Shown: positions 1-64,000 of the stretch, in pieces | How the letters are laid out: every line of letters begins with the position of its first letter | How positions within the stretch are numbered: the stretch's first letter is position 1 | Source: Candidatus Latescibacterota bacterium | GTDB lineage: Bacteria; Latescibacterota; UBA2968; GCA-2709665 | Reading direction: 5' to 3' | Length of the DNA: 64,000 nt | Assembly (NCBI GenBank): GCA_963667175.2 | Contig: CAXXXF010000002.1 | Coordinates: 256,001-320,000 of the forward strand | Program-made: the position numbers and the translations under genes | Notes under the pieces: generated by a model | The model's database searches: none | Seen by the model: only the letters and a program-made list of their open reading frames with translations | What the model was told of the DNA's origin: nothing

Positions 1-16
1 CGAACGCGACAATCCC

Positions 17-45
17 TTGCATGCTGCACAAAGTTTCACCATATT
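17..45 (+). promoter_or_regulatory. Putative sigma70-like promoter, paralog of the cas6 upstream promoter
   Basis: TTGCAT-17 nt-CATATT; the surrounding ~70 nt resembles 4062-4130. Confidence 0.4.
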
Positions 46-432
46 ATGTGTGGCGGCGATGAAACCAATCCGAAAACGGGACGGACAATCGACACGACGA
101 ATTTCCAGGATCAGTAAAGGTGGAGATTTGTCGTTCTTGCCATATCGCAATAAAATTCTCAACGGGCTGTCAGGCCGCGGGACGGGTAAGTTTGCGGAAA
201 AAAATAGCGGCCAGGGACATTGTCCCGGGTCGGCTGGCGCCGGCCCATTCTGGTCGCTGCAAAGAATATAGCCATCCGCAACGAAAACGCAACTCTTTTC
301 GACATTTCTTGTAGGCGCCACTGGCAGATCAATCTCTATCAAAACACGGGGATGCTGAGGTTACGGGTGAAGTGGCCTAAAGTGAGTGCGTGGCGCGTGT
401 CTTCTGTCTACCGTGTTTTTTCGTCCATGGTT

Positions 433-555
433 GCATTTTGCGACACCCTGGGAGCGCCCGCATCGCACCCCAGTTAATCCGTCCACGAAAAGTTCGGCCG
501 TAGAATGTCCTGCTCATTCGTCTGGATGTGGCATTTTGCGACACCTGGGAGCGCC
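433..555. repeat. Two ~25-bp direct repeats
   Basis: GCATTTTGCGACACC(C)TGGGAGCGCC at 433-458 and 531-555. Confidence 0.7.
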
Positions 556-804
556 TGCCAACGGATTGGGTCTTTTCTGACCACTGAGCCCTTGCCACTG
601 ATTCCCGTTTTTTGGACCGAGGGCATCTTGCCCTCGATGCACGCTTCCCAATCCTTCCACGTCTCTGCGCAGACGTCGACGGGTTGTTTTTGACTCAAAC
701 TGACGGCTGAATGCGGATCGCTGCTTCTACTGATCACTTCCCACTGACCACTACTTAGAAAATAACCTTTCAGATTTCGAAGAATCCTGTTGTTTTTCTT
801 TTAT

Positions 805-2145
805 TTAAGCAGCTTGTAGCGTAAGCGCAACGTTGTACCCCAACTTTTCCAGGCGATGGGAGAGCCGAGAGACAACGTCGTGTTTCTTGCGCTGATCGAA
901 ATAGTTGCTGCCCGGATCTTGATAAGGTTGTGTGTGACAGGCCATATGATAGGCGGCTGTGAGAATGGAATGAGCCACTGCCACCAAGGCGCGTTTCTTG
1001 CCCCGTCGTGCGGCCAACCGACGATAGAGAGCGGACAGATAAGTGTCTTTGGTGCGCGAGGCCGCCCAGGCCGCCTGGACGAGGGCAAGACGCAACGCAG
1101 GATTGCCTTTGGTGGTGCGCCCCGATTGACGTTTCCCTGCGCTTTCATGGTTTCCAGGCGCTAAGCCGACCCAGGAGGCCAGATGCCGGTGGGTGGGGAA
1201 GCGGCCCATATCCACGCCCATTTCGGCCACCATAACCTCGGCCACGGTCTGGTTGACGCCAGGAATCGTATCCCACAAGGCCATGGCCTGATTGGGAAGG
1301 AGCCGAGAAGCTTGCGCAGGCTTGGACGAGGCGGCGGTTGGTGACTGCGCAGGCTTGGGCGAACCGCCCGAAGGAGGCTGCGGGTCTTTTGGGGGCACAC
1401 CCATCGCCTCAATGTGTTGAGCGATCTGGTCGGACAGCTGAGAAAGTTGTGTTTCCAGAAAGTCCAGATGCACCAGCAAGTGGCTCAACAAAAAGCGATG
1501 GTGGGGTCGGAAAAAGCCGGTCAGCGCCTGCTCTAGGTCGGCCTTCTTGTTGCGCAAGCGGCCCTTGGCCAACTCCGCTAACGCTGCTGGATCTTCCTGG
1601 CCTTGGATGAGCCCTTTTAGTATGGCCCGACCCGACACGCCCAGCGTATCGCTGGCCACACTGGACAGCTTGATGTTGGCGCCCTCCAAAGCCTTCTGCA
1701 CCCGATTGATCACCCGGGTGCGCTCCTGCACCAATGTGGTGCGATACCGCGTCAGATCACGCAAATCCCGCTGGAGGGCAGGGGGAATAAAGCTCGCTTT
1801 GAGCAAGCCGTGTTGCAGCAACCCGGCCAGCCACTCAGCATCCCGGACATCGGTCTTGCGTCCTGGCACCTGTTTGACGTGCTGAGCATTGACCAGCAAG
1901 ACTTCAAAGTTGGCTTCCAGCACGTTGAAGATGGGCTTCCAATACTCGCCGGTGCTTTCCATCGCCACATGGGTGCAGCCCCACTGAGAAAGCCAATCGC
2001 TCAACGCCAGCAACTGCCGGGTCATTGTGGAGAAGGTCTTTACCTCTCGCCGGCTCGGCTTTGACCCTTCGGCCTTCATCCGGCAGGCAACGACCGTCTT
2101 TTTGTGGACATCCAAACCAGCGCAACAAGGGTAGATGACATGCAT
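805..2145 (-). CDS. IS110-family transposase (DEDD recombinase)
   Basis: GLDVHK, AMESTG, PGRKTDVRDA and GLAPGNHESAG motifs. Confidence 0.95.
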   Translation of the reverse strand: MHVIYPCCAGLDVHKKTVVACRMKAEGSKPSRREVKTFSTMTRQLLALSDWLSQWGCTHVAMESTGEYWKPIFNVLEANFEVLLVNAQHVKQVPGRKTDVRDAEWLAGLLQHGLLKASFIPPALQRDLRDLTRYRTTLVQERTRVINRVQKALEGANIKLSSVASDTLGVSGRAILKGLIQGQEDPAALAELAKGRLRNKKADLEQALTGFFRPHHRFLLSHLLVHLDFLETQLSQLSDQIAQHIEAMGVPPKDPQPPSGGSPKPAQSPTAASSKPAQASRLLPNQAMALWDTIPGVNQTVAEVMVAEMGVDMGRFPTHRHLASWVGLAPGNHESAGKRQSGRTTKGNPALRLALVQAAWAASRTKDTYLSALYRRLAARRGKKRALVAVAHSILTAAYHMACHTQPYQDPGSNYFDQRKKHDVVSRLSHRLEKLGYNVALTLQAA

Positions 2146-2159
2146 CGCAGGCCTCCTGT

Positions 2160-2365
2160 GTCTGATCCGGCTGGTCGGGTATCTGCTGGGATAAGAGTCT
2201 ACTTGGCGGGCTCTCCCTTTACAGGGGGCGACAATAATGGATACCTCCAGATACCCAGGTCCAACTGTTTTTCAGGCTCATAGCACCATCTACAAAACGA
2301 CCTTCGACCAGCCAAGGGTTATGGTGGCCAACAACTTACCACACAAGTCTGTTGACGCAACCATT
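2160..2365 (-). ncRNA. Putative IS110 bridge/seek RNA (copy 1)
   Basis: Non-coding end with nested stems (2169-2177/2305-2313; 2177-2185/2248-2256), loop segments matching the target and donor junctions, and a TTGTCA-17-CATAAT promoter on the minus strand at 2400-2372. Confidence 0.6.
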
Positions 2366-2454
2366 TTCATCATTATGGGTGCCCCAAAGGGGCATGACAA
2401 CTACTTAGAAAATAACCTTTCAGATTTCGAAGAATCCTGTTGTTTTTCTTTTAT

Positions 2455-3795
2455 TTAAGCAGCTTGTAGCGTAAGCGCAACGTTGTACCCCAACTTTTCC
2501 AGGCGATGGGAGAGCCGAGAGACAACGTCGTGTTTCTTGCGCTGATCGAAATAGTTGCTGCCCGGATCTTGATAAGGTTGTGTGTGACAGGCCATATGAT
2601 AGGCGGCTGTGAGAATGGAATGAGCCACTGCCACCAAGGCGCGTTTCTTGCCCCGTCGTGCGGCCAACCGACGATAGAGAGCGGACAGATAAGTGTCTTT
2701 GGTGCGCGAGGCCGCCCAGGCCGCCTGGACGAGGGCAAGACGCAACGCAGGATTGCCTTTGGTGGTGCGCCCCGATTGACGTTTCCCTGCGCTTTCATGG
2801 TTTCCAGGCGCTAAGCCGACCCAGGAGGCCAGATGCCGGTGGGTGGGGAAGCGGCCCATATCCACGCCCATTTCGGCCACCATAACCTCGGCCACGGTCT
2901 GGTTGACGCCAGGAATCGTATCCCACAAGGCCATGGCCTGATTGGGAAGGAGCCGAGAAGCTTGCGCAGGCTTGGACGAGGCGGCGGTTGGTGACTGCGC
3001 AGGCTTGGGCGAACCGCCCGAAGGAGGCTGCGGGTCTTTTGGGGGCACACCCATCGCCTCAATGTGTTGAGCGATCTGGTCGGACAGCTGAGAAAGTTGT
3101 GTTTCCAGAAAGTCCAGATGCACCAGCAAGTGGCTCAACAAAAAGCGATGGTGGGGTCGGAAAAAGCCGGTCAGCGCCTGCTCTAGGTCGGCCTTCTTGT
3201 TGCGCAAGCGGCCCTTGGCCAACTCCGCTAACGCTGCTGGATCTTCCTGGCCTTGGATGAGCCCTTTTAGTATGGCCCGACCCGACACGCCCAGCGTATC
3301 GCTGGCCACACTGGACAGCTTGATGTTGGCGCCCTCCAAAGCCTTCTGCACCCGATTGATCACCCGGGTGCGCTCCTGCACCAATGTGGTGCGATACCGC
3401 GTCAGATCACGCAAATCCCGCTGGAGGGCAGGGGGAATAAAGCTCGCTTTGAGCAAGCCGTGTTGCAGCAACCCGGCCAGCCACTCAGCATCCCGGACAT
3501 CGGTCTTGCGTCCTGGCACCTGTTTGACGTGCTGAGCATTGACCAGCAAGACTTCAAAGTTGGCTTCCAGCACGTTGAAGATGGGCTTCCAATACTCGCC
3601 GGTGCTTTCCATCGCCACATGGGTGCAGCCCCACTGAGAAAGCCAATCGCTCAACGCCAGCAACTGCCGGGTCATTGTGGAGAAGGTCTTTACCTCTCGC
3701 CGGCTCGGCTTTGACCCTTCGGCCTTCATCCGGCAGGCAACGACCGTCTTTTTGTGGACATCCAAACCAGCGCAACAAGGGTAGATGACATGCAT
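2455..3795 (-). CDS. IS110-family transposase
   Basis: Same protein as 805-2145. Confidence 0.95.
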   Translation of the reverse strand: MHVIYPCCAGLDVHKKTVVACRMKAEGSKPSRREVKTFSTMTRQLLALSDWLSQWGCTHVAMESTGEYWKPIFNVLEANFEVLLVNAQHVKQVPGRKTDVRDAEWLAGLLQHGLLKASFIPPALQRDLRDLTRYRTTLVQERTRVINRVQKALEGANIKLSSVASDTLGVSGRAILKGLIQGQEDPAALAELAKGRLRNKKADLEQALTGFFRPHHRFLLSHLLVHLDFLETQLSQLSDQIAQHIEAMGVPPKDPQPPSGGSPKPAQSPTAASSKPAQASRLLPNQAMALWDTIPGVNQTVAEVMVAEMGVDMGRFPTHRHLASWVGLAPGNHESAGKRQSGRTTKGNPALRLALVQAAWAASRTKDTYLSALYRRLAARRGKKRALVAVAHSILTAAYHMACHTQPYQDPGSNYFDQRKKHDVVSRLSHRLEKLGYNVALTLQAA

Positions 3796-3809
3796 CGCAG
3801 GCCTCCTGT

Positions 3810-4015
3810 GTCTGATCCGGCTGGTCGGGTATCTGCTGGGATAAGAGTCTACTTGGCGGGCTCTCCCTTTACAGGGGGCGACAATAATGGATACCTCCAG
3901 ATACCCAGGTCCAACTGTTTTTCAGGCTCATAGCACCATCTACAAAACGACCTTCGACCAGCCAAGGGTTATGGTGGCCAACAACTTACCACACAAGTCT
4001 GTTGACGCAACCATT
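3810..4015 (-). ncRNA. Putative IS110 bridge/seek RNA (copy 2)
   Basis: Same sequence as copy 1. Confidence 0.6.
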
Positions 4016-4074
4016 TTCATCATTATGGGTGCCCCAAAGGGGCATGACAACTGTTTTCCATATGCGACAAATCC

Positions 4075-4103
4075 TTGTATGCTGCACAAACTTTCACTAT
4101 CTT
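4075..4103 (+). promoter_or_regulatory. Putative cas operon promoter
   Basis: TTGTAT-17 nt-TATCTT about 135 nt upstream of cas6. Confidence 0.5.
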
Positions 4104-4237
4104 ATATGTGCAGCGACTAATCCAATGCGAGAGGACAAGCCCGACAGGCGCGACCTATGACAGCGCTAGATCTGAATGTTACGTTCGCTAATGATTGAAC
4201 TGGGTAAATGGCATACCGATAGAATTGGGAGAGCACA

Positions 4238-4864
4238 GTGCCGTACGTTGACCTCGCTTTTCGCCTGACCGGATCCACCGTTCCGGTTGACCATGGTTAC
4301 GCTTTGTATGCGGGTCTGAGCCGTATTCTACCTGAAATCCATGCCGCACATGCAATCGGAATTCATCCAATCCGGGGTATTTACAACGGAGCTGGAAGGC
4401 TCCAGTTGTCCGACGCGTCGCGTCTGGTCATCCGTCTGCCACACGAGGATATTCGATTATACCTGAAGCTGGCCGGGAAGAGTCTCGTGCTGGACGGTTG
4501 CAAGCTGCGCGTCGGCGTCGGCGAGACCCGAGCGCTGGTTCCGGCGGCTACATTGTACTGCCGGATTGCCACCACCAGGAATGGCAACGATTCGGCTCGC
4601 TTTGATTCTGAAGTCGCCCGGCAGTTAGCTGCCCTCGGCATTCGCGGTAAGGTCTTCCGCGAACCGGAGGGTTCCGGGGGAAGTGATGGCCGCGACCCGA
4701 GTCGCCGCATTTTCCGCGTCAAAAGCAAGCGAATCGTCGGCTACTCAGTACTGGCGACGGAACTGACGGCTGAGGAATCCATCCTGTTGCAGGAGCGTGG
4801 GCTCGGTGGGCGGCGGCGGATGGGGTGTGGAGTTTTTGTGCCGACAGGAGGCACGAACACATGA
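4238..4864 (+). CDS. cas6: CRISPR-associated Cas6 (Myxan/Cmx6 type)
   Basis: N-terminal VDLAF..G..VPVDHGYALY and C-terminal GLGGRRRMGCGVF Gly-rich loop. Confidence 0.93.
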   Translation: MPYVDLAFRLTGSTVPVDHGYALYAGLSRILPEIHAAHAIGIHPIRGIYNGAGRLQLSDASRLVIRLPHEDIRLYLKLAGKSLVLDGCKLRVGVGETRALVPAATLYCRIATTRNGNDSARFDSEVARQLAALGIRGKVFREPEGSGGSDGRDPSRRIFRVKSKRIVGYSVLATELTAEESILLQERGLGGRRRMGCGVFVPTGGTNT

Positions 4865-7251
4865 CTGATATATTGCTCGCGAAATCACGTAACGAAAAGA
4901 ACGGCCAAGACGCGGTTTCTCTGCTAGAACACTCGAAGGCTGTCTTGGCGGCAGCCCGTGCGATACTCGACGAAGTCGGAGAATTTCTTCCTGCGGAATT
5001 AGCCAAATCCGATCTGAGGCACCTCGTCCTCTCGGGAGCAGTCCTGCACGATATCGGCAAGGCGAACGGTATTTTTCAAGGCAAACTTCATCCTCGACGA
5101 GAAGTGTTCCCGCCGATTCCATGGCATCAACGGCAACCGCTTCGGCATGAAGGACTCAGTGCATTGATTATCGCTGGATATGTCAAGGCCGCTGAGGAGT
5201 TTTCCGATCAGTTGGCAACGAAGTTTTTTAGTGAGTGTGAGAATCCCGAGATAGCCCGATGGATGTTAGCTTGGCTGGTCGGTGGGCATCACCTCCAGAT
5301 GCACCATGCCGAGGATGACTCGGCTGGCTTGGTTCGCATCAGCGGTATTGGTTCCGAGCGCATCCGGTTTCACGGTGATCTTCTGGGAAAGGAGTGGCAA
5401 CAGGAATTCCCTGATGTATTGCCGGACGCGTTCTGCTTACCAGATTTCGTCATTTCTACGGATATAGGTGAAGATGATAATCACCATGCCGCCTTGATGG
5501 ACAATTTCGCGTGGGAGTCGGAGGAGGAGGCCGAATCTCTGTCTTCTGATGACCTGCTCTTACTGGCGTTTGCCAAGGCGATCCTCATTGCGGCGGACGT
5601 AGCTGGCTCTGCCCTGTGGGATGATGGGGGCGATGAAATCACCCGATTGGAAAGATGTGTGCGATCATCGCTACGAAATCATTGTAAGCAAGAGCACTTG
5701 AAAGCAATTGTACGCACCCGGCTCAAGGTTGGAGGAAACGCCGACTACGAGACGAGCCTTTATCCATTTCAGCGTCACGTCCGAGCTGCGCGTAAACCCC
5801 GCGTCGTTCTAGAGGCTGCCTGCGGCGGCGGTAAGACCATCGCAGCCTATGAATGGGCGCACCAGTACGCCGATGCCGAACGCAAGTTAATTATCTGTTA
5901 TCCGACCACCGGCACGGCGGCGGCAGGATTTGACGACTATCTGTTTGTACAGGATGAATTAGAGCGCGATCTAATATCCAGCCGCGCCAGTGTGGATATC
6001 CTGCGAATGCTAGCCAATGAGCCGGAAGCAGCCGACGGAGTACATCGCGAGTTACGCCACCCCAACCGCGACCAAGATTTGGAAAACTTGATGAAGCAGG
6101 AATCGCTGCAAGCATGGGGTCAGCAAGCCATTGCCGCGACAGCCGATTTCGCTCTAGGACTCATGCAAAACCACCGGCGCGGCCTATTCAGTTTTCCGGC
6201 CATCCTCAAGAGCGCCATAGTTTTCGATGAAATTCATAGCTATGACGCCAAAATGTTCGGCTCTCTAGTGCGATTTTTGCAGACGTTTCCGCAGATTCCG
6301 GCATTACTGATGACAGCGTCGTTGCAACCGTCTCGGCGCGAAGCGTTGGATTCGGCGGGTGTGGACTACGAGCTCATTCCTGGCGACGACGATATGGAAA
6401 GAGCTGATCGGTATCGCCTAAAATGGCACGAAAAAGACAAAAAACAGTCTGATGTCCCAGATAAGTACTGGGAGGCTGTCAAGGACACGCTCGATAACGA
6501 CGGCAAGGTGTTGTGGGTATGCAATACCGTTGCCGATGCCACCTGCATTTACGACGAGGCGGAGCAGTTTGGCAACGGTGTGAAACGCATCCTGTTCCAC
6601 AGCCGCTTTTGCTATCGCCATCGCGTGAACCGCCAAAACGAGATATTGGCAGCCTTCAACGAGGATAAGGCACCGTGCTTGGCAGTGACGACGCAGGTGT
6701 GCGAAATGTCTTTGGACATCAGCGCGGACTTACTGGTGACAGCCCTCCCGCCGTTTCCAGCCCTAGTCCAACGGATGGGACGATTGAACCGCCGGTTCCC
6801 CCCGGAAAATCCAAACGGTGCTCAATGCTTGGTCTATGACTACGACGGCATGGATGGTCGTCCTTACCTCGTTGCGGACCTGAAAGCGGCCCGTGAGGCC
6901 GTCAAGAAACTCGCCGAAAAGCACCGCGCCCTCTCCCAACGCGATCTCAAGAACGCGCTGGACGAAATGCCGGAAGAGGTTGACGACATCAAGTTCCATT
7001 CCTCGTGGCTGGACGGCGGATGGGAGAGTAAGCCGTCAACACTACGCGAGGGGGACGCTACCGTGCCCGTTCTGCTGGCGCAGCACGAGGATGCAATTCG
7101 CGAGCGTATCGACGAGATTGGCAAAAACACGGCCATCAAGGAATGGTTGGTTCCGATTCTGGCCAGCAAGCAAATCGGTCGTGTCGGCAGCATCGGCGGT
7201 TATCCGCTGGTGTCCGGTGTGGAGTACGACGAGGAAAAAGGCGCGAGATGA
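4861..7251 (+). CDS. cas3: Cas3 HD nuclease-helicase
   Basis: HDIGK HD motif, ACGGGKT Walker A, DEIH, QRMGRLNR; ATG at 4861 overlaps the cas6 stop. Confidence 0.95.
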   Translation: MTDILLAKSRNEKNGQDAVSLLEHSKAVLAAARAILDEVGEFLPAELAKSDLRHLVLSGAVLHDIGKANGIFQGKLHPRREVFPPIPWHQRQPLRHEGLSALIIAGYVKAAEEFSDQLATKFFSECENPEIARWMLAWLVGGHHLQMHHAEDDSAGLVRISGIGSERIRFHGDLLGKEWQQEFPDVLPDAFCLPDFVISTDIGEDDNHHAALMDNFAWESEEEAESLSSDDLLLLAFAKAILIAADVAGSALWDDGGDEITRLERCVRSSLRNHCKQEHLKAIVRTRLKVGGNADYETSLYPFQRHVRAARKPRVVLEAACGGGKTIAAYEWAHQYADAERKLIICYPTTGTAAAGFDDYLFVQDELERDLISSRASVDILRMLANEPEAADGVHRELRHPNRDQDLENLMKQESLQAWGQQAIAATADFALGLMQNHRRGLFSFPAILKSAIVFDEIHSYDAKMFGSLVRFLQTFPQIPALLMTASLQPSRREALDSAGVDYELIPGDDDMERADRYRLKWHEKDKKQSDVPDKYWEAVKDTLDNDGKVLWVCNTVADATCIYDEAEQFGNGVKRILFHSRFCYRHRVNRQNEILAAFNEDKAPCLAVTTQVCEMSLDISADLLVTALPPFPALVQRMGRLNRRFPPENPNGAQCLVYDYDGMDGRPYLVADLKAAREAVKKLAEKHRALSQRDLKNALDEMPEEVDDIKFHSSWLDGGWESKPSTLREGDATVPVLLAQHEDAIRERIDEIGKNTAIKEWLVPILASKQIGRVGSIGGYPLVSGVEYDEEKGAR

Positions 7252-9077
7252 GCGATAAGAAAAAAAAGGCAAGAAGTACGGGGGTGACTTTCCGTTTGAA
7301 CGAGCCGGGCATGGGAGAGCATGAGCGTGTGGGCTTGGCGGGATTGTGCCTGAGCTTGACCGCAGCAATGGCGTGGGAAAAGCAAGGGCGGACATTGCCG
7401 TTGCCCAAGACCGTCGAAAAGAGTCTGGATAGATTGCGCGAGACGATAAGCAATTTGGATGCCCCCAATTTTCCTTTTATGGAAGACGGCTTGGGAATCT
7501 GTCTGGAATGGAGCGAAGGCAACGAAAAAGCCGCACTGGAGGCCGTCGTCAAATGGGCGTGGCAAGTCCATGATGGAGTATTTTTTCTTCCCGGCGTTCA
7601 CCGCAAGCGCGAGCATCTGGATTGCTACCATCTGCGGCTGCATGTCCACAATGGCCTATTGGGGACCTTTTTTCAGTTCCCAAGGACGATCAAGAAGGAG
7701 AAAGACCCTGAGCGGAAAGTCGTGCGCTTCGATGAGGAGAAAACTTTTTCAGTGTCATATCGCCGCATCGCGGCTGATGCAAAATTGCCCCAGCACAATG
7801 CTGTCCCCAAAAAGGGCATTTGTGGTAATGATACAGTAAAGGCAATGTCCTCTTGGATTTATCCGGGATCAGAACCTCGCTTCAACAACAATCCGACAAG
7901 TATTCAACGGGAAACAGGATGGCGCGGTCCAGCACGGTTCGCCTATCTAATGTTGTTCGCACCTATCGCCTGTCACTATATCAAGCTGCCGCGTTCCAGT
8001 GCCGATAATTGGGCATATATGGTTCCAAGCGTGGAGAACCTGCGGGGATATCAGCGCGATTTTATGCGCCGAAACATGGTCAACTTCGGGAACTGGCCTT
8101 TTTACGGCGAGGTCGCCGGGCTAGAGGATGCCACCTTGCGCTATGCGACGAGAAACAATGCGAGTGATCAGTCTGTGACGGTCGTCATGGGGAAAGCCAG
8201 TTTCTACCATGCTCAACAGAAGACTCGGAAAAACCTGTGGCGTGAAATAATCGTCTCTGACGAAATGCCGCCGCCGTTTTGGCGCTATGACATTTTCAAC
8301 CGCGTTTTTCCGGCTGGCAACATGGCCCGGCCGACCCGTAAACCAAAACCCGAAGAAAGCGACCAGAAAGGCAATCATTTCATTACGCTACCGAATTGCC
8401 GAGAGCGGATTACGGCCAATATCCTGCGCGGCAATCCGTGGTACGCTGACTTGGCGTATATTCCGTTCTGGCAGAGTGACCAAGTGGCCGACGAACGCAA
8501 GAGGACCAAAGATTCGATCTCTGCAGAAAGGCTATGGCTCCGCAAACTTCAATTTGAGAGGAAACAGCTTATGTCAATTGCCGACGAGGAAAGGATGTGG
8601 GACGACCCGCACGAAAAGGACATGCTTGAGGCTTTTCGCAGAGCGCTCTGGCGGCTTTGGAATCGGGAAGCTAAAGGTTTGGAAAGGGGTGGAAGCCGGG
8701 ATCTGTCCAAACGCTGGGATAACACGGCGGATAAATGGCACCGCCGACTCCTCCACGCCAAGACTAAGCTGTTGTTGGCCACAGTGGTCCACGAACTGCT
8801 TGCACAGGCAGCGAGAAGCCCCAATCGGAGGGGGGGGGACATAGGCGGCCCCGCATTCTTGCTGCCCAAAACTAGCGAAGATGAGAGCGATGAATCTCGC
8901 CGCGCACGAAACGACGCCTTTCAGGCTGAATTCCGCCGTATGGTGAATCATCCCAGTGACTGGAAGAAGGTTCGCGACTTGGCACTCTTGGCGTTGACGA
9001 CCTTTACAGCCCCGCGCATCGGTAGCGGCAAAGACAATCAATCCACCGAAGGAAACGGAAAGGAAGCCAACCAATGA
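7248..9077 (+). CDS. cas8: Cas8 large subunit (Cas8a1/Cmx8, Myxan type)
   Basis: Lies between cas3 and cas7; HERVGLAGL N-terminal motif, HNGLLGTFFQ, LFAPIAC, C-terminal WKKVRDLALLAL. Confidence 0.85.
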   Translation: MSDKKKKARSTGVTFRLNEPGMGEHERVGLAGLCLSLTAAMAWEKQGRTLPLPKTVEKSLDRLRETISNLDAPNFPFMEDGLGICLEWSEGNEKAALEAVVKWAWQVHDGVFFLPGVHRKREHLDCYHLRLHVHNGLLGTFFQFPRTIKKEKDPERKVVRFDEEKTFSVSYRRIAADAKLPQHNAVPKKGICGNDTVKAMSSWIYPGSEPRFNNNPTSIQRETGWRGPARFAYLMLFAPIACHYIKLPRSSADNWAYMVPSVENLRGYQRDFMRRNMVNFGNWPFYGEVAGLEDATLRYATRNNASDQSVTVVMGKASFYHAQQKTRKNLWREIIVSDEMPPPFWRYDIFNRVFPAGNMARPTRKPKPEESDQKGNHFITLPNCRERITANILRGNPWYADLAYIPFWQSDQVADERKRTKDSISAERLWLRKLQFERKQLMSIADEERMWDDPHEKDMLEAFRRALWRLWNREAKGLERGGSRDLSKRWDNTADKWHRRLLHAKTKLLLATVVHELLAQAARSPNRRGGDIGGPAFLLPKTSEDESDESRRARNDAFQAEFRRMVNHPSDWKKVRDLALLALTTFTAPRIGSGKDNQSTEGNGKEANQ

Positions 9078-10003
9078 CGATTCACATATTCGGGATGGCG
9101 CTCACACACGAGGGCACCTTCTCCAACAATCGAGGCGAAAACGAGGGCAATACCAACACCCTCCAGAAAGTCATTCGCAACGGCGACTTGTTCTCCACCG
9201 TCTCGGCAGAGGCAATCCGCTATGCTTTGCGCGATGGCTGGCAGCAAGCTGGCGAAACACTGAACCGAAAGACGCTCGATCATCGCGCTGTCGAATACAC
9301 TGACCGCGAATTTGCTGATGGTAATTGGTCAAATCGTCTTGACGATGATGTTCTTGGATTTATGCACGCAAAGAACGATACTGTCAGCCGGCGCGCGCCA
9401 CTGGAAGTGACTCGCGCCATTTCGGTAACGCCATGGACCGGAGAGACCATTCACAATTTCGCCTCTCCCGGCTCCAATCCGGCGAGACCAGATGACAATG
9501 ACCCAATCCCGTATTCGGTGGAGGTCCACCACACTCGCTATCAGTTCGGATTCGCCTTAACTCCCGATTCTTTGGGTCGGGAAAGGAATGACGCCGATAG
9601 CGCACACGACAATGATGAAAGGATCAGGCGTATTGATGCAACGCTGAATGGCCTCGCTAGCCTGCGGCGAGTCGGCGGCGCACATGCCCGCTATTTCGCC
9701 GACTACTCCCCGGAAATTCTCATCCTTCGCGTAACCACCGATCCCGCGCCGCGTATGCTCTATTGCTTTGAGCAACATGAGGGAAGTGGGAAAATCAGCG
9801 TCTGCGCCCTAAAAAAGAAGCTCGGCAGGGATATCGATCCCAAAGAATTGATTGTTGGCGCGGCAATCGACATCTCTGGGTTGAGTGATTTGGAAAGGGA
9901 CGATGGCGGACAAATCACCGGCGAGAGTCCATGGAATGGCGCAACCTTGACCGACGGTGTGAAAGATGCGGTCAAGAAATGCGTCGAGCGTTTGAAAGGC
10001 TAG
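9074..10003 (+). CDS. cas7: Cas7/DevR backbone subunit
   Basis: NNRGENEGN, TVSAEAIRYALR, DDDVLGFM, EVHHTRYQFGF. Confidence 0.93.
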   Translation: MTIHIFGMALTHEGTFSNNRGENEGNTNTLQKVIRNGDLFSTVSAEAIRYALRDGWQQAGETLNRKTLDHRAVEYTDREFADGNWSNRLDDDVLGFMHAKNDTVSRRAPLEVTRAISVTPWTGETIHNFASPGSNPARPDDNDPIPYSVEVHHTRYQFGFALTPDSLGRERNDADSAHDNDERIRRIDATLNGLASLRRVGGAHARYFADYSPEILILRVTTDPAPRMLYCFEQHEGSGKISVCALKKKLGRDIDPKELIVGAAIDISGLSDLERDDGGQITGESPWNGATLTDGVKDAVKKCVERLKG

Positions 10004-10008
10004 GCACA

Positions 10009-10701
10009 GTGACCGATGTGACTTCGGTGGAAAGCGCTATCCTCGTCCTGCGAGTGGATGTCCCGATGATGGGTCTGCGCCCGATGTGGGCGCGGGAGTA
10101 CCAAGAGACCTACCCCGCGCCGCCGCCCTCTACAATCTACGGCATGTTGCTTTCACTCGTTGGCGTTGAACGCCATAGAAAAGACAGGCACGTCGGTTTA
10201 CGCATTGCGCTCGCCCTAGCCGAAAATACAAAGGAGTCACTTTGGCAAAGGCGAGAAAAGGGGCGCATTTTCCGCAAGTTTCGTCGGGTGGCGCAAGCTA
10301 AGAAAAACGCGGATCCGCTGGCCGACCGTCGTCCAGACTACCAAGAGTTATTGCTTGGCTTGGAGTTCTGGCTGTGGATTGACGACTCGCAGGCGAGTCA
10401 CCCGCTATGCGATGAAATCCGCAAGGCGCTAGACCCTGAAAAGCGCGACGAAATCGTCCGCCACGGCGCACTATGCCTCGGCGAGTCCTCGCACATGGTC
10501 AATGAAGTCACGAAAGATCGCCCACATGGAAAAGGGAGCTTTGTGGCCCCGTGCGAAAAGGGGTTTCTTTCCATGCCGGTCTGGAGCGATTACAAAGAGA
10601 ATCGGCCTACCGTGCTCAATTTCGAGATTCGCGAGCCGGAGGAATTGACTGACAACCCACCCCCCGACTGCTGGATCACCGTTGCTCCGCGTGACGGGTA
10701 A
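10009..10701 (+). CDS. cas5: Cas5/DevS
   Basis: AREYQETYPAPPPSTIYGMLLSLVG and LCLGESSHMVN; GTG start inferred. Confidence 0.92.
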   Translation: MTDVTSVESAILVLRVDVPMMGLRPMWAREYQETYPAPPPSTIYGMLLSLVGVERHRKDRHVGLRIALALAENTKESLWQRREKGRIFRKFRRVAQAKKNADPLADRRPDYQELLLGLEFWLWIDDSQASHPLCDEIRKALDPEKRDEIVRHGALCLGESSHMVNEVTKDRPHGKGSFVAPCEKGFLSMPVWSDYKENRPTVLNFEIREPEELTDNPPPDCWITVAPRDG

Positions 10702-10705
10702 TTCT

Positions 10706-12376
10706 ATGAACGACACTTCCTCCACTTCATCCGCTGACCGTGACGATCATCCGATCATCCGCGTCATGGCGTTACATGCACTCGCTTACTGCGAGCGCCT
10801 TTTCTACCTGGAAGAGATCGAAGAAATCCGCGTTGCCGACCACCGCGTCCACGCCGGGCGCACCCTGCATGACTCCGAAGTAGATAAGAATCGCGAGTGG
10901 CAAAGTCTGGAGCTTTCCAGCGAGGTATGGGGCATTCGCGGCAAGGTGGATTTCGCCCGCTACCGCGACGGGCGACTCGTTGCGGTTGAGCACAAGAAGG
11001 GCCGTTCCAAAGGCGACGACGCTTGGGATAGCGACAAGCTCCAAGTTACCGCTTACGCCGTGCTCCTCTCCGAGCATTTCGGCAGGCCGGTTCCCGAAGG
11101 GCGCGTACGCTATCACGCCAGCAACAAGACGGTGCGCGTGGCCGTGGACGATACGGCCCTTGAGCGGTTGCGGCTCGCCGTGGCCCGTGCGCGGGAATTG
11201 TCGCTTTCCTTGGAACGTCCGCCGGTGACGGACAATGAAAACCTGTGCGCCAAGTGCTCGCTCGCGCCGGTGTGCTTGCCGGAGGAGTCGCGCTTGGCAG
11301 CCGTTGTTGATGCGGCTGACGATACCGCCAGCCTCTCGAAACCGCGACGCCTTTTTCCGAAAGACGACACACGGCGTGTTCTGCATGTGGTGGACCGAGA
11401 CGCGCAGGTCAGGCGTGCTGGTCTACAGTTCGTGGTCCGCAATTCCAAGGGTGAAGAAAGGAAGTTTCCCGGCATGGACGTCGGCGCCGTCATTCTGCAC
11501 GGAAGCGCGCAGATTACCTCTCAGGCCATTCAATTTGCCGCGGCTAACGACATCGCCGTGCACTGGATCAGCGGCGGTGGATGGTACGTCGGAGGCGTCG
11601 CGCCGCCCGCGGGCGCCCAGCGCCGTTTGCGCCAATATCAAGCATTGCAGGAAAGCGATTTGCGGTTGCGCCTCGCCCGTCGCCTGGCGGCGGCCAAAAT
11701 CGAAAACCAATTGCGTTTCATCAGTCGCCAGTCGCGCACTCGAAACGCACGCGATAAGGTAAAGTCCTATCTAAACGCCATGCGCAACGAGCTTCGGGAC
11801 GTGGGTGGTTGCACGGACCCAGGCGCTCTGCGCGGCTGCGAGGGCATTGCGGCCCGCAATTACTTTTCGGCTCTTGCCGAATTGCTGGATCCGGGGGAAG
11901 AGTCCATGGCGTTCTCTGGTCGCAGCCGTCGTCCGCCGCTCGACGGCTTCAACGCCGCACTTTCTTTTGGTTACGGCTTGCTATACAGGGAAGTCATGGC
12001 CGCGATCATTGCGGTCGGGCTGGATTCCACGATCGGGTTTTTTCACGCGGCACGCACCGCGGCCCATCCGCTGGCGCTGGATGTAATGGAGCTGTTTCGC
12101 ACGACGCTGTGGGACATGCCTCTGGTGGCGTCCGTCAACAGACGGCAATGGACCGAGGAGCATCTCGCGGTGAGCAAGAAGCAAGTGTGGCTTTCCGATG
12201 AGGGCAAGCGTTTGGCCGTACGTCTCTTTGAGCAACGAAAGCAGGAATCCTGGAAACACCCTGTGTTACAATATTCCCTGAGTTATGCTCGTGCCATTGA
12301 ACTGGAGGCGCGGCTTTTGGAAAAGGAATGGAATGGCGAGGAAGGGCTGTTTGCCCGTATGCGCCTGCGAGGATGA
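10706..12376 (+). CDS. cas1: Cas4/Cas1 fusion
   Basis: HALAYCERLFY, VEHKKG and CAKCSLAPVCLP (Cas4), then EG..ARNYF, NAALSFGY and LALDVMELFR (Cas1). Confidence 0.95.
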   Translation: MNDTSSTSSADRDDHPIIRVMALHALAYCERLFYLEEIEEIRVADHRVHAGRTLHDSEVDKNREWQSLELSSEVWGIRGKVDFARYRDGRLVAVEHKKGRSKGDDAWDSDKLQVTAYAVLLSEHFGRPVPEGRVRYHASNKTVRVAVDDTALERLRLAVARARELSLSLERPPVTDNENLCAKCSLAPVCLPEESRLAAVVDAADDTASLSKPRRLFPKDDTRRVLHVVDRDAQVRRAGLQFVVRNSKGEERKFPGMDVGAVILHGSAQITSQAIQFAAANDIAVHWISGGGWYVGGVAPPAGAQRRLRQYQALQESDLRLRLARRLAAAKIENQLRFISRQSRTRNARDKVKSYLNAMRNELRDVGGCTDPGALRGCEGIAARNYFSALAELLDPGEESMAFSGRSRRPPLDGFNAALSFGYGLLYREVMAAIIAVGLDSTIGFFHAARTAAHPLALDVMELFRTTLWDMPLVASVNRRQWTEEHLAVSKKQVWLSDEGKRLAVRLFEQRKQESWKHPVLQYSLSYARAIELEARLLEKEWNGEEGLFARMRLRG

Positions 12377-12657
12377 GCGAACGACACTGGTATCTCTTCA
12401 GTTACGATATCCGCGAACCCAAACGGTGGCGTCGTGTGCACAAGATTGTAAACGGATATGGGGAGCGGTTGCAGTATTCGGTATACCGATGTCACTTGAC
12501 GCGGGCACAGATGGAACAGGCGAGGCATGAGCTGGAGAAGGTGATGGGGGAAGACGACGACCTACTTGTGATTCGACTCTCCCATCGCTGCAAGATCGTC
12601 GAGCGGACCGAAAGCAGAACGTGGACGGAGCCGCCGCCCAGGTTCGATATCCTTTAG
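12373..12657 (+). CDS. cas2: Cas2
   Basis: YLFSYDIREPKRWRRV..GYGERLQYSVY. Confidence 0.95.
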   Translation: MSERHWYLFSYDIREPKRWRRVHKIVNGYGERLQYSVYRCHLTRAQMEQARHELEKVMGEDDDLLVIRLSHRCKIVERTESRTWTEPPPRFDIL

Positions 12658-12908
12658 TGTGCTTACTGGACGACAAGCACGTAAGGATGGACAAGAAGCC
12701 AATCGCGAGTAGCTCTGATATCACCCGTAATTTCAGTATGTTAGACAGGAAAACTCTACGATGAGATACTTGTCGCTTGTAAGTACCGAAAATATCACGA
12801 TTTATCTTGCAGGGAGGTCTAACGACATCGGAACGCAGGACATATACAGGGTAGTGCAGGACATGTCGGCGCATTTGTCCCTTAGAAACAATCAGTTACA
12901 CGGGTACT
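12658..12908 (+). promoter_or_regulatory. CRISPR leader
   Basis: AT-richer non-coding DNA between cas2 and repeat 1; IHF-like AAACAATCAGTTA at 12886-12898. Confidence 0.7.
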
Positions 12909-14961
12909 ACGCAGAAATCTTTGATGCCGAAAGGCGTTGAGCACTTCGAATGAGAATGACTCCACACGAAAAGATCATGAACGCAGAAATCTTTGATGCC
13001 GAAAGGCGTTGAGCACAAAGAAACATCGAAGACGTCCAGGCAAATGACCTTGACGCAGAAATCTTTGATGCCGAAAGGCGTTGAGCACGGGAATGTCATT
13101 GTGGATCGGCAGTGGTTGGTGTATACGCAGAAATCTTTGATGCCGAAAGGCGTTGAGCACTCGATCGGTTCGCCGTCGATCCAGATCCGGCGCGCCAGAC
13201 GCAGAAATCTTTGATGCCGAAAGGCGTTGAGCACCCGTTGCCTGTTCCACTGCGCTCCCCTTTCGCTGCCTACGCAGAAATCTTTGATGCCGAAAGGCGT
13301 TGAGCACCGCTCAGGAAGTCGATTGGCAACGTCGTAGAAGCACGCAGAAATCTTTGATGCCGAAAGGCGTTGAGCACAAGAACATCCAGTCCGCGTATCA
13401 GCACGATACATACGCAGAAATCTTTGATGCCGAAAGGCGTTGAGCACTTGCGCCTCTGCTGGTCCAGCCGCTGGCTCGTGAAGCACGCAGAAATCTTTGA
13501 TGCCGAAAGGCGTTGAGCACCTGGTTGCGCGTTCGCGGATCACACGCCAGGCCCGCCGACGCAGAAATCTTTGATGCCGAAAGGCGTTGAGCACATGGGA
13601 GTGGGCAAGAGGACAGCCCACCCCCATCACACGCAGAAATCTTTGATGCCGAAAGGCGTTGAGCACATACCGAGGGCATTCGCCGCTTCTCTTCCTGCGA
13701 GGTTACGCAGAAATCTTTGATGCCGAAAGGCGTTGAGCACAAGACATCTGGAATTTGAGCGGATTGACGCGGGCGACGCAGAAATCTTTGATGCCGAAAG
13801 GCGTTGAGCACTATCAGACGACGGCCGGCTCGAACACCTTTCCGAACGACGCAGAAATCTTTGATGCCGAAAGGCGTTGAGCACAGGAAAAATCAAATGT
13901 CTTTGTAATGAATGGTGGATACGCAGAAATCTTTGATGCCGAAAGGCGTTGAGCACTATCAGGAATTCAAGGAGCGATTTCTTGTCAATCAACGCAGAAA
14001 TCTTTGATGCCGAAAGGCGTTGAGCACAATGATGCAACACCCGGCGCAACAGGGGGAAGTTGCAAACGCAGAAATCTTTGATGCCGAAAGGCGTTGAGCA
14101 CATCATGGTTGTTCCCCTTGTATGTGTTTGTTGCGCTACGCAGAAATCTTTGATGCCGAAAGGCGTTGAGCACGCTTTAGCTGATGGTTCCCGTAGATGG
14201 GTAGAGATTGACGCAGAAATCTTTGATGCCGAAAGGCGTTGAGCACTCCGATTGCCAGTAGACAATCGACGGCGTTTCGATAACGCAGAAATCTTTGATG
14301 CCGAAAGGCGTTGAGCACTCACAATCGCGGCTGCCGGCGAATCGATCGGCTCGACGCAGAAATCTTTGATGCCGAAAGGCGTTGAGCACGTTAAGAGTTC
14401 GCGGAAAGCCTGCTTGGCCGCCACGCAGAAATCTTTGATGCCGAAAGGCGTTGAGCACCCGCGATCAACCTGGAAAACCGGCTGCGGGTCGACGCAGAAA
14501 TCTTTGATGCCGAAAGGCGTTGAGCACTTAGTTGTGTGGCAAGGGAATAAGCCCAAGCCCGAACGCAGAAATCTTTGATGCCGAAAGGCGTTGAGCACAT
14601 TGATTGCGAATTTCCACTTGATGCCCGCATCTTCGACGCAGAAATCTTTGATGCCGAAAGGCGTTGAGCACGTAAACAGCCTGGAAGATCATCCAGAATC
14701 AATACACTACGCAGAAATCTTTGATGCCGAAAGGCGTTGAGCACTCCGATTGCCAGTAGACAATCGACGGCGTTTCGATAACGCAGAAATCTTTGATGCC
14801 GAAAGGCGTTGAGCACGACCGCCCGCAGTTGCAGGACGGTGTCGCGCAGATCGACGCAGAAATCTTTGATGCCGAAAGGCGTTGAGCACAACCCACATCG
14901 CACACCATCTGTGCCTTTGTTGCCGACGCAGAAATCTTTGATGCCGAAAGGCGTTGAGCAC
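12909..14961 (+). CRISPR. CRISPR array: 29 repeats and 28 spacers (repeat A)
   Basis: 36-bp ACGCAGAAATCTTTGATGCCGAAAGGCGTTGAGCAC with 33-38 nt spacers; spacers 19 and 26 are identical. Confidence 0.98.
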
Positions 14962-14998
14962 CCAATGACCATGGCTTGTTCGATAGTGGGGTGAAATC

Positions 14999-15562
14999 TT
15001 GACGCAAAAGGAAATCATCGCACGTCGCCCAAGGCTCAAAGTTCCGGATGAATTTCAGGATGAATGGGTGACTTTGGCCGACGTCGGGTTCGACGGGGAG
15101 TGGGTATCGCCGATTCAGAAGAAATCGAACAGCAGGAAAGGTCCGGTACTCGTAGCGAAACACTGGTTCGATGCGGAATCCGTGAATCTGAATCGAAAAG
15201 TCCTCGAGTGCTTCGGGTATCTGCCCGGCAATCCGTTCAACCGCGCACTTGACCGGGTTCTTGCGTCTGTCGGTCTTGAGCGTGGGGACGTCTACATCAC
15301 GCAGGCGTGCCACTTCCTGCCGAAGAACGACAAGCGGAAGAGAGTGCCGTCCAAATTGATGAAGCTTTCCGTGGAGACGGTGACCCGCCATGAAGTTGAG
15401 GGTCGGCGGGTGATCGCCTTGGGTGGCGAGGCACAGATGGCCTTGACGCGTGCCAATATTGGCTTCCTGCCGTGCCCGCATCCGAGTTCATCGGTCGCTG
15501 GACGATTCGAGGAATTGGCAGAAGCGCTTCGCGATTCGGCGCCGTTCGTCAGCGCCAGTTAG
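14999..15562 (+). CDS. Uracil-DNA glycosylase superfamily protein
   Basis: DVYITQACHFLP, RRVIALGGEA and PHPS motifs; paralog at 20777. Confidence 0.7.
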   Translation: MTQKEIIARRPRLKVPDEFQDEWVTLADVGFDGEWVSPIQKKSNSRKGPVLVAKHWFDAESVNLNRKVLECFGYLPGNPFNRALDRVLASVGLERGDVYITQACHFLPKNDKRKRVPSKLMKLSVETVTRHEVEGRRVIALGGEAQMALTRANIGFLPCPHPSSSVAGRFEELAEALRDSAPFVSAS

Positions 15563-15564
15563 TG

Positions 15565-15772
15565 ATCTCCCCTCGCTTCGGCGGCCTGCCTGCGCAGCGG
15601 TGTGCGCTGCAGGCAGGGGGGAGCGGATTGAAACCTCTCCCCGATCCCGTCCTACGGATGCCGGTTGTCGTATCTCCCCTCGCTTCGGCGGCGGGAGCGG
15701 ATTGAAACTTGTGTGAGATGTCCTCAGGACAGTCGAGGCAGGATCTCCCCTCGCTACGGCGGGGGGAGCGGA
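15565..15772 (+). CRISPR. Mini-array of a second repeat family (repeat B): 3 repeats, 2 spacers
   Basis: ATCTCCCCTCGCTTCGGCGGCGGGAGCGGATTGAAAC (37 bp) at 15672-15708; the copy at 15565-15634 has a 33-bp insert and the copy at 15743 is degenerate; spacers are 37 and 34 nt. Confidence 0.85.
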
Positions 15773-15804
15773 ATTCCTTTAAAGGAACAAGAGGGAGTCA
15801 ACAC

Positions 15805-16740
15805 ATTAGGCGAATCGTACTCAGCCGCAAGGGATTCGACTCGAGCCGCAAGGGATTGGAATCGCCGAACGGCGGCGTGCCCAGTCCCATTTTCCCGGAC
15901 GGTCGAATCCTTTCCTTGCCTATTCCGACTCCCAGGCGCTATCCTCAATCTTCGAAACGGTTTGACGACATTGTGTGGGATGGTAGATCGCTATCTCCGC
16001 TCGTGGAGAGTCTTAGTAAAGTTAGAGGTGAGTGTTGGTGCCACTTGGATCCGGATATTCGAGCAGATGCGATCCAACGGCAACCTGGATGGCGGCCGGC
16101 GTTCGGACAGGTTGATGGATCTCAATCCCAATTGGCCAATCAGGAAGTCTCTCAGGGCGACCTGTTCCTGTTTTTTGGTACATTCCGGCGTGTCGAAGAT
16201 GATGGCAGTGGAGGTTGGCGTTACGTCAGAACCGCACCGAAAGTCCATATGCTTTTTGGCTGGTTACAAGTGCAGGAGGTTTTGTCGTTTCGTACTAATG
16301 CCGACTACGACCGGGCACTTTGCAAGTATCCGTGGCTGTCGGACCACCCACATCTCCACAGATCATTTACGGAACGTGCCCACAGTCTTCGCAAGCTTCC
16401 GAACAACACCGTCTACCTGTCGAACCCGAAGCTCAATATACGGGGAATAGACCTACCGGGAGGTGGCGTATTTCAGAGTGAACACGGCCGTATCGTATTG
16501 ACTGATCCAGAGGAGGTTGGAAAAGGAGCACCCTGTCGGCCTTCGTACTGGAGGCTGCCCGAGTGGTTCTGGCCGGACAGCGATTATCGCCGGTTACGAC
16601 GCAAAGTCATGTTGCGGCGGCGCGACACGGAGTGGATCCATGTCGCCTCGGGAGGTAGGGGACAGGAGTTCGTAGTTGACGTACACGACGTCTCAGATGC
16701 CGCAAACAAGTGGGTGCGCAATCTGTTCGAAGATGCTTGA
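15805..16740 (+). CDS. Nmad3-like (nucleotide-modification-associated) protein
   Basis: IVLSRKGFDS..GGVPSPIFPDG..LSLPIP, CHLDPD, GDLFLFFG; start uncertain (ATT at 15805 after an SD, or in-frame TTG/ATG inside the mini-array). Confidence 0.7.
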   Translation: MRRIVLSRKGFDSSRKGLESPNGGVPSPIFPDGRILSLPIPTPRRYPQSSKRFDDIVWDGRSLSPLVESLSKVRGECWCHLDPDIRADAIQRQPGWRPAFGQVDGSQSQLANQEVSQGDLFLFFGTFRRVEDDGSGGWRYVRTAPKVHMLFGWLQVQEVLSFRTNADYDRALCKYPWLSDHPHLHRSFTERAHSLRKLPNNTVYLSNPKLNIRGIDLPGGGVFQSEHGRIVLTDPEEVGKGAPCRPSYWRLPEWFWPDSDYRRLRRKVMLRRRDTEWIHVASGGRGQEFVVDVHDVSDAANKWVRNLFEDA

Positions 16741-16767
16741 GCGGCACCAAGAGTCCGAGAGGTCGCG

Positions 16768-16803
16768 GCGCAGAAATCTTTGATGCCGAAAGGCGTTGAG
16801 CAC
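16768..16803 (+). CRISPR. Solitary repeat A
   Basis: 35/36 match to the array repeat, 1.8 kb downstream of the array. Confidence 0.92.
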
Positions 16804-16957
16804 GTGATAAAAGAGGCGAGTTGCGATTCTTGGCGATGCAGGCGTCTGGAATTTGAGGGATTGTAGTGGGTGATAGATCGTCTTTCCTGTGGAGTTTACC
16901 GTTCAATAAGAATCAGTCGATCCACGCAATGCAGTCTTAGTGATAAGGGGGGAGCCA

Positions 16958-17116
16958 ATGTCGACACACAAGCTGGAGATCGTACAGGTACTGGAAAAGT
17001 ATCCTGACGGGGCGCTGGTCGAGGAGTTGATGAAAGAAAGGCGGCGGATAAGGAAGTCCGAGACCGGATTGACGCTGCTCGCGTTTTTGCCCGCCAGTGG
17101 GACATCGTACGGGTAG
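16958..17116 (+). CDS. Small hypothetical protein (52 aa), possibly a remnant
   Basis: GGGGGAG SD then ATG; MSTHKLEIVQVLEKYPDGALVEELMKE... Confidence 0.4.
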   Translation: MSTHKLEIVQVLEKYPDGALVEELMKERRRIRKSETGLTLLAFLPASGTSYG

Positions 17117-17198
17117 ACCATTGTACTTTTCAACTGATGCTGTGAATTGGCAGGTGCGTCACCGTTAGGTAACCATGCACAGGTATTGTGCCCACTAA

Positions 17199-17286
17199 GG
17201 AGCGGTTTGAAATATCAAAACTCCAATGCAGGTGTTCAGTGACCCGTGGGAAATCGAGAATCTTCCATCAGAACAAGGATTGAAAA
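17199..17286 (+). CRISPR. Hybrid unit: repeat-B 3' remnant, 36-nt spacer, repeat C
   Basis: GGAGCGGTTTGAAAT, a spacer 30/36 identical to 23565-23600, then ...GAGAATCTTCCATCAGAACAAGGATTGAAA. Confidence 0.7.
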
Positions 17287-17503
17287 TACCCGTGGACAGG
17301 GTCTATTGATTCACTACAGAAGGCTTAGAAAGTACGAACGGTCTGGTTCCTGACGACGCTTTATGCTTAAAGTGCGGAGCAATCGGTTACGGTCAGTGCA
17401 CATGCCCTACACCGGCCCATTGCTGCGACTGAACGGCTCCAGGGGATCTACATTGCACCTGTGCCGTAGGACAGGGACCCGTGTGGTCAGACGAGGAGTA
17501 AAT

Positions 17504-18094
17504 ATGCTGATTTTAATTCTGCTCTCCGTGGGCTTAGCCCAGGCGGAGCTGCCAGAAGGTTTTTCTACCTGGGACTTGTCGATCAAAAAGGATCCCATCG
17601 AAGAAACGACAACTATACGGCTGACCCTGCATGGTGAGGCATTGGTGTATGTTAAGGGTCAGCGATATGGTAGAGAGTATGATCATTTTGGGGCGATCTC
17701 CTTTAGTTGTCATTTGTCCAGATATGCAAGCACAGTAGAAATGGGTGTATTGACCCATAAATCGTTCATATATGGTGTAGAGGAAGGGGACGCGGTGGAG
17801 CCAGCGTTCATGATTATGCGATATGATAGTAAAACGCCGAAGAAGATATTCGGATGGAAAACGACAAGGGTGAAAGGTCGGGATCTGCTTCTACCACCTG
17901 AGGGATTTATGAACGCATTCGTAGATACATTACGTAAAGGCGGACATTATGAATTGTTGTTAAGATCGGAATCGCCGTTTACTGGTAAGCGATGGACAAT
18001 GAAATTTAACGTCACTCACAGTAGACGAAACGTGATGAACTTTCTTAGAAAGTGTAAGGCTCACCGGAGGGATGATCACGGCTACAACTACTGA
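17504..18094 (+). CDS. Secreted hypothetical protein
   Basis: GAGGAG SD; signal peptide MLILILLSVGLAQA; lower GC. Confidence 0.7.
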   Translation: MLILILLSVGLAQAELPEGFSTWDLSIKKDPIEETTTIRLTLHGEALVYVKGQRYGREYDHFGAISFSCHLSRYASTVEMGVLTHKSFIYGVEEGDAVEPAFMIMRYDSKTPKKIFGWKTTRVKGRDLLLPPEGFMNAFVDTLRKGGHYELLLRSESPFTGKRWTMKFNVTHSRRNVMNFLRKCKAHRRDDHGYNY

Positions 18095-18188
18095 GCATTT
18101 GAATAGCGCCATATTTCTTCCTGCTCAAGCAGTTGAAGATATAGAGAAGGATGATTGGTATCGCGGACACCTGCGAACGCGCACGTAA

Positions 18189-18225
18189 CCCGTTGAGAAT
18201 CTTCCATCGGAACAAGGGTAGAAAC
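18189..18225 (+). CRISPR. Solitary repeat C
   Basis: CCCGTTGAGAATCTTCCATCGGAACAAGGGTAGAAAC. Confidence 0.7.
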
Positions 18226-18280
18226 TTGCCCAAACCAGAAAACGGGCGACAAAGTAGCTGATGGGGCTCTCTACTTAGAT

Positions 18281-18598
18281 TTGGACGGTGGAGAATTAGG
18301 CAAAACGGTCTTGTCCGTCGAAGGCGGAAACATCCGACCGTCGGATTTACAAGACCTGCAAGGGGTGTTACATTCCGATCCAGATGCCCGCCTTTCCGGT
18401 TTCCTTTCGTTGAATGAACCCACAAAGGCAATGGGAAAGGCTGTCAGTTCAGATGGACAATGGAGTTACAAGGGCGAGACCTACGACAAAATTCAGTTGC
18501 TCACCGTTCGTGACGTGGTCGACGGGAAGCGGTTGTTCCAGACGCCTACCAGCCTGAAATACAAGGATTACCACTTGCAGGAAACGATCCGGTTTTAG
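18281..18598 (+). pseudogene. C-terminal fragment of an Mrr-like restriction endonuclease domain (as found in MTase-REase fusions)
   Basis: SVEGGNIRPSDLQDLQG..GFLSLNEPTKAM..YDKIQLLTV resembles that domain; N-terminal part missing. Confidence 0.55.
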
Positions 18599-18686
18599 AT
18601 CTCCAATTCGGGAAGAAGACATATGCGACCGAATCTCGCGCAGGTCAAGTCGTTTATTCTATCCGAGTTTCCTGAGTTACTGCCAG

Positions 18687-18944
18687 ATGGCCATTGAAGA
18701 CGGATGGTCTTTTTTCTATAAAGAGATAAGAAAAGGACGCGACTCCACCCGAATCGCCCGCGTCAAGCAGGCGAGCTCAAACAGTAAAATAGATTTCAAA
18801 CCTGCTGTTACTGCCAGAATAACGGGAGATGAACGATTGAGGGTTGAGATAACAACTGACTGGGAGAACGAGATTCGCAACGTAACCGAACGGGAGTTGG
18901 AACTTTGGGAGTGCCATTTCGGGAAACAGGATTGGCAATTTTAA
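18687..18944 (+). CDS. Hypothetical protein, possibly frameshifted from an ATG near 18623
   Basis: ORF with plausible composition; a short upstream ORF has an SD-like sequence. Confidence 0.4.
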   Translation: MAIEDGWSFFYKEIRKGRDSTRIARVKQASSNSKIDFKPAVTARITGDERLRVEITTDWENEIRNVTERELELWECHFGKQDWQF

Positions 18945-18990
18945 ACCCAAAACGCACCAGCCCGTCTCTTAATTTCGTCCTGCGCGCGTG

Positions 18991-19028
18991 ATTTCCCCTC
19001 GCTTCGGCGGGGCACGAGGGATTGAAGC
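18991..19028 (+). CRISPR. Solitary degenerate repeat B
   Basis: ATTTCCCCTCGCTTCGGCGGGGCACGAGGGATTGAAGC. Confidence 0.7.
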
Positions 19029-19153
19029 TAGTCCACGGGGGCGATCCGTAAGGGTATCGGGTCGCCCCCTACGTGGTGCGTGGGCTGAAAAAGCGCCGCC
19101 ACGCTTATTTACAGGTAACCCGTTTCCACTCCATACTTCGACAAGGAGGTCCG

Positions 19154-19741
19154 ATGGACACGAGTGAATTGTACGAATTTAGCCAGGGTCTGGAGTCGCT
19201 GATCCGAAAACCGACCGATCTGCGACCCTTCGTATGTGAGGGTTCGCCTCTTGCATGTGATGCGTTCCTCGTGGGTATCAATCCCGCGAGCGAAATGTCG
19301 GATGACTTCTGGGATTTCTGGTCGGACAGTTATGGATTCGACAAGAGCGCGTGGTTTGAGAAGTACAAGGAGGAGCGAAGAACTCGCCCGCTGAAACTCG
19401 GAAGGAAGAGAAGGAATGAAGTAAGCAACACACGCAGAATCATCGAGGAGGTCGTTTTGGGCGCCAATCCCGTCAAATGTCTTGAGACGAACATATACGC
19501 GAAAGCGACGAAACAGGCATCGGACCTGGACGAGCAAAACAGAATCACGGCGCCCTTCGACTATCTCTTGCGCGAGATAGCGCCGAAGTTGGTGATTGCC
19601 CACGGCAAGGACGCTGCCGAGTACCTGCAAGCGCAGGACCTACCGTGCAAACTCAGGTGTGTCAAACATTTCCGACTCTGGTCCAAGCAGAACGCGCGAG
19701 ATCTAGGGTTGAGTATTCGCAGGTATTGTGAGGGAGAGTAG
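19154..19741 (+). CDS. Divergent UDG-superfamily protein
   Basis: FLVGINPA motif 1, LETNIY, PKLVIAHGKDA, C-terminal KHF; AGGAGG SD. Confidence 0.6.
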   Translation: MDTSELYEFSQGLESLIRKPTDLRPFVCEGSPLACDAFLVGINPASEMSDDFWDFWSDSYGFDKSAWFEKYKEERRTRPLKLGRKRRNEVSNTRRIIEEVVLGANPVKCLETNIYAKATKQASDLDEQNRITAPFDYLLREIAPKLVIAHGKDAAEYLQAQDLPCKLRCVKHFRLWSKQNARDLGLSIRRYCEGE

Positions 19742-19887
19742 CGGGACCGCGCGTGAAAACCCGCCTCGGGTTCACAGCCCATTCGCTTCGCCGGTTGACG
19801 TCCAAAGTCGCTAGGCGAGCCACGCCCGCTGAGATTCCTGCATAAGTAACGAGGTTTGACCGGAACGAAGGATGAAGGGGTCTATGG

Positions 19888-20751
19888 ATGATCAAGATAG
19901 TCAGTTGGAACATCGACAACCGAATGCAGCCGTGGTGCGAACTGGTGCGGATGGCGCAGGACGGCGAGGCCGACCTGGCGCTCCTGCAGGAAGCGGGTGG
20001 CCCGCCAGGCGACCTTGTACATCTGGTCGAATACGATGATGCGGTGTTTTGGAACCGCCAACTTTACGACCGATGGCCACTGGTCGTGAAGTTGTCCGAT
20101 CGAATAGCAGTCGAACATTACCGACAGGTGCCGCCGATCAGCGAACTTGGTATGAGCGACATTGGCGTGAGCGGTATCGGGACCATCGCCGCCGCGAGGG
20201 TGATCCCTTACGAAAGTGAAGATGAGGCCTTCGTCGCTGTCTCCATGTACGCGCGCTGGCTGAAGCCGCATCCGTCTACGGATAGCCCATGGAAAGTCGG
20301 TTACTCGGATGCGTCGGCACATCGAGTTATTTCGGACCTATCGGCTTTCATCGGTCACACCAACCCGTCCAGACACAGGATTCTGGCGGCAGGCGACCTG
20401 AACATGTTTTACGGGGCAACCGGCACGAGACTGTCACTGCCGGAACGTGAGCGCACGGTCTGGGATCGAATGAAATCGCTCGGACTGGAATTTTTGGGAC
20501 CGCAGGTTCCTTGCGGACGACCCGCACCGACTGCGCCGGACGACGTACCTTGCGATACGAAGAATGTACCGACGTACTACAAGGTTGGAGAATGCCCGGA
20601 AAAGGCGACGAATCAATTGGACTACGCATTTGCGTCGCACGGCTTCCACGAAAGGGTTTCAGTACGGGCGATGAACGAGATTTGCGAATGGGGATGCAGC
20701 GACCACTGCAGGCTGATCATTGAGGTAAAGACGAACGCCGATAGCGCCTGA
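19888..20751 (+). CDS. Endonuclease/exonuclease/phosphatase (EEP) family protein
   Basis: SWNI, DLALLQE, AGDLN, LDYAF, SDH. Confidence 0.85.
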   Translation: MIKIVSWNIDNRMQPWCELVRMAQDGEADLALLQEAGGPPGDLVHLVEYDDAVFWNRQLYDRWPLVVKLSDRIAVEHYRQVPPISELGMSDIGVSGIGTIAAARVIPYESEDEAFVAVSMYARWLKPHPSTDSPWKVGYSDASAHRVISDLSAFIGHTNPSRHRILAAGDLNMFYGATGTRLSLPERERTVWDRMKSLGLEFLGPQVPCGRPAPTAPDDVPCDTKNVPTYYKVGECPEKATNQLDYAFASHGFHERVSVRAMNEICEWGCSDHCRLIIEVKTNADSA

Positions 20752-20776
20752 CAGAGTTGCGCCACGAGGTGAAACC

Positions 20777-21316
20777 ATGGAACGAGAGGACATAATCGAA
20801 CGTCGCCGAAGCCTTCAAGTTCCGGACGAATTTCAGGATGAATGGATGACATTAGCCGACGTCGGGTTCGACGGTGAGTGGGTATCGCCAATTCAGAAGA
20901 TATCGAACAGCATGAGGGGTCCGGTACTCGTAGCAAAGCACTGGCTCGACGCCGAATCCGTGGATCTGAATCGGGAAGTCCTCGAATGCTTGGGATATTT
21001 GCCTGGCAACCGATTCAATCAGTCTCTTAATCGGGCCCTGGCAAATGTCGGGAAAGCACGTGGGGACGTCTACATTACACAGGCGTGCCACTTCCTACCG
21101 AAGGACGACAAGCGGAAGCGAGTGCCGGCCGAATTGATGAAACTTTCCGTGAAGGAGGTGACCCGCTATGAAGTTGAGGGTCGAAGGGTCATTGCGTTGG
21201 GTGGTGAGGCTCAGTTGGCCCTGGAGCGTTTCGGTATTGATTTTCTGCCGTGCGCGCATCCGAGTTCATCGGTCACTGGACGATTCGAGGAATTGGCAGA
21301 TGCGATTCGAGATTAG
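20777..21316 (+). CDS. UDG-superfamily protein (paralog of 14999)
   Basis: Colinear and highly similar to 14999-15562. Confidence 0.7.
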   Translation: MEREDIIERRRSLQVPDEFQDEWMTLADVGFDGEWVSPIQKISNSMRGPVLVAKHWLDAESVDLNREVLECLGYLPGNRFNQSLNRALANVGKARGDVYITQACHFLPKDDKRKRVPAELMKLSVKEVTRYEVEGRRVIALGGEAQLALERFGIDFLPCAHPSSSVTGRFEELADAIRD

Positions 21317-21341
21317 GCGCCGTTCGTGGGCTCTATCCCAA

Positions 21342-21451
21342 ATCTCCTCTCGCTTCAGCGGTGGGAACGGATTGAAACGCGTCGCGCCGCTCGCAGATGG
21401 AGTGGATGGCGGCGCCCAGCGAGAGCCTTCCATCAGAACAAGGATTGAGAC
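21342..21451 (+). CRISPR. Hybrid unit: repeat B, 36-nt spacer, repeat C
   Basis: B at 21342-21378 (37 nt), spacer 21379-21414, C CCCAGCGAGAGCCTTCCATCAGAACAAGGATTGAGAC at 21415-21451. Confidence 0.8.
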
Positions 21452-21456
21452 TGCTT

Positions 21457-21633
21457 ATGCCGCAAGATATCCGAAATCGACAGGAACCGGCCGCCTTCCA
21501 GGTCTGGCATCCGGATGGGACGCCCTTTTCCGATGATGACTATCGAAAGGCCGGAATGCCTGTACCAACCCCCGAGCAGATCGCTCACTGGGCTGAGATG
21601 GACCGAAGTTTCGCCGATCCGGATACTGACTGA
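21457..21633 (+). CDS. Repeat-C-linked microprotein (58 aa), copy 1
   Basis: MPQDIRNRQEPAAFQVWHPDGTP...YRKAG..PTPEQIAHWAEMD; three standalone copies plus one fused domain. Confidence 0.7.
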   Translation: MPQDIRNRQEPAAFQVWHPDGTPFSDDDYRKAGMPVPTPEQIAHWAEMDRSFADPDTD

Positions 21634-21653
21634 GGCTTGATCGGATACATCCG

Positions 21654-21689
21654 CCCAGAGAAATCGTCCATCAAAGAATGGATTGAAGC
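21654..21689 (+). CRISPR. Degenerate repeat C
   Basis: CCCAGAGAAATCGTCCATCAAAGAATGGATTGAAGC. Confidence 0.55.
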
Positions 21690-22522
21690 TGCCCAACGGG
21701 CTGCGTCCGGACGGAGGACCTGAACTTGTGACTGGCGCCAACTACGACACTCCCTGGTGGCCGCTTATATACGACCAGTGGAACGAGCGGGGCGATAGGC
21801 AGCAGACGCACCAGCGCGAGTTCCAATTCTACAGCATGCAGCTCACCGGAGAGGCGGGTCCGATCCTCGAAACGGCTTGCGGCACTGGTTCGATTCTGCT
21901 TCGCCTTTGGCGCCACGGCGTTGACATAAGGGGTTTCGATTGCGCCGCAGGGATGCTGGCCGTTCTGCGGCGCAAGGCAGCGGCTCTGGGGCTGGGCGAT
22001 ATCGACCGCCGCGTTGGCTGTCAAGACCTCGTTGACTTCTGCTACGACCAGTCCTTTGCAGCCATTCTGATTCCGGCCAGTTCGTTCATGCTCTTACCCA
22101 CACAGTCGGCCCAAATCACCTGTCTCGAACGCATTCGCGCGCATATGGCACCTGGCGGGCGGCTACTGATGAATTTCTACATCCCGTCGCTTGCCGACGA
22201 CCTGCTTGCCCACATCGCCCCGTCCCCGTCGCTGGAAACATTCGGCGAATTCATCCACCCCCAAACAGGCCGCCAAATCAGCGTCCGCTTCAAAAAGATC
22301 GTCGATCTGGGCGAGCAGACTGAGCACTACGAGTGGTTTTTTCTCTACGACGGAGAAACTGCAGCCGTGCCCATGACTGCGCGGTGGATCTACAAAGAAG
22401 AATTTCAGCTATTGCTGCGTCTGGCAGGATTTAGCCGCTGGCGGCTTTCTGGCACCCACGACGGCCAGCCGTACACAGGTTCAAAGGAGATTGGGACGAC
22501 GTACTGGGTCGTCGAACGCTGA
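21683..22522 (+). CDS. Class I SAM-dependent methyltransferase
   Basis: ILETACGTGS motif I; the true start may be GTG at 21728. Confidence 0.88.
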   Translation: MKLPNGLRPDGGPELVTGANYDTPWWPLIYDQWNERGDRQQTHQREFQFYSMQLTGEAGPILETACGTGSILLRLWRHGVDIRGFDCAAGMLAVLRRKAAALGLGDIDRRVGCQDLVDFCYDQSFAAILIPASSFMLLPTQSAQITCLERIRAHMAPGGRLLMNFYIPSLADDLLAHIAPSPSLETFGEFIHPQTGRQISVRFKKIVDLGEQTEHYEWFFLYDGETAAVPMTARWIYKEEFQLLLRLAGFSRWRLSGTHDGQPYTGSKEIGTTYWVVER

Positions 22523-22851
22523 GCGGATCAGTACCTGCAAACGGTGGTGACCGTTTGGTAAGCTGGTTAGGGTCTGCCAGCACCGTTGGTTGAAAGACGA
22601 TAGGTATTGTTCGCTACTGCATCAGGGGATACTTCAAGGCGATTCAGTTCGCCACGGCGAGACACAATCGACTGGGTTCCCTGCCTGGCCAATGCGTGAT
22701 GGCGACCCGCCGGAAATCTGGTTTCAGCTGGACAAAGGACGACCTCTCCAACATGATCGACAAGACTTTGAAGTGGGACGTGGATTGAAGCTGCTGCGGG
22801 GTTTATCCCAGGGGACGGACTGTATCACGCGACACAGGAGGAGATGACCCA

Positions 22852-23538
22852 ATGTGCGGTCGATTTACCCAGATGATGTCCTGGGGTGAGCTCCATTGGC
22901 TTTACAGCCTGTCCGAACACTCGGAATCGCTGGAGTTGCAATCCCGCTATAACGGCGCGCCGACCCAGGATTTCGCGGTCTGCCGCCTGGACGGAAACGG
23001 CAACCGGGAGATCGACAGGCTGCAATGGGGTCTGGTACCCGCGTGGTCCAAAGACGTCAGAATCGGCGCCCGCATGATCAACGCACGGGCCGAAAGCGTA
23101 CACGAGAAACCGGCATTCGGCGCCGCCTTTCGGGCGCGCCGGTGCCTGGTGCCGGCCGACGGGTGGTTCGAGTGGCAAGCAGCAGGGAGCGCCAGACAGC
23201 CCTACTTCCTGGCGCTCGCGGACGGGTCGACGCTGTCGTTCGCCGCGCTGTGGGAACGCTGGGATAGAGGCGGCGCCGCCCTGGAGTCATTTACCATCAT
23301 CACCACGGCCGCCGACGAAGCGCTTTCCAACGTCTACCATCGCCAGCCTGCCGTCATCAATCCCGAACACTTCTCCGTCTGGCTCGACAACGAATCATCC
23401 GCGGCGACGTTGCTGGATCTGGTTCGCTATCCTCGCGCGGGACCGTACGAAATACGCGCCATCGGCGCTCGCGTAAACAATGTCCGAAACGACGATCCGG
23501 ACGTTCTCCTGCCCACGTCCCAGCAGCGCCTGTTCTAA
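22852..23538 (+). CDS. SRAP/HMCES/YedK abasic-site protein
   Basis: MCGRF catalytic N-terminus, INARAES, RCLVPADGWFEW, HHRQP. Confidence 0.95.
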   Translation: MCGRFTQMMSWGELHWLYSLSEHSESLELQSRYNGAPTQDFAVCRLDGNGNREIDRLQWGLVPAWSKDVRIGARMINARAESVHEKPAFGAAFRARRCLVPADGWFEWQAAGSARQPYFLALADGSTLSFAALWERWDRGGAALESFTIITTAADEALSNVYHRQPAVINPEHFSVWLDNESSAATLLDLVRYPRAGPYEIRAIGARVNNVRNDDPDVLLPTSQQRLF

Positions 23539-23546
23539 GTCCACAC

Positions 23547-23637
23547 GGGAGAGCGGATTGAAACGACAAAACACCAGTGCCGGTGGTCAGTGACCCGTGG
23601 CCCAGTGAGAGTCTTCCATCAGAAAAAGGATTGAGAC
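23547..23637 (+). CRISPR. Hybrid unit: repeat-B 3' half, 36-nt spacer, repeat C
   Basis: GGGAGAGCGGATTGAAAC, spacer 23565-23600, then CCCAGTGAGAGTCTTCCATCAGAAAAAGGATTGAGAC. Confidence 0.75.
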
Positions 23638-23642
23638 TGCCT

Positions 23643-23837
23643 ATGCCGCAAGATATCAGAAATCGCCAGGAGCCCGCCGCCTTCCAGTGCTGGCATCCGG
23701 ACGGTACCCCTTACTCGCCGGCAGACTATCGAAAGGCCGGGATGCCTGTCCCGACCCCCGAGCAGATCGCCCACTGGGCTGAGATGGACCGAATATTCGC
23801 CGATCCGGTGAGAATTGTCAATCAGAACAAGAAGTGA
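23643..23837 (+). CDS. Repeat-C-linked microprotein, copy 2
   Basis: Near-identical to 21457; the stop codon lies inside the downstream degenerate repeat C. Confidence 0.7.
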   Translation: MPQDIRNRQEPAAFQCWHPDGTPYSPADYRKAGMPVPTPEQIAHWAEMDRIFADPVRIVNQNKK

Positions 23838-23912
23838 AACAGCGAATCCGTCCCAATCCTCGCCTGGACGATCGATGTCTCCCCTCGCTTCGGCCGGGGA
23901 GCGGATTGAAAC
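23804..23912 (+). CRISPR. Hybrid unit: degenerate repeat C, 36-nt spacer, repeat B
   Basis: TCCGGTGAGAATTGTCAATCAGAACAAGAAGTGAAAC, spacer 23841-23876, then GTCTCCCCTCGCTTCGGCCGGGGAGCGGATTGAAAC. Confidence 0.7.
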
Positions 23913-23991
23913 GTCGCCGCAATGTCCCCGCGCCCTTGTGAAAAGGCGAAGTCGACGGGGCGGTACGTGGCGCCAATGGAGGTGAATAACA

Positions 23992-25257
23992 ATGCTATTC
24001 AGACTTACTCGAGATGGAGATAAGAACGGTTTTCAGCCATATGTCGAAACGTCAGCATCAGACTTGCAACTCACCGAAAAGAACCTGGAAACCTGGATGG
24101 CGCTGCACCCTGAGTTGCTTTTTGGAAGCGAGCAAGTCCTTGTGATCAGCCAGTCAGTCGCAGGTCAGAGCATGGGCGACATTCTGGCGTTAGACGCCGA
24201 TGGATGTTTAGTGATCGTCGAGATTAAGCGGGACTGGTCCGATAGAGCGACGGTTGGCCAAATCCTGGAATATGCGGCCGAAATGACCGGGAAATGTTAT
24301 GAGGACCTGGAGAAACTGCATCACAGCTACTGGATCAAACAACACTCGAATTGTAATTATGCATCCTTGCTGACGCGGTTTCAAACCCTGACCGACAACC
24401 ACGAATGTGATGAGGACGATATTCCGAGACGTCAAAAAGGTCATCGAATTCTAGTCGTCGCACCGGCTGCTGACGAGGGCCTGATGAGGATTGTAGAGTG
24501 GCTTAGAGAGTATGGTGTGCCGATCAGCTTTGTGCCTTTCACGATCCATGCAGATACGGAAAGCAAAGACATCTTGCTGGAGCTAGAGCCGCTCCCCGAG
24601 GCTCAGTCGTTCGGAGAAATGGTAGACAGTCAGGAATGGCGTGGAGATTGGATCTTTAATACGAACGAAACTTACGCCCCAGGCGCATACCGAAAGATGT
24701 TTGATCAACGCGTAATTGCTATCCACGGATATGAGAGCGGTCCAGCCAATCTGACAGGTAGTGCCGAAGGGCAGCGGGTATTCGCTTATGTAAATCGCAA
24801 AGGTGTCCTGGCGGTGGGTCGTATCGTTAACGGCCAACCGGTTTCGGGGACAACCGTGTTTGGCGAGGAACGCGAGTTCCATGTGAAGGTCGTCTGGGAG
24901 ACAATCGTGGACGATGACAGGGGAATGACATTACGGGACGTCAGCGAAGAAAAAGGTTACAATCTCCCTGTTCGATGTGTCTTTGCTCGCATGAATCGTC
25001 CCGATGCCGCCGATTGGATCGCCGACGAACTGCAAAGCAGGATGGATAAACGTAATCCTGGACGTAGAGGCTCAAGATTCTCAGACCCTATCGTCGGCCG
25101 CGCCTGGCATGCCGACGGCACGCCTTTTGGTGAGGAAGACTACAGGAGAGCGGGCTTGTATGTCCCCACCGAGGAACAATTGGCCGCGTGGGAGAAGGCG
25201 GATGCCGAACGCGACGCGCTACCGCCCGGTGAGAATCTACCGCCAGAACAGGAATGA
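23992..25257 (+). CDS. NucS/EndoMS-like PD-(D/E)xK nuclease with a putative PUA/EVE-like domain and a C-terminal microprotein domain
   Basis: EKNLETW, DILALD..LVIVEIKR..VGQILEYA; FAYVNRKGVLAVGRI; C-terminal WHADGTP..DYRRAG..PTEEQLAAW. Confidence 0.75.
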   Translation: MLFRLTRDGDKNGFQPYVETSASDLQLTEKNLETWMALHPELLFGSEQVLVISQSVAGQSMGDILALDADGCLVIVEIKRDWSDRATVGQILEYAAEMTGKCYEDLEKLHHSYWIKQHSNCNYASLLTRFQTLTDNHECDEDDIPRRQKGHRILVVAPAADEGLMRIVEWLREYGVPISFVPFTIHADTESKDILLELEPLPEAQSFGEMVDSQEWRGDWIFNTNETYAPGAYRKMFDQRVIAIHGYESGPANLTGSAEGQRVFAYVNRKGVLAVGRIVNGQPVSGTTVFGEEREFHVKVVWETIVDDDRGMTLRDVSEEKGYNLPVRCVFARMNRPDAADWIADELQSRMDKRNPGRRGSRFSDPIVGRAWHADGTPFGEEDYRRAGLYVPTEEQLAAWEKADAERDALPPGENLPPEQE

Positions 25258-25260
25258 AGC
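25225..25260 (+). CRISPR. Degenerate repeat C overlapping the nuclease stop codon
   Basis: CCCGGTGAGAATCTACCGCCAGAACAGGAATGAAGC. Confidence 0.55.
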
Positions 25261-25404
25261 AGCAGTGGTCGGTGGTCCGTGTCAGTGACCAGTCCGAAAG
25301 CCGGATGATGTACGGGAAGGTGCATGCGCGCCTGCGGATGCCGGCTTCCAGCTCAATTCCGTGGGTCTTCAAAGCCGAAATGAATCCGGGGAGGCAGGGA
25401 AACC

Positions 25405-26277
25405 ATGAAAATCGTTTTCAGTCGCAAGGGATTCGACTCGACCCGCAGGAGATCTGAATCGCCGAACGGCGGCGTGCCCAGTCCCATCTTTCCGGACGGC
25501 GCCGCCCTGTCCCTGCCAATTCCGCAACACGGAAGTCGGACGCGCTACGGGGACGTACAGTGGCGCGGCGAGTCGATCGGTCCGATTGTGGAGTGCTTGA
25601 CTGAGGGTCGAGTGAAGCAAGGTGATTGTTGCCATCTCGACCCCGATCTGAACGCCGATGCCCTTGCGCGCTTGCCCGGATGGCGGCCGGCCTTCGGGCA
25701 GTCACAGGCCGCTCAGAGCCATCTGAAAAACGAGGGTGTCGAACCCGGGGACCTCTTTCTGTTCTTCGGCTGGTTCCGCGCCGTGGAACCCGGCAAAGGA
25801 GGCATGTGGCGGTACGTTTCAGACGCCCGGGACGTACACAGGCTGTTCGGTTGGCTCCAGGTTTCCGAGGTCGTGCCCGTCGGGGCGGATCTCGCCCGCG
25901 CCCGGTCCGAGCGGCCGTGGCTATCCAGGCATCCGCATCTGAATAGGGATAGGGACAACAACACGATCTACATCGCAAGGGAGAAACTTGACGTCGAGGG
26001 CGTGACTGCGCGGAGCGACGCAGGCCTGTTTTCCGGCAACGGCGACCGATTCACACTGACGGCGCCGGGTTCCAGGACCCGCTCCAATTGGCGGTTGCCT
26101 TGGTGGTTCTATCCCTCAAACGGTCGTCCAACGCTCAGCTACCACGGCAATGGGGATCGCTGGCAGCACGCGAAACCGTGGGTATACCTGGACACGGTCG
26201 GCATCGGGCAGGAGTTCGTGTTCGACGCCGGCGGGATCCCGGAAGCAAACGTCTGGTTGCGAGAACTGTTCAGGTGA
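25405..26277 (+). CDS. Nmad3-like protein
   Basis: MKIVFSRKGFDS, CHLDPD, GDLFLFFGWF, GQEFV. Confidence 0.75.
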   Translation: MKIVFSRKGFDSTRRRSESPNGGVPSPIFPDGAALSLPIPQHGSRTRYGDVQWRGESIGPIVECLTEGRVKQGDCCHLDPDLNADALARLPGWRPAFGQSQAAQSHLKNEGVEPGDLFLFFGWFRAVEPGKGGMWRYVSDARDVHRLFGWLQVSEVVPVGADLARARSERPWLSRHPHLNRDRDNNTIYIAREKLDVEGVTARSDAGLFSGNGDRFTLTAPGSRTRSNWRLPWWFYPSNGRPTLSYHGNGDRWQHAKPWVYLDTVGIGQEFVFDAGGIPEANVWLRELFR

Positions 26278-26588
26278 AGGGTTGTGCCGAGTATCGGCAG
26301 ACGGAACAGAAAGGCATCGCTGGAAATCTCGGCGGGAGAACAGATATGCGGCGAAGCAACGAAAAGCGCAATCGTCTTGCTGCACTCGCCCGCCATCTCC
26401 GGGACAATGTTCCATCCGGATTCCGGGGGGCGGCGACTATCATTCGGGCGTTTATGAATGCGGATTCGTATCGCCGTATACAAAGTTGGCAGGCAATCTA
26501 CACGCATGTGTCGCAAATTGCGACACATGCCAGCACCTGCGTCGTTCGTTGGCGCATTCGCTGCCAACAAACAGGCCGCACGGTACCC

Positions 26589-26616
26589 GTAGGGGCGACC
26601 GGCCGGTCGCCCCTAC
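26589..26616. repeat. GTAG-type REP palindrome; related copies near 19036, 27512, 30201, 32648, 36591 and 37527
   Basis: GTAGGGGCGACCGGCCGGTCGCCCCTAC. Confidence 0.8.
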
Positions 26617-26721
26617 GCTGCCAGAGGCTCGATGGAAAGCCTAAATCCGATCCGCCGGAGGACCTCAGGCGTGAGGTCGCGGCCGGCATGATCGCGGCAG
26701 GGGAGATGTTTGAATCGAAAT

Positions 26722-27054
26722 CTATGTAAGGTTCAGCCAACTTTGCAGAGAAGCGATCAAAGTCGTCTGATCATTTTGCGCGAGGGATCCGATTTTCTTG
26801 AAAATCAGCTTCTGATGAATCGTATAGATGCCTCGTTTGACGGCAGACGCAACGTTGAGTCCCGATTCCGTCCACTTGTCGAGCACGAACTCGCCAGGTA
26901 ATAGATCTGTTATTCTGCTGGTTAGCGGAACAATGAAAACATCCTGAGAAACATGGAGCGTGCTCACAATGATGGCCGGACGCACTTTGGAATCCTGCAA
27001 GTCAACAAACGGATATCGGACGAGTACGACGTCATTCTCCAAGTAAACGGACAT
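26722..27054 (-). CDS. PemK/MazF-family toxin
   Basis: DVVLVRYPF.D...KVRPAIIVS..VPLTS. Confidence 0.88.
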   Translation of the reverse strand: MSVYLENDVVLVRYPFVDLQDSKVRPAIIVSTLHVSQDVFIVPLTSRITDLLPGEFVLDKWTESGLNVASAVKRGIYTIHQKLIFKKIGSLAQNDQTTLIASLQSWLNLT

Positions 27055-27232
27055 ATACATCGTCCTCATTATTGTCCCAAACTTGCTTCAGGGCATCCTG
27101 GCTGGCTTCGTGCCAGAACGAATCATCATCGGGCAAAATCGTAACCAATACTCTTTTCCCTTCGGGCAACGCAATGCGTTCGAGGGTTTCAATTTTTCCA
27201 TCTTTCACGATCCCCATTGCGGTGCTGAGCAT
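27032..27232 (-). CDS. Putative cognate antitoxin
   Basis: Small acidic ORF overlapping the toxin start; GKIETLERIALPEG..VWDNNEDDVY. Confidence 0.7.
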   Translation of the reverse strand: MLSTAMGIVKDGKIETLERIALPEGKRVLVTILPDDDSFWHEASQDALKQVWDNNEDDVYVRLLGE

Positions 27233-27535
27233 GAACAACTCCTTTTCGATTCTTCACGTGCCTATTCCGGTACCAATATGCTCTTGACGTTGTAGCGGTA
27301 GCTATTGATGCTCTGGGCAGCTATCGACCGGTCCTTCAGTCCGTCGAACAAGATATAGCCAACATTCCGGCGAAAAGCAACTGCTTTGACACGACAATGC
27401 GTGCAAAACCAAAATCTCCTCGGCGCATGAAGTACTTCACGGTAGAAATCGTTGTGGTTGCCTGAAAGTTTACGTACCGCGCGTGAATCGGACTGGCGCC
27501 CGCGGCGCCGGTCCGGCGCGAACGGCCGGTCGCCC

Positions 27536-27846
27536 CTACTGCTCTGCCAGGGGCTCGATGGAAAGCCTGAATCCGAGGCTGTTCAGGATCTTCTCCATCG
27601 TGTCAAGGCGAGGATTTCCGTCTCCCGAGAGCGTCCTGTACAGGTGAGCCCGGTTTAGATTCGCCTGCCGCGCCAACTTTCCCAGCCCGCCTCTTGCCGT
27701 CGCAACGTCCTTCAGAGCCAGCAGAAGGACGGTTCGATCCCTGTCTCTGGCGTATTCCTCCAGCGCGACCTCGAGGTAGGCGCGAGCGCGGTCCGGATCA
27801 CTGAGGAATTCGAAATGGTGTTTTTCGAACGATACGGAGGCTTCAT
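27536..27846 (-). pseudogene. Addiction-module antidote (HTH, HI1420-like), frameshifted near the start
   Basis: 1-nt deletion after codon 3 relative to the copy at 32672-32983. Confidence 0.65.
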
Positions 27847-28011
27847 CAGGAACGCTCCTTCTGTAGACTTCGGGAGCTTGTTGGCGCACTTGGCAGGAGG
27901 ACTTGCGCCGTCACCCGAAACCAACGCGACGGAATCGTCGCGATACATCCTTTCCGGATCGCCAGGTGTGTGTCGGCAACCTGCGTATCTAAAGGCCTCG
28001 CACGCGGAAAA

Positions 28012-28335
28012 CTACGACGCGAACGTCTCCTTCCGCACAGAGAGGATCTGCGGCGCCGCCCTGTCGCTAATCTTTCCAGGGCGACGGACCAGGCGTGATT
28101 TGTCAACGGTGCGTACCTGATCGAGTACGATCTGTCCGACTTTTCTCTGAAAACGCAAGGGGACGCGGGTGGGATACGTGCAACCTTTTGTCGTCATCGG
28201 GGCAACGATGGCGGTTTCTATGTGCCGGTTCATCTCATCCGGCGATATTACGACACAAGGGCGCGTTTTTTGAATCTCGCGCCCTTGTGTAGGATCGAGC
28301 CGCACCAGGTAGACGTCGAAACGTGCAACTACCAT
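28012..28335 (-). CDS. mazF: MazF/PemK toxin
   Basis: FDVYLVRLDPTQGREIQKTRPCVVISPDEMN. Confidence 0.92.
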   Translation of the reverse strand: MVVARFDVYLVRLDPTQGREIQKTRPCVVISPDEMNRHIETAIVAPMTTKGCTYPTRVPLRFQRKVGQIVLDQVRTVDKSRLVRRPGKISDRAAPQILSVRKETFAS

Positions 28336-28583
28336 TCCCACTCCGTGTTGTCCCACTCGGTAGCTGCCTGAGACTGGTCGTCGATGAGTGTGTCGTCCTG
28401 CTGTTTGCCCATGTTGCGAAAGGCGTCGTCCCATCCGCACCGAGGTTGGGTCGGTGGGCGAATAATCAAATGGTCGCCGTGGTGTTCGAGTTCCACGACG
28501 TCCTGAAGGTGACACTGTTCCAGGAACGCCCGGGGGATGCGGATGCCGCGCGAATTTCCGATTTGAACGAGAGCGGTTTTCAC
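28329..28583 (-). CDS. mazE: AbrB/MazE antitoxin
   Basis: VQIGNSRGIRIP; overlaps the toxin start. Confidence 0.9.
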   Translation of the reverse strand: MKTALVQIGNSRGIRIPRAFLEQCHLQDVVELEHHGDHLIIRPPTQPRCGWDDAFRNMGKQQDDTLIDDQSQAATEWDNTEWEW

Positions 28584-28784
28584 CGGAAGCCTCCGTTTGG
28601 TTATATTCCCTGCAATATAACTACCAGTTTTGATTCGCGTTGTCAACTGGTTCTCTCACCACACGTGCCTAAGTGTCACGGCGTCAAACGGGTTGGCTGA
28701 ATCTGTACGCTTGTCTTTCACCCCGATGGTACCGTGCGCCTGCGACGAGATTGTCGGGGTCGCCAAAGGCAGAGCTTACCAGGA

Positions 28785-29063
28785 GCGGACGTCCTCTACG
28801 TCGGGGGCGGCAATACGCTGAAGATGATGCGCTGGCGTCCCGAGAAGGCACGACTTCCACGACATGATGAAGCGGAAGCCTGGGGACGGCCTGGCCATCG
28901 ACAACGACTGCGCGGTCGCGTTTGCATCCGACGGGTACCGGGTCATCGCCGCCAGTCCCGGGGCGGGAGCGTAATCCCTGCGCGTCGAGCATGGAGGCGT
29001 GATCGAACGCCGGCTTCCGGTTTCCGGTGCCTATCGGCCGATTGAGACGCTGTACGAGAGGTA
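28785..29063 (+). pseudogene. Internally deleted fragment of the peptidase E gene at 35359
   Basis: Matches about 35613-36108 with a deletion joined at TGGCGTC microhomology. Confidence 0.8.
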
Positions 29064-29255
29064 AAAAAGTGGATTACACGGGAAAGTGCCAGACGCAAAC
29101 CGCGTGCCGGATATTGTATTAAAAAGGAATAGAAAAAGCAAAAAACCCATTATTTCTAACTTGACTTTGCAAGCTGGTCTATATATTATTTTTGAACAAT
29201 TGTACCAAAAACCAGGAGGTAAACCTTACCGTCTCACCCCCGGAGACTTCCCTCA

Positions 29256-29474
29256 ATGCTGACTTTTATGCAAAATCTCCTGCACAGGAATGCCTTTTAC
29301 GTTGGATTCTGGAATGGAATATCGCCAATTAGATCCATATACTCAATAAGGCTCCATACGAAAAAATATGACCGAGGATTCCGTGACGACATTCGGGCCT
29401 GGGGGGGAGATATGTGGAAAGCCATAGACGAATATGAGGAAGAGAAAAATGTCGAAGAGACGGCAGCAACGTAA
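29256..29474 (+). CDS. Small hypothetical protein upstream of the DUF2335-like gene
   Basis: Overlaps the next gene; D..AW..DMWKAIDEY tail. Confidence 0.45.
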   Translation: MLTFMQNLLHRNAFYVGFWNGISPIRSIYSIRLHTKKYDRGFRDDIRAWGGDMWKAIDEYEEEKNVEETAAT

Positions 29475-29895
29475 GCCGACACAGGCGAATATACAGAAAC
29501 AAGAAGACCTCCTGAAAGCCATCCCCTCTGAATTACTTAAAACCCTTCCGCAAAACACCCAAATAGCAGTTTTACAGTCAATCTCTTTCCAGGGACCATT
29601 GCCGCCCCCTGCCTTGTATCGAGAGTACAAGGAAATCTTGCCGGGAGCGGAAGAGCGTATTTTGAAACTCGCAGAAAACGAACAAACGCATCGCCATCAG
29701 TGGGACAATAACATTATGAGAAATGCAGCCACGGCGGTTAGACGAGGTCAATGGATGGGCTTTGGAGTGGCATGCGCGGCGATATTATTTGCGGCATTTT
29801 GCGCATACTTGGAACGCGACGGGGGAATGTACATTTTCGGCGGTATATCGTTCATCGGTATTCTCTCGGCATTTGTGCCATCAAGATCCCCATAA
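29434..29895 (+). CDS. DUF2335-like membrane protein
   Basis: FQGPLPPP..Y..ILPGAEERILKLAENEQTHRH..RGQWMGF with two TM segments. Confidence 0.8.
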   Translation: MRKRKMSKRRQQRKPTQANIQKQEDLLKAIPSELLKTLPQNTQIAVLQSISFQGPLPPPALYREYKEILPGAEERILKLAENEQTHRHQWDNNIMRNAATAVRRGQWMGFGVACAAILFAAFCAYLERDGGMYIFGGISFIGILSAFVPSRSP

Positions 29896-29929
29896 ACTCC
29901 TACCGCTTTCCCCCTCGACTTTTCAGCCA

Positions 29930-30173
29930 CCGCAACCACGACCGTTTCACGTTGACGGCGCCGGGTTCCAAGAGCCGCTCCCGGTGGCGGTTGCCGTGGT
30001 GGTTCTATCCCTCAAACGGTCGTCCAACGCTAAGCTACCACGGCAATGAGGATCGCTGGCAACCCGCGAAACCGTGGGTATACCTGGACACGGTCGGCAT
30101 CGGGCAGGAATTCGTGCTCGACGCCGGCGGGATCCCGGAAGCAAACGTCTGGCTGCGCGAGCTGTTTGGATGA
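29930..30173 (+). pseudogene. C-terminal fragment of an Nmad3-like gene
   Basis: DRFTLTAPG..WRLPWWFYP..GQEFV, near-identical to 26044-26277. Confidence 0.8.
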
Positions 30174-30224
30174 CGGGTTGTGCCCTGGCCCCGGGTACCT
30201 GTAGGGGCGACCGGCCGGTCGCCC

Positions 30225-30536
30225 CTACAGCTCTGCCAGTGGCTCGATGGATAGCCTGAAGCCCAGGCTGTTCAGGATCTTCTCCATCGTGTCCAGGCGA
30301 GGATTTCCGTCTCCGGAAAGCGTCTTATACACGTGGGCACGGTTCAGGTTTGCCTTCCGCGCCAATTCTCCCAGCCCGCCTTTTGCGGTCGCGACGTCCT
30401 TGAGCGCAAGCAGAAAGGCCGACCTGTCGTGATCCCTGGCGTATTCCTCCAGCGCGGCCTCGAGATAGGTGCGAGCGCGGTCCGGATCACTGAGGAATTC
30501 GAAATGGTGTTTTTCAAATGGGACCGATGGTTCCAT
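30225..30536 (-). CDS. Addiction-module antidote (HTH, HI1420-like)
   Basis: FLLALKDVATAKGGLGELA..LNRAHVYKTLSGDGNPRLDT. Confidence 0.85.
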   Translation of the reverse strand: MEPSVPFEKHHFEFLSDPDRARTYLEAALEEYARDHDRSAFLLALKDVATAKGGLGELARKANLNRAHVYKTLSGDGNPRLDTMEKILNSLGFRLSIEPLAEL

Positions 30537-30551
30537 CAGGAACGCTCCTTG

Positions 30552-30807
30552 TAGTCGGTCAGGTAGGGCTATAGTCCAATGGGTCGAGCTTTGCAGAGGA
30601 TACATCGAGATTTTGTATTTAGATGGCAAACGGGTTATATTTTATAAATTGTCGGAAGCCCAACTATACTTCTATTTGGAATTAGAGACTTGCATGATTC
30701 ATCTGATTGCCATTGGGTTTAAAAAGTCTCCAAAACACGATATGCTTTGGCGACATGATTATATTCATAAACTGGAAATGGAGAAACCGGATGGCCGCTC
30801 CGTATAA
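30552..30807 (+). pseudogene. Possible 5'-truncated RelE/HigB-like toxin
   Basis: RVIFY..IHLIAIGFKKS; overlaps the start of an XRE gene; no clear start codon. Confidence 0.35.
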
Positions 30808-31429
30808 TTCGGTGTTGGAAATGGCGCAGGACAATCTTTCCGCTGATTCTGTACGCCGGTTAGAGAGACGTTTGGCGGATCGAATCGTCATTAGCGCACT
30901 ATGTGCGCTCCGGTGTTCCAAGGACATAACCCAAGAGCAACTGGCGAAGAAGATGGGTATGTCAAAAAAGGAAATTGCGGCATTGGAGGATGGCACTGAC
31001 CATCGAATAAGCGTACCTCTTCTTTTCAAACACGCAAGTGCCCTGGGCATGAACGTCGCGATTATCCTGGATACCGATAAAACAGATTCAACAGAAACTG
31101 TGGCAACACATGCCATTAAGCAACGTGTGTTTGAAATTCGCGACTACCTTGATAAGTTAGCTGATCTGGTACAGGGAGATAAGGCAATTCATACAGGAGT
31201 GAATTCCTTCTATAAAGATTACCTGTATAATATCCTACGACTTTTCCTATATAGTTTCAATAATCTTCAGGGACAAACACCAGATCAGAAAGACATGGCC
31301 AAAATTGTCGATTTTATCGATGAACTTACAACTGATACAGTCGAGGATGATACAGAAGGAATTGAGACAAAAGAACCGATTGTCGTAGCGCCTCAAAAAT
31401 CATACGGCAATGTGTCGGCTGTGACTTAA
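30791..31429 (+). CDS. XRE/HTH protein (HigA-like)
   Basis: LRCSKDITQEQLAKKMGMSKKEIAALEDG. Confidence 0.75.
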   Translation: MAAPYNSVLEMAQDNLSADSVRRLERRLADRIVISALCALRCSKDITQEQLAKKMGMSKKEIAALEDGTDHRISVPLLFKHASALGMNVAIILDTDKTDSTETVATHAIKQRVFEIRDYLDKLADLVQGDKAIHTGVNSFYKDYLYNILRLFLYSFNNLQGQTPDQKDMAKIVDFIDELTTDTVEDDTEGIETKEPIVVAPQKSYGNVSAVT

Positions 31430-31632
31430 ATCGATAGCCAAGAGCACATTACGACGTATGCAGCCCTTGTTCTGTCGAAATTTACTTTCATCAGAATAAG
31501 GGTTATTTTCTGCTTGGGAATAAACTTTCCCCTATTCACGCTCTCCAATCCCCTGACGATTACCCCTATTTTGACTTCCAATCAAACCGTGGCTCTTCAA
31601 AGCCGAATTGAATCCGGGGAGGCAGGGAAACC

Positions 31633-32503
31633 ATGAAAATCGTCTTCAGTCGCAAGGGATTTGACTCTGCGAACGGCGGCGTGCCCAGTCCCATTTTCCC
31701 GGACGGTACCGCCTTGTCTCTACCCATTCCGGGTAAGAGAAGTCCGACGCGCTTCAGGGAGGTAATGTGGCGTGGCGAATCTATCGGACCGATTGTGGAA
31801 AGTTTGACCAACCGTGAGAGTTCGACCAACCGTCGAATCAAGGAAGGGGATGGGTGCCATCTCGACCCCGATCTGAACGCCGATGCCCTTGCGCGCTTGC
31901 CCGGATGGAGGCCGGCCTTCGGGCAGTCAGGGGCCGCTCAGCGCCATCTTGACAACCAGCGTGTTAGGCGCGACGACCTCTTTCTGTTCTTCGGCTGGTT
32001 CCGCGCCGTGGAACGGGCGAATGGGGGTTCATGGAAGTACGTCCGTCACGCGCCGGACGTGCACAGGCTGTTCGGCTGGCTCCGGATTTCCGAGGTCGTG
32101 CCCGTCGGGGCGGATCTCGCCCGCGCCCGGTCCGAACGGCCGTGGCTATCCACGCATCCCCATCTGAATAGGGATAGGGACAACAACACCGTCTACGTCG
32201 CAAGGGAGACGCTAAACGTCGAAGGACTGACTGCGAGGAGCGGCGCCGGCCTTTTCATCGGGAACGGAGAACGTCTCACGTTGACGGCGCCGGGGGTCGG
32301 CGAATCGCAGCAGATGGCGGTTGCCGTGGTGGTTCTATCCCTCAAACGGTCGTCCAACGCTCAGCTACCATGGAAATAAGGATCGTTGGCAACGCTGCAA
32401 ATCGTGGACATACGTCGATACAGTCGGCCGCGGACAGGAGTTCGTGCTCGACACCGGCGGGATCCCGGAAGCCCAGGACTGGCTGCGCGAGCTGTTCGAG
32501 TGA
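31633..32503 (+). pseudogene. Nmad3-like gene with a frameshift near 32300
   Basis: ORFs 31633-32379 and 32321-32503 together reconstitute the 25405 paralog. Confidence 0.75.
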
Positions 32504-32671
32504 AGGGTTGTGCCGCGCATCGGCAGACGGAACAGAAAAGCACCGCTGGAGTTATCGACGGGAGAACAGATATGCGGCGACGAAACGACAAGCGCAAACG
32601 TCCTCTTGCACTCGCCCGCCACAGTGCGTCCCGGCCGCACGGTACCTGCAGAAGCGAACGGCCGGTCGCCC

Positions 32672-32983
32672 CTACTGCTCTGCCAGAGGCTCGATGGAAA
32701 GTCTGAATCCGAGGCTGTTCAGGATCTTCTCCATCGTGTCCAGGCGAGGATTTCCGTCTCCTGAGAGCGTCCTGTACAGGTAAGCCCGGTTCAGATCCGC
32801 CTGCCGCGCCAACTTTCCCAGCCCGCCTCTTGCCGTCGCAACGTCCTTCAGAGCCAGCAGAAGGACGGTTCGATCCCTGTCTCTGGCGTATTCCTCCAGC
32901 GCGACCTCGAGGTAGGCGCGAGCGCGGTCCGGATGGCTGAGGAATTCGAAATGGTGTTTTTCGAAGAGTACGGAAGGCTTCAT
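32672..32983 (-). CDS. Addiction-module antidote (HTH, HI1420-like)
   Basis: Paralog of 30225 and 27536. Confidence 0.85.
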   Translation of the reverse strand: MKPSVLFEKHHFEFLSHPDRARAYLEVALEEYARDRDRTVLLLALKDVATARGGLGKLARQADLNRAYLYRTLSGDGNPRLDTMEKILNSLGFRLSIEPLAEQ

Positions 32984-33610
32984 CAGGAACGCTCCTTGTG
33001 AAGCGTTGACGAAAGGACGGTCTGAATGTCAATGGTTATCGGGTGAACGGCTTAAACCGATTCTTGAACCTGAATTATTCATGAAAACCGATGGATGTTT
33101 CGTATAATCGGTTGATTTTCAATAACATGAGTGGATAATATAAAGAAAATCTTGATTCGCCCAAATTCGAGTTGGCAGGCGTAATGTTGGGGTGTCGGGC
33201 TGACGTGCAGAATTGTGGTTTTGCACCTTTTGTGGAAACTAACTTCAGCCACGTATTCTTCGTTTTTTTCGCGTGTTTCGTAGTTTCTGATGTTCGTCTT
33301 CTCGTGCCTTTGTCGCGCTTTTTGGTTTTCATCCTGCCTGCCTCGCCTGCTTCAGCAGGCAGGTCCATCCATGTTTGTTCCGTTTCATGAATAAATGGGG
33401 TGAAAAATACCGGTAACGTGTAGAAAAATGATCTTTATTGTCTAATGGACATGGATACTGTATATTGTAGAGTAATTGAGCGATACTGCCCCGATCACAC
33501 CTGATTCATGGGGCTTTTGCATGTCCGCGGATGTTTATAAACAACGAAGCAATTTGGCTTCGGAAGGAGGGTATCCTCCCAAATCAGATGATTAAAGAGA
33601 GGAGCCACCT

Positions 33611-33796
33611 ATGTCAAACGTCAATTGCGGACGGCTAACGGCGGAGATAACCCAGGAGGATAAATGGTTTGTTGCCTATTGTCCTGAATTGGGGACGGTA
33701 AGCCAGGGGAAAACACAAGCCGAGGCGTTGATCAATCTCAAGAGCGCCACGATCCTCTATTTAGAAGAAAAAGATCCGGTATTTCAGGTTGCCTAA
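33611..33796 (+). CDS. hicB: HicB antitoxin (short form)
   Basis: FVAYCPELGTVSQGKTQAEALINLKSA. Confidence 0.85.
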   Translation: MSNVNCGRLTAEITQEDKWFVAYCPELGTVSQGKTQAEALINLKSATILYLEEKDPVFQVA

Positions 33797-34022
33797 ACTG
33801 CCCCGAGATATTTCCGGACGACAATTCGGTAAGGAGATATCGAAGCTTGGGTCTCGTTTTGTACGAGAAAACAGCGGGCACCTGATTTATCGACGTTCCT
33901 TTCCTGATAATGAGGACGATGTTGCAGTTGTTCCGGACCATTCCGAATTGGCTGTCGGCACATTGAGCAGGATACTTCGACAAGCGAATATACCGCGAGA
34001 CGAATTTATGGATCTTTTGTAG
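33789..34022 (+). CDS. hicA: HicA toxin
   Basis: SGHLIY..VVPDHSELAVGTLSRILRQA. Confidence 0.85.
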   Translation: MPKLPRDISGRQFGKEISKLGSRFVRENSGHLIYRRSFPDNEDDVAVVPDHSELAVGTLSRILRQANIPRDEFMDLL

Positions 34023-34476
34023 CTTGTCGCCCACAGACAATTATAATCGGGATATTTCTCAGCCCTGTCGCAATTCGACGGGGCTTTATGCTATGGACCT
34101 CAATTTACAAATTGGATATTTCAATTGATGGCAATGAACCCGAATTAGTCATGAAAACCGGAGTGTTTGTTATATAATCGATTGATTTTCAACAACATCA
34201 GCGGAGAATGTAACGAATTCCATTAAGAGTCCGGAATCGGGCTGGCCGGCAAACGTTGGGGTTTCAAGGTGGACGGACTTATCGCTGTTGCTTGCCAGAG
34301 TGAGCATTTGCCCTGGCTCCTGGTTTCTAATCCTGCTTAATCCTGCAAATCCTGATCGGTTTTTCGCGTTTTTTCGTGTATTTCGTAGTTTCTGATGTTC
34401 GTTTTCTCGTGCTTTTTGGTTTTCATCCTGCCTGCCTCGCCTGCTTCAGCAGGCAGGTACATCCTGTCTATCCATG

Positions 34477-35234
<758 letters not shown>

Positions 35235-35358
35235 TGAGTTTTGTTTTGTGAATTAATCGGGTGAAGTGGCTCGAAAGGGTCAGGGCTCGTCACGATACCC
35301 ACTAAGCCAGGCGGGAGTCGGCAGAGCGTTCCAGGAGCGGACGGAGGAGGGTAACGGC

Positions 35359-36108
35359 ATGGGCAGCATCGTTGCGATAGGGGGAGGGGACGTCAGCACA
35401 TTGGCGACCCGCCCCATTGACGTCGAGATCATCGCGCTGTCCGGCGCGTCGCGTCCGAACGTGCTGTTCATTCCGACGGCCAGCAGCGACTCGGTGGATT
35501 ATTGGGAAGGGTTCGACCGGGCTTATCGTGAGAATTACGGCTGTGATACCGACGTGCTCTACCTTCTGGGCGCCGCGTCTTCACGCGAGGCGATCGCCGG
35601 GAAGATCGAACGCGCGGACGTCCTCTACGTCGGGGGCGGCAACACGCTGAAGATGATGCGCCGGTGGCGTCGGCTGGGTGTCGATGACCTGATCAGGTCC
35701 GCGTACGCCAGGGGAGCGGTGCTGTGCGGCGTGAGCGCGGGCGCGATCTGCTGGTTCGAGCGGGGCCACAGCGATTCGATGTCGTTCTACAGCCCCGACG
35801 ACTGGCGCTACATCGCCGTTACCGGGATGGGGCTGCTTAGGGGTCTGGCGTGTCCTCACTACAACGGAGACACCGCTGGCGTCCCAAGAAGGCAGGACTT
35901 CCATGACATGATGAAGCGGAAGCGTGGGGACGGCCTGGCCATCGACAACGACTGCGCGGTCGCGCTCACATCCGACGGGTGCCGGGTCATCGCCGCCGGT
36001 CCCGAGGCGGGAGCGTATACCCTGCGCGTCGAGCGTGGAGAAGTGATCGAACGTCGGCTTCCGGTTTCCAGTGACTATCGGCCGATAGCGACGCTGTACG
36101 AGACGTAA
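35359..36108 (+). CDS. Peptidase S51 (dipeptidase E-like)
   Basis: FIPTAS, YVGGGNT, GVSAGA nucleophile, CPHY. Confidence 0.9.
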   Translation: MGSIVAIGGGDVSTLATRPIDVEIIALSGASRPNVLFIPTASSDSVDYWEGFDRAYRENYGCDTDVLYLLGAASSREAIAGKIERADVLYVGGGNTLKMMRRWRRLGVDDLIRSAYARGAVLCGVSAGAICWFERGHSDSMSFYSPDDWRYIAVTGMGLLRGLACPHYNGDTAGVPRRQDFHDMMKRKRGDGLAIDNDCAVALTSDGCRVIAAGPEAGAYTLRVERGEVIERRLPVSSDYRPIATLYET

Positions 36109-36145
36109 ATCAAATGGCCCGCGATTTCGTCATCAAACGCGGCAG

Positions 36146-36182
36146 CCCGGCGAGAATCTTCCATCAGAATAAGGATTGAAAC
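36146..36182 (+). CRISPR. Solitary repeat C
   Basis: CCCGGCGAGAATCTTCCATCAGAATAAGGATTGAAAC. Confidence 0.75.
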
Positions 36183-36184
36183 CT

Positions 36185-36364
36185 ATGGCGCCACAGGATA
36201 TCCGAAATCGCCAGGACCCCGCCGCTTTCCAGTGCTGGCATCCGGACGGGACTCCCTACACGCCGGCAGACTACCGAAAGGCCGGGATGAACCCGCCCAC
36301 GCCCGAGCAAATCGCTCACTGGGCTGAGATGGACCGACGATTCGCCGATCCGGATACTGACTGA
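36185..36364 (+). CDS. Repeat-C-linked microprotein, copy 3
   Basis: MAPQDIRNRQDPAAFQCWHPDGTP...; ATG lies 2 nt after the repeat. Confidence 0.7.
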   Translation: MAPQDIRNRQDPAAFQCWHPDGTPYTPADYRKAGMNPPTPEQIAHWAEMDRRFADPDTD

Positions 36365-36614
36365 GAAGCCGCTTTCAAACTCCCGGCGAGTTCCGATCGC
36401 GAAGGAAAAGAGGGCGGTTATGAGGCGTGAGGGGCGTCCGCAAAGATGAGAATCGTCTCATGGCCAGCCTGCCGACGACGGATGCGCGGGCGCGGCAACC
36501 CCGGTACAATGGCGCGGCGGCGTCACGCCGTTGACGTCAACAGATTGACGTTTTCCTGACTCGTGAGTGCGCCCCGGCCGCACGATACCTGCAGGGGCGA
36601 GCGGCCGGTCGCCC

Positions 36615-37283
36615 CTACTCGGCGTCCACCAACCTGCCGTCTCTGCTGAATATCAACTTGACGTCCTCATAGACGAGAACGGTCCTGTCGCCGAGTTCAA
36701 CGCGCGTGTTGGGCCTGCCCTTGCGTGCAATCACGTCTTCAATCGACATATTCATTTTAAGTAGAATGGTTCTCTCCGGGCCTTCCAGTTCCGCTTCGCT
36801 TTCAGCAAAGGCGACGTTGAAGAGGCGATCGACTTCCGGAATCGTGTAATTGTCTCGATTCACTTTGAGGCGGACGGCATGGCGGGCGCCCGACAGTTTG
36901 TCGAGTTCGATATAGACCTCTTTTTCCCTCGCCTCCGCTTTTCGGATCTTGACCTTCGCGCCCTTCTGGATCACCCGCACGCTCCACCCCGAGAGTTCAT
37001 CTCTTATAATGATATTCCGGACCTCTTCGGCGAAATCTTCTGCCGACTGCGACTGAGACTGGCGAAAACCCCCGATGGTCGCGCGGTAGGTCACCTCGCC
37101 GTTTTCCAGAACGTTCGCGGCATCGGTGCCTCGAAGCCCGCTATTTACCTCAACAAAGGCAATCTTGATCCAGAACGTACTGCCTCTAAGCGCCGCAACG
37201 TGACGCCTGACGTCTGCCGGTTGTGCCTGTACGGTTTGAACTGACACAATGGCCATCGACAGAATCACCATACAAAAACGCAT
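36615..37283 (-). CDS. Secreted hypothetical protein
   Basis: Signal peptide MRFCMVILSMAIVSVQTVQA; GGAGG SD. Confidence 0.7.
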   Translation of the reverse strand: MRFCMVILSMAIVSVQTVQAQPADVRRHVAALRGSTFWIKIAFVEVNSGLRGTDAANVLENGEVTYRATIGGFRQSQSQSAEDFAEEVRNIIIRDELSGWSVRVIQKGAKVKIRKAEAREKEVYIELDKLSGARHAVRLKVNRDNYTIPEVDRLFNVAFAESEAELEGPERTILLKMNMSIEDVIARKGRPNTRVELGDRTVLVYEDVKLIFSRDGRLVDAE

Positions 37284-37777
37284 CGTATCCTCCAATCTGC
37301 ACGGGTAACGTCCAGCCGGCGACGGCCCGCATAAGAGACCCCTCCGTGCCGTAATTCCAAGCGACGTTCTCGAAAGCCCGCCTGTCTCGTCGCGCCGGCC
37401 GCCAGTGTACGGACCTTCAGTATCTCCGTGATTATATCCCAAATGGCCAAACGTGTCAACCATAACGCGAGACCTTCCCCGGCCACTCGGGAGGACTTTC
37501 GTGTGACGTGCCGCTCCTCGATGGCCGGGCAACCACAGGGGTTGCCCCTGCAAATCCAGCCATCGGCGTAACGGGGGAACGGATTGAATCCCGCGCCCCC
37601 CTTTTGTATATTGCTGTCGACGCGGCGGTGAGCGCCGGCAGGTCGAATGGCGTTACGCGGGCGCCCTGCTTGGCCAATGCGTATCGGTTCGCCATATTAC
37701 GAGCCGGCTTTCACGGATCGTCGGCGGCTTGAAGCGGATTCCATCCACGTGACACGGCAGGCGATAGGGGCTTATGT

Positions 37778-40513
37778 ATGTCGGCATTCTGGCAGGTTGG
37801 TCGCTTCTCTATTCTTCTACTGCTTGTTTCCCTTTTTCTGACAGTGAGAATTCATGCCTTGCCCTTCGCCATTGTCCCTGATGCGCTCGATCTGGGCGAA
37901 GTCGGCGTTGGCTTCGAAGCCAGTGCGTCCGTTGATCTCGAAAACCTGCACGACGAAGCGATCAGAGTGATTGTCGGCATAAGCGGTAATGGTTTTGCCA
38001 CAGAAACGGATACGCTGCGCCTGGAGGCGAGGGGCGTCAGCCGCGTCGAAGTGCGCTTCCGTGCAGACGCGGCCGGCCGGTACGTGGGCGAACTGACGTT
38101 GCGGGTCGACACTCCGTTCACGGACCAGCGTGTGTCGGCGCCGCTTCAGGCGGTGGTCATTCCAACGAACGTGGTGATCCTGCCGTCCGGTGGGCTGGAA
38201 TTCGGCGCGATACCCGTCGGACAAGCCGCGACCGAGGTCGTCGTCGTCAGGAACACGGGCGCCACGTCCGTAGCGGCCGGTCCGATGAACGTTGCCCGGC
38301 TTCAGGGTCCCTTCCGCGTTGAGGGCGACGTCGGCCCGTGGCCCGCCCCCGGCGGTGAAACGCGGATAGACGTTACGTTTGTTCCCGCGCGCGCGGGAAC
38401 GGTCGCCACGGAAATGGTGGTCTCCGGGGCCGACTATGGGGATTGGTCCATTCCTTTGCGAGGGAGTGGTCTGGCGCCGCGGGCCGTTTTTTCACCCCTC
38501 CATCAGGTGGGCCTCGAATTTGGCGCGGTCGAGGTGGGGCGGCGCTCGATGCGCCGCGTGACCGTCCTCAACCAGGGTTCGGTCGCGTTGTACATTACAG
38601 GCGCAACTGTCGAGGGGGCGGCCTTTGTCCTCGGCGCCGTTGACTCCACGGCGAGCATTGCTCCCCAGGGGAGGCTGGACCTCAGCATCACCTTTGCGCC
38701 GCAAAACGAAGAGGTACAAACCGGCGTCCTCCACGTGAGTACCAGCGATCCGGAAGCCGTCGAGGTCGCCATCCCCCTCATGGGTCGCGGCCACGTCAGC
38801 CCGCCGCGCATTGAGGTGATCAGCGGCGACGTTGACTTCGGCAGCGTGCCCATTGGCGAGACTTCGCGCGATCATTTGCTTCTGTGGAACCGGGGCGGCC
38901 AGCCGGGGGCCGCGGAGGTTTCTGTTGTCGCGGACGAGGGCGGTGAATTCGATCCAGCGCAGCACTCCGTGCTCGTTCAACCCGGCGCCGGCGCTAAGGT
39001 GACGCTGAGTTTCTCGCCCAGGGAAGCCGGTGTTCGCACTGCTGTGCTCCACGTCGAGGCCGAAGGCCGGCGGCAGACCGTGGGTTTGGGGGGCATAGGC
39101 CGGTTCTTCGCCCTCAGTCCGACAACCGTCGACTTCGGTCGCGTCGCCGTTGGCGAAAGCAGCCCGCGGGTCGTCGAGATCACCAACGTGGGCAACGCTG
39201 ATTTCGAGATTCACCAGCTTCGCTTGACGAACACCGAATTCACCGTCCATTCCCCAATTGACGCCGGCAGTAAGTTCCTTTTGCCCGCACAAAGCCAGCG
39301 CGCTCTGCCGCTGCACCTGGCCTTCAATCCGTCAGCCCGAGGTGCGATTTCAGGAGTCTTGCGCCTCGACGGTCTGGGCGCGAATGAGAAAGTAGCGCTC
39401 GACGTCCTGCTCAAGGGCAACGGCGTGGGCGCCGAAATCGAGTTGAGCCCGACGGGGGTCGTCGATTTCGGCCACGCGGTCCTGGGAGGAGACGTGGAAA
39501 GGACCTTCGTGGCCACGAACGTCGGCGATACGGTGCTGCAAGTCGAGGCGCATCCCCAGAGCAGGGAAGCCCGCGTCGAGCCGGCGCAATTCGCGCTTGT
39601 CCCGGGGGAATCCGCAAGCCTGAGGCTCTATTTCGCGCCCAATGCCCTGGGTGAACGCCGGGGTTCCGTCTGGTTGGTCAGCAACGATTTCAAGGACCGG
39701 GCGCGGCCGCTCGAATACAAAGGCCATGGGGTACTCGCGGACGTCGATCTGGCGCAGATCGTCGAGGTCATTGTCTCGCGCGATGACGAAGCGCGTCCCC
39801 TGGCCGTCGACTGGAACAATGTCCCCATCGTGCAGAAGGACGGCGCCAAAGTCGAGGTGGTCTTCGCGATTCCGGACTCGCTGCGGCGGGCGCTGATCGG
39901 GCGTGAAATGGTTGTCGAATGGACCCGGCTCGACGAAGACTACGCCCCAAAGGGCAGTACCAAAAGGAAGAAAGTCACGATCTACGAGTCGAGCGGCGAC
40001 CGCGTCCTGACCGAAGATCTCAACCTGCGGCTATCGGAAAAGGACAATCGCCGGGTGAGACTCAAAATCACAACCCGAAATTACCCGGGCGCCGCGGCGC
40101 AGAGCGTATCGCAACTTCTGGAAGCCGGCGGCTGGAAGTGGGAGTTCGAGGCCAGGCCGCTGGTTTCCTTCCTGACGATTCGGCCCGGCCGAAATTATAA
40201 GGACGCCGATGGCAACGCGGTCCGGGGCAAAACCGAGCGCCTGATTGGCCTGCCCGGGCTGGCGTTTGCCGGTTGGCACAACGTGGAAAACCCGTCGGTA
40301 TCCGGCATCCACCTGACCGCGATCGGCAACGTCCTCGAAGCCCTTTCAACCGAAAACTCGCTGGCCATTTCTCTTGGCGTGGCCATCTCCTTCTACAAGG
40401 ACCAGTTTCTCTTCGGCTTCGGATGGGACATCTACGACAACCGGCCCGTGGCAAAGAGGCAGGGCTCGCAGGACTACATCATGACCTTCAAGTACTCGGG
40501 TCTGTTCAGGTGA
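37778..40513 (+). CDS. Secreted protein with tandem Ig-like (ASH/choice-of-anchor D) domains
   Basis: Repeated (L/V)(D/E)FG.V..G / N.G / F.P...G motifs and a signal peptide. Confidence 0.8.
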   Translation: MSAFWQVGRFSILLLLVSLFLTVRIHALPFAIVPDALDLGEVGVGFEASASVDLENLHDEAIRVIVGISGNGFATETDTLRLEARGVSRVEVRFRADAAGRYVGELTLRVDTPFTDQRVSAPLQAVVIPTNVVILPSGGLEFGAIPVGQAATEVVVVRNTGATSVAAGPMNVARLQGPFRVEGDVGPWPAPGGETRIDVTFVPARAGTVATEMVVSGADYGDWSIPLRGSGLAPRAVFSPLHQVGLEFGAVEVGRRSMRRVTVLNQGSVALYITGATVEGAAFVLGAVDSTASIAPQGRLDLSITFAPQNEEVQTGVLHVSTSDPEAVEVAIPLMGRGHVSPPRIEVISGDVDFGSVPIGETSRDHLLLWNRGGQPGAAEVSVVADEGGEFDPAQHSVLVQPGAGAKVTLSFSPREAGVRTAVLHVEAEGRRQTVGLGGIGRFFALSPTTVDFGRVAVGESSPRVVEITNVGNADFEIHQLRLTNTEFTVHSPIDAGSKFLLPAQSQRALPLHLAFNPSARGAISGVLRLDGLGANEKVALDVLLKGNGVGAEIELSPTGVVDFGHAVLGGDVERTFVATNVGDTVLQVEAHPQSREARVEPAQFALVPGESASLRLYFAPNALGERRGSVWLVSNDFKDRARPLEYKGHGVLADVDLAQIVEVIVSRDDEARPLAVDWNNVPIVQKDGAKVEVVFAIPDSLRRALIGREMVVEWTRLDEDYAPKGSTKRKKVTIYESSGDRVLTEDLNLRLSEKDNRRVRLKITTRNYPGAAAQSVSQLLEAGGWKWEFEARPLVSFLTIRPGRNYKDADGNAVRGKTERLIGLPGLAFAGWHNVENPSVSGIHLTAIGNVLEALSTENSLAISLGVAISFYKDQFLFGFGWDIYDNRPVAKRQGSQDYIMTFKYSGLFR

Positions 40514-40834
40514 GCAGGCAGGGGTACCCCGCGGGCCGCTCACCCTGCCGTCGAGAAGCCGCAAAAGGCAGCTCTCAGCGGTCAGCCAGAAGCGAAAATC
40601 GACTCACACGGAGACACAAAGACACAGAGGAAAACCGGAAGCAGCCGAAGGGCAGGCAACCATAAGAGGCGCTGAGGCGGGATAGGTGAGACGTGAGATG
40701 ATATCAGTGCCCTGCGGTTTTTGTTTTGTCGTTACGATAACGGTGGAGAAACCGGCACGGTTAACGTGAAGACACTGTGCTAACGTAATCCTCTACCGTC
40801 TTGCGGCTCACGTCTCACCGCAGTTGGAGGGGAG

Positions 40835-42331
40835 ATGAACGGGACAGATCAGCAACCGAAGATCCTGCTTACCGGCGCCACGGGATGCATCGGCGGGCGG
40901 CTGCTCGCGGCCCTGGAAGCGGGCGGACGCGCGGTTCGCTGTATGACGCGTCGTCCGGATGCGCTGACGGGTCAGGTCGGGCCGAACAGCAGCGTTGTCC
41001 GCGGCGACTGCCTGGATCCGGTTTCGCTGCAGGGCGCATGCGCAGGAATCGACACCGCCTACTACATGGTCCACTCGATGGGCGGCGGCGCAAATTTCGA
41101 GGCTCAGGACCGCGCGGCAGCCCGGAATTTCGGCGCGGCGGCTCGGGCTGCCGGGGTGCGGCGCATCGTCTACGTGGGCGGTCTGGGATCCTCCTCAGGC
41201 CTGTCCAGGCACCTGCGCAGCCGTCACGAGACCGGCGAAGTGCTTCGGGCGTCCGGGGTGCCCGTCATCGAGTTCCGCAGCGGGATCGTGCTGGGCGCCG
41301 GCAGCCTTTCGTTCGAACTGATTCGCGCGCTGGTCGAGCGGCTTCCGGTGATGGTCTGCCCATCATGGGTCCGCACGCCCACCCAGCCGATCGCACTGGC
41401 CGACCTGGTGGCGTACCTCGCGGCGGCGCTCGACCTGCCCCACGGGGCGAGCCGTCTGTTCGAGGTGGGCGGAGCGGACGTCGTGTCGTACCGCGACGTC
41501 ATGCACGAATACGCCCGATGGCGCGGTCTCCGGCGACTGCTGATTCCCGTGCCGTTGCTGACGCCGCGCCTGTCGAGTCTCTGGCTGGGTCTGACCACCC
41601 CGGTCTACGCGAGGGTCGGCCGCGAGCTGGTCGACGGACTCCGCACCGCGACCGTCGTGAATGACGCCGCGGCAAGAACCGCGTTTCCGATTCAACCGCT
41701 TGAGCTGGGTCCCGCGATTGTCCGGGCGGTTGAGGAAGAGGACGCGGCGTTCGCGGCCACGCCGTGGTCGGAGGCCACGCTTGCAGCCGCCACGCCCCTG
41801 CGCTGGGGCGGCGTCCGCATCCGCGGGCGGCTGATCCATTCGGTGTTCGTCGACCTGTCCGCCGCACCTGCTGCCGCGTTCGCCCCGGTCCGGCGCATCG
41901 GAGGCGCGAAAGGCTGGTACTACGGCGATTGGACGTGGCGCCTGCGCGGTCTGATCGATCGGATGTTGGGCGGGGTCGGCATGAGCCGCGGCCGGCGCGA
42001 CGCGGAGCATCTGGCCGCAGGCGAGGTTCTGGACTGCTGGCGGGTCGAGGTATACGAACCGGACGCCCGCCTGCGCCTCAGGGCGGAAATGAAGCTGCCG
42101 GGCCGCGGATGGCTCGAGTTCAACGTCACGCCGCGAGAGGGAGGAGAATCCAGGGTGCGACAGACCGCTGTCTTCGACGCGTTCGGCCTGTGGGGACGAT
42201 TCTACTGGCACGCCCTGTATCCGATTCACGTCCTGCTGTTCCGGGGGCTTCTCCGGAGCATCGCCAGACGCGCGGACCTCTCCACCCGGCCCCCTCTCCC
42301 AGGGGGAGAGGGGGAGCAGGAAAGGGGGTAG
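40835..42331 (+). CDS. SDR/NAD(P)-binding epimerase with a DUF2867-like domain
   Basis: LTGATGCIGG, AYYMVHSM, LRAEMKLPGRGWLEF. Confidence 0.88.
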   Translation: MNGTDQQPKILLTGATGCIGGRLLAALEAGGRAVRCMTRRPDALTGQVGPNSSVVRGDCLDPVSLQGACAGIDTAYYMVHSMGGGANFEAQDRAAARNFGAAARAAGVRRIVYVGGLGSSSGLSRHLRSRHETGEVLRASGVPVIEFRSGIVLGAGSLSFELIRALVERLPVMVCPSWVRTPTQPIALADLVAYLAAALDLPHGASRLFEVGGADVVSYRDVMHEYARWRGLRRLLIPVPLLTPRLSSLWLGLTTPVYARVGRELVDGLRTATVVNDAAARTAFPIQPLELGPAIVRAVEEEDAAFAATPWSEATLAAATPLRWGGVRIRGRLIHSVFVDLSAAPAAAFAPVRRIGGAKGWYYGDWTWRLRGLIDRMLGGVGMSRGRRDAEHLAAGEVLDCWRVEVYEPDARLRLRAEMKLPGRGWLEFNVTPREGGESRVRQTAVFDAFGLWGRFYWHALYPIHVLLFRGLLRSIARRADLSTRPPLPGGEGEQERG

Positions 42332-42574
42332 GTCCCGCGCCTTGCGGTTCCTTTTCTTGCCGGCGGCATAAAGCAAGAGCCAATTGAGCAAGGACGTCAT
42401 CTACCCTCTACCGCTCTCCCCGCTTTCAGTTTTTTTTTCCTTCTTCCTTCTTCCTTCTTCCTTCTTTATTGTGGTATTGTGCCGGCGTCTGAAATCGGGT
42501 ATTATTTGAAAAGGGGCCGACGGGGCGGAAGGCCGGGACTGAACCGAGTGGTTCTCGTATCGAGGGAGGCTGCC

Positions 42575-43249
42575 ATGGCGTATCGTATCTGCCTCACGCT
42601 GACGGGTCTGTTCGCACTTTCCGGGTGCTATACGCAGATTCGGCCGCCCGAATATGAAACGGATGGCCGGGTGGGCGCGGCGTTGCCTGCGGCTAACGAC
42701 ACCGTTGTTGTATACAAACAGTACGTGTACAACTATTTCGATCCGTACAGGTGGGAAGCAGCGCCGTATTTCGAACCGTACTTTCCGGGATACCCGTCCT
42801 GGGCGAGACGGGGCTTCCGGTGGAGACATTCCTACTGGTCTGCGGCATACGGACCGTGGTGGAGGGGATGGATGCGGCGGATTCTCACGCGTGGACGGTT
42901 AACCGCTCCCACGTACAGGTATCGCCCGGTCGAGACTGACCCCATCGATCTTCACGAACCGCGTCTGCGCATCAGATATACCGGATTGCGGGGTGGTGAA
43001 CCCGCATCGGCCGGCACAGTCCGGAAGGGAAGCGGGGTAAGAAAGACGACGCGACCGCGCCGTGGGACGATATCCGGCGCGACACGGGCAAATCCGAAAC
43101 CGGAGAGATCGGGCAGCGCGACGAGAACCGCCTCGAAACCGCGCGATTCGGGCGGCAGTAAGCCGTCTTCGCAACGGGAAGAAAAAAAGCAGGAGGAAAA
43201 GCGCGAGGAGAAACGAGAGAAACAGCGGCGCAGAGGGGGGATGCGATGA
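42575..43249 (+). CDS. Lipoprotein
   Basis: LSGC lipobox, Tyr/Trp-rich middle, basic tail. Confidence 0.7.
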   Translation: MAYRICLTLTGLFALSGCYTQIRPPEYETDGRVGAALPAANDTVVVYKQYVYNYFDPYRWEAAPYFEPYFPGYPSWARRGFRWRHSYWSAAYGPWWRGWMRRILTRGRLTAPTYRYRPVETDPIDLHEPRLRIRYTGLRGGEPASAGTVRKGSGVRKTTRPRRGTISGATRANPKPERSGSATRTASKPRDSGGSKPSSQREEKKQEEKREEKREKQRRRGGMR

Positions 43250-44529
43250 GGCGAGTCCATCCTCTTGCGCTGTTGCTGGCAACGTGCGCCCTGTCTGCGC
43301 CTCTCGACGCGCAGGAGGTCGCGCTGGATGGGTTTTCGGGAATCGGCGCGCGCGCAATGGGGATGGGGGGCGCGTACGTCACGGTATCGGATGATTTCTC
43401 GGGCCTCTTCTGGAACCCTGCCGGATTGGCAAGGGCCCAACGCGGGTCGATATCGTGGGGGATGTCGCACGACCGGTTTCGGAACGAATCGCAATTCTTC
43501 AGTCGGCCTTCCGCGTTTGAGCTGAACAGCACGCGCTTCGCATCGGCGGGCGTCGTCTATCCGGTTCCCGTCTACCGGGGCAGCCTGGTTTTCGCAGCGG
43601 GTTTCGGGCGCAACCGGCACTTCGACGGAGGATTGCGGATTGATGCGTACGATGACGTCGCCGACTTCGAAAAATCGGGTTTTTCGGAAGACCGGGGCGC
43701 CTTCGGCGCGTGGACGATTGGCGCCGCAGTGGACGTGGCGCCGCGCCTCTCCGCGGGTGTTTCTCTGTACAGGTGGCGGGGAACCAACCGGTTCATGCAG
43801 GAATTGACGCTTGAAGACGTGCAGCAGGTCCACGTGGACACGGTACGTCTTTATCAGCGATTCGAATCCGACGACGAGTTTTCTGCGCTGGGGCTTCAGG
43901 GCGGCATCCGGTTCTGGCGCCCGTCGAATTTCCGGATTGGCGTAACGATTTCCGTGGCGACTCCCATTCGCGTGTCGGCCGAAGTGGCGGATGAGTTCGA
44001 AGATACGTACGAAGATCGGAAAGATACCTATCCCCGCGACTATTACGTGGACAGGTACGAGATACGGCAGCCGATCTCACTGGGATTCGGTCTGGGATGG
44101 GCCTCGAAGGGACTGACGTTGAGCGGCGACGTGCATTACGGGGACCTTCAGGAGGCCACCTACAACGTCCGGGCGCGGAACATCACGCCGCACGTGGACG
44201 ATTTCCGCCGGCAATACCGAAACGCGGTGCGGATCCATCTGGGCGGCGAATACGCGTTTCCCGGGAGGGGCCTCGCGTTGAGGGGCGGCTACTATCGCGA
44301 CCCGGTCCGATACGTTGGCGGCGGTTCCGTGCCCGACGTGCGAATCGAGACGGACCGCGATGCCTGGACATTTGGCATCGGCGCTGAGCTGGACCGGTAT
44401 TTCGCGCTGGACGTGGCCGCTGTGTTCGGCGGGTACAGGCAGACGGAAGGCAATCGCGAAGACAGGGTGCGTACGGTACGCGCGCTGGTTTCGATGCGTG
44501 TCAACTTCGACGTGGAACGATATCGCTAA
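43246..44529 (+). CDS. FadL/TodX-like outer-membrane beta-barrel
   Basis: GARAMGMGGA..DDFSGLFWNPAGL. Confidence 0.8.
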   Translation: MRRVHPLALLLATCALSAPLDAQEVALDGFSGIGARAMGMGGAYVTVSDDFSGLFWNPAGLARAQRGSISWGMSHDRFRNESQFFSRPSAFELNSTRFASAGVVYPVPVYRGSLVFAAGFGRNRHFDGGLRIDAYDDVADFEKSGFSEDRGAFGAWTIGAAVDVAPRLSAGVSLYRWRGTNRFMQELTLEDVQQVHVDTVRLYQRFESDDEFSALGLQGGIRFWRPSNFRIGVTISVATPIRVSAEVADEFEDTYEDRKDTYPRDYYVDRYEIRQPISLGFGLGWASKGLTLSGDVHYGDLQEATYNVRARNITPHVDDFRRQYRNAVRIHLGGEYAFPGRGLALRGGYYRDPVRYVGGGSVPDVRIETDRDAWTFGIGAELDRYFALDVAAVFGGYRQTEGNREDRVRTVRALVSMRVNFDVERYR

Positions 44530-44620
44530 GTCCCACCCGTCAAATAACTTAGTATGATACAAAAGCCACCGCCGATTGCGTACAATCGGCGGTATTGTCG
44601 TTGAGGCATGGAACGACTCT

Positions 44621-45019
44621 TCAAACGCCTTCCAATTCACCGAGTTTGCGTCTTATCAGACCCATCAGGCTCTCCAATTGCCGCACCGCCTCAGCACGAT
44701 CGAGGGTTGGGGGCACAACTTCCTCGCCCGTATAGCGAAACTCCACGGCAAACGGAGTGTATGTAGCCAGACTTCGGTAATTCCCGGCTTCAGCATTCAG
44801 TTCGATTAACCGATCCAACAGATAACCCAGATCATGAGTGAGAGGATAGATTTCGCCGAGCAGTGAGAGCCAGGCCTTGCAGAGCTTTTCCGCGCCCTGC
44901 TGTACGTTGAAACCGAAGTTTTCGTCAGGGAAATCGGTATTGGTGGCCATAAGGCGAACCGTCGTCAGGTCTCGCGCGGCGGCTTCGATCAGAGTGCGGG
45001 CCTGTTTAACGTCGTTCAT
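44621..45019 (-). CDS. HEPN-domain protein
   Basis: QQGAEKLCKA, THDL, VEFRY. Confidence 0.85.
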   Translation of the reverse strand: MNDVKQARTLIEAAARDLTTVRLMATNTDFPDENFGFNVQQGAEKLCKAWLSLLGEIYPLTHDLGYLLDRLIELNAEAGNYRSLATYTPFAVEFRYTGEEVVPPTLDRAEAVRQLESLMGLIRRKLGELEGV

Positions 45020-45341
45020 AAAGCACCCGTCCTTCTCGTAGGGCTCGCGCTACGACGTTGTTGAGGGAGTCACGCCAATACTCGACTCGTTCCCGGCTGT
45101 AGACCAGAATGTCCTTGGGAACCTGAAAGTGAGACAGTGCATCATAGAGCCTGATTCCCTCTTCGTATCTCAACTTCGCGTTCGCGAACGGTTCTGACTC
45201 AATGACCAGAAAATCCACGTCAGAATCGTACGTAGCAGTACCGCGAGCGTACGAACCGAACAGAATCACCTGTTCGGGATCGGCTTCGTCGACGATGGTT
45301 CTTACCATCTCGTCCAGAAGGGCGTCTGTAACCTGTGTCAA
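45006..45341 (-). CDS. Minimal nucleotidyltransferase (MNT)
   Basis: LFGSYARG..DSDVDFLVI. Confidence 0.88.
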   Translation of the reverse strand: MTQVTDALLDEMVRTIVDEADPEQVILFGSYARGTATYDSDVDFLVIESEPFANAKLRYEEGIRLYDALSHFQVPKDILVYSRERVEYWRDSLNNVVARALREGRVLYERR

Positions 45342-45381
45342 CTCTTCACCTCGTACGGTCGTCTAATCAGCTATGCAGTTG

Positions 45382-46677
45382 TTATGCCGCTGCATCGCGT
45401 ATGTTCGCACGCGTTCCATGAATATCGAAACAGGCGTACTGATTGTCTCGCATGATCCGGTTCGCAACGTCCATCGCCTGTTTCTCACTCAGATATCCTT
45501 CAGCGACTTCCGCCTCCAGCCCGCGGCGAATTTCATTCCGGGCCTGGATTGAATACGCGAGCGCGCCCGTGGGCCAGCCCGTGTCGCCCCCGAACGCGAA
45601 CAGCTTGTTGGCCGGGACGGCGTGCAGGAATCGGCGTAGAAAGTCCCTCGAACTATAGGGATCGATGCTCCACGCCCAGCAGAGGTCGACCCAGATGTTC
45701 CTGTAGTGCTTGGCCAGGGCGACCAGTTCATCGTTATACGGGTAGGCGATGTGCATCAGGACGAAGCGGGCGTCCGGGTACCGTGCGAATAACGCGCACA
45801 TGTTCCCGGCGGCGATCCGACTCACAGGCATGCGGTCGTTGCCCGCGTAGGTTCCCGTGTGGATCTTGAACGGCAGGTTGTGTGCGACGGAGAGTTCCAC
45901 GCCGCGCGCCCAGCACCAGTCACCGAGGCAAAGCCGCGTCTGCTCCGGGACGTCTTCGTCGGCCCCCTGCAGTATCCTTTCGAGCGCGCGGGCTGCCTCC
46001 GGGTCGTCGCGTTCACGCCAGTGCAGGGTCCGGCTGTACGCGTGCTGAGCCTTCACCGCGATGGCGCAGTCCGCGTATTTGGAGAAGATGCCTTCCATCG
46101 CCTGTTTGAGGGTTTCGAGACCCGTCACCTCGACGTTGGTCTCGGCGTGGATCTGCTCGAGATCGACCTGCCCGTTGCAGAACCCCGCCCATGAGAGATC
46201 GTAAAGGAAGAAATCGGGCCCTGAATCATCCGGCAGGCATGCCCATTGGAAATCGTCCGTCTGAACGTGATCCAGGTTCGCCGCGTCGCGCAGCAGGCGC
46301 AGTCGTTCCCCGGGACGCCGAAGTGCGTGTATCCTTTCCTGAGCGGACGTCATGGCGTCCGCTGTTAGAACGTCGATGCCGTACACGTGCCTGGCGATCA
46401 ACCGCACCGCTTCTCCGTATCCTGTAAACTGCGTCGCTTCCCAGGCTTCCCGGATGCCCTCGAACCGCCCGGCGATGTCCGCATCCGACCCATCCATCAA
46501 CCGCTTCATGGCCGCAGGAGAGGCGCCGGCCGTGTGAAGGTCGGCCGGGACGTAATTTCCGAACAGGTCCTGCAGGATATCGGGGCCTTCGTCGACCCAG
46601 TCCGGTTCCTTTCGCAGATGCTCGTGCGTATCGACCAGGGCGGTTTCCTGAATATGATGCGTCAGGTCGGTGTACAT
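45382..46677 (-). CDS. Amidohydrolase-family protein
   Basis: DTHEH, KIHTG, LMH, FGGD. Confidence 0.85.
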   Translation of the reverse strand: MYTDLTHHIQETALVDTHEHLRKEPDWVDEGPDILQDLFGNYVPADLHTAGASPAAMKRLMDGSDADIAGRFEGIREAWEATQFTGYGEAVRLIARHVYGIDVLTADAMTSAQERIHALRRPGERLRLLRDAANLDHVQTDDFQWACLPDDSGPDFFLYDLSWAGFCNGQVDLEQIHAETNVEVTGLETLKQAMEGIFSKYADCAIAVKAQHAYSRTLHWRERDDPEAARALERILQGADEDVPEQTRLCLGDWCWARGVELSVAHNLPFKIHTGTYAGNDRMPVSRIAAGNMCALFARYPDARFVLMHIAYPYNDELVALAKHYRNIWVDLCWAWSIDPYSSRDFLRRFLHAVPANKLFAFGGDTGWPTGALAYSIQARNEIRRGLEAEVAEGYLSEKQAMDVANRIMRDNQYACFDIHGTRANIRDAAA

Positions 46678-46723
46678 TGGCTGTCCCTTTTTACGGCTCA
46701 GGCGCGGCGCGACGGATGCGTCG

Positions 46724-47332
46724 TTACGATCCTGTCCAGGGCGGAAACAGGTCGTGTTCGATGTTCAAAAGATTCAGGATCCGCCCGGCGACGAAATCCG
46801 CCAGGTCGTCAAAGGTCTCGGGCTTCTGGTAGAATGCCGGCATGGCCGGCACGATTGCGGCGCCCGCCTCGGCGACGGCGGTCATGTTCCGGAGGTGGAT
46901 CAGGTTCATCGGCGTTTCGCGGGGAACCAGAATCAGCGGTCGGCGTTCCTTGAGCGTGACGTCCGCGGCCCTTTCGATCAGGTTTCCCGACGCGCCATGT
47001 GCGATATTCGCCAGGTATTTCATTGAACACGGCACGACGACCATGCCCCGCACGCCCACGGACCCGCTCGCGACCGCCGCCGCCATGTTGCCGATCTGGT
47101 GGACGATCACGCTCCCGTTCGAAACCGCGGCGCCGTACCGATCAGCAAGAAAACCCTCAAATTCGGACTGCTTTCCCTTGAATCCCCCTTCCTCCCTCAG
47201 CAGCATCCACCCGAATCCGGATACAATCAGGTGTACCTCTTCCCCGTTCAGCAGCAGAGCGCGCAGGGTCCGAAGGGCATAGATGGCCCCGCTCGCGCCG
47301 GTTATCGCAACCGCAATCCGGTTCACCGCCAC
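46724..47332 (-). CDS. ubiX: Flavin prenyltransferase
   Basis: ITGASG, ASGS, PCSM, RAADVTLKERR, PRETP. Confidence 0.93.
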   Translation of the reverse strand: MAVNRIAVAITGASGAIYALRTLRALLLNGEEVHLIVSGFGWMLLREEGGFKGKQSEFEGFLADRYGAAVSNGSVIVHQIGNMAAAVASGSVGVRGMVVVPCSMKYLANIAHGASGNLIERAADVTLKERRPLILVPRETPMNLIHLRNMTAVAEAGAAIVPAMPAFYQKPETFDDLADFVAGRILNLLNIEHDLFPPWTGS

Positions 47333-48183
47333 AACACGTCTCCAAGCGTAAAGGCGAAATAGACGGCGCTGATCGCGGCATTCACGTTCACGAATGCCAC
47401 GCCGAGCCGGGAAAGGTCATCCGGCCTTACCAGCCGGTGCTCGTACACCATCAACACCGCCACCACGATCAGTCCTGCCATGTAGATGACTCCCAGCTCG
47501 AAAAACGTTCCCACCGCGGACATCAGAAGAAAGGAAATCGCGTGGAGAATCCGCGCGACGACCAGCCCCCGGGGTATTCCAAAGCGCTGCGGAATCGAAT
47601 AAACCCCGTGACTGCGGTCAAACTCCACGTCCTGGCATGCATAGATGATATCGAACCCCGATACCCACGTTAACACGGCGCCGGCCAGCAGCAGGATCCC
47701 GGCGTCAAGGCGCCCTGTAATCGCAATCCATGCGCCTACGGGCGCCAGAGACAGCGCCAGACCGAGAAATAACTGCGTGGCCCACGTGAATCGTTTGGTG
47801 TAGGAATAGAAGAAGACAATGCCCAACGCCACTGGAGAAAGCGCGAAACACAGCGGGTTCAGTCGCCAGGCGGCGACGATCAGCGCCAGGGAGGAGATCG
47901 CGATCAATACGCGCACGGCGCCCGGCGAGATCAGGCCGCGCGGCAACTCTCGCGCCGCGGTCCTGGGATTCGCCGCGTCCATGTCCCGGTCCACCAGCCG
48001 GTTGAACCCCATCGCCGCGCTTCTGGCGCCCACCATCGCCACGGCGATCCAGAACACCTGCACCAGGCTGATATCCGCTTCCAGCGCGGCCAGCGCCGCG
48101 CCGCTGAAGGCAAACGGAAGGGCGAAGACGCTGTGTGAGAACTTGATCATTCGCCCGTAGGTAAGAATATGATCAACGATCAT
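47323..48183 (-). CDS. ubiA: UbiA-family polyprenyltransferase (MqnP-like)
   Basis: IKFSHSVFALPFA, NRLVDRDMDAANPRT, DIIYACQD. Confidence 0.88.
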   Translation of the reverse strand: MIVDHILTYGRMIKFSHSVFALPFAFSGAALAALEADISLVQVFWIAVAMVGARSAAMGFNRLVDRDMDAANPRTAARELPRGLISPGAVRVLIAISSLALIVAAWRLNPLCFALSPVALGIVFFYSYTKRFTWATQLFLGLALSLAPVGAWIAITGRLDAGILLLAGAVLTWVSGFDIIYACQDVEFDRSHGVYSIPQRFGIPRGLVVARILHAISFLLMSAVGTFFELGVIYMAGLIVVAVLMVYEHRLVRPDDLSRLGVAFVNVNAAISAVYFAFTLGDVLWR

Positions 48184-48445
48184 GGGTGGGACTCGACGTA
48201 TACCTGGCCGTCTGCAAAAGGGTTTCGTTATCGCGGTCCGGTGTGTGCAGGGAGTTGGCGGATGTCTGCGGCCACGAATCCCTGCCTTGCGCAGGTGCCA
48301 ACGGCTTGTCGAAGGCCTGTCGAACGGTCGAGAGTTATCCAGGGTGCGCAAATTGCGGGCATTTCGACATTTCGACAAGCTCAATGCAGGCATGCTCAAT
48401 GACCACGCATTGGAAAGACCGTCTCGACAGGGTTGCTACGACAAT

Positions 48446-49525
48446 TCACCCGCCGAGGGCCGCGCCGACTGCCTCATCGATGCGCGTCATGTCGGCGTCC
48501 GTCAGTTCAACCCGCGCCGCGTTCACGTTGTCCTCCAGGTGTCGCATTTCAGTTACGCCTGCAATGACAGACGGCACCTGCCCATTGGCCAGCAGCCAGG
48601 CAATCGCGAGTTGCGCGAGGGAGATTCCCTTCGATTCCGCCACCGCCAGCAGCCCTTCAACGGCCTCCAGATAGGGTTCGGTCAGAAACTCGGCCTCGTC
48701 GCCGTCGTCGATGATCCGTCCTGACGCCTCCTCCAGCCTTCCCTTGCGGTACCTGCCCGTGAGCAGGCCGCTTGCGAGCGGATAGTAGGGGATCACACCC
48801 ACGTCAGCCCTGGCCGCCGCCTTCAGGAAATCCGACCCCCTGCCTCCGTCCTCGGACGCCACCGCGTCCTGTTGCACCAGATTGTAACGGTTTTGCACGG
48901 CCACGATCCGGCGTGACACGTCCTTGCCTACCCTTTCCAACGCAGCGATTACATTCGCCATCTGCTTCGCGGAGTGATTGGATACCGCCAGGTACCTTAC
49001 CTTTCCCTGTGATACGAGATCGTCGAACGCGCCCCATGTTTCTTCGATCGGAACCCGGTAGTCCCCGTCGTCGCCGGCGCCGCTCTGGTGCAGATAGAGC
49101 AGGTCGATGTAGTCCGTCTGCAATCGCTCCAGGCACTTGTCCACGCCAAAGTGGATATACGTCCTGGATGCGCCGAGTTGATTCGGCGTGAAGTCGGCCT
49201 CCATGGCGTGCTCCGCGCGCACCGGGTTGTGAATCTTGGTCGCCATCACGACCTGTTCCCTGACCGTACCTGGACGAGCGGCGAAATAACGCCCCAACAG
49301 ACGCTCCGAATTGCCCGACGCAAGATTGTAGGAACACGCGGTGTCCCAGTGAAAGACACCCAGTTCCAGGGCCCGGTCCAGGACCTCGAACCCCTTGTGA
49401 TCCCCGATGCGGGACCCGTCGTAAACCGGATCGCCCCACTTCCACGTTCCCAGCCCGATAACGGACACGAACAGGCCGGAGTTCCCGACACGCCGGCATG
49501 GCATGCCTCTGAATTCCTCTGCCAT
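48446..49525 (-). CDS. Aldo/keto reductase
   Basis: GLGT, DTACSY, LERLQTDYIDLLYLH, PLASGLLTG. Confidence 0.92.
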   Translation of the reverse strand: MAEEFRGMPCRRVGNSGLFVSVIGLGTWKWGDPVYDGSRIGDHKGFEVLDRALELGVFHWDTACSYNLASGNSERLLGRYFAARPGTVREQVVMATKIHNPVRAEHAMEADFTPNQLGASRTYIHFGVDKCLERLQTDYIDLLYLHQSGAGDDGDYRVPIEETWGAFDDLVSQGKVRYLAVSNHSAKQMANVIAALERVGKDVSRRIVAVQNRYNLVQQDAVASEDGGRGSDFLKAAARADVGVIPYYPLASGLLTGRYRKGRLEEASGRIIDDGDEAEFLTEPYLEAVEGLLAVAESKGISLAQLAIAWLLANGQVPSVIAGVTEMRHLEDNVNAARVELTDADMTRIDEAVGAALGG

Positions 49526-49592
49526 TTCACAAGCCTCCAATGGTGAATGGTTTCGATCATCGCAAATCGTACAACGTCAGCGGGCGCAATCG

Positions 49593-52409
49593 CTATCGTC
49601 TCTCCAGATCCGGATGTTGTCTATGCCAATCCGTCGCCTGCTCGTAGGCAAGGCCCACGTTCAGAAGCGTCGCTTCGTCGTAGAGGTTTCCGATGAGCGT
49701 CAGTCCTCGCGGCATGCCGTCTGTGAACCCGCACTTCAACGTCAGCGCGGGATGCCCGGTGAGATTGGTAATTGTGAGACTCGCGCCGGCGTCTCCGGGC
49801 GCCAGCAGTACGTCCCAATCCTTCATCAATACCTCGAGATCGCGAATCATCAGGGACCGGACCTGCTGTGCGCGCAAATATTCCACGGCGGGCACCATCC
49901 GAAAGCTGCGAAGTACCGTCGGCCAGGAGCTGTTGTCCGCGTCTGTCATGGCGTCCAGTTCGCCCGCCCGCGTCGCGCTGTCGAACGCGGCCGCCGCTTC
50001 CACGCAGAGCATCATCGAAACCGCGCCGTGTGGGCACTCCGGAAGCGTCACGGGTTGAACGCGCATTCCGAGTTCTTCAAGCTTCCGGAACGCGGCTTCG
50101 TAGACGGCACGCTCTTCGGCGCCCTCGACGTCGTCGAATTCCCGCTGGATGAAGCCGACTCTCAATGCCCTTACATCCGGGGCTGCGGGCCAGTTGAACG
50201 GCGCGTCCACCACGGATCGGTCTCTCCCGTCCGGTCCGTGGATGGCGCTGAACACGGCCGCGCAGTCTTCGACGCCACGGCACATCGGACCCAGTTTGTC
50301 CATGGTCCAGGCAAGCGCCATCGCTCCGTAACGGCTCACGCGACCGTATGTTGGCCGCAGCCCCGTTACACCGCAGGTATGGCTCGGCGAGACGATCGAT
50401 CCCTGCGTTTCCGAACCGATGCTGAATCCAACGAGGCCGGCGGCGGTCGCGGCGGCGGGACCGGCCGAAGACCCGCTCGAGTCCGTCTCCGGATTCCATG
50501 GGTTCCGGGTCATCCCCCCGAACCAGTGCGGCCCCATGGCGAGCGCTCCGGTCGAGAGCTTGGCCGCGAGGACCGCGCCCGCGTCCCGAAGCCGTTCCAC
50601 AACGGCCGCGTCGGTCTCACCCGTTTGCTCCTTGAATGGCGTGGCGCCCCACGTGGTCCGGATCCCCTTTGTGGATAGCAGGTCCTTGGCGCCCCACGGA
50701 ATCCCATGAAGCGGACCGCGGTATTTCCCGGCCGTGATCTCCGCCTCGGCGGCCCTGGCCTGCGCCATCGCCAATTCTTCGGTACGTGAAACCACGCAAT
50801 GCAGCTTTTCGCCGAAAGCATCCAGCCGATCGAGGTAGAGCCTGGTGAGCTCCACGGGAGACACCGCCCTGGATTTCACCAGGCGCGCCAGCGCGCTTAC
50901 CGGCAGAAAGGCCAGATCGTCCCCGGATACCGGTCGCTCGACCATGGAGGCGGTCAGCCTGAACGCACGCTGTTCTCCCGACGGCGGCGGTTTCACGCCC
51001 GGAAGGAATACCGACGCCGGGCTTACGTCGTAACCCACGTGGACCTCGCGGAGTTCCCGGTACCGGAGTCGATATTGCTCGACGTCCCGTCGCATGTACC
51101 CGCGCTGCGCTTCGGTAAAGCGGATCCCGCTCAGCTGCTCCGAACCCGCGATCCTGGCGTCTACGACAGCTGCCTCCGCCTCCGCGATGCCGTGCAGCGA
51201 TACGTGCCGAATCTCCGTATCGACGTCCGGGCTGCACCCTTCGCCAATGTGTCCATGAGTGTAGACCAGATTGGGTACATCCACGCGATTGTGTCCGGTC
51301 TGCCGTTCGAGGGAGGGCAGCCAGTTCGAGGCGTCCGGTTCGTCCGACGATACCCTATAACCCGAGAATGTCTCTCCACCGTCGCGGGAGGTAAACAACG
51401 CGATCTCGTTGCTGGAATCCGACCAACCGCCGCCTGCCCGGCAGACCGGGACCGCGGCGTAGATGACGCCGTCGTCCGCGATGCTGAGCGCACACACGTC
51501 CGACGTTTCGCACGGGCCGTAGAGCCGCTCCGCCTCCGGCATCAGCGAGACGACCCGCCAGTCGTTCTTCCTTCTGGTGTAGAAAAACGTCTCCGCCGCG
51601 CCGCATTCGCGACGGTTCAGCGTAAAGCAGAGCGATCCCCGGCCGCCGGTTACGACGTTACCGATGCGCACGTCGAGACCTTCATCGAATTCGATGACGC
51701 AGGGTGAAGCCGGGGTTGTGGGCAGAGACAGGGCGGTTCCGTCCACCGTTGCCCAGGTCCCGCCTCCGTCGCGGGATCGCATCAGGCCGAACCCCCGGCC
51801 GCGTGTATCGCTGGTATCCGCTTCGGTTGCCCGCACGATATGATAGGCCAGATAGAGCGTTCCGCTCTTGTCGATGTGTAGCGCGTTCTCGAATTGCGTA
51901 TACGCGGGCGGCCCTTCCGGGTCGACGAGCTTCACCGGGTCCGTCCACTCGTCCCCCGTTGGCTTTTTCTGATACACCAGGGACCATGGCCGTTCCGCCG
52001 CGTAAGACCCGCGGTAACAGGCGTGCAACGTATCGTCGGCGTCGCACACCAGGCTCGGATAGGTCGCCGTCGTTCCACCGAACGAAGGCTGTTCCACCCA
52101 CGAGGTTGAGGTATTGGGGCGCCGGCTCACCACGTGCCGGATCGGGTTGTGATGGGGTCCGAACGCCAGATGCAGGTATCCCTTTGAATCCAGCGCAAAG
52201 GCCGCGCCGGCGTGGTTGTCGTCCCCGGTTCCGACGTAGACCGGCTTTCCCCAGCGCCTGGTCCCGTGATGATAGGTACGGACGTATATCCTGCAGATCT
52301 GGTCCAGCCAGGCCACGTGGGTCTTGCCCCCGTGCGTCAGGATCTTGTTGCTCATCGTGTACGCGGTTCCCCGCGTGGAACCCGTTGTGGAAAGCACCTT
52401 GTGTTTCAT
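49593..52409 (-). CDS. BNR-repeat beta-propeller fused to an amidase-signature domain
   Basis: DNH, SRDGG Asp-boxes; WGAKDL, GSSAG, GSETQGSIVSP. Confidence 0.85.
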   Translation of the reverse strand: MKHKVLSTTGSTRGTAYTMSNKILTHGGKTHVAWLDQICRIYVRTYHHGTRRWGKPVYVGTGDDNHAGAAFALDSKGYLHLAFGPHHNPIRHVVSRRPNTSTSWVEQPSFGGTTATYPSLVCDADDTLHACYRGSYAAERPWSLVYQKKPTGDEWTDPVKLVDPEGPPAYTQFENALHIDKSGTLYLAYHIVRATEADTSDTRGRGFGLMRSRDGGGTWATVDGTALSLPTTPASPCVIEFDEGLDVRIGNVVTGGRGSLCFTLNRRECGAAETFFYTRRKNDWRVVSLMPEAERLYGPCETSDVCALSIADDGVIYAAVPVCRAGGGWSDSSNEIALFTSRDGGETFSGYRVSSDEPDASNWLPSLERQTGHNRVDVPNLVYTHGHIGEGCSPDVDTEIRHVSLHGIAEAEAAVVDARIAGSEQLSGIRFTEAQRGYMRRDVEQYRLRYRELREVHVGYDVSPASVFLPGVKPPPSGEQRAFRLTASMVERPVSGDDLAFLPVSALARLVKSRAVSPVELTRLYLDRLDAFGEKLHCVVSRTEELAMAQARAAEAEITAGKYRGPLHGIPWGAKDLLSTKGIRTTWGATPFKEQTGETDAAVVERLRDAGAVLAAKLSTGALAMGPHWFGGMTRNPWNPETDSSGSSAGPAAATAAGLVGFSIGSETQGSIVSPSHTCGVTGLRPTYGRVSRYGAMALAWTMDKLGPMCRGVEDCAAVFSAIHGPDGRDRSVVDAPFNWPAAPDVRALRVGFIQREFDDVEGAEERAVYEAAFRKLEELGMRVQPVTLPECPHGAVSMMLCVEAAAAFDSATRAGELDAMTDADNSSWPTVLRSFRMVPAVEYLRAQQVRSLMIRDLEVLMKDWDVLLAPGDAGASLTITNLTGHPALTLKCGFTDGMPRGLTLIGNLYDEATLLNVGLAYEQATDWHRQHPDLERR

Positions 52410-52469
52410 AGTCTCCGCTCTTGCCGTTCCCTCGTTCTCTCGTCTTCTCGTTCCCTCGTGCCTTTGTCG

Positions 52470-53171
52470 TTACTCGTCCACGTCTATTCTCGCCACCCAT
52501 CCCGAGGTCGCGTCGCAATAGAGAAACCCGTCTTTGCAGCGGGAAAGCCCGTGCGGCTCGGGTTGAGACGCCGGGACCCTGATCTCTCCCAGAACAGTCC
52601 CGGATTGCGCGTCCAGTTTCACGATCGACCGCTCCGACGTATGAACCACCCAAACCCCATCTGTAACGCGTACGACGCCGTGCGCCCGTTCGTAAGGAAG
52701 GGAAAACACGCGCTGGATGGACCAATCCGAGATCCGCACCTGAGTCAGGGTCTGGCTCTTCAAGGTGGTCAGCCACAATGTACCCGGTTCAAACGCATCG
52801 TATTCCAGCCCGTGCGTTCCGCCGCCACCCGGCAACGGCCACCGCCCCTGTGTCTCTCCGGTCTTCGGATCCACCCGCAGAATCTCGCCCGAATCCGCGT
52901 CGGTGTTTCGCGGCGCCCGCCACTTCTCCGCGGAACCATTGGCCGCCAGCCAGAGCGATCCGTCCCCCCAGGCCAGCCCGCTGGTGTTGGATGACTCGGT
53001 CGACACTTCAGACCGCAGCCGCAGCATCCCGTACTCGTCCGCTTCCGAAACGCCCAGCAGCGCGACGCGATCCGTTACCTGGTCCACCACCCGGATGCCG
53101 TCGGCGGTTGCCTGCACGCCGTTCGGCATTCCGTACGGCGCCCGGAACCAGCGTTCGATTTTCATTTCCAT
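52470..53171 (-). CDS. Beta-propeller protein (Vgb/NHL-like)
   Basis: Repeated (P/T/A)HG(L/V) and SGLAW blade motifs. Confidence 0.65.
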   Translation of the reverse strand: MEMKIERWFRAPYGMPNGVQATADGIRVVDQVTDRVALLGVSEADEYGMLRLRSEVSTESSNTSGLAWGDGSLWLAANGSAEKWRAPRNTDADSGEILRVDPKTGETQGRWPLPGGGGTHGLEYDAFEPGTLWLTTLKSQTLTQVRISDWSIQRVFSLPYERAHGVVRVTDGVWVVHTSERSIVKLDAQSGTVLGEIRVPASQPEPHGLSRCKDGFLYCDATSGWVARIDVDE

Positions 53172-53250
53172 ACCGAAATCCTGCCGAAAGTGTGCTTCTT
53201 GCCCGCGTGATCTCCTCGGGGCCGAAATTGCGGCTGACGTCGAGGTTCCC

Positions 53251-54348
53251 TCAAGCGACCCGACAGTCGGCGACCTCGAACAGCCGGTGCTCCACCCACG
53301 GGTGCTCGCAGCAGGGGCCCCGGGCAAACCACGCCAGTCCGTTTGACGGCTCCAGCACGATGCCGCAGATCGTCTGCCCGCATCCGTCCACGCTGTGCCG
53401 GCAGATCGAAACGGGGCTGTTTACGTGGTCTTCCAGCGCCGACATGATCGTGTGGGCGCCCGGGTCGGCAGATCTCCGCAAAAGCCTCGTGGCACGGCCC
53501 CATCTTGCAAGGCTCTGGCCCTGTTGATCGTAAGCCCGACGCTCGAGCGGTTTCAGACGGTCTGCGAGGTAGTGGTTCGAGTGCGCCATGGGACCGTCGA
53601 ACGGGCTGGTTGCCTCGTAATCCGAGGCGGTGGTTTCCAGGTTGTAAATCTCGCCGTGCCGGTCGCACAGAACATAGTTCATTCCCGACGCGCGACGCGA
53701 CGAGACGACCGCGTCGATAGCGTCTCCAATGACTGAAGTGGCAAGGATCCGCCGGATCACGAAAGGGTAAGGTACGCCTGGCCCGGCGTCGCCCGGGACG
53801 AGGTTGTTGATGACAACGCCGATGCCTTCGCTGTTCAACCCCGCACACCCAAGCATCCCGGCCGTTGTATACATCAGCGCGTCCGGGCCGTCGCCCGTGA
53901 TCTTCAAGAGTGCGGCCGACCCATAGAAGATCTCGGCCAGGTCGTAATTCTGGCCGATTGCGGCTATGCCTCCGCCTTCCATCTCCGGGATCATAAACGT
54001 CGTGCAACCCGCCTCGATGAACGTCGGAGAGAGATGGTCGATAATGTCCAGAAAGCCGTTCAGCGCCAGGATCTCCTCGTACGGCACGCCGGCGCCCCTG
54101 GCGATTCCTCTCGCCTCTTCCACGAGGTCCGGGGCGTATGCTTCCGCGGGCTCTGCGTAGGTCGCGGAGATTTCAAGCACCCGTGTCCTGCTCAACACGG
54201 GCACGCCATGGTCCCGGCTGGTGCGCTCCAGATAGTCAAAATAGGCCGGAAGCAGCGTGCGAATCGCTTCCCGGTAGAACTCTCCGTGCGATTGCCCGCG
54301 ATTCACGGGCGATCCGGAAACTTCAAGAAGAGGAAATCCGTCGTTCAT
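53251..54348 (-). CDS. Peptidase C45 / AAT-family autoproteolytic acyltransferase
   Basis: GCTT, GQNYD, GLNSEG, HSNHY. Confidence 0.88.
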   Translation of the reverse strand: MNDGFPLLEVSGSPVNRGQSHGEFYREAIRTLLPAYFDYLERTSRDHGVPVLSRTRVLEISATYAEPAEAYAPDLVEEARGIARGAGVPYEEILALNGFLDIIDHLSPTFIEAGCTTFMIPEMEGGGIAAIGQNYDLAEIFYGSAALLKITGDGPDALMYTTAGMLGCAGLNSEGIGVVINNLVPGDAGPGVPYPFVIRRILATSVIGDAIDAVVSSRRASGMNYVLCDRHGEIYNLETTASDYEATSPFDGPMAHSNHYLADRLKPLERRAYDQQGQSLARWGRATRLLRRSADPGAHTIMSALEDHVNSPVSICRHSVDGCGQTICGIVLEPSNGLAWFARGPCCEHPWVEHRLFEVADCRVA

Positions 54349-54397
54349 TTTCGTTCTCCTCGATCAGCGGGACGGAGGCGTCCCGATCCGGAATTGT

Positions 54398-55813
54398 TCA
54401 CGAGTCGCCATCCACAGTTTCTTCGTTTTCCACGGCATCCCGCGCCTGTAGTTTCCTCGCCGTCTTCGGCGACCCGATGTAAAGGGCTTCGTAGGCCGCT
54501 CTCGAACTGGGAAAGGGTCCTTCGTGCCGGGTGCCGTGCCACTGCAGATTCGTGAACATCGGATTGGTCAGCCCCGTTTCCGCCTCCCGCTTCGAAATCC
54601 ACGCGTCCATGCGGGCTCGGAGCATCCGCGCGATCTCCGGTTCCCGGTCCGCAAGGTTCGTGTTCTCGGCCGGGTCTTCCACGAGGTTGTACAACTCGAC
54701 CTCGGGTTTTCCGTGGAAATCGGGCTCGAGCGCCACAATCAGCTTCCACTCGGACGTGCGCCACCCGTGCTTGCGCATCCAGGTGGCCTCGGTGATATAG
54801 AATTCAGACCGGTTCGATGCGCGCGTTCCCTGTATCAGCGGCAACAGGCTGTCTCCGTCGAATTCGATCCTGGTCGGGATTTCCAGGAGTTCCAGCAGGG
54901 TCGGCACGAGATCGGCGTGACTCGAATATCCCGTCACCCGCCGTCCGTCGGGCAACACGCCCGGGAGGCGCAGAATCAGCGGCACGTGCAGGGTGCAGTC
55001 GTACATCCCGTGATGATCGAAGTAACAATCGTGATCGACCAGCGTCTCGCCATGGTCTCCGTTGAATACCACGAGCGTATCTTCCGTCAGCCCCAGTTCC
55101 TCCAGGCGCGTGAGGATCCGCTGGATGCAGGCATCCATATACGCGATTTCGCCGTCGTATTGTGCGATCACGTAGTCTGCGTCCGTGATGCCGGGCGGCA
55201 TCCAGCTGAGATGAAAGTCGCGAAACGGTTTGAAATTTCGCACCGGCTCCATCGACGTCTTCGTGGGATCGCACGGATCGCCGCTGTAGAACATCGTATC
55301 GTACGGCGGGGGCGGCAGGTAGGGCGCGTGTGGATCCATATGGCGCAGAAACAGGAAGAAGGGTCGGTCTGCCGAGGCGAGCCGTTCCAGTTCCGGAATC
55401 GTCACGTCGTTCAGCCATTCGGCCTTGCGCAGGGGCCGCTGCTCCCACGAGCCCCACGCCTCGTAGTTCAGGTATTGGTCGAACCCGCGGGAACCGGGGT
55501 TGCCCGTGAAACCGACACATGTCGTATCGTAACCGGCGTTACGCAGAATCTCGGGCAGGCTTGTCACCTCGGGCCGCAGCCCGCCCTGGTGGCGCAATGC
55601 CACGACCTGTGTGGTAAAGCAATCCATACCGGTCAGCATGGACGCGTAGGCCGAGGTCGTGGGGATGTGCGGGCTGTAATTCTTCTCGAACAACACCCCC
55701 TGTGCGGCCAGCCGATCCACGTATGGGGTTGTCAGCCGTTCGTACCCGTAACAGCTCATGTGGTCGGCCCACAGGCTGTCCACCCCGAAAAACAGCAGAT
55801 TCCGTTTGCCCAT
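54398..55813 (-). CDS. Sulfatase-like (alkaline phosphatase superfamily) hydrolase
   Basis: DSL.ADH..YGY..TP, MDPHAPY, YDGEIAYMD, GDHGE. Confidence 0.88.
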   Translation of the reverse strand: MGKRNLLFFGVDSLWADHMSCYGYERLTTPYVDRLAAQGVLFEKNYSPHIPTTSAYASMLTGMDCFTTQVVALRHQGGLRPEVTSLPEILRNAGYDTTCVGFTGNPGSRGFDQYLNYEAWGSWEQRPLRKAEWLNDVTIPELERLASADRPFFLFLRHMDPHAPYLPPPPYDTMFYSGDPCDPTKTSMEPVRNFKPFRDFHLSWMPPGITDADYVIAQYDGEIAYMDACIQRILTRLEELGLTEDTLVVFNGDHGETLVDHDCYFDHHGMYDCTLHVPLILRLPGVLPDGRRVTGYSSHADLVPTLLELLEIPTRIEFDGDSLLPLIQGTRASNRSEFYITEATWMRKHGWRTSEWKLIVALEPDFHGKPEVELYNLVEDPAENTNLADREPEIARMLRARMDAWISKREAETGLTNPMFTNLQWHGTRHEGPFPSSRAAYEALYIGSPKTARKLQARDAVENEETVDGDS

Positions 55814-55843
55814 TTTCTCTGAACCCCTTCGCCCGTTTCGGAA

Positions 55844-56938
55844 TCAGTCCTGCATCAGCGGCAGCCTCACCGGCCGTCCGGTTTCGTAACACTGCAGGGC
55901 GGCAAACGCGATTTCGTGCGTGACAATCGCGTCGTCCAGGTTGCAGTGCGATTCCGTATTCGTCTGAATGCATTCGACGAAGTGGTCCATCTGCCCCTGG
56001 AACGGATGATGGGTCACGTCCGCGCTATCCGGCAGGATGGCCGGGATCTCCACCCAGTTGTTCTGTCCCGGATACTTGTGCGACCAGACCTTGTTATCCT
56101 TAACGGTGCCTTTGTTTCCGAAGATCTCCACCGGGAACGTGTACGGCATGATGCACCCGTAGTTCACCGAGACCTTTCCGACCGCGCCGTTGGAGAACTT
56201 CACCAGGGCGACTTCCAGGTCGTCGTATTCCAGCGGCAGGCCGTCCACCCACTTGTTGGCCAGGTAGTCGAACTCTTTCTTGAGACCTTTGCGATATCCG
56301 CCCGAGTAGGCGAATACCTCCATGGGTTGCGCGGCCTCGAACTCTCCCTGGGCCGCGAACCAGCGCAGCGAGTCGATGGCGTGGCATCCGCCGGTCAAAA
56401 ACGCGCTCACGCCCGTGCTCGTTTTCCTGGCCTCGTCCCAGCCCGTCCACCAGCTTGCAATGTCGTGCTGGTAATCGGCCTCCACGTAGAAGACGTCTCC
56501 CAGGGCGTCGTCGGCCACCATGGATTTGATGGTCTCGAACAGCGGATTCCAGCGGAGCACGAAACTCACCACCGTCCGTACGCCCGTCGTGCGCACGGCG
56601 CCGCGCATGGCCCGGATTTCGTCCAGGCTGTTGGCGATGGGCTTCTCGATGACAACGTGTTTCCCTGCCTCCGCCGCTGCGATCGTGTTTTCCGCGTGAA
56701 AGCGCTGCGGGGTACAGACGCACACGACGTCCACGCCGTCGTGCGCCAGGGCCCGCTCGTAGTTGTCGTACAGCCCGATGCCTTCCAGGCCGGCCTCTTC
56801 CGCGCGAGTCCGCGCGCTTGCCAGTTTCCGGCTGGAAACCGCCACCACTTCGGTATGCGGATTGTTGGTAAAGGCCATGATGTGCTGCGTGGACACCCAA
56901 CCCGCGCCGTGAACCAGAACCCCGAGTTTATCGGCCAT
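55844..56938 (-). CDS. Gfo/Idh/MocA oxidoreductase
   Basis: GAGWVS, GKHVVIEKP, GCHAID. Confidence 0.9.
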   Translation of the reverse strand: MADKLGVLVHGAGWVSTQHIMAFTNNPHTEVVAVSSRKLASARTRAEEAGLEGIGLYDNYERALAHDGVDVVCVCTPQRFHAENTIAAAEAGKHVVIEKPIANSLDEIRAMRGAVRTTGVRTVVSFVLRWNPLFETIKSMVADDALGDVFYVEADYQHDIASWWTGWDEARKTSTGVSAFLTGGCHAIDSLRWFAAQGEFEAAQPMEVFAYSGGYRKGLKKEFDYLANKWVDGLPLEYDDLEVALVKFSNGAVGKVSVNYGCIMPYTFPVEIFGNKGTVKDNKVWSHKYPGQNNWVEIPAILPDSADVTHHPFQGQMDHFVECIQTNTESHCNLDDAIVTHEIAFAALQCYETGRPVRLPLMQD

Positions 56939-57119
56939 CTCGAACCTCCCTGGAATGTTTACCGAACAGCGGGTAACCGGGATCGATTCAGCGGTTACCC
57001 TCAATCCGGTATATCGACTACAACCGTGACTGATCGAATAGCGGCACGTGGGACGGGGCCGCCTCGCCGACGTCCGGCGAACCGCCCGTTACCCGCCTGT
57101 CGCCAATACATCTAAAGGT

Positions 57120-57647
57120 CTAGCGAGGCTGCAAGCACCGCCAGGCCTTCCAGGTCGCTGCCCCGCCGACCAGCAGCAGGGCGGCGTTTCCAAGCAGTTT
57201 CAGCCCGTCCGCGTCCAGGCCGCTTTCGAGCAGGAAAGAAGGCGCGACTGAGATGATGATGACGGCGGCGTAGAACGCGGCGAACGACATTGACACGACG
57301 CAACCGACGCGGACAACCTTGCCGGACAGCCTTCCCAGGGCAAAGGAACAAGCGGCCCACAGCGCGCCGACCGGCAGCGCCAGCAGCAGCAAAGCGGCCA
57401 GCGGGACGCTGACCGCCAGTGCGACACAGACCATGATGGCGCTGCCCGTATCGCCGCCTGCGAGATCGCCCGCCCGTGCTGCCAGCATCAGCGCGTAAAA
57501 GTAGAGACCGTAGATTCCCGACGCCATGGCGTACCAGGGCAGAGCAGCGGCAATGAGCAACGCAACGCGAGCCAGCAAGCCGGGACGACGGCGATGATTC
57601 GCGGCGCGACTCCGAGGAGCGGCGCCGCCATCGTTGCGAAAGTTCAT
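57120..57647 (-). CDS. Membrane hypothetical protein
   Basis: Several hydrophobic helices; start uncertain. Confidence 0.5.
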   Translation of the reverse strand: MNFRNDGGAAPRSRAANHRRRPGLLARVALLIAAALPWYAMASGIYGLYFYALMLAARAGDLAGGDTGSAIMVCVALAVSVPLAALLLLALPVGALWAACSFALGRLSGKVVRVGCVVSMSFAAFYAAVIIISVAPSFLLESGLDADGLKLLGNAALLLVGGAATWKAWRCLQPR

Positions 57648-57935
57648 GGCTGACCGTCCGGGATGAAGACGCCGTGACAGAACCGGCCCGATGGAACGTA
57701 AGATTCCGCATCGGCAAACGGACACGTAACCTAATGCCAGAGCCGAAGCGCCGCAAGCGGAATAGAGGTCTGCGAGGGAGAGGGGGCCGGGTGGAGAGGT
57801 TCCGCCAGGAGAGGTCGCCGCTTGCGCAGGGTTTTTTGCGGTCGGAACCGCATTTGACTTCGAGAAGCATACCCGATATCTTGAACGAAGCAACCACGTA
57901 CGGAGAGATCCGAGCCGTCCAATAGGGGATTCGTT

Positions 57936-58922
57936 TTGCTTCCGAGCATAACGCCGCTGAGACCGTACTTCAGAGAGATGATCTGGGGCGGCCGCAGGCT
58001 GGGGGATCAGTATAACAAAGCTCTGCCGACCGGCAGGAATATCGGCGAGTCCTGGGAGGTTTCCACGTGCCCCGGCATGGAAAGCGTTGTTGCGTCCGGT
58101 CCGTTTTCAGGACGGCCCCTGCGCGATCTGGTCGAATCGCACGGCCCCGAGTTGCTCGGCCGCGAGGTCTTCGAACGATACAACGGTGAATTCCCGCTGC
58201 TCGTCAAGTTACTCGACGCCCACCAGGACCTTTCCATTCAGGTGCACCCGGACGACGCGTACGCGCGGATGAAGCAACTTGGAAGATTCGGAAAGATGGA
58301 AGCCTGGTACGTGCTCCGGTCCGAAAACGGCCGCATCGCCTGCGGACTGAAGCCCGGGGTTGACATGGCCGCGTTCACAGATGCCGTAAACTACAACAGG
58401 GTCTCCGATGCCGTCGAGTATTTCGACGCACGTCCCGGAGACGTCGTCTTCATCCCGCCTGGAACCGTCCATGCCCTGTGCTCCGGGGTCATGGTATACG
58501 AGGTCCAGCAGTCCAGCGACGTCACCTTCCGCATTTACGACTACAACCGCCCCGGGGCCGACGGGAAACCCAGGGAACTGCATATTGACGACGCCCTGAA
58601 GGTCATCGATTTCGAAGGGCCGCGACGAGAGCCCGTCGCCTCGTCCACGCTGCCCTCGACAAGCCCCGGCCGGGCCGTTCTCGTCGAGTCCGAACACTTC
58701 CGGCTGGAACGGTGCAGTCCATTGCAGGCCCGGACCCAACATCCCCCGTACCCGTCGTTGGCCGCGCTTACCTTTCTTTCGGGCAGTGCCGAAATTCAGG
58801 GAGGCAGTATCGCCTGCCGCGCCGGGAAGGGCGACACCCTTCTTATCCCTGCCGGCCGGGACTTCGCCGTAATCCAGGAGGGTGATATCCCTCCCGAATA
58901 CCTCGTGTCGTCGGTGCCCTGA
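57936..58922 (+). CDS. manA: Mannose-6-phosphate isomerase, class I
   Basis: IWGG, GESWE, PLLVKLLDA..LSIQVHPDD, EVQQSSDVTFR. Confidence 0.92.
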   Translation: MLPSITPLRPYFREMIWGGRRLGDQYNKALPTGRNIGESWEVSTCPGMESVVASGPFSGRPLRDLVESHGPELLGREVFERYNGEFPLLVKLLDAHQDLSIQVHPDDAYARMKQLGRFGKMEAWYVLRSENGRIACGLKPGVDMAAFTDAVNYNRVSDAVEYFDARPGDVVFIPPGTVHALCSGVMVYEVQQSSDVTFRIYDYNRPGADGKPRELHIDDALKVIDFEGPRREPVASSTLPSTSPGRAVLVESEHFRLERCSPLQARTQHPPYPSLAALTFLSGSAEIQGGSIACRAGKGDTLLIPAGRDFAVIQEGDIPPEYLVSSVP

Positions 58923-58945
58923 TCCGTCGCCGCTGATGACAAGAC

Positions 58946-58984
58946 GAAGCCCCGGAGAAGCGATTCTCCGGGGCTTTCTGTTTT
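58946..58984. terminator. Rho-independent terminator between convergent genes
   Basis: GAAGCCCCGGAGAA/TTCTCCGGGGCTTT hairpin followed by a T-rich tail. Confidence 0.75.
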
Positions 58985-59014
58985 GCATGGCCGCGAGACA
59001 CGTCTGTTCTTTCT

Positions 59015-59473
59015 CTACTCCTCCCCGTCGTAATAGTCCGCGTCGGTCATGCGCCCGAGTTTGCCCGGCGGCCGGATGGCCCATTTGTCCGAATCGGGAT
59101 AATAGCAGGGGTCGCACACGGGATTGTCGGCAATCACGTAGTAGATCAGGTCCTCGTCTTCACTCGGATTGCGGACGTGGTGCGCGGTCCCCGGCGGTTG
59201 AACGAACACGTCATCGGCCTTGACCTCGAACGTGCGGTCGTTCCGCCTGACGACGCCGCGGCCGCTGACCACGATGTAGAATTCCCACTGAACCTGGTGC
59301 GCGTGGTAGGGAAAATTGGTCATCCCCGGCTTCAAGCGCACCCAGTCGATTTCGAACGGCCGGTCCCCGGTTTCGAGCGATCCGGACACGTCCTTTCGCG
59401 ACACCTGGAACGTCCCTTTGGGGGAGTGGTGGGATCGTTCTTCGATTTCCGCCAGGTTGATCTTTTCTTTCAT
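59015..59473 (-). CDS. Cupin-domain protein
   Basis: PYHAH..EFYIVVSG, AHH, YYPDSDK. Confidence 0.85.
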   Translation of the reverse strand: MKEKINLAEIEERSHHSPKGTFQVSRKDVSGSLETGDRPFEIDWVRLKPGMTNFPYHAHQVQWEFYIVVSGRGVVRRNDRTFEVKADDVFVQPPGTAHHVRNPSEDEDLIYYVIADNPVCDPCYYPDSDKWAIRPPGKLGRMTDADYYDGEE

Positions 59474-59503
59474 GATATCACTCCTCCCAATCGGGTGATG
59501 CCG

Positions 59504-60169
59504 TCAGCGTTGTTTCATCCAACCACATGCCACGCGAGCCAATTCATCGAGTACGGGTTCGTCGGACGTCCTTCGTTTCAGCACCTTGAACCCGTGATCC
59601 GCGGTGTCCACCACGTGAAGCCTGGCGCCTTCCAGTTTCCCCACCACCGGCTCCAGCAGAGCCAATTTCGCCATCTTGTCCCGCTGTCCGGACAGAAACA
59701 ACATGGGCGCCGGCACGTCCTGCAGATGCTCGGCGCGGTCCGCGTTCGGCTTGCCGGCGTGCAATGGAAACGCGAAGAAGACAATGCCCTTCAGCCCGTC
59801 TATCGGCTCTTGCGCACAGGCCATGGAGACCATGCGCCCGCTCATGGAGTGCCCCCCGGCGAAGACCGGGAGTCCATCCGCGTGATTCATCGCCGTCGTG
59901 ACCGCAGCGCGCACGGTGGCGAGGCGCACCTTCTCGCCGTCCATGCCCCCGCCTTTTTCGGAATAAGGATAGTTGAAACGGAACGTGGCGATGCCCGCGT
60001 CGTTCAACGCGTCGCTCAGGTCCTGCATGAACGAATGGCGCATATTCGTGCCCGCGCCGTGGCCCAGCACCAGCAGCGCCTCGGCGCCGTGCGGCAGGGC
60101 GAACAGCGCCGAGACCTCGCCCTTTTCCTCGGTCGCCAGAAATCTCAATTCTTCGGCTTCAACAGCCAT
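59504..60169 (-). CDS. Alpha/beta hydrolase
   Basis: HGAG, GGHSMSGR, FPLH. Confidence 0.85.
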   Translation of the reverse strand: MAVEAEELRFLATEEKGEVSALFALPHGAEALLVLGHGAGTNMRHSFMQDLSDALNDAGIATFRFNYPYSEKGGGMDGEKVRLATVRAAVTTAMNHADGLPVFAGGHSMSGRMVSMACAQEPIDGLKGIVFFAFPLHAGKPNADRAEHLQDVPAPMLFLSGQRDKMAKLALLEPVVGKLEGARLHVVDTADHGFKVLKRRTSDEPVLDELARVACGWMKQR

Positions 60170-60190
60170 TTTCTACCCTTCGTTAGCGGA

Positions 60191-60658
60191 TCATGACCCC
60201 CACTTAATCCGCGAATCGTCCGGCGTGCCGCACGCGGGACCGCCGAGGTCGTCGGTCAACTTCAGCCTCGCGACGATGGGCTCGTCCGACTCAAGCGCCT
60301 GTTCAATCTCCGGCCATTCGAGGTGGGTAAGGCGGATCTTCAATCGACGGAACATCGCGAACTGCTCAGGTTCAGTCTTTACGCCCCATGAGAGATAGAA
60401 AAACCTGTCCGCCGGCCTGCCCTGGGCGTACGGACCCAGAAAGTTGGGGGACCCGTCGGGTCTCGTTCCGATCCTGAATTCCGGACGGAACACCACCCAA
60501 TGCCGGCTGGCCGGGACCTGCGCGATAACCTCCGTCCCGCGCTGGATTCCGAGATAGACGGGCTCCTTGACTTTTGGCTTGTGTTTGTAAGGATCTTCGA
60601 AACGGAGCCCCGGCAACTGCGAGCACATCACTTTCAATTTCAATTTCCTGTCGGACAT
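60191..60658 (-). CDS. DUF5990-like protein
   Basis: GPYAQG...RFFYLSW, MFRRLK, LTD..GGPAC. Confidence 0.65.
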   Translation of the reverse strand: MSDRKLKLKVMCSQLPGLRFEDPYKHKPKVKEPVYLGIQRGTEVIAQVPASRHWVVFRPEFRIGTRPDGSPNFLGPYAQGRPADRFFYLSWGVKTEPEQFAMFRRLKIRLTHLEWPEIEQALESDEPIVARLKLTDDLGGPACGTPDDSRIKWGS

Positions 60659-61010
60659 CGTCGTCCCTTCAATCCAATGATACTGATGCCGGCATCGGTG
60701 TTTTACGATAAGCGACCCCTGGCGGATTTACAACCCAAATTTCAACTGTGGCGACTGTCGATTGTGTGCCACATGCGCGCAGCGGATTCACATGTCGGCA
60801 GGAGATGAAAATACCCCCGTACCATAGTCGGCGCAGTCGAAGGATGAGGAGTGAATTAATGACAAAAATAAATTATTGATATTATTATAGATAAATGCAA
60901 GATCCTTAATTTTCACTCGCCTTCAGGCGTAAATAGTGCGAACCCACATCCGGCTGGCACGGTTCTTGATTTAATTACCTCTGCGTAAAAATTACGTGCG
61001 GAGGGACCGT

Positions 61011-61736
61011 ATGCGTCGTGCTGTCGGTTTCGTGATCATATTCCTCCTTGCGCCGGGGACTTCAAGTGCACAGGAGTTGGGTGCGAGTTTCTCTGGCGGT
61101 TATTCCATTCCTGGCGTCAGTCGGCTCTACTGCGGCAACGTTAGACCCGGAGATCGGGATCTGCGGGAACTGCGGACCGCGTGGCTCTACTGCGGTAGAG
61201 ACAGCGAGGGGGATCTGCTGACCGCTCAAACGAATTTCCCTCGCATAAATGCAGGGCTTGTTCTTGCCGGGGACCTGTTCTTGCACGTCAATCAGTTCGA
61301 TATGGGAATCGGAACCGCCATGTTTTCCAAAGGCGGGATCCCCGGCTCGTTAATCTCTGCGAACGACCTCAAGGAGAGAGTCGAAACGAAGGATTTCACC
61401 AGGTCTTTCAGGGCAGTGTTTGTATTCATCCGGGGACGTGCGATGACGGACTCCACGTTAACGCCCACTCTTGGGTTCGGTATTGGCATATACGGGCTTC
61501 GGGAAAGCGAACCCGACGAGCGCCTCAATTGGGAAAATGGTCCGTTTTTCCAGCTCGTCGCGGGCGGCGAAGCCCGGATAAGGAAGAGTTCTTCCAGAGT
61601 TTTCACGGAATTCAGATTAAATCTCGCCGTATTCGACGAAATGCCGGAACCCGGCCTGGATATTATCAGATGTTGTGGATGGAACCAGGCCTACGTATCG
61701 TGGACTTTCGCCATCGGCCTGAGGTTCGCCCGATAG
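61011..61736 (+). CDS. Putative outer-membrane beta-barrel protein
   Basis: Signal peptide, amphipathic strands, C-terminal IGLRF. Confidence 0.65.
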   Translation: MRRAVGFVIIFLLAPGTSSAQELGASFSGGYSIPGVSRLYCGNVRPGDRDLRELRTAWLYCGRDSEGDLLTAQTNFPRINAGLVLAGDLFLHVNQFDMGIGTAMFSKGGIPGSLISANDLKERVETKDFTRSFRAVFVFIRGRAMTDSTLTPTLGFGIGIYGLRESEPDERLNWENGPFFQLVAGGEARIRKSSSRVFTEFRLNLAVFDEMPEPGLDIIRCCGWNQAYVSWTFAIGLRFAR

Positions 61737-61975
61737 CCGCCAATTGACGCCTATATAGGCTTTTCTTGCCAAATTTCGTCTTGAGAAACTTGCCGGTTCA
61801 ATTAGAAAAATCGCTTGAAAAATGGCGCCTTTTTGGATATCATTAACTCAATGAAGGATTCGTAAGCCAGGCCGGTCACAGGATGAGAAGACAGGTTCGG
61901 ACAGTGCAGGTCGGCAGAGAGACGGATGTCCGATAGCATTTCGGGTAAGCTGGCAATTCTAGAAGCAACGATTTC

Positions 61976-62414
61976 TTGTTTGGGCACGTAGCAGAAAAAG
62001 TACGGCAGTATCTAAAGACGGAAAGCGCATCGGTGGAGTGGGTATCAATTTGGAGCGTCAAGGAAGACGAGCGGCTCTGGTTCAAAATTGTCTCTCTGGT
62101 GCTCTTCGCGGTTGGTCTGATCTTTCGAATATGGATATTCCAAGACTGGCAATGGAGCTTTGGATTTCTAAAGGACCTTATTGCCGTCGGTGTCCTGGCT
62201 GTTACGTCTGCATATTTCCTTAGTGGAGGCAATAGACGCAATGGGCGCAATAACTGAATGGGTAAAGGCGAGAAATCTGAAGAAGGGCCTGGAAAGGGGC
62301 CGTCAGGAAATGCGGCAGCAGGTCGAAGAATGGATCGCCGAGGAGAAGGCGAAAGGGACACAATTCCAAACGCCGCCGCCCTTCGACCAGAACGGTGAGC
62401 CGCCACGGCAGTGA
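61976..62414 (+). pseudogene. Membrane protein split by an apparent +1 frameshift near 62219
   Basis: Removing one C gives SAYFLVEAIDAMGAITEW, joining two overlapping ORFs. Confidence 0.45.
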
Positions 62415-62591
62415 GGTCCCCGTATATTTGACGTTCGCCAAGTGTGCATGGAACAATAATGCCCATACGTAATCTGGTATGGGCATTATTCTTTAGTTCT
62501 TGAATTGCGTCGATTCAACCGTTCAGCAAATCGCACAATTCCTTAGCGCACCGATCTTTATTTTTCGCGTCGGCTCCTTTCTCCGCCGTCC

Positions 62592-64000
62592 CTAACCACC
62601 ACGTCTGGCGCCTGGCGGCTTCCCTCTCTTCTGCATCCTCGCCCAGGTATCGCGCAGCGTAATCGTCCGGTTGAAGACGGGCTTTTCGGGCGTCGAATCG
62701 GGGTCCACGCAGAAGTATCCCAACCGTTCGAACTGATATCGGCGACCGGGTTCAGCCCCCTTGACCGTGGACTCCACAAAACAGTTCCGCCGCACCTCCA
62801 GGGAGTTCGGGTTCACCGTTTCGCCGACGTCCCCGCCTTCGGCCGCGTCCATCGGATTCTCGGCGTTGAACAGGCGATCGTACAGGCGCACCTCCGCCTC
62901 AACCGCGTGCGTGGCGGACACCCAGTGGATGGTGCCCCGGACCTTTCGGCCGTCCGGCGTCGACCCGCCCCGGCTCTCCGGGTCGAACGTACATCGCAGT
63001 TCCACAATCTCTCCGTTTTCGTCCTTTATCACGTCCGTGCAGGTGATATAACACGCCGCCCGCAGCCGCACCTCCCGCCCGGGCGCCAGCCTGCGGAACC
63101 TGCGTGGCGGATCCTCCATGAAGTCGTCCCGCTCGATGAAGACCACCCTGGCAAACGGCACGCTGCGCGTACCGGCGGAAGGATCCTCGGGATTCACCTG
63201 AGCGGGGAACGCTTCCTCCTTGCCCTCCGGGTAGTTCTCGATCACCACCTTCAGCGGATCGATCACCCCCATCACGCGGTGCGCGTGTCGATTCAGGTAC
63301 GACCGGATATGAAACTCCAGGAGGTCGATCTCCGCGGTTGTATCCCGTTTGGACATTCCCACGCGGCGGATGAAATTCCGAATTGCTTCTGGGGGCACGC
63401 CCCTGCGGCGCAATCCCGCCAGCGTGATCAGCCTGGGATCGTCCCATCCGGCAAGCAGCCCGTTTTCGATCAACGGACGCAGGTGTCGTTTTCCCACCAC
63501 CGTATGCGTGACGAACAGCTTTGGGAACTCAATCTGCCGCGAAGGGAAAATCCCGAGTTCGCGGATATACCAGTCATAGAGCGGGCGGTGGTCTTCGAAT
63601 TCCTGCGAACACAGGGAATGCGAAACCCCCTCGATCGAGTCCGACTGCCCGTGGGTAAAATCGTACATCGGATAGATGCGCCACGCATCGTTCCGGCGGT
63701 AGTGAGACGCCCGGAGGATGCGAAACATCACAGGATCGCGCATGTTCAGGTTGGGCGATGCCATATCGATCTTCGCCCTGAGCGTTCGTGCGCCATCGGG
63801 AAATTCACCGGCCCGCATCCGCGCAAACAGGTCCAGGTTCTCTTCGATGGACCGGTCTCGATAGGGGCTTTCTCTTCCCGGTGAGGTCAACGTGCCCCGG
63901 TACGTCCTGGTCTCTTCCGTGCTCAAATCACACACGTAGGCTTTGCCCTTTTCGATCAATTTGACGGCGAGTTCGTAGAGTTGCTCAAAATAGTCAGAGG
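62592..64000 (-). CDS. glnS: Glutamine--tRNA ligase, 5' end outside the window
   Basis: [44 protein letters not shown]. Confidence 0.95.

What the first reader, a model, noticed from the sequence alone, without database searches (positions are those of the whole stretch)
14962..26277. CRISPR-repeat-punctuated gene-cassette array continuing from the CRISPR array
Seen: about 15 genes and gene fragments, all on the + strand like the array, mostly separated by + strand CRISPR-like repeats of three families. A: 16768. B (hairpin, ending ATTGAAAC): 15565, 15672, 15743, 17199, 18991, 21342, 23547, 23877. C (CTTCCATCAGAACAAGGATTGARAC): 17250, 18189, 21415, 21654, 23601, 23804, 25225. Several genes sit like giant spacers between repeats, and paralogous genes carry the same flanking repeat (both UDG paralogs are followed by B). 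Established: repeats ending ATTGAAAC/ATTGAGAC are typical of class 1 arrays processed by Cas6 or Cas5d. Inference: an integron-like cassette system in which repeats act as recombination or capture sites and/or Cas6/Cas5d processing sites for a leader-driven defence transcript. I do not know of a description of this architecture.
Basis: partly seen in the sequence, partly recalled or inferred. Interest (0 to 1): 0.92.

Follow-up and report, generated by a model that had tools for sequence, protein, structure and literature searches.

The report
Gene cassettes separated by solitary CRISPR repeats
Downstream of a normal CRISPR array, about fifteen mostly DNA-repair or defence-type genes on the same strand are separated by single CRISPR repeats of two other CRISPR types, a layout shared by related sponge-associated bacteria and not found described in the literature searched.

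Summary
The window holds a type I-MYXAN cas operon and a 30-repeat array (repeat A). The array's last "spacer" is 1,806 bp and holds two genes plus a three-repeat mini-array. Behind it, 12 of 15 gene junctions carry solitary repeats. Family B is a type I-C repeat and family C a type I-B repeat: both form long arrays beside matching cas operons in sister genomes. This genome has neither those arrays nor those cas genes. The same layout (array, then same-strand UDG, Nmad3, EEP, NucS-like and 58-aa genes separated by solitary C and B repeats) recurs in at least 13 relatives, several assembled in 1-3 contigs, so it is not an assembly artefact. Gene-sized modules are shuffled between genomes. Solitary C repeats evolve about three times more slowly than 4-fold sites of the adjacent gene. 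Best reading: a cargo island of "repeat + gene" modules reshuffled by repeat-mediated recombination. There is no integrase, no crRNA-like promoter target and no RNA evidence. Homology breakpoints are not enriched at repeats beyond what any intergenic position gives. This is a new variant of standalone CRISPR-repeat elements with cargo genes.

The parts
4238..12657 (+). Type I-MYXAN (I-B variant) cas operon: cas6/cmx6, cas3, cas8a1/cmx1, cas7/devR, cas5/devS, cas4-cas1, cas2
   Evidence: NCBIfam; Pfam
12909..14961 (+). CRISPR array A: 29 identical 36-nt repeats, all starting with A
   Evidence: Rfam CRISPR-DR33 at 33 bits, below the gathering score of 39
14962..16767 (+). 1,806-bp 'giant spacer' between the last two A repeats, holding UDG1, the B mini-array and Nmad3a
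   Evidence: the closest relative with the same array has a 36-nt spacer at this position
14999..15562 (+). UDG-superfamily gene 1 (TTG start)
   Evidence: Pfam PF03167, E 7.7e-09
15565..15775 (+). Mini-array of three type I-C (B) repeats (15565-15634 with a 33-nt insert, 15672-15708, 15743-15775) with 37- and 34-nt spacers
   Evidence: 15670-15708 matches Rfam CRISPR-DR9 at 27 bits, below gathering
15709..16740 (+). Nmad3 gene a. The Pfam match starts at residue 35. The likely start near 15805 reads ATT here and GTG in G012
   Evidence: Pfam PF18754, E 5e-57
16768..16803 (+). Terminal repeat of array A. It starts with G, as do all 27 repeats of G012
16958..17116 (+). 52-aa ORF of unknown family, conserved at 87% nucleotide identity in G012
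17198..17286 (+). B 3' fragment (17198-17213), a conserved 36-nt linker containing a palindrome, then C repeat (17250-17286)
   Evidence: (family D11)
17504..18094 (+). 196-aa ORF with a hydrophobic N-terminus, GC 45%, no family found
18189..18225 (+). C repeat
18281..18944 (+). Two short ORFs (105 and 85 aa) without a family; possibly gene fragments
18991..19027 (+). B repeat with a degenerate 3' part
19154..19741 (+). Divergent UDG-like gene 3
   Evidence: Pfam E 0.0018, below cut-off
19824..19859 (+).
   Evidence: score 18 against a shuffle maximum of 12
19888..20751 (+). Endonuclease/exonuclease/phosphatase (EEP) gene. In most relatives it is bracketed by C repeats
   Evidence: Pfam
20777..21316 (+). 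UDG gene 2, paralogue of UDG1
   Evidence: (family D5, 80%)
21342..21451 (+). B repeat (21342-21378), 36 nt, then C repeat (21415-21451)
21457..21633 (+). 58-aa WHPDGTP protein, copy 1. The C repeat ends 5 nt before its ATG
21653..21689 (+). Degenerate C repeat
21683..22522 (+). SAM-dependent methyltransferase
   Evidence: Pfam; weak PADLOC mad2 match
22852..23538 (+). SRAP (YedK-like) gene. It lies at an unlinked locus in 13 relatives; three of those loci were checked for flank synteny and two others were scanned and found free of repeats
   Evidence: Pfam E 3e-64
23549..23637 (+). B 3' fragment (23549-23564), the conserved linker, then C repeat (23601-23637)
23643..23837 (+). WHPDGTP protein, copy 2 (64 aa). 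It reads into the next C repeat
23804..23912 (+). C repeat (23804-23840), then B repeat (23877-23912)
23992..25257 (+). NucS-like PD-(D/E)xK protein with a C-terminal WHxDGTP domain; matches the PADLOC defence candidate PDC-S11
25224..25260 (+). Degenerate C repeat overlapping the stop codon. Together with about 145 nt of conserved leader it precedes Nmad3b
25405..26277 (+). Nmad3 gene b
   Evidence: Pfam E 4e-76
26278..36108 (.). Second half of the island: MazF/PemK toxins and antidote genes on the - strand, HTH genes, further Nmad3 copies and fragments, and a peptidase S51 gene, with segmental duplications
36146..36364 (+). C repeat (36146-36182), then WHPDGTP protein copy 3 (36185-36364). 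The conserved chromosomal flank starts near 36590

Best explanation
The stretch is the array-side part of a roughly 21-kb cargo island (14962 to about 36400) at a CRISPR-cas hot spot shared by a clade of Latescibacterota-labelled genomes. The island is built from same-strand modules, each a gene with a solitary 37-nt CRISPR repeat beside it. The repeats are genuine. Family C is the type I-B repeat and family B the type I-C repeat of sister species, which carry those arrays and cas operons at their copy of the island locus. This genome now carries a type I-MYXAN system there and has no cognate Cas6b or Cas5c. Its B and C repeats therefore belong to the modules and are not products of the resident array. 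All modules and arrays share the same direct repeats. Inferred mechanism: the ordinary repeat-to-repeat recombination that duplicates and deletes spacers in arrays also duplicates, deletes and swaps whole genes, with occasional illegitimate joins. The result behaves like an integron without an integrase. Shown here: the architecture, its conservation, the shuffling of modules, the heterologous origin of the repeats and the constraint on them. Inferred: the recombination mechanism, and that the genes (UDG-like, Nmad3, EEP, methyltransferase, SRAP, NucS-like) act against invading DNA with modified bases.
For: 1. B and C form canonical arrays beside I-C and I-B cas genes in relatives. G000 has no such array and no such cas genes.
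2. The layout recurs in 13 relatives for which I fetched the locus, from three genera (G001-G003, G006, G007, G009-G013, G015, G016), several of them 1-3-contig assemblies.
3. In the 21 sources scanned, every C hit lies on its locus's array strand, including the 78 solitary-like copies. Genome-wide, 22 of 23 C-bearing genomes have C on one strand only.
4. Homology blocks are gene-sized and occur in a different order in each genome. EEP has a C repeat on at least one side in 6 of the 8 relatives that carry it.
5. The last spacer position of array A holds 1,806 bp with two genes and a mini-array, where G012 has a 36-nt spacer.
6. SRAP lies at unlinked loci in 13 relatives: flank synteny was checked in 3 and absence of repeats in 2 others. 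Here it sits between repeats, with homology ending within 24 nt of the ORF.
7. Tandem C-small-ORF units with 219-246-nt periods occur in G009 and G010, as expected from repeat-unit duplication.
8. In G015, 4 of 7 solitary copies carry the array's own core variant against 7 of 71 elsewhere. One of these combines a solitary-type 5' part with the array-type core.
9. Metagenome contigs join cassettes at C repeats: 19754>17256 and 25235>23612, each with 76 nt on the shorter side.
10. GC content differs between cassettes, 45-63%.
Against: Endpoints of homology blocks lie within 12 nt of a repeat edge in 10 of 50 clusters. That is more than a uniform null (4.0, P 0.005) but not more than an intergenic null (14.2, P 0.93). 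Repeats are therefore not shown to be the crossover points.
The right junction of the giant spacer is a 5-nt microhomology (GCGCA) that removed the cassette's own C repeat.
Solitary C repeats are under constraint: p-distance 0.22 (core 0.16) against 0.61 at 4-fold sites of the adjacent ORF. They are equally conserved with or without a resident C array (22.15 against 22.10 of 25). This points to a direct function that recombination alone does not explain.
Gene adjacency is broken between genomes even where no repeat is seen.
Contig joints with short sides may come from arrays of other organisms.
The native SRAP site of G000 lies at a contig end, so a second copy cannot be excluded.
Confidence: 0.45

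Rival explanations
1. RNA-level or expression function. The island is read through from the array, or each repeat is a portable expression signal, and the solitary repeats act on the transcript. They could be Cas6b or Cas5c cleavage sites that release and define mRNAs in genomes with the cognate system. They could also be Cas-independent translation or promoter elements, since AAGGA in the repeat lies 9-12 nt before the ATG of the small ORF. This is compatible with the best explanation and may be the reason the repeats are conserved.
For: The C repeat ends 2-5 nt before the start codon in 19 of about 24 small-ORF copies that were found independently of the repeat. The small ORF also directly follows terminal repeats of B and C arrays in G011, 13 and 5 nt after them. 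The first gene follows the terminal array repeat by 37 nt here and by 27 nt in G015. All repeats and all genes in the first 11 kb share the array's strand. Constraint is strongest in the 25-nt core that array repeats of different species also conserve. Terminator-like sites are not in excess (16 against 15.2 expected).
Against: G000 and at least five relatives keep near-consensus C repeats without any C array, and G000 has no Cas6b. Cmx6 of G000 shows no detectable similarity to Cas6b of G009. Only the small ORF shows tight spacing; other genes start 20-170 nt after the repeat. There are no RNA data. No sigma-70-like promoter was called at the repeats.
Confidence: 0.3
2. Pure relics. The hot spot has hosted I-B, I-C and I-MYXAN systems in turn. 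B and C copies are decaying leftovers of former arrays into which genes happened to insert, with no present function.
For: Many copies are degenerate or are only 3' fragments. Cognate cas genes are absent in G000. For the one orthologous pair compared between G000 and G012, the repeat diverged about as fast as synonymous sites: 7 of 37 by my own count of the two copies printed, against dS 0.23. Different cas subtypes occupy the locus in different species.
Against: Across 105 pairs, repeats are far less diverged than 4-fold sites (0.22 against 0.61). This includes the 12-nt 5' part, which was not used to find them (0.35). Solitary copies share a 5' consensus (CCCGGTGAGAAT) that differs from the resident array repeat in G009, G011 and G015. 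The repeat has a stereotyped position before the small ORF.
Confidence: 0.15
3. crRNA-like regulators (CreA, CreR or CRISIS type). Each solitary repeat gives a crRNA-like RNA whose pseudo-spacer guides Cascade to repress the promoter of the neighbouring cargo genes.
For: Cargo defence and toxin-antitoxin genes followed by a solitary repeat unit inside CRISPR-cas loci are the published pattern. UDG1 and UDG2 are directly followed by a type I-C repeat. Some repeat-linker-repeat units have conserved linkers.
Against: None of the 19 pseudo-spacers in the window matched any site in 12300-38000 above shuffled controls, apart from paralogous copies. For 101 solitary repeats in 13 relatives' loci, all 16 seed hits were paralogous copies behind another repeat or the same place fetched twice; none lay next to a PAM in a promoter. 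G000 lacks the effector.
Confidence: 0.05
4. Assembly artefact or ordinary insertion-sequence interruption of arrays.
For: G000 is an 18-contig assembly. The native SRAP site lies at a contig end. In G002 two gene-sized gaps interrupt the array, and the 5.5-kb gap is nested IS21, IS5-like and IS630-like elements.
Against: The same architecture occurs in relatives listed as 1-3 contigs (G007, G009, G012, G013, G015, G016). Independent contigs of run X1 span 22745-25659 and 17256-18719. No transposase lies between 14962 and 26277.
Confidence: 0.03

Closest known systems
Standalone CRISPR repeat-like elements and mini-arrays with cargo genes in CRISPR-cas loci (Shmakov et al. 2023 preprint, PMC10120712; I read the abstract and sections 20 and 24)
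   Same: [quoted passage not shown]
   Different: There the repeats match the resident system and carry spacers partly complementary to promoters. Here they belong to subtypes that this genome lacks, form long same-strand series in the array trailer with one repeat per gene junction, and show no target.
CRISIS, CRISPR-supervised immune systems (Shu et al. 2024 preprint, 10.1101/2024.12.27.630466; I read the abstract and part 1 of Main)
   Same: Defence genes directly followed by a solitary type I-C repeat unit. UDG1 and UDG2 here are followed by a type I-C repeat.
   Different: CRISIS genes lie between cas3 and cas5c, and their solitary repeat unit targets their own promoter beside a TTC or TTA PAM. 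Here there is no I-C effector, no target, and the genes lie behind the array.
Integrons
   Same: An array of same-strand, variable gene cassettes, each bounded by a short conserved site, next to a fixed platform.
   Different: No IntI integrase. The boundaries are CRISPR repeats, not attC hairpins. The capture mechanism is not shown.
RNA anti-CRISPRs (Racr; Camara-Wilpert et al. 2023, PMC10651486; search listing and abstract only)
   Same: Solitary repeat units of CRISPR subtypes encoded outside arrays.
   Different: Racrs lie on phages and plasmids. Here the locus is chromosomal and syntenic, and neither the C repeat nor the small ORF was found in the viral collection.
CRISPR arrays interrupted by insertion sequences
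   Same: Gene-sized inserts between identical repeats, as in G002.
   Different: The inserts in the window hold no transposase, only UDG, Nmad3 and similar genes plus a heterologous mini-array.

Membership tests
Type I-B CRISPR repeat (family C) | Forms regularly spaced arrays beside a type I-B cas operon with Cas6b | tested here: met
   Arrays of 37-76 repeats with a 72-77-nt period in G009, G015 and G011. Cas6b, Cas7/Cst2, Cas5b, Cas3 and Cas4 lie upstream in G009. Not met in G000 itself, which has only solitary copies.
Type I-C CRISPR repeat (family B) | Hairpin repeat in arrays beside cas3-cas5c-cas8c-cas7 (Csd2) | tested here: met
   13-37 repeats counted per array in G013, G010, G011 and G007. 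Cas5c, Cas8c, Csd2 and Cas3 in G013. G000 has only a 3-repeat mini-array and solitary copies.
Canonical CRISPR array (the punctuated series as a whole) | Identical repeats separated by unique spacers of about 25-50 nt | tested here: not met
   Intervals are 0.07-2.3 kb, are coding, and mix three repeat families. Only 12909-14961 and 15565-15775 qualify.
Integron | IntI tyrosine recombinase next to the cassette array | tested here: not met
   The three PF00589 matches in G000 lie on contigs C15, C6 and C12; none is on C2.
Integron | attC sites (imperfect inverted repeats) at cassette ends | tested here: not met
   Cassette ends carry CRISPR repeats. I saw no long inverted repeat in C when reading it; I did not fold it.
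Integron | Same-strand cassettes whose content varies between relatives | tested here: met
   15 of 15 genes on +; module order differs in every relative.
crRNA-like regulatory solitary repeat or mini-array (CreA, CreR, CRISIS) | Pseudo-spacer partly complementary to a promoter beside a PAM | tested here: not met
   None of 19 and none of 101 pseudo-spacers has a non-paralogous seed match of 14 or more of 15 within the loci held.
crRNA-like regulatory solitary repeat or mini-array (CreA, CreR, CRISIS) | The repeat matches the resident effector's own repeat | tested here: not met
   G000 has I-MYXAN and I-G systems only.
Racr (RNA anti-CRISPR) | Encoded on a phage, plasmid or other mobile element | tested here: not met
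   No match in viral contigs for the C core or the small ORF. The island lies between cas genes and a flank conserved in 5 relatives.
Anti-phage defence island | Clustering of known or candidate defence genes | tested here: inconclusive
   PDC-S11 match for the NucS-like gene. MazF toxins and antidote genes. NMAD and UDG appear among predicted defence domains in passages of PMC13092281. Most of the genes have no PADLOC hit.

The most novel reading that the evidence does not exclude
A CRISPR-derived analogue of the integron. Whole genes would be captured into repeat-bounded 'giant spacer' positions, either by the adaptation integrase Cas1-Cas2 acting on long DNA or by repeat recombination. They would be transcribed from the array leader and cut out of the pre-crRNA by Cas6b or Cas5c as individual mRNAs. 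The lineage-specific 58-aa WHPDGTP protein always starts 2-5 nt after a repeat and is also fused to a NucS-like nuclease. It would be a repeat-coupled factor, for example a repeat-binding protein, or a protein whose translation reports whether Cas6 is active.
Probability: 0.12. Interest if true: 0.95.

Novelty: new variant of a known kind. Interest (0 to 1): 0.72.

Why it matters
Standalone CRISPR repeats are known mainly as single regulators inside cas operons. Here they punctuate a long, conserved, same-strand series of cargo genes and belong to CRISPR subtypes that the genome itself lacks. They are nevertheless under sequence constraint. If repeats drive the shuffling, CRISPR arrays would be a second, integrase-free route to cassette-type gene exchange, and a way to link adaptive immunity with innate defences such as glycosylases and nucleases aimed at modified DNA. 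If they act on RNA, the locus would be a natural case of Cas6-defined mRNAs. Either result is testable with sponge metatranscriptomes or simple reporter assays. The gene set (UDG-like, Nmad3, EEP, NucS-like, a new 58-aa protein) is also a candidate source of new defence functions.

Tried and rejected
crRNA-like regulation: pseudo-spacer target searches found only paralogous copies.

Repeat-anchored breakpoints: the endpoint test did not beat an intergenic null.

Phage origin: no match for the C core or the small ORF in viral contigs. Two scans of metagenome contigs for C patterns found nothing.

Expression: no RNA holder was listed for the stretch. The runs laid were contigs only, so ends and strands could not be read.

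The small protein: no Pfam family, no PDB fold match (model pLDDT 72), no Atlas hit, and only 13 plus 2 protein clusters.

Promoter and terminator scan: no excess.

The supposed C tail at 22760-22790 is not above chance.

Giant gaps in the G002 array looked like a second example of gene-sized spacers. The 5.5-kb gap is nested insertion sequences; the two ORFs of the 1.6-kb gap match no Pfam family.

SRAP capture is unresolved, because G000's native site lies at the end of contig C8.

Cross-processing of C by the resident Cmx6 could not be assessed beyond the lack of similarity to Cas6b.

Supplementary files of the papers were not seen; those of PMC10120712 and of the CRISIS preprint list loci and could contain similar cases.

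Literature searches for this architecture returned no description of it. For Nmad3, one search returned one unrelated paper and one search returned passages in PMC13092281.

Full report
ANATOMY. The window carries two identical IS110 copies. After them comes a cas operon typed by NCBIfam as type I-MYXAN: cas6/cmx6, cas3, cas8a1/cmx1, cas7/devR, cas5/devS, cas4-cas1 and cas2, at 4238-12657. An array of 29 identical 36-nt repeats follows at 12909-14961. A thirtieth copy lies at 16768-16803. It starts with G instead of A, as do all 27 repeats of the closest relative with this array, G012. Behind it comes sequence homologous to G012's array trailer (16822-16880 by eye; blastn block 16915-17186). 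It is therefore the terminal repeat of the array. The 1,806 bp between it and repeat 29 occupy a spacer position, where G012 has a 36-nt spacer. This "giant spacer" holds a UDG-superfamily gene, a three-repeat mini-array of family B with 37- and 34-nt spacers, and an Nmad3 gene.

Further along the + strand come the following genes:
- a 52-aa ORF and a low-GC 196-aa ORF;
- two short ORFs;
- a divergent UDG-like gene, an EEP nuclease gene and a second UDG gene;
- a 58-aa ORF, a SAM methyltransferase and SRAP;
- a second small ORF;
- a NucS-like protein that matches the PADLOC candidate PDC-S11 and ends in the small-ORF domain;
- a second Nmad3 gene.
12 of the 15 gene junctions carry at least one B or C repeat. 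The island continues to about 36400 with MazF toxins and antidote genes, HTH genes, more Nmad3 copies, a peptidase S51 gene and a third "C repeat + small ORF" unit at 36146-36364. A flank conserved in five relatives begins near 36590.

THE REPEATS ARE REAL AND NOT CHANCE. In the 5.5-Mb assembly, the C core at 19 or more of 25 matches occurs 7 times in the island, always on +, and twice elsewhere. One of the two is a further solitary C on contig C3, next to S51 and Nmad3 fragments. The B 3' part at 15 or more of 16 matches occurs 5 times in the island and nowhere else. G000 has no B or C array. Its only other array is a type I-G locus on contig C13 with a fourth repeat family.

WHAT B AND C ARE. 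A DNA search of 40 relatives matched 27 of them, 28 of 41 genomes when G000 is counted. Mapping the fetched loci showed B as arrays with a 71-77-nt period (13-37 repeats counted per array) beside cas3-cas5c-cas8c-csd2 (type I-C) in G013, G010, G011 and G007. C forms arrays of 37-76 repeats beside cas6b-cas8b-cas7(Cst2)-cas5-cas3-cas4 (type I-B) in G009 and G015, plus an array without an obvious leader in G011. Local tblastn with those Cas proteins found nothing in G000 except distant matches to its own cas3 and cas7 genes. The control genomes for one search did not respond, which is why I ran. In a sample of 151 genomes of the phylum, C occurs in 23, all within one order. In 22 of these 23 every copy lies on one strand. 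Twelve genomes have only 1-7 copies, that is, solitary copies only.

THE ARCHITECTURE IS CONSERVED. In 13 relatives for which I fetched the locus (G001-G003, G006, G007, G009-G013, G015, G016; three genera), the array is A, B or C depending on the species. It is followed on the same strand by UDG, Nmad3, EEP, NucS-like and small-ORF genes separated by solitary C and B repeats. In G010 a solitary A-like repeat also occurs. Several of these genomes are listed as 1-3 contigs, so an assembly artefact is excluded. Blocks of homology to the window are gene-sized and occur in a different order in each genome. EEP, for example, follows the terminal array repeat in G015. It has a C repeat on at least one side in G007, G010, G016, G003 and G012, and follows UDG3 here and in G012. 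Cassette GC content ranges from 45 to 63%, against 59-60% for the genome.

SOLITARY REPEATS TRAVEL WITH THE MODULES AND ARE CONSTRAINED. Seventy-eight solitary-like C copies (18 or more of 25 matches) were found in 21 sources, none of them on the strand opposite the arrays. They share a full 37-nt consensus, CCCGGTGAGAAT plus the core. Its 5' part differs from the resident array repeat in G009, G011 and G015 and is closest to the G002 array type. For 15 "repeat + small ORF" units (105 pairs) the p-distance is 0.22 for the repeat, 0.16 for its core, and 0.35 for the 5' part, which was not used to find the repeats. At 4-fold degenerate sites of the adjacent ORF it is 0.61. Ascertainment bias is limited. 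When small ORFs were found by tblastn alone, 19 of about 24 had a C repeat (27-35 of 37 matches) ending 2-5 nt before the ATG. Conservation does not depend on a resident C array: 22.15 against 22.10 of 25. In one orthologous pair between G000 and G012, the repeat diverged about as fast as synonymous sites (my count of 7 of 37 from the copies printed, against dS 0.23). The constraint is therefore a family-wide statement and is not shown for every lineage.

THE SMALL ORF. It is a real gene. dN/dS is 0.08-0.27 in 11 of the 12 pairs for which it could be computed, and 0.52 in the twelfth, a near-identical pair; in two further pairs dS was saturated. The invariant residues include the H and G of the WHPDGTP motif, DY and AHWA (H18, G21, P23, D28, Y29, A32, P37, P39, A43-A46); W17, P19, D20 and P35-T38 are 90% or more conserved. 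The family is rare: 13 clusters of similar length and 2 longer ones among 5.8 billion proteins. It has no Pfam family, no PDB fold match and no Atlas hit. Record titles of the related loci name Candidatus Latescibacterota or Gemmatimonadota MAGs. One copy lies in a Binatia MAG, without repeats. Units of "C repeat + small ORF" occur in tandem with 219-246-nt periods in G010 and G009. In G011 the ORF directly follows the terminal repeats of both the B and the C array.

TESTS OF MECHANISM.
(a) crRNA-like regulation. None of the 19 pseudo-spacers in the window and none of 101 in relatives has a non-paralogous seed match. Not supported.
(b) Integron. There is no tyrosine recombinase on the contig.
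(c) Mobile-element or Racr origin. No viral match.
(d) Breakpoints. 10 of 50 endpoint clusters lie within 12 nt of a repeat edge. This exceeds a uniform null (4.0) but not an intergenic null (14.2), so the result is inconclusive.
(e) Junction detail. Nmad3a cassettes of four genomes lose homology to the window at 16771-16772, the first bases of the A repeat. In the other genomes about 45 more nt and a degenerate C repeat follow. The overlap is GCGCA, a microhomology join.
(f) Exchange between array and solitary repeats. In G015, 4 of 7 solitary copies (one of them the array's terminal repeat) carry the array's core variant, against 7 of 71 elsewhere. One of these has a solitary-type 5' part (the copies are not independent).
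(g) Metagenome contigs. Joints 19754>17256 (run X1) and 25235>23612 (run X4), each with 76 nt on the shorter side, place different cassettes next to the same C repeats. Other joints have sides under 30 nt and may come from arrays of other organisms. Run X1 also has a 236-nt insertion at 22744/22745, about the size of one "C repeat + small ORF" unit; I could not see its letters.
(h) SRAP. It lies at unlinked loci in 13 relatives. In the three checked, the flanks match the end of G000's contig C8. Two others were scanned and held no B or C repeats. In G000 the only copy sits in the island, with homology limited to the ORF plus 24 nt upstream and 1 nt downstream. It could have been moved or copied; this cannot be decided because C8 ends there.

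READING. The shuffling, the duplications in repeat-sized registers, the chimeric repeats and the giant spacer fit best with "repeat + gene" modules handled by the recombination dynamics of arrays. That reading has a confidence of 0.45. Pure decay is less likely (0.15). The gene content suggests defence against DNA with modified bases. This is inference from family names: UDG, Nmad3, EEP, SRAP, a NucS-like PDC-S11 match, and passages in PMC13092281 that list NMAD and UDG among predicted defence domains. What Nmad3 does is not known to me beyond its Pfam name.

COMPARISON WITH WHAT IS KNOWN. [quoted passage not shown] So are defence genes followed by type I-C solitary repeat units that repress them (CRISIS preprint). 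The present locus differs in four ways. The repeats are from subtypes that are not resident in the genome. They form long same-strand series behind the array, with about one repeat per gene junction. No target complementarity is found. Protein-coding "spacers" occur in tandem. Five literature searches found no description of this. The supplementary tables of the two preprints were not available to me.

Noticed in passing
L013:3523-3538 and L012:14135-14150: In two type I-C loci (G007, G013) the ribosome-binding site and TTG start of cas2 contain a 16-of-16 match to the 3' end of the I-C repeat (GAGAGCGGATTGAAAC). This could be an autoregulatory handle-like element or chance.
   Followed up: partly
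L047 (G002:C5:18000-34000): A type I-B array of 37 repeats, 36 identical and the terminal one changed at one base, is split by inserts of 5.5 kb and 1.6 kb. The larger insert is nested IS21, IS5-like and IS630-like elements. The two ORFs of the smaller insert match no Pfam family.
   Followed up: partly
window 745-3795: Two copies of an IS110-family element (446-aa ORFs at 805-2145 and 2455-3795, both on the - strand) lie directly upstream of cas6. The copies are 1,650 bp apart, and every repeat family aligned between them (D4, D10, D14, D19) is 100% identical.
   Followed up: no
window 14247 and 14745: Array A contains the same 36-nt spacer twice (spacers 19 and 26), with 93% identity over 127 nt around them. 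This is evidence of repeat-mediated duplication within the array.
   Followed up: no
window 15585-15617: A 33-nt palindromic insertion splits the hairpin of the first B repeat. Contigs of runs X1, X2 and X3 show small indels there.
   Followed up: no
G000:C13:48238-68000 (L033, L034): A second CRISPR-Cas locus, type I-G, with two Cas3g genes, two Csb2-like genes and a Cas3-extension protein. Its array, read on the minus strand, uses a fourth repeat family ending ATTGAAGC.
   Followed up: partly
G000:C3:320278-320958: A solitary C repeat outside the island, followed by fragments of a peptidase-S51-like gene and of the 3' end of an Nmad3 gene. No array lies nearby.
   Followed up: partly
window 25261-25404; L011 about 3830-3917; L017 about 8200-8304 and 12880-13062: A conserved leader of about 145 nt between a C repeat and Nmad3b-type genes. 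It contains three CAGTG repeats and the palindrome GGTCAGTGACC. Related palindromic linkers sit between the B fragments and C repeats at 17214-17249 and 23565-23600. No Rfam family matched.
   Followed up: partly
L015:16051 and 10237-17042: In G011 the 76-repeat C array begins inside a truncated ORF with no recognisable leader. It is bracketed by two copies of the unit 'small ORF + C repeat + gene fragment'; the second small ORF is frameshifted.
   Followed up: partly
window 25405-33032: Three copies of a module made of an Nmad3 gene on + and a HigA-like antidote gene on -, at about 25405-27889, 29751-30629 and 31633-33032. One Nmad3 copy is reduced to a fragment.
   Followed up: no
L044 (Binatia MAG record): A 74-aa homologue of the WHPDGTP protein in another phylum, with no C or B repeat within 3 kb. 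The protein can therefore exist without the repeat.
   Followed up: partly
window 21743-22527: The methyltransferase cassette has much higher and more polymorphic contig depth in runs X1-X4 than its neighbours. This suggests that related copies exist in other organisms of those samples.
   Followed up: no

Follow-up and report, generated by a model that had tools for sequence, protein, structure and literature searches.

The interval from 14999 to 26277 of the window (the whole 64,000-nt stretch of DNA that was analysed) is the array-proximal half of an island of about 21 kb in a Latescibacterota genome. A CRISPR array of type I-B (Myxan), made of R1 repeats, borders the island with its trailer side; upstream of the array lie the cas genes (Cas6, Cas3, Cas8a1/Csx13, Cas7, Cas5, and Cas4-Cas1), and a row of cassettes begins directly after its last R1 repeat. 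The cassettes share one orientation and mostly hold a single gene; between them stand CRISPR repeats, solitary or in pairs, of two types, R2 and R3. Their cargo includes two UDG-fold families, two Nmad3 proteins, an EEP protein, SRAP, PDC-S11, and a class-I methyltransferase:

12909..14968, + strand: CRISPR array R1, type I-B (Myxan), 29 copies of a 36-nt repeat, period about 72
14999..15562, + strand: UDGa, 187 aa, UDG superfamily (Pfam UDG 36.2 bits, cut-off 24.3)
15565..15779, + strand: R2-type mini-array, three repeats and two spacers
15709..16740, + strand: Nmad3a (Pfam Nmad3, 193.7 bits, aligned from residue 35 on)
16768..16803, + strand: solitary R1 repeat (35/36 identical)
17250..17286, + strand: solitary R3-type repeat (30/37 against the reference copy)
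17363..18094, + strand: secreted-type protein, signal-peptide-like start at Met48 (17504), strain-specific
18189..18225, + strand: solitary R3 repeat (31/37)
18281..18598, + strand: remnant of a Mod-type DNA methyltransferase, 105 aa (C-terminal ~100 residues)
18991..19027, + strand: solitary degenerate R2 repeat (26/37)
19154..19741, + strand: UDGb, 195 aa, unannotated UDG-fold family
19825..19861, + strand: degenerate R3 repeat (22/37), at the junction of the UDGb and EEP homology blocks
19888..20751, + strand: EEP-superfamily nuclease/phosphatase, 287 aa (Pfam 28.9 bits, cut-off 24.5)
20777..21316, + strand: UDGc, paralogue of UDGa (77% identity; Pfam UDG 28.9 bits; DNA repeat D8)
21342..21451, + strand: hybrid mini-array of R2 (21342-21378), 36-nt spacer, and R3 (21415-21451)
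21457..21633, + strand: small protein, 58 aa, conserved small family
21653..21689, + strand: degenerate R3 repeat (24/37), overlapping the start of the listed methyltransferase ORF
21683..22522, + strand: class-I SAM methyltransferase (Pfam Methyltransf_25, 41.1 bits), strain-specific
22852..23538, + strand: SRAP, YedK/HMCES family (Pfam 216.8 bits, Cys2)
23528..23637, + strand: R2 tail (23528-23564), conserved 36-nt spacer, and R3 (23601-23637)
23804..23913, + strand: R3 (23804-23840) and R2 (23877-23913)
23992..25257, + strand: PDC-S11 candidate defence nuclease, 421 aa (PADLOC E 1.5e-29, residues 28-285)
25405..26277, + strand: Nmad3b, 290 aa (Pfam Nmad3 256.5 bits)

Fifteen of the 16 solitary repeats in the interval are R2 or R3, families foreign to the resident R1 array. 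This genome has no R2 or R3 array; R2 forms long arrays in the sister genomes L022, L027, and L029, and R3 forms true arrays in four sister genomes. The R2 copies of the first mini-array lie at 15565-15634 (where an inserted palindrome splits the repeat), 15672-15708, and 15743-15779 (degenerate). The listed Nmad3a ORF runs through the last of these copies, and its true start is probably near 15805 because the family-conserved N-terminus begins there. Owing to the solitary R1 repeat at 16768-16803, UDGa, the R2 mini-array, and Nmad3a are flanked by two R1 copies. The conserved spacer within 23528-23637 is homologous to positions 17214-17249. A target search with the mini-array spacers gave no match, a result that carries little information. 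Repeats also enter reading frames: the R3 copy at 23804-23840 is translated as the C-terminus of a small protein, and the end of the PDC-S11 frame enters R3-derived sequence at 25225-25261.

Protein families of the cassettes

The UDG folds proposed by the first-pass annotation are borne out, for UDGb by a structure model and for UDGa and UDGc by Pfam scores above the cut-off, and they represent two unrelated UDG-fold families. UDGa belongs to a small family (63 clusters) in which the first motif is replaced by A-K-H-W, with W56 and D58 invariant in the family alignment. Motif 1 of UDGa and UDGc is without the canonical catalytic residue, and UDGa retains the central Y-I-T-Q..H and C-terminal H-P-S motifs. 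Its NCBIfam matches to family 4/UdgX are weak, and family 4/UdgX accounts for 28 of 38 PDB profile matches, all of them sub-significant. The UDGb family (258 clusters in many phyla) carries a G-[I/F]-N-P-A motif whose Asn43 is invariant, as is His172 (62 aligned sequences); the structure model (pLDDT 94) best matches the family 4 UDG of S. tokodaii. The Asn-type G-x-N-P-A motif and the motif-2 His presumably resemble those of SMUG1-type enzymes. Two of the six Pfam-UDG matches in the genome are located here, and high-scoring canonical UDGs are encoded elsewhere.

Both Nmad3 genes predicted in the interval are confirmed by Pfam, whose description derives the name from an association with nucleotide modification. 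The Nmad3b structure model (pLDDT 92) has a PUA-like core and thus models as a fold of the modified-base-reader kind. The family-invariant residues (D11, H77, D79, D81, H145, H176, and H178 in Nmad3b; 65 aligned homologues) form a His/Asp set that suggests an enzyme and not a mere reader. Every one of the six Pfam-Nmad3 matches in the genome (5.52 Mb) has an R3-type repeat next to it, and five of the six are in the island. Nmad3a orthologues in L026 and L027 are each followed immediately by an HEC-05/GmrSD-type gene, and in the metagenome locus L187 an Nmad3 gene lies between a pair of GmrSD_N genes and an MTES_1575 helicase. Nmad3 is paired with Nmad2 in 10 of 36 metagenome loci. Functional roles for Nmad3 are, to our knowledge, so far predictions; a full-text literature search for "Nmad3" returned a single unrelated paper, and in DefensePredictor NMAD domains are confined to figure legends and to predictions awaiting validation.

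The remaining cargo is more diverse, and here the earlier gene list, largely real at the coordinates given above as judged by Pfam, needs amendment. The EEP protein, whose translation contains the motifs S-W-N, L-Q-E, G-D-L-N, and S-D-H and which has no sequence relative in the PDB, does lie directly upstream of a UDG (25 nt before UDGc) and starts 146 nt downstream of UDGb. SRAP also stands, with its N-terminal Met-Cys-Gly-Arg-Phe in addition to the Pfam score. The supposed NucS-like nuclease scores below the NucS_C cut-off (18.9 against 24 bits) and is instead a clear PADLOC PDC-S11 with a NucS_C-like PD-(D/E)XK N-terminal part. The supposed Mrr-like fragment has no Pfam match at E ≤ 5 and is the C-terminus of a Mod methylase (tblastn against an annotated 486-aa Mod adenine DNA methylase: 43.6% identity over 95% of the query, E 3e-19). 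The SAM methyltransferase is class-I by Pfam, and a DNA role for it is not supported, as its closest matches in NCBIfam, none of which reaches cut-off, are to methyltransferases acting on small molecules or RiPPs (best, daptide-type RiPP methyltransferase, 67.8 bits against 175). The protein at 17363-18094 has no Pfam, PADLOC, or PHROG match. The 58-aa small protein, which has no Pfam match, belongs to a family that starts 5-6 nt downstream of R3 repeats, with further copies at 23643-23837 and 36191-36361 (23 copies by tblastn in the window and 10 sister loci; 36 representative clusters overall), and a fused copy of this module forms the last ~55 residues of PDC-S11 (internal tblastn matches). 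The predictions link neither the methyltransferase nor the secreted and small proteins to DNA bases. The UDGs, Nmad3, and EEP are not represented among the PADLOC models, and SRAP alone was matched when the cargo was searched against PHROGs.

Repeat-linked cassette turnover in sister genomes

Equivalent regions were compared in 10 sister loci, and orthologues were searched in 14 sister genomes. Cargo families recur at 45-85% protein identity, with Nmad3 in 6/10 loci, EEP in 7/10, and UDG-like genes in 4/10. PADLOC identified a complete Azaca system (ZacABC), HEC-05 (of the modification-dependent GmrSD type) twice, PDC-S37/Hhe, PDC-S11, and a GajB-like helicase in these cassette regions; the region is a variable defence island because the slots of sister species hold Nmad3, EEP, and UDG genes beside Azaca, HEC-05, PDC-S37, and PDC-S11. 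The PDC-S11 orthologue in L020 occupies an equivalent slot and is split into two ORFs. A full orthologue of the methyltransferase was found in none of the 14 sister genomes, and the secreted-type protein has a weak match in one.

The homology to sister genomes is mosaic, and cassettes have been gained, lost, duplicated, and re-ordered at R2/R3 repeats. The junction of UDGb and EEP sits on a degenerate R3 repeat; L021 has UDGb without EEP, L023 and L025 have EEP without UDGb, and L026 has UDGb followed by EEP, as here. Metagenome contigs carry three junctions, each in or beside R3 copies: from 17285 to 23654, from 19754 back to 17256, and from 25235 back to 23612. The cassette SRAP, the sole copy in the assembly, shows 74-78% identity to its counterparts in sister genomes, and those counterparts share 86-97% with one another; for a core gene in the flank, identity to the nearest sisters is 95%. 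The SRAP homology extends from 14-18 nt before the ATG to the stop codon. The cargo is therefore accessory in nature: canonical UDGs are encoded elsewhere, Nmad3 is tied to R3, and SRAP is divergent. Clustering of Nmad3 and UDG genes exceeds chance. The suggestion that the cargo converges on one theme overstated its independence, as it includes two paralogous pairs, UDGa with UDGc (77% identity) and Nmad3b with Nmad3c (75%); the multiplicity is partly local duplication, which also left Nmad3 fragments. Several cassettes have decayed (the Mod remnant, a truncated Nmad3c, and the Nmad3 fragments here; split PDC-S11 and PDC-S37 genes in sister genomes), and thus some of the island content may be junk.

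Candidate functions of the island cargo

Most of the single genes in this row just after the CRISPR array, set apart by stray repeats, are predicted to encode proteins that inspect or excise unusual DNA bases, which makes them candidate anti-phage defence genes. The reading we favour, with slightly better than even confidence, is a variable island of repeat-separated cassettes supplying stand-alone base-flipping proteins and DNA-cutting effectors against phage. UDG-fold and Nmad3 proteins would flip a base from DNA and then read or excise it. In the most likely mode of action, modelled on Brig1 and Brig2, every glycosylase-like protein would work alone, removing a non-canonical base placed by a phage in its own DNA, and the resulting abasic sites could stall phage replication. 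The EEP nuclease and the PD-(D/E)XK nuclease PDC-S11 would be the DNA-cutting effectors alongside, and nucleases and SRAP may act independently, at most opportunistically, on abasic-site DNA. Against this reading, UDGb neighbours outside the genus are mostly ordinary: in 13/38 loci one of the nearest four ORFs is of mobile-element, toxin-antitoxin, or defence type, and the corresponding figure for Nmad3 is 12/36 loci. The replaced first motif of UDGa and UDGc, the decay and local duplication of cassettes, the cargo with no link to DNA bases, and the absence of PADLOC models for the UDGs, Nmad3, and EEP also count against it.

Glycosylase, EEP, and SRAP chemistries all meet at abasic sites, and a coordinated base-excision pathway might be imagined in which the genes form one system, a glycosylase creating the site for EEP to cut and SRAP to crosslink, with the methyltransferase as the marker of self. 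The short distances from EEP to UDGc and UDGb on one strand and the repeated order in L026 fit this scheme. Nevertheless, it appears very unlikely, as UDGb and EEP are separate cassettes in sister genomes, with a degenerate R3 at their junction, and are unlinked in other phyla: among the 73 UDGb loci, none of those outside the genus has a relative of EEP, Nmad3, or UDGa, and one (L054) has a SRAP relative. In L024 and L028 different genes lie upstream of the UDGa-like ones, the methyltransferase fits non-DNA models and is missing as a full orthologue from the sister genomes, and EEP is placed at the superfamily level, as an AP endonuclease or otherwise. Of the defence arsenal first proposed beside CRISPR-Cas, the variable island with PADLOC systems is supported and the coordinated pathway is not. 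SRAP and UDG families are also classical repair proteins, and these genes together with EEP and Nmad3 could be additional repair copies or belong to a pathway by which the host modifies its own DNA, as the name of Nmad3 and its pairing with Nmad2 would suggest. This alternative is more doubtful still, given the canonical UDGs elsewhere, the variation of cassette copies between strains, the location in a defence island, and the lack of TET/JBP, TGT/DpdA, or glycosyltransferase genes among the island ORFs scanned; an Nmad2 search of the genome gave no matches, but its control also failed to register.

Alternatively, recombination between repeats at a decaying array trailer may have trapped and duplicated passing DNA with no selected defence function, the bias to DNA enzymes reflecting a few duplications and hitch-hiking. 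The paralogous pairs, remnants, and frameshifted genes are consistent with such an origin, as are the capture of SRAP, normally a core family, as an ORF-sized unit and cargo such as a secreted protein and a methyltransferase of non-DNA type. We regard it as unlikely, however, because cargo families recur in up to 7/10 sister loci, reading frames are intact with invariant catalytic-type residues across 62 and 65 aligned homologues, and recognised defence systems occupy equivalent slots.

Stand-alone defence, the reading preferred here, has its closest parallels in Brig1 and Brig2, single-gene anti-phage DNA glycosylases; the island genes are known from sequence. UDGb is likewise a small, stand-alone UDG-fold protein, very divergent in sequence, among defence genes; its best structural match, the family 4 UDG of S. 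tokodaii, is also the one reported for Brig1 (Hossain et al., 2024, PMC11078745). UDGb has the Asn-type motif and motif-2 His, and UDGa and UDGc no longer have the canonical first motif. The study of Getz et al. (2025; bioRxiv 10.1101/2025.10.29.685425) describes UDG-like Brig2 and Dag glycosylases as integron cassette cargo, whereas the present cassettes are bounded by CRISPR repeats and not attC sites. Nmad3 (PF18754) matches its Pfam family over the full length, has a PUA-like core, and recurs beside GmrSD-type genes. PUA-like readers (EVE/ASCH/YTH; McrB-N, VcaM4I, PD-T4-3) are fused to nucleases, whereas the present Nmad3 proteins (250-340 aa) stand alone without a nuclease domain or the frequent partner Nmad2, and their Asp/His set hints at catalysis. 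PDC-S11 resembles the PADLOC candidate system of that name, with its relative in L020, and differs in its C-terminal fusion to the repeat-associated module.

Architecturally, the island recalls a sedentary chromosomal integron: a long co-oriented row of mostly single-gene, strain-variable, defence-enriched cassettes, with short structured repeats at the boundaries of each and with ORF-sized units such as SRAP. It differs in its CRISPR-repeat boundaries, the adjoining Cas4-Cas1 and CRISPR array, and the lack of a tyrosine recombinase among the ORFs scanned from 14999 to 37553. Standalone repeats, mini-arrays, and cargo in CRISPR-cas loci have been described as gene-shuffling hotspots by Shmakov et al. 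(2023; bioRxiv 10.1101/2023.03.03.530964); such loci share with this island repeat-like sequences beyond the array, two-repeat mini-arrays with conserved spacers, and variable cas-adjacent cargo. As described there, the repeats resemble those of their own locus and are proposed to act in transcriptional control by Cascade, and the cargo, placed between the mini-array and the cas genes, consists mainly of toxin-antitoxin and regulator genes; here, nearly all repeats are foreign to the resident array and a long gene run lies on the trailer side. We infer a defence role for this cargo; greater novelty lies in the architecture, in which repeats bound the cassettes.

The cassette row and its repeats

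The resident CRISPR-Cas locus is of type I-B (Myxan subtype), with a cas operon on the + strand that encodes Cas6, Cas3, Cas8a1/Csx13, Cas7, Cas5, and a Cas4-Cas1 fusion. A row of gene cassettes (14999-26277) starts 30 nt past the last repeat of the resident array, and every sizeable ORF in this row lies on the + strand.

Features in the CRISPR-Cas locus, cassette row, and related loci (window coordinates unless a locus or contig is named)
805-2145 and 2455-3795: tandem pair of IS110-family transposase genes (equal Pfam scores) a short way upstream of cas6; the window opens with these two identical IS110 copies
12909-14968: resident CRISPR array R1 (36-nt repeat), 29 repeats, downstream of the cas operon
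14999-15562, + strand: UDGa, UDG-fold protein
15709-16740, + strand: Nmad3a
18281-18598: ORF of 105 aa, remnant of a DNA methyltransferase gene
19154-19741, + strand: UDGb, UDG-fold protein
19888-20751, + strand: EEP protein
20777-21316, + strand: UDGc, UDG-fold protein
21683-22522, + strand: class-I methyltransferase
22852-23538, + strand: SRAP protein
23992-25257, + strand: PDC-S11 protein
25405-26277, + strand: Nmad3b
29751-30173 and 31633-32379: further Nmad3 copies or fragments
21457-21633, 23643-23837, 36191-36361, and residues ~366-404 of the protein at 23992-25257: copies of a small repeat-associated protein
Locus L005 (contig C3 of the same genome), about 320278-320951: R3 repeat and Nmad3 fragment outside the window
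Sister loci L024, 3280-9520; L026, 14337-16292; L027, 12176-13996; L023, 127-4270: defence genes (Azaca, HEC-05, PDC-S37/Hhe)

The intergenic stretches hold CRISPR repeats of two families, R2 and R3, unlike the resident R1. Both are 37 nt long, R2 forming a hairpin and R3 being weakly structured, and both end in a ATTGAAAC-type tail. A Hamming scan, with copies counted at a score of at least 22 of 37, located nine R3 copies, R2 at seven sites (one split by an insertion), and one solitary R1 copy on the + strand of the island; no copy on its minus strand scored above 21. In the split R2 (15565-15634), a ~33-nt palindromic sequence is inserted into the hairpin loop. Exact 12-mers from six mini-array spacers matched the whole genome at chance level. 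The genome itself has no array of R2 or R3, and its sole R3 outside the window lies on contig C3, ~400 nt upstream of the sole Nmad3 fragment outside the window. Consensus scans stayed close to shuffled sequence for both promoters (11 observed vs 8.1 +/- 2.9) and terminators (16 observed vs 14.8 +/- 3.9).

R3 occurs in 13 of 168 phylum genomes, all from one family, and in 11 of the 14 genomes of the sister genus set. It forms true arrays in four sister genomes (36 to 80 copies, period ~74), and R2 forms arrays in three of the fetched sister loci. In each of the ten fetched sister loci, degenerate R3 and R2 copies in a common orientation are dispersed among genes downstream of the array (in repeat orientation), and an R1 copy is present in one of these ten regions as well. 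The window and these loci share homology as a mosaic. Two blocks that join on a degenerate R3 (19825-19861), one with UDGb (19154-19848) and one with EEP (19824-20742), are found separately in different genomes, and the block located after Nmad3a in the window precedes Nmad3a in the sister locus L026. Contigs from four public metagenome runs (≥ 90% likeness) showed joints that each lie in an R3 copy or beside one: two runs link 17285 to 23654, two link 19752/19754 back to 17256/17266 (in one of them, some pieces match the window almost exactly), and a further joint leads from 25235 back to 23612. Such joints in metagenome contigs may stem from relatives or repeats and are taken as weak support for turnover at the repeats.

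A conserved protein of ~58 aa (motif W-H-P-D-G-T-P ... D-Y-R-K-A-G ... P-V-P-T) accompanies the R3 copies. It starts 5-6 nt past R3, often with the next R3 coming after it and at times as tandem copies, and in two cases its reading frame enters the R3 sequence itself. There are 23 copies across the window and the ten sister loci, and 36 representative clusters among 1.8 billion proteins, mostly of 55-95 aa; a search of the Protein Atlas gave no usable match.

Within the R1 array, a two-spacer segment is doubled (14211-14337 and 14709-14835, 93% over 127 nt), which is a sign of repeat-mediated recombination within the resident array. The distal half of the island (26300-36150) has other repeated elements as boundaries, namely three ~300-nt copies (27494-27793, 30183-30482, and 32630-32929) along with a palindromic element rich in GC (near 26564, 30176, 32623, and 36566). 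Its cargo includes two MazF-like genes, antitoxin/HTH genes, a DUF2335 gene, an Nmad3 fragment, and the truncated Nmad3c.

UDG-fold and Nmad3 proteins

Pfam upheld the UDG, Nmad3, EEP, SRAP, and class-I methyltransferase assignments of the first-pass annotation. The UDG alpha/beta fold was borne out by a structure model for UDGb and by PF03167 (UDG) matches for UDGa (36.2 bits) and UDGc (28.9 bits; Pfam cut-off 24.3). The three UDG proteins represent two families. UDGa and UDGc are paralogues (77% identity) from a rare family (63 clusters among 5.8 billion proteins), and UDGb is from a widespread, unannotated family (258 clusters); the two were handled as separate families because hhalign of the UDGa alignment against the UDGb alignment gave a probability of 2%.

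In UDG proteins, motif 1 is the water-activating loop (G-x-x-P-x with Asp, Glu, or Asn) and motif 2 is a DNA-intercalation loop of the His-Pro-Ser type. Motif 1 is replaced in UDGa/c, in line with the first-pass annotation, and UDGb has it in the Asn form (G41, N43, P44, and A45 invariant in 62 sequences). In motif 2 of the same UDGb sequences, an invariant H172 is followed by nearly invariant R174, W176, and S177. UDGa/c has A-K-H-W at the place of motif 1, a part that its Pfam match leaves uncovered; K and H vary, and W56 and D58 are among the invariant residues of 31 aligned members, as are G48, P49, Q102, H105, and P162. The H-P-S of motif 2 is kept, with S163 nearly invariant. The central “Y-I-T-x” and terminal “H-P-S” segments of family 4 enzymes are recognisable in UDGa/c, and 28 of the 38 sub-significant PDB matches to the UDGa profile were family 4 or UdgX. 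Sequence searches of the PDB with UDGa, UDGb, and both family profiles yielded no significant match, and no chain named Brig1 was among the structure-search matches listed. UDGb is the stronger candidate for a glycosylase, as it keeps the motif 1 Asn and the motif 2 His.

As would be expected of defence glycosylases of the Brig1/Brig2 type, the UDGs in this genus are encoded among defence genes or on exchangeable elements. Outside the genus such neighbours are seen in only 13 of 38 UDGb loci, where at least one of the four closest ORFs is of transposase, integrase, toxin-antitoxin, or defence type; from the 73 loci, 40 with full flanks and from outside the genus were picked, and 38 of these were examined. 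UDGb homologues in other phyla adjoin a TIR-domain gene in Mesorhizobium (L049), an OLD-family AAA_15/TOPRIM gene in Variovorax (L055), and a 1781-aa DEAD/MZB/DUF559 helicase gene in a Burkholderiales MAG (L033).

Nmad3a and Nmad3b match PF18754 (Nmad3) over the full length, with 193.7 and 256.5 bits, respectively (cut-off 27), and the family has more than 6,000 homologues (E ≤ 1e-5). The Nmad3b sequence had no significant match in the PDB, and Foldseek of the Nmad3b model against the PDB gave nothing at E ≤ 1e-3; a wider structure search was then used, and the model suggests a PUA-like reader fold. Among 36 metagenome loci with Nmad3b-like genes, chosen from 80 for having flanks, Nmad2 is adjacent in 10 and defence or mobile-element neighbours, including MmeI, HsdR, ThsB-TIR, NERD, and nSTAND, are present in 12. 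One of these 12 loci has two GmrSD genes and an MTES_1575 helicase. Nmad2 searches gave no match in the genome under study and likewise none in control genomes. No literature on Nmad3 function was found, and a full-text search returned one unrelated paper.

Other cargo and defence context

The EEP protein matches PF03372 with 28.9 bits (cut-off 24.5), and its translation contains S-W-N, L-Q-E, G-D-L-N, and S-D-H, which we take to be the catalytic motifs of the EEP domain. As to its branch within EEP (ExoIII/APE1-type AP endonucleases or another), it had no NCBIfam match, and nothing among PDB sequences at E ≤ 1 beyond chance-level rows. Two further assignments were replaced. The 421-aa protein at 23992-25257, initially called a NucS-like nuclease, is PADLOC PDC-S11 (E 1.5e-29); NucS_C reached 18.9 bits over 73 residues (cut-off 24) and NCBIfam NucS 25.7 bits (cut-off 216), and PDB sequences gave no significant match. 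The supposed Mrr-like fragment (18281-18598) had no Pfam match at E ≤ 5; it corresponds to the C-terminal ~100 residues of a 486-aa protein annotated as a Mod DNA methylase, and is thus a remnant of a DNA methyltransferase gene. The class-I methyltransferase matched only generic Pfam models and no DNA-methylase family. Its best NCBIfam matches, to RiPP, corrinoid-associated, and small-molecule methyltransferases, are all far below cut-off, and there is a weak PADLOC match to mad2 (26 bits).

SRAP (PF02586, 216.8 bits over profile positions 1-214) begins with Met-Cys-Gly-Arg-Phe and so has the N-terminal catalytic Cys2. The gene is single-copy in 14 of 15 genus genomes. In sister genomes it is ~1 Mb away from the CRISPR locus, and in this assembly the sole SRAP gene sits in the cassette row; the ancestral site coincides with the end of contig C8. 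At the DNA level, homology with sister genomes (22834-23540) extends from 14-18 nt before the start codon to the stop codon. The cassette protein shares 74-78% identity with sister SRAPs, against 86-97% within the sister set, and a flanking core gene is 95% identical to the two nearest sisters. Given these homology limits and the excess divergence relative to the core gene, the cassette SRAP is, by sequence comparison, a divergent, ORF-sized acquisition. The closest sister genome (G052) gave no SRAP match at all. In a PHROGs search, SRAP was the sole cargo protein matching a phage protein family; no other cargo protein had a match.

A census of ten sister loci (Pfam on 124 ORFs and tblastn of window proteins) found Nmad3 in six, EEP proteins of two kinds in seven, UDGb-like proteins in three, and UDGa-like proteins in two (UDG-fold proteins in four of the ten together). 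DUF4432 is present in four loci and a ParA-like pair in three, along with MazF and HTH modules, and the far island border is conserved as an S51 peptidase and a large ASH-domain protein. A PADLOC scan of 100 proteins from the sister cassette regions identified a complete Azaca system (ZacA, ZacB, and ZacC) plus another ZacA, HEC-05 (GmrSD-type) immediately following the Nmad3a orthologue in two genomes, PDC-S37/Hhe (gene frameshifted), PDC-S11, a GajB-like helicase, and a WYL regulator. By association, the cassette region is a defence island. The defence signal outside the genus is weaker.

Proposed mode of action and significance

The first-pass annotation had proposed a base-excision defence arsenal. 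What stands is a defence-island cargo centred on base-flipping DNA enzymes, which is not a pathway and is partly the result of duplication and decay. The strong base-excision reading fails for lack of conserved pairing: among the 73 UDGb loci, from many phyla, none outside the genus has an EEP or Nmad3 relative, and an EEP-UDG or Nmad3-UDG linkage beyond the genus was rejected on this result. The cassette genes are read as effectors that act independently and do not form a pathway. The UDG-fold proteins probably serve as monofunctional glycosylases acting on non-canonical bases and, by analogy to Brig1 and Brig2, would leave modified phage DNA full of abasic sites. For Nmad3, the probable role is to recognise a flipped modified base, and perhaps to process it, in some cases beside GmrSD-type nucleases. 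EEP and PDC-S11 would act as nucleases, and SRAP could, speculatively, shield host single-stranded abasic sites or trap those of the phage.

Anti-phage DNA glycosylases are a recently recognised defence class, represented by Brig1 (Hossain et al., 2024, PMC11078745) and by Dag and Brig2 (Getz et al., 2025, bioRxiv 10.1101/2025.10.29.685425), and the latter also places defence glycosylases within cassette arrays of integrons. DefensePredictor includes NMAD and UDG domains in systems that are predicted but unvalidated, and names NMAD in a figure legend of validated systems. The cargo consists of further candidates of an already known sort, and its packaging is a variation on known CRISPR-adjacent variability.

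Two known arrangements resemble this packaging. CRISPR-cas loci are known to contain standalone repeats, mini-arrays, and cargo that shuffles, described for resident-type repeats with a regulatory reading (Shmakov et al., 2023, bioRxiv 10.1101/2023.03.03.530964). Regulatory mini-arrays and CreTA-like modules take their repeats from the resident array and have a spacer with a partial match to a promoter of the same locus. In the cassette row, only one of the 16 solitary repeats is of the resident R1 type, and the six mini-array spacers gave the chance-level matches described above. Integrons use an IntI tyrosine recombinase with attI/attC sites, whereas the boundaries here are CRISPR repeats, and no integrase domain turned up in the scanned ORFs of 14999-37553. 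A literature search found no description of gene cassettes bounded by foreign-family CRISPR repeats. We tentatively propose, as a model that is more likely wrong than right, that the trailer side of the CRISPR array in this genus may serve as an integron-like platform. The foreign-family repeats would bound single-gene cassettes that recombine there and are swapped between strains, and might in addition be sites at which Cas6 processes a read-through transcript. The stock would comprise stand-alone effectors against modified phage bases, among them two UDG-fold glycosylase families not described before and Nmad3 enzymes of a catalytic, PUA-like kind.

Few anti-phage glycosylase families have been tested so far, and the locus adds two UDG-fold families as testable candidates, one widespread and unannotated and the other rare, with its first motif rebuilt. 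The large and uncharacterised Nmad3 family is now placed in a defence context. All candidates are compact and suited to cloning one gene at a time. In sister species, Azaca, GmrSD-type, and other systems occupy the same slots. If the repeats are exchange sites, CRISPR arrays would gain a second role as gene-capture platforms.

Follow-up and report, generated by a model that had tools for sequence, protein, structure and literature searches.

In the portion of Shmakov et al. 2023 (PMC10120712) considered here, a mini-array is two repeat-like sequences separated by 15-60 bp in the neighbourhood of a CRISPR-cas locus; stand-alone repeats are explained there by the tendency of repeats to recombine, and the mini-arrays that accompany type III loci are regarded as degraded repeats that do not function. 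CreTA, in the sections of PMC8501985 drawn upon, has a spacer-like sequence between two dissimilar repeat-like sequences, with a small gene adjoining: the repeats of CreA are degenerate versions of the resident one, its spacer base-pairs with the promoter of the toxin, and the small gene is a mini-ORF RNA toxin. Racr and viral SRU, as presented in the part of PMC10651486 cited, are solitary repeats outside arrays, also with small genes adjoining. Two further precedents, each taken from part of its source, concern exchange and insertion: crossing-over at repeats of a single family rearranges the content of arrays (Kupczok et al. 2015, PMC4524480; Ou and McInerney 2022 preprint), and array-targeting Tn7-like transposons bring cargo DNA inside CRISPR arrays (PMC11837452).

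We analysed 64,000 nt of DNA of a Candidatus Latescibacterota bacterium (GCA_963667175.2, CAXXXF010000002.1:256001-320000; the window) with four units in which a repeat of one family (B) and a repeat of another (C) stand 36 nt apart, within the range given for mini-arrays. Unlike those mini-arrays, the units combine two array families, neither of them the resident system's, and lie within a 22-kb series of genes with repeats between them, a layout found again across the genus. They differ from CreTA in that B and C belong, as intact members, to other families, the spacers gave no promoter match, and the small gene, c4, encodes a conserved 58-aa protein. In contrast to Racr and viral SRU, they are chromosomal and syntenic and had no copy in the viral collections; their repeats match the arrays of sister species and not the repeats of this genome's systems. 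Crossovers at repeats are a shared feature, but here different families are involved and gene-sized inserts are exchanged; Tn7-like elements differ in that the island has no Tns genes and its cassettes are single genes with no bounded transposon. Our preferred explanation, which we hold to be probably correct, is that the units are junction relics of register-preserving recombination between repeats sharing GGATTGAAAC. They belong to a gene-shuffling island where whole genes, c4 above all, occupy the places of spacers between CRISPR repeats.

Resident systems and repeat families

The genome has two CRISPR systems. One, of type I-MYXAN, lies in the window, with genes for Cas6/Cmx6, Cas3, Cas8a1/Cmx1, Cas7/DevR, Cas5/DevS, a Cas4-Cas1 fusion and Cas2; the other is of type I-G and has a repeat ending ATTGAAGC.

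4238-12657, + strand: resident cas operon, type I-MYXAN (Pfam and NCBIfam)
12909-14961, + strand: CRISPR array A, 29 copies of a 36-nt hairpin repeat ending GTTGAGCAC

B and C differ from both resident repeats, and A and C, aligned by eye, have in common only a GAATCTT-like stretch. Both are genuine CRISPR repeats belonging to families of bona fide arrays: each is 37 nt long with an array period of about 73-74 nt in relatives, they share their last 10 nt, GGATTGAAAC, and sister species carry B or C arrays of 13-142 copies at the same locus. The C pattern was found in 23 of the 41 genomes searched, in ten of which it forms arrays of 22-142 copies with a period of ∼74 nt; B arrays occur in four genomes of the same genus (14-37 pattern matches each). 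The C repeat is unstructured (-2 kcal/mol).

The genome under study has neither a B nor a C array, and all its B matches and six of its seven C matches fall within the window, where the C copies agree with the consensus of the relatives at 22-32/37 positions. The genome (95% complete) yielded no PF05107 Cas7, a protein that accompanies the B array in relative G007 (by Pfam) and the C array in G002 (by blastp clustering only); the only cas systems seen here are I-MYXAN and I-G, neither of them cognate to B or C. The window copies, truncated or mutated members of known array families with no array or cas genes of their own here, have the character of orphan, degenerate remnants. In this genome type I-MYXAN with repeat A has probably taken the place of the cas modules found with B and C arrays elsewhere, leaving the units orphaned.

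Four mixed-repeat units

All four B/C pairs reported in the initial annotation are present on the + strand, and the interval is 36 nt in each.

17199-17286, + strand: unit 1, B 3′ tail ending at 17213, interval 17214-17249 (36 nt), C 17250-17286
21342-21451, + strand: unit 2, full B 21342-21378, interval 21379-21414 (36 nt), C 21415-21451
23549-23637, + strand: unit 3, B 3′ tail ending at 23564, interval 23565-23600 (36 nt), C 23601-23637
23804-23912, + strand: unit 4, C 23804-23840, interval 23841-23876 (36 nt), B 23877-23912

The description of the first three as B-36nt-C has to be qualified: unit 2 has a full B (33/37, with C at 32/37), while unit 1 retains only the last 14-15 nt of B and unit 3, which lies directly 3′ of the stop codon of the SRAP gene, the last ∼16 nt. 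In unit 4 C scores 29/37 and the B copy, at 36 nt, is one base short. A canonical CRISPR array consists of tandem copies of one repeat with unique spacers of like length between them; the units, with two different repeats in each and no cognate cas genes found in the genome, are not of this class.

The pattern is not due to chance. GGATTGAAAC occurs 16 times in the window at no more than one mismatch, against 4.77 ± 2.13 expected, a number reached in 0 of 100 shuffles. A scan with B and C consensus sequences built solely from the relatives' arrays gave 16 matches of at least 23/37, all 16 on the + strand and all but one between 15.6 and 36.2 kb, whereas 40 shuffled windows averaged 0.7 matches and never had more than 2. 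Independent short-read contigs from run X1, whose sample may be the source sample, cover unit 2 (20798-21780) and units 3 and 4 (22745-25659), the B-spacer half of unit 1 lying outside their coverage. As RNA, whole units fold no better than shuffled sequences (z of -0.48, +0.29 and -0.17). The units are genuine remnants of two CRISPR array families, which recombination most likely brought together.

A module shared by units 1 and 3

The two spacers reported as 30/36 identical are those of units 1 and 3, which over their whole length (91 nt) are 80% identical and are copies of one B-heptamer-C module. A third copy lies nearby:

17430-17503, + strand: decayed third copy of the unit 1/3 module

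Its spacer part agrees with that of unit 3 at 26/36 positions, and its C remnant (17490-17503) reads GAGGAG, seven bases before the ATG of a 196-aa ORF (17504-18094). Two homologues of the module, spacer included, are present in relative G010, where the interval is 24 nt, 12 nt shorter. Because of this difference in length, we take the shared 'spacer' to be a heptamer-repeat sequence and not an acquired one, as the initial annotation had cautioned when noting its heptamer periodicity. The same annotation had named a lack of small RNAs together with descent from a single decayed duplication with unconserved spacing as the outcome that would speak against its reading. Units 1 and 3 do show the second half of this; units 2 and 4 do not, their 36-nt spacers being unrelated, and that of unit 2 is unique to it. 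The units are not freshly acquired spacers, and most likely they are not working guides. One module was probably spread by later segmental copying, giving units 1 and 3 and the decayed third copy, and probably also inherited or exchanged between species.

In two species the module stands directly 5′ of four different genes. This placement resembles that of a reused 5′ element and counts against reading the module as a relic.

The repeat-separated gene island

A same-strand island of ∼22 kb (15.0-37.6 kb) contains the units. Its + strand genes, set apart from one another by complete or truncated B and C repeats, include those for UDG-like proteins, Nmad3, an EEP nuclease, a methyltransferase and SRAP; all Pfam-supported genes from 14999 to 26277 are on the + strand.

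14999-15562, + strand: UDG-superfamily gene 1 (Pfam)
15565-15779, + strand: B mini-array of three B repeats, with spacers of 37 and 34 nt
16768-16803, + strand: solitary A repeat (35/36)
18189-18225, + strand: solitary C repeat (31/37)
18991-19028, + strand: B-like repeat ending ATTGAAGC
19825-19861, + strand: strongly degenerate C repeat (22/37) between UDG-like and EEP genes
21653-21689, + strand: degenerate C repeat (24/37) that closes the cassette of c4 copy 1
25225-25261, + strand: degenerate C repeat overlapping the end of a 421-aa gene
36615-37553, - strand: conserved flanking gene of cluster c7, distal end of the variable island

UDG gene 1 is paralogous to 20777-21316 (82% over 595 nt). 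Together with the B mini-array and the first Nmad3 gene, it occupies a 1806-nt gap between the last repeat of array A and the solitary A. In the mini-array, which contains the only same-family neighbours among the B and C repeats of the window, a 33-nt palindromic insertion interrupts the first repeat and the third is truncated at its 3′ end. Homology of the first Nmad3 cassette to relatives G013, G012 and G002 ends at 16771-16772, where these relatives have a degenerate C repeat; the C repeat at 19825-19861 is homologous to the one preceding the EEP gene in G007. Some cassette junctions have no repeat, e.g. 25328/25359.

The initial annotation had passed over the B mini-array, the solitary A, the third module copy and the repeat copies at 18189, 18991, 19825, 21653, 25225 and 36146. 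The copy at 18991-19028 has the ending of the type I-G repeat, and B-like repeats might be processed by that system, or C by the resident Cas6, a possibility counted against regarding the repeats as orphan relics.

Co-directional, mostly promoter-less genes with a short conserved repeat between them and an order shuffled among relatives make the island look like an integron cassette array. Integrons are recognized by the tyrosine recombinase IntI with its attI site and by attC sites that follow the cassettes. Here the separators are CRISPR repeats located 5′ of genes, and there is neither IntI nor attI nor attC structure; an integron is ruled out by the absence of an integrase domain among the 35 window ORFs scanned and by separators devoid of attC-like inverted structure.

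Genes could also have been put between the repeats by an array-targeting transposon or insertion sequence, the mixed units being its scars. Cyanobacterial Tn7-like elements do insert at a fixed place in CRISPR spacers, according to the part of PMC11837452 cited, and the C array of G002 is interrupted by genes that encode rve, Mu-transposase C-terminal and DDE_Tnp_1 domains. Yet among the ORFs scanned in 14999-37553 we found no transposase and no TnsA/B/C or TnsD domain, the only transposases being two IS110 copies (805-3795) upstream of the cas operon, and insertion does not explain why B and C are exactly one spacer apart. We regard this origin as very improbable.

A small gene in the place of a spacer

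The 58-aa c4 genes form a family whose members, in most copies, are placed between C repeats like a giant spacer.

21457-21633, + strand: c4 copy 1, 58-aa ORF starting 6 nt after a C repeat
23643-23837, + strand: c4 copy 2, its last codons running into the next C repeat (unit 4)
36146-36364, + strand: C repeat (36146-36182) and c4 copy 3 (ATG at 36185)

The C-terminal domain of the 421-aa gene (25042-25203) is c4-like as well. We counted 29 c4 copies in 10 genomes, all on the repeat strand; most have a C repeat 2-47 nt upstream and another 3-70 nt downstream. Among the exceptions are copies with the nearest upstream repeat more than 1 kb away, copies with a B neighbour in place of C (G011, G014) and one copy that lacks a downstream repeat. 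In G011 a B array of 20 copies is followed in tandem by a C array of 76, and both end in c4 and a C repeat.

C repeats flanking c4 are 75-77% identical pairwise, against 62-68% for the c4 coding DNA (106 divergent cassette pairs). Conservation of the repeat above that of the gene implies selection, gene conversion or repeated capture, at least in the case of C; faster decay would be expected of purely neutral relics, so this conservation counts against plain relics.

It is conceivable, though on balance unlikely, that the C repeats and the B-heptamer-C module have been retained as working 5′ elements of the cassettes, the mixed units being leaders and not guides. The island would then be transcribed from the array side, with the repeat giving a ribosome-binding site (AAGGA) or a Cas6-type cutting site, so that the message of each cassette would begin a few bases before its start codon. 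The strand and proximity of the C repeats at c4, their conservation upstream of it, the common end of both G011 arrays, the uniform strand of the Pfam-supported genes and the GAGGAG of the decayed C remnant agree with such a role. Many C copies, however, are badly decayed (22-25/37), repeat-free junctions exist, and the resident Cas6 goes with another repeat, A.

Spacer matches and viral copies

Searches of the genome with the spacers gave no matches beyond 13-18 nt and no target above chance; units 1 and 2 gave nothing above shuffled controls. The spacer of unit 3 agrees with 17449-17484, a stretch shortly before a gene start, at 26/36 positions (best of 30 shuffled spacers, 23), and for that of unit 4 there are exact 15-nt matches at 30291-30305 and 32738-32752. 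Such partial matches would be expected if the units were crRNA-like regulators of the CreA or mini-array type, pairing with cas or cargo promoters and repressing them via Cascade; the 36-nt pairs fit the definition of Shmakov et al., and the portion of PMC10120712 cited describes cargo-gene shuffling hotspots beside type I-D mini-arrays. We nevertheless consider such regulation improbable. The 26/36 match belongs to the decayed paralogous module copy, B tail and C remnant included, and seed positions 1, 5, 6 and 7 are mismatched; the unit 4 matches are mid-spacer with E about 0.1. No promoter of a cas or cargo gene showed partial spacer complementarity that includes the seed, the repeats are not derived from either resident repeat, and in the G010 homologues the interval is 12 nt shorter. 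The earlier proposal of crRNA-like regulators needing two processing enzymes found no support either, with no target beyond chance and no PF05107 Cas7 in the genome.

Racr/SRU-like decoys, also proposed initially, might have arrived with an anti-CRISPR gene (c4) on a mobile element recombining with the array; a solitary repeat beside a small, fast-diversifying, multi-copy gene does resemble the phage repeat/anti-CRISPR pairing (in the parts of PMC10651486 and PMC10120712 cited). We hold this to be extremely unlikely. The phage, plasmid and viral collections gave no copy of the units: the C pattern was found in 0 viral contigs of IMG/VR, unit plus c4 matched none of 50,697 phage and 72,556 plasmid records, c4 matched no PHROG family, and viral contigs yielded two weak c4-like matches of 20 residues. 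Moreover, the island is chromosomal and syntenic across the genus, the 35 ORFs scanned contain no integrase, and G009 and G011 hold large intact C arrays together with c4.

Relatives and probable recombination at repeats

Comparable islands were present in all 10 relatives fetched. These MAGs of the genus, titled Candidatus Latescibacterota or Gemmatimonadota, share one locus, a type I cas operon with the main array, and in every genome examined a variable island of 10-25 kb lies downstream of that array, whose repeat depends on the species (A here, B or C in relatives). Cas4/Cas1 and the array are upstream and the c7 gene is downstream in G002, G007, G012, G013 and G014, where it bounds the variable island distally as it does here; the c6 gene is also present in G010b. 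The relatives' scattered repeats are on the array strand, except for two borderline matches.

A search for mixed-repeat units in other genomes, as proposed initially, gave nine further or equivalent pairs (four B-to-C and five C-to-B, 61-74 nt apart) in 5 of the 11 loci examined (G000, G007, G010, G011 and G013), compared with 175 CC, 100 BB and 28 AA same-family pairs. As the relatives are kin, this recurrence partly reflects shared descent.

Recombination between arrays, as suggested in the initial annotation, fits the B and C arrays of sister species at this locus, the shared last 10 nt, the recurring mixed neighbours and the variable C junctions. A crossover within a B and a C repeat would keep the repeat-spacer register, and B and C would then end up exactly one spacer apart. 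Homology blocks end at repeats in 12 of 90 cases, against a random mean of 5.0 (p about 0.005), and population variants break at repeats too: contigs of related strains join 19754 to 17256, 25235 to 23612 and 21644 to 17256, all at C repeats.

Mixed-repeat units and their gene context

By reading 16900-24200 and by running a repeat finder we recovered all four mixed-repeat units proposed in the initial annotation. Each of them is on the forward strand and joins repeats B and C, two CRISPR repeat families forming arrays in relatives, with an interval of 36 nt. The units are situated in an island, a same-strand run of genes studded with repeats (∼15.0-37.6 kb of the window), beyond the resident type I-MYXAN array of repeat A.

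Features of the locus (window coordinates; +, forward strand)
4238-12657: type I-MYXAN cas operon, upstream of the units: Cas6/Cmx6, Cas3, Cas8a1/Cmx1, DevR, DevS, Cas4-Cas1, Cas2
12909-14961: array of repeat A, 29 repeats, directly after the cas operon
15565-15779: B mini-array, three repeats
16768-16803: solitary A repeat
Unit 1, +: last 14-15 nt of B, ending at 17213; 36-nt interval; C at 17250-17286
Unit 2, +: full B at 21342-21378; 36-nt interval; C at 21415-21451
Unit 3, +: last ∼16 nt of B, ending at 23564; 36-nt interval; C at 23601-23637
Unit 4, +: C at 23804-23840; 36-nt interval; B at 23877-23912, one base short
18189, 18991, 19825, 21653, 25225, 36146: further C or B copies
21457-21633, 23643-23837, 36185-36364: copies of c4, a 58-aa ORF that follows units 2 and 3
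25042-25203: c4-like sequence

Units 1 and 3 were aligned by the repeat finder at 80% identity over 91 nt, and it is their spacers that share the 30/36 identity noticed earlier. The end common to both repeats, GGATTGAAAC, was observed 16 times with at most one mismatch, against 4.77 ± 2.13 expected. A scan of the window with consensus sequences of B and C that were derived from arrays of relatives only (threshold at least 23/37) gave 16 matches, all on the forward strand and 15 of them between 15.6 and 36.2 kb, while shuffled windows produced a mean of 0.7. An assembly artefact was rejected, as the same architecture recurs in single-contig relatives and independent contigs cover units 2 to 4.

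From 14999 to ∼26300 all Pfam-supported genes are on the forward strand: three of the UDG superfamily, two Nmad3, an EEP nuclease, a methyltransferase, an SRAP peptidase and a NucS-like protein, with additional Nmad3 copies downstream of 26300. Whole or partial repeats separate the island genes. UDG-1, the B mini-array and Nmad3-1 occupy the 1806 nt from the final repeat of array A to the solitary A repeat.

Origin of repeats B and C

Repeats B and C, both 37 nt long, are real CRISPR repeats, though foreign to this genome's own arrays. The genome (18 contigs, 95% complete) had no B or C array, and all of its B matches and six of its seven C matches fell in the window. The C pattern was present in 23 of the 41 genomes searched (own genome included), ten of them having arrays of 22-142 copies; B arrays, with 14-37 pattern matches, were present in four same-genus genomes. 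In relative G007 the B array adjoins Cas7 (PF05107), Cas3, Cas4, Cas1 and Cas2; in relative G002 the C array adjoins Cas5 (PF09704), and its other neighbours share blastp clusters with Cas7, Cas3 and Cas4/Cas1 of G007. A PF05107 protein was looked for in the window's own genome and not found. Repeat B forms a stable hairpin (-14 kcal/mol); repeat C is unstructured. Inside the hairpin of the first repeat of the B mini-array there is a 33-nt perfect palindromic insertion (15585-15617).

Contig 13 of this genome carries a second cas locus (∼48.2-70 kb; fetched loci L025 and L026), of type I-G, with genes for GSU0053, GSU0054, two Cas3, Cas1 and Cas2 and a short array whose 36-nt repeat ends in ATTGAAGC; the B-like copy at 18991-19028 of the window has the same end. 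A solitary C repeat (28/33) was seen on contig 3 at 320282-320314 (L027, 10282-10314), far from CRISPR loci and with no adjacent c4.

The island in relatives

We fetched loci of ten relatives (G002, G005 and G007-G014) and mapped nine of them, G005 serving as a source of the C consensus only. All nine carried 10-25 kb of genes with solitary or paired B or C repeats between them, nearly all in array orientation; this stretch follows the main B or C array or, if no long array was found, the cas-proximal side. One and the same gene (36615-37553 in the window) bounds the island in G002, G007, G012, G013 and G014. Genes for Nmad3, EEP, UDG-like, DUF4432, S51 peptidase and c4 were common as cassettes, in changed order. 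Looking for mixed-repeat units across genomes, as had been advised, showed them to be recurrent, with four B-to-C and five C-to-B pairs one spacer apart in the window's own genome, G007, G010, G011 and G013. In G011 an array of 20 B repeats is followed by one of 76 C repeats.

Degenerate B-like sequences (24/37) were seen just upstream of cas2 in both G007 (L009, near 5501) and G013 (joined L013+L014, reverse-complemented, near 4831); these could be stand-alone repeats within the cas operon.

The c4 family

We found 29 copies of c4 in 10 genomes, all on the repeat strand. In most cases there is a C repeat 2-47 nt upstream and another 3-70 nt downstream; in a few exceptions the nearest upstream repeat is >1 kb off, the neighbour is B instead of C or a downstream repeat was not found. 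The relative G009 has the arrangement C-c4-C-c4-C-c4-C, and in G011 c4 with a C repeat stands at the end of both arrays. Fourteen of the 41 genomes searched had c4 (12 of 14 same-genus relatives, one of two genomes from another genus, and the genome of the window itself), with every match in a CRISPR-adjacent island, while none was found in 19 genomes of the neighbouring family despite the C arrays there. In other phyla a c4-like domain is present without flanking repeats.

Across the c4 alignment four residues (G, P, Y and P) are invariant and five more (W, H, D, T and W) nearly so; the family pattern is WHxDGTP...DY..AG.PVPT..Q...W. No family match was obtained in Pfam, NCBIfam or PHROGs and no usable match in the ESM Atlas. 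The AlphaFold model is of moderate confidence (pLDDT 71.6) and matched no PDB fold at E 0.001 or better. With E 0.001 as the limit, a profile search retrieved 87 representatives, of which many are long repeat proteins that share a short motif only; longer homologues showed no informative fusion. Having no known function and turning up only in the CRISPR-adjacent island of its 14 host genomes (of 41 searched), c4 is thus a concrete target for experiment.

In divergent cassette pairs the C repeat upstream of c4 is 75-77% conserved and the c4 coding DNA 62-68%, which argues that these C copies, at least, are maintained.

The spacer shared by units 1 and 3

The caution that the spacer common to units 1 and 3 may not have been acquired was well founded: this sequence is no acquired spacer, being built of CNGTG-type heptamers (four copies here, as read by eye), and its length is not fixed. 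Two B-spacer-C units of relative G010 can be aligned with both units, across the spacer as well; the interval there is 24 nt, 12 nt shorter than here. A local scan found a third copy of this module (B tail, heptamer spacer, C) at 17430-17503, in which the B tail and C survive as remnants; its spacer part matches that of unit 3 at 26/36, the best of 30 shuffled spacers reaching 23. The C remnant is GAGGAG, seven bases 5′ of the ATG of a 196-aa ORF. This remnant is among the features in favour of the main rival explanation, rather unlikely in our view, in which C repeats and the B-heptamer-C module have been retained to serve as cassette leaders.

For units 2 and 4 no relation of the spacers to each other or to other sequence was found. 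The alternative of a single decayed duplication with unconserved spacing applies to units 1 and 3, as copies with a 24-nt counterpart in G010, and not to units 2 and 4 with their unrelated spacers.

Comparison with known systems

The initial annotation had also suggested crRNA-like regulatory RNAs or Racr/SRU-like decoys. The recommended spacer searches against the genome and viral databases gave neither a credible target nor viral copies: in blastn-short searches with six spacers against the own genome we observed, besides the units themselves, only matches of 13-18 nt (E 0.1 or higher), and the sole match among all 48 fetched loci was of 16 nt of the unit 4 spacer, in G012 (E 0.002). Whole-unit RNA folded no better than shuffles. 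The units have the spacing that serves as a criterion for regulatory mini-arrays (PMC10120712), but differ from these in repeat origin and in lack of target complementarity. For the decoy reading, searches of phages, plasmids and viral contigs likewise returned no copies of the units; Racr/SRU (PMC10651486) differ in having a mobile-element location. Array-targeting Tn7-like elements are a known route of cargo into arrays (PMC11837452), but no Tns genes are present in the window's island. Taken jointly, regulator, decoy and transposon-scar readings appear unlikely.

Positions 15-29 of the unit 4 spacer have exact 15-nt matches on the reverse strand at 30291-30305 and 32738-32752, in two paralogous blocks of the island, and the 16-nt match in G012 is in the orthologue there; with E ∼0.1 per genome these may be chance matches.

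A mobile-element origin was rejected: the unit with c4 had no match among phages and plasmids, and the C pattern was found in no viral contig. Two weak partial matches of c4 to viral contigs were seen. An integron was rejected as well, there being no integrase and no attC structure. The literature searched contained no description of genes regularly placed between CRISPR repeats, nor of arrays mixing two repeat families.

Recombination at repeats

Comparing the island with its paralogues or relatives, we found that the ends of homology blocks form 90 clusters, of which 12 coincide with repeats, more than the random mean of 5.0 (p ∼0.005). The 5′ edge of a C repeat is the precise starting point of several blocks (19824, 21404-21414, 23599-23600, 25224 and 36139-36146), and others stop at such an edge (16771, 23808 and 36149). 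Contigs of related strains from public runs join 19754 to 17256, 25235 to 23612 and 21644 to 17256, each junction being at a C repeat; as these are metagenome contigs matched at 90% likeness, the junctions are supportive rather than decisive. In two public runs the contigs are longer by 236 letters at 22744/22745, where the methyltransferase gene is followed by the SRAP gene; this insert equals one C-c4 cassette in size.

Recombination between arrays, proposed at the outset as one origin of the units, is the best-supported reading. A crossover within two repeats would preserve the repeat-spacer register and leave B and C exactly one spacer apart, and we infer this to be the simplest route to such an arrangement. 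The mixed units would afterwards have been copied together with their cassettes. They are, in our judgement, probably orphaned junction relics of register-preserving recombination between two array families.

One could also speculate, though we consider it improbable, that CRISPR repeats in this genus have been taken over as gene-cassette borders, making an integron-like system built on CRISPR repeats. Protein-coding genes, c4 and larger ones of DNA-repair or modification type, would then occupy the places of spacers; repeats would mediate copying, swapping and reordering of cassettes; transcription would read through from the array promoter, and at the repeat cassettes would be set free or become translatable; among the reusable cassette leaders would be the B-heptamer-C module. 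Candidate routes of first gene entry are oversized Cas1-Cas2 integration and plain recombination.

Arrays are usually regarded as pure spacer records with one repeat. At this locus arrays of different repeat families replace each other and recombine at one site, repeats long outlast their matching cas genes, and the space between CRISPR repeats can house entire genes, which multiply and are exchanged there. Should the repeats be working cassette borders or expression signals, CRISPR repeats would have gained a new use, and growth of defence islands beside CRISPR loci would be explained; should the units be only relics, the locus would still be a clear natural record of repeat-family turnover and a caution for software that calls arrays or dates spacers. 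The genus-wide island, with c4 placed between repeats, is of more value than the four units that led to it.

Other elements of the locus

An Rfam scan of 12000-38000 gave no CRISPR-DR family at gathering score; its only matches were group II intron models, with RNA domains inside the island on the forward strand at 34503-34640 and 35088-35234 (RF02003, 102 bits; RF00029, 46 bits). Just upstream of the cas operon there are two tandem IS110-family transposase genes on the reverse strand (805-2145 and 2455-3795), with a 300-nt stretch at the gene ends 100% identical between 745-1044 and 2395-2694. A GC-rich hairpin element with the core GGGGCGACCGGCCGGTCGCCCC has four copies (26564-26617, 30176-30229, 32623-32676 and 36566-36619), situated within larger 300-nt repeated blocks in the repeat-poor half of the island.
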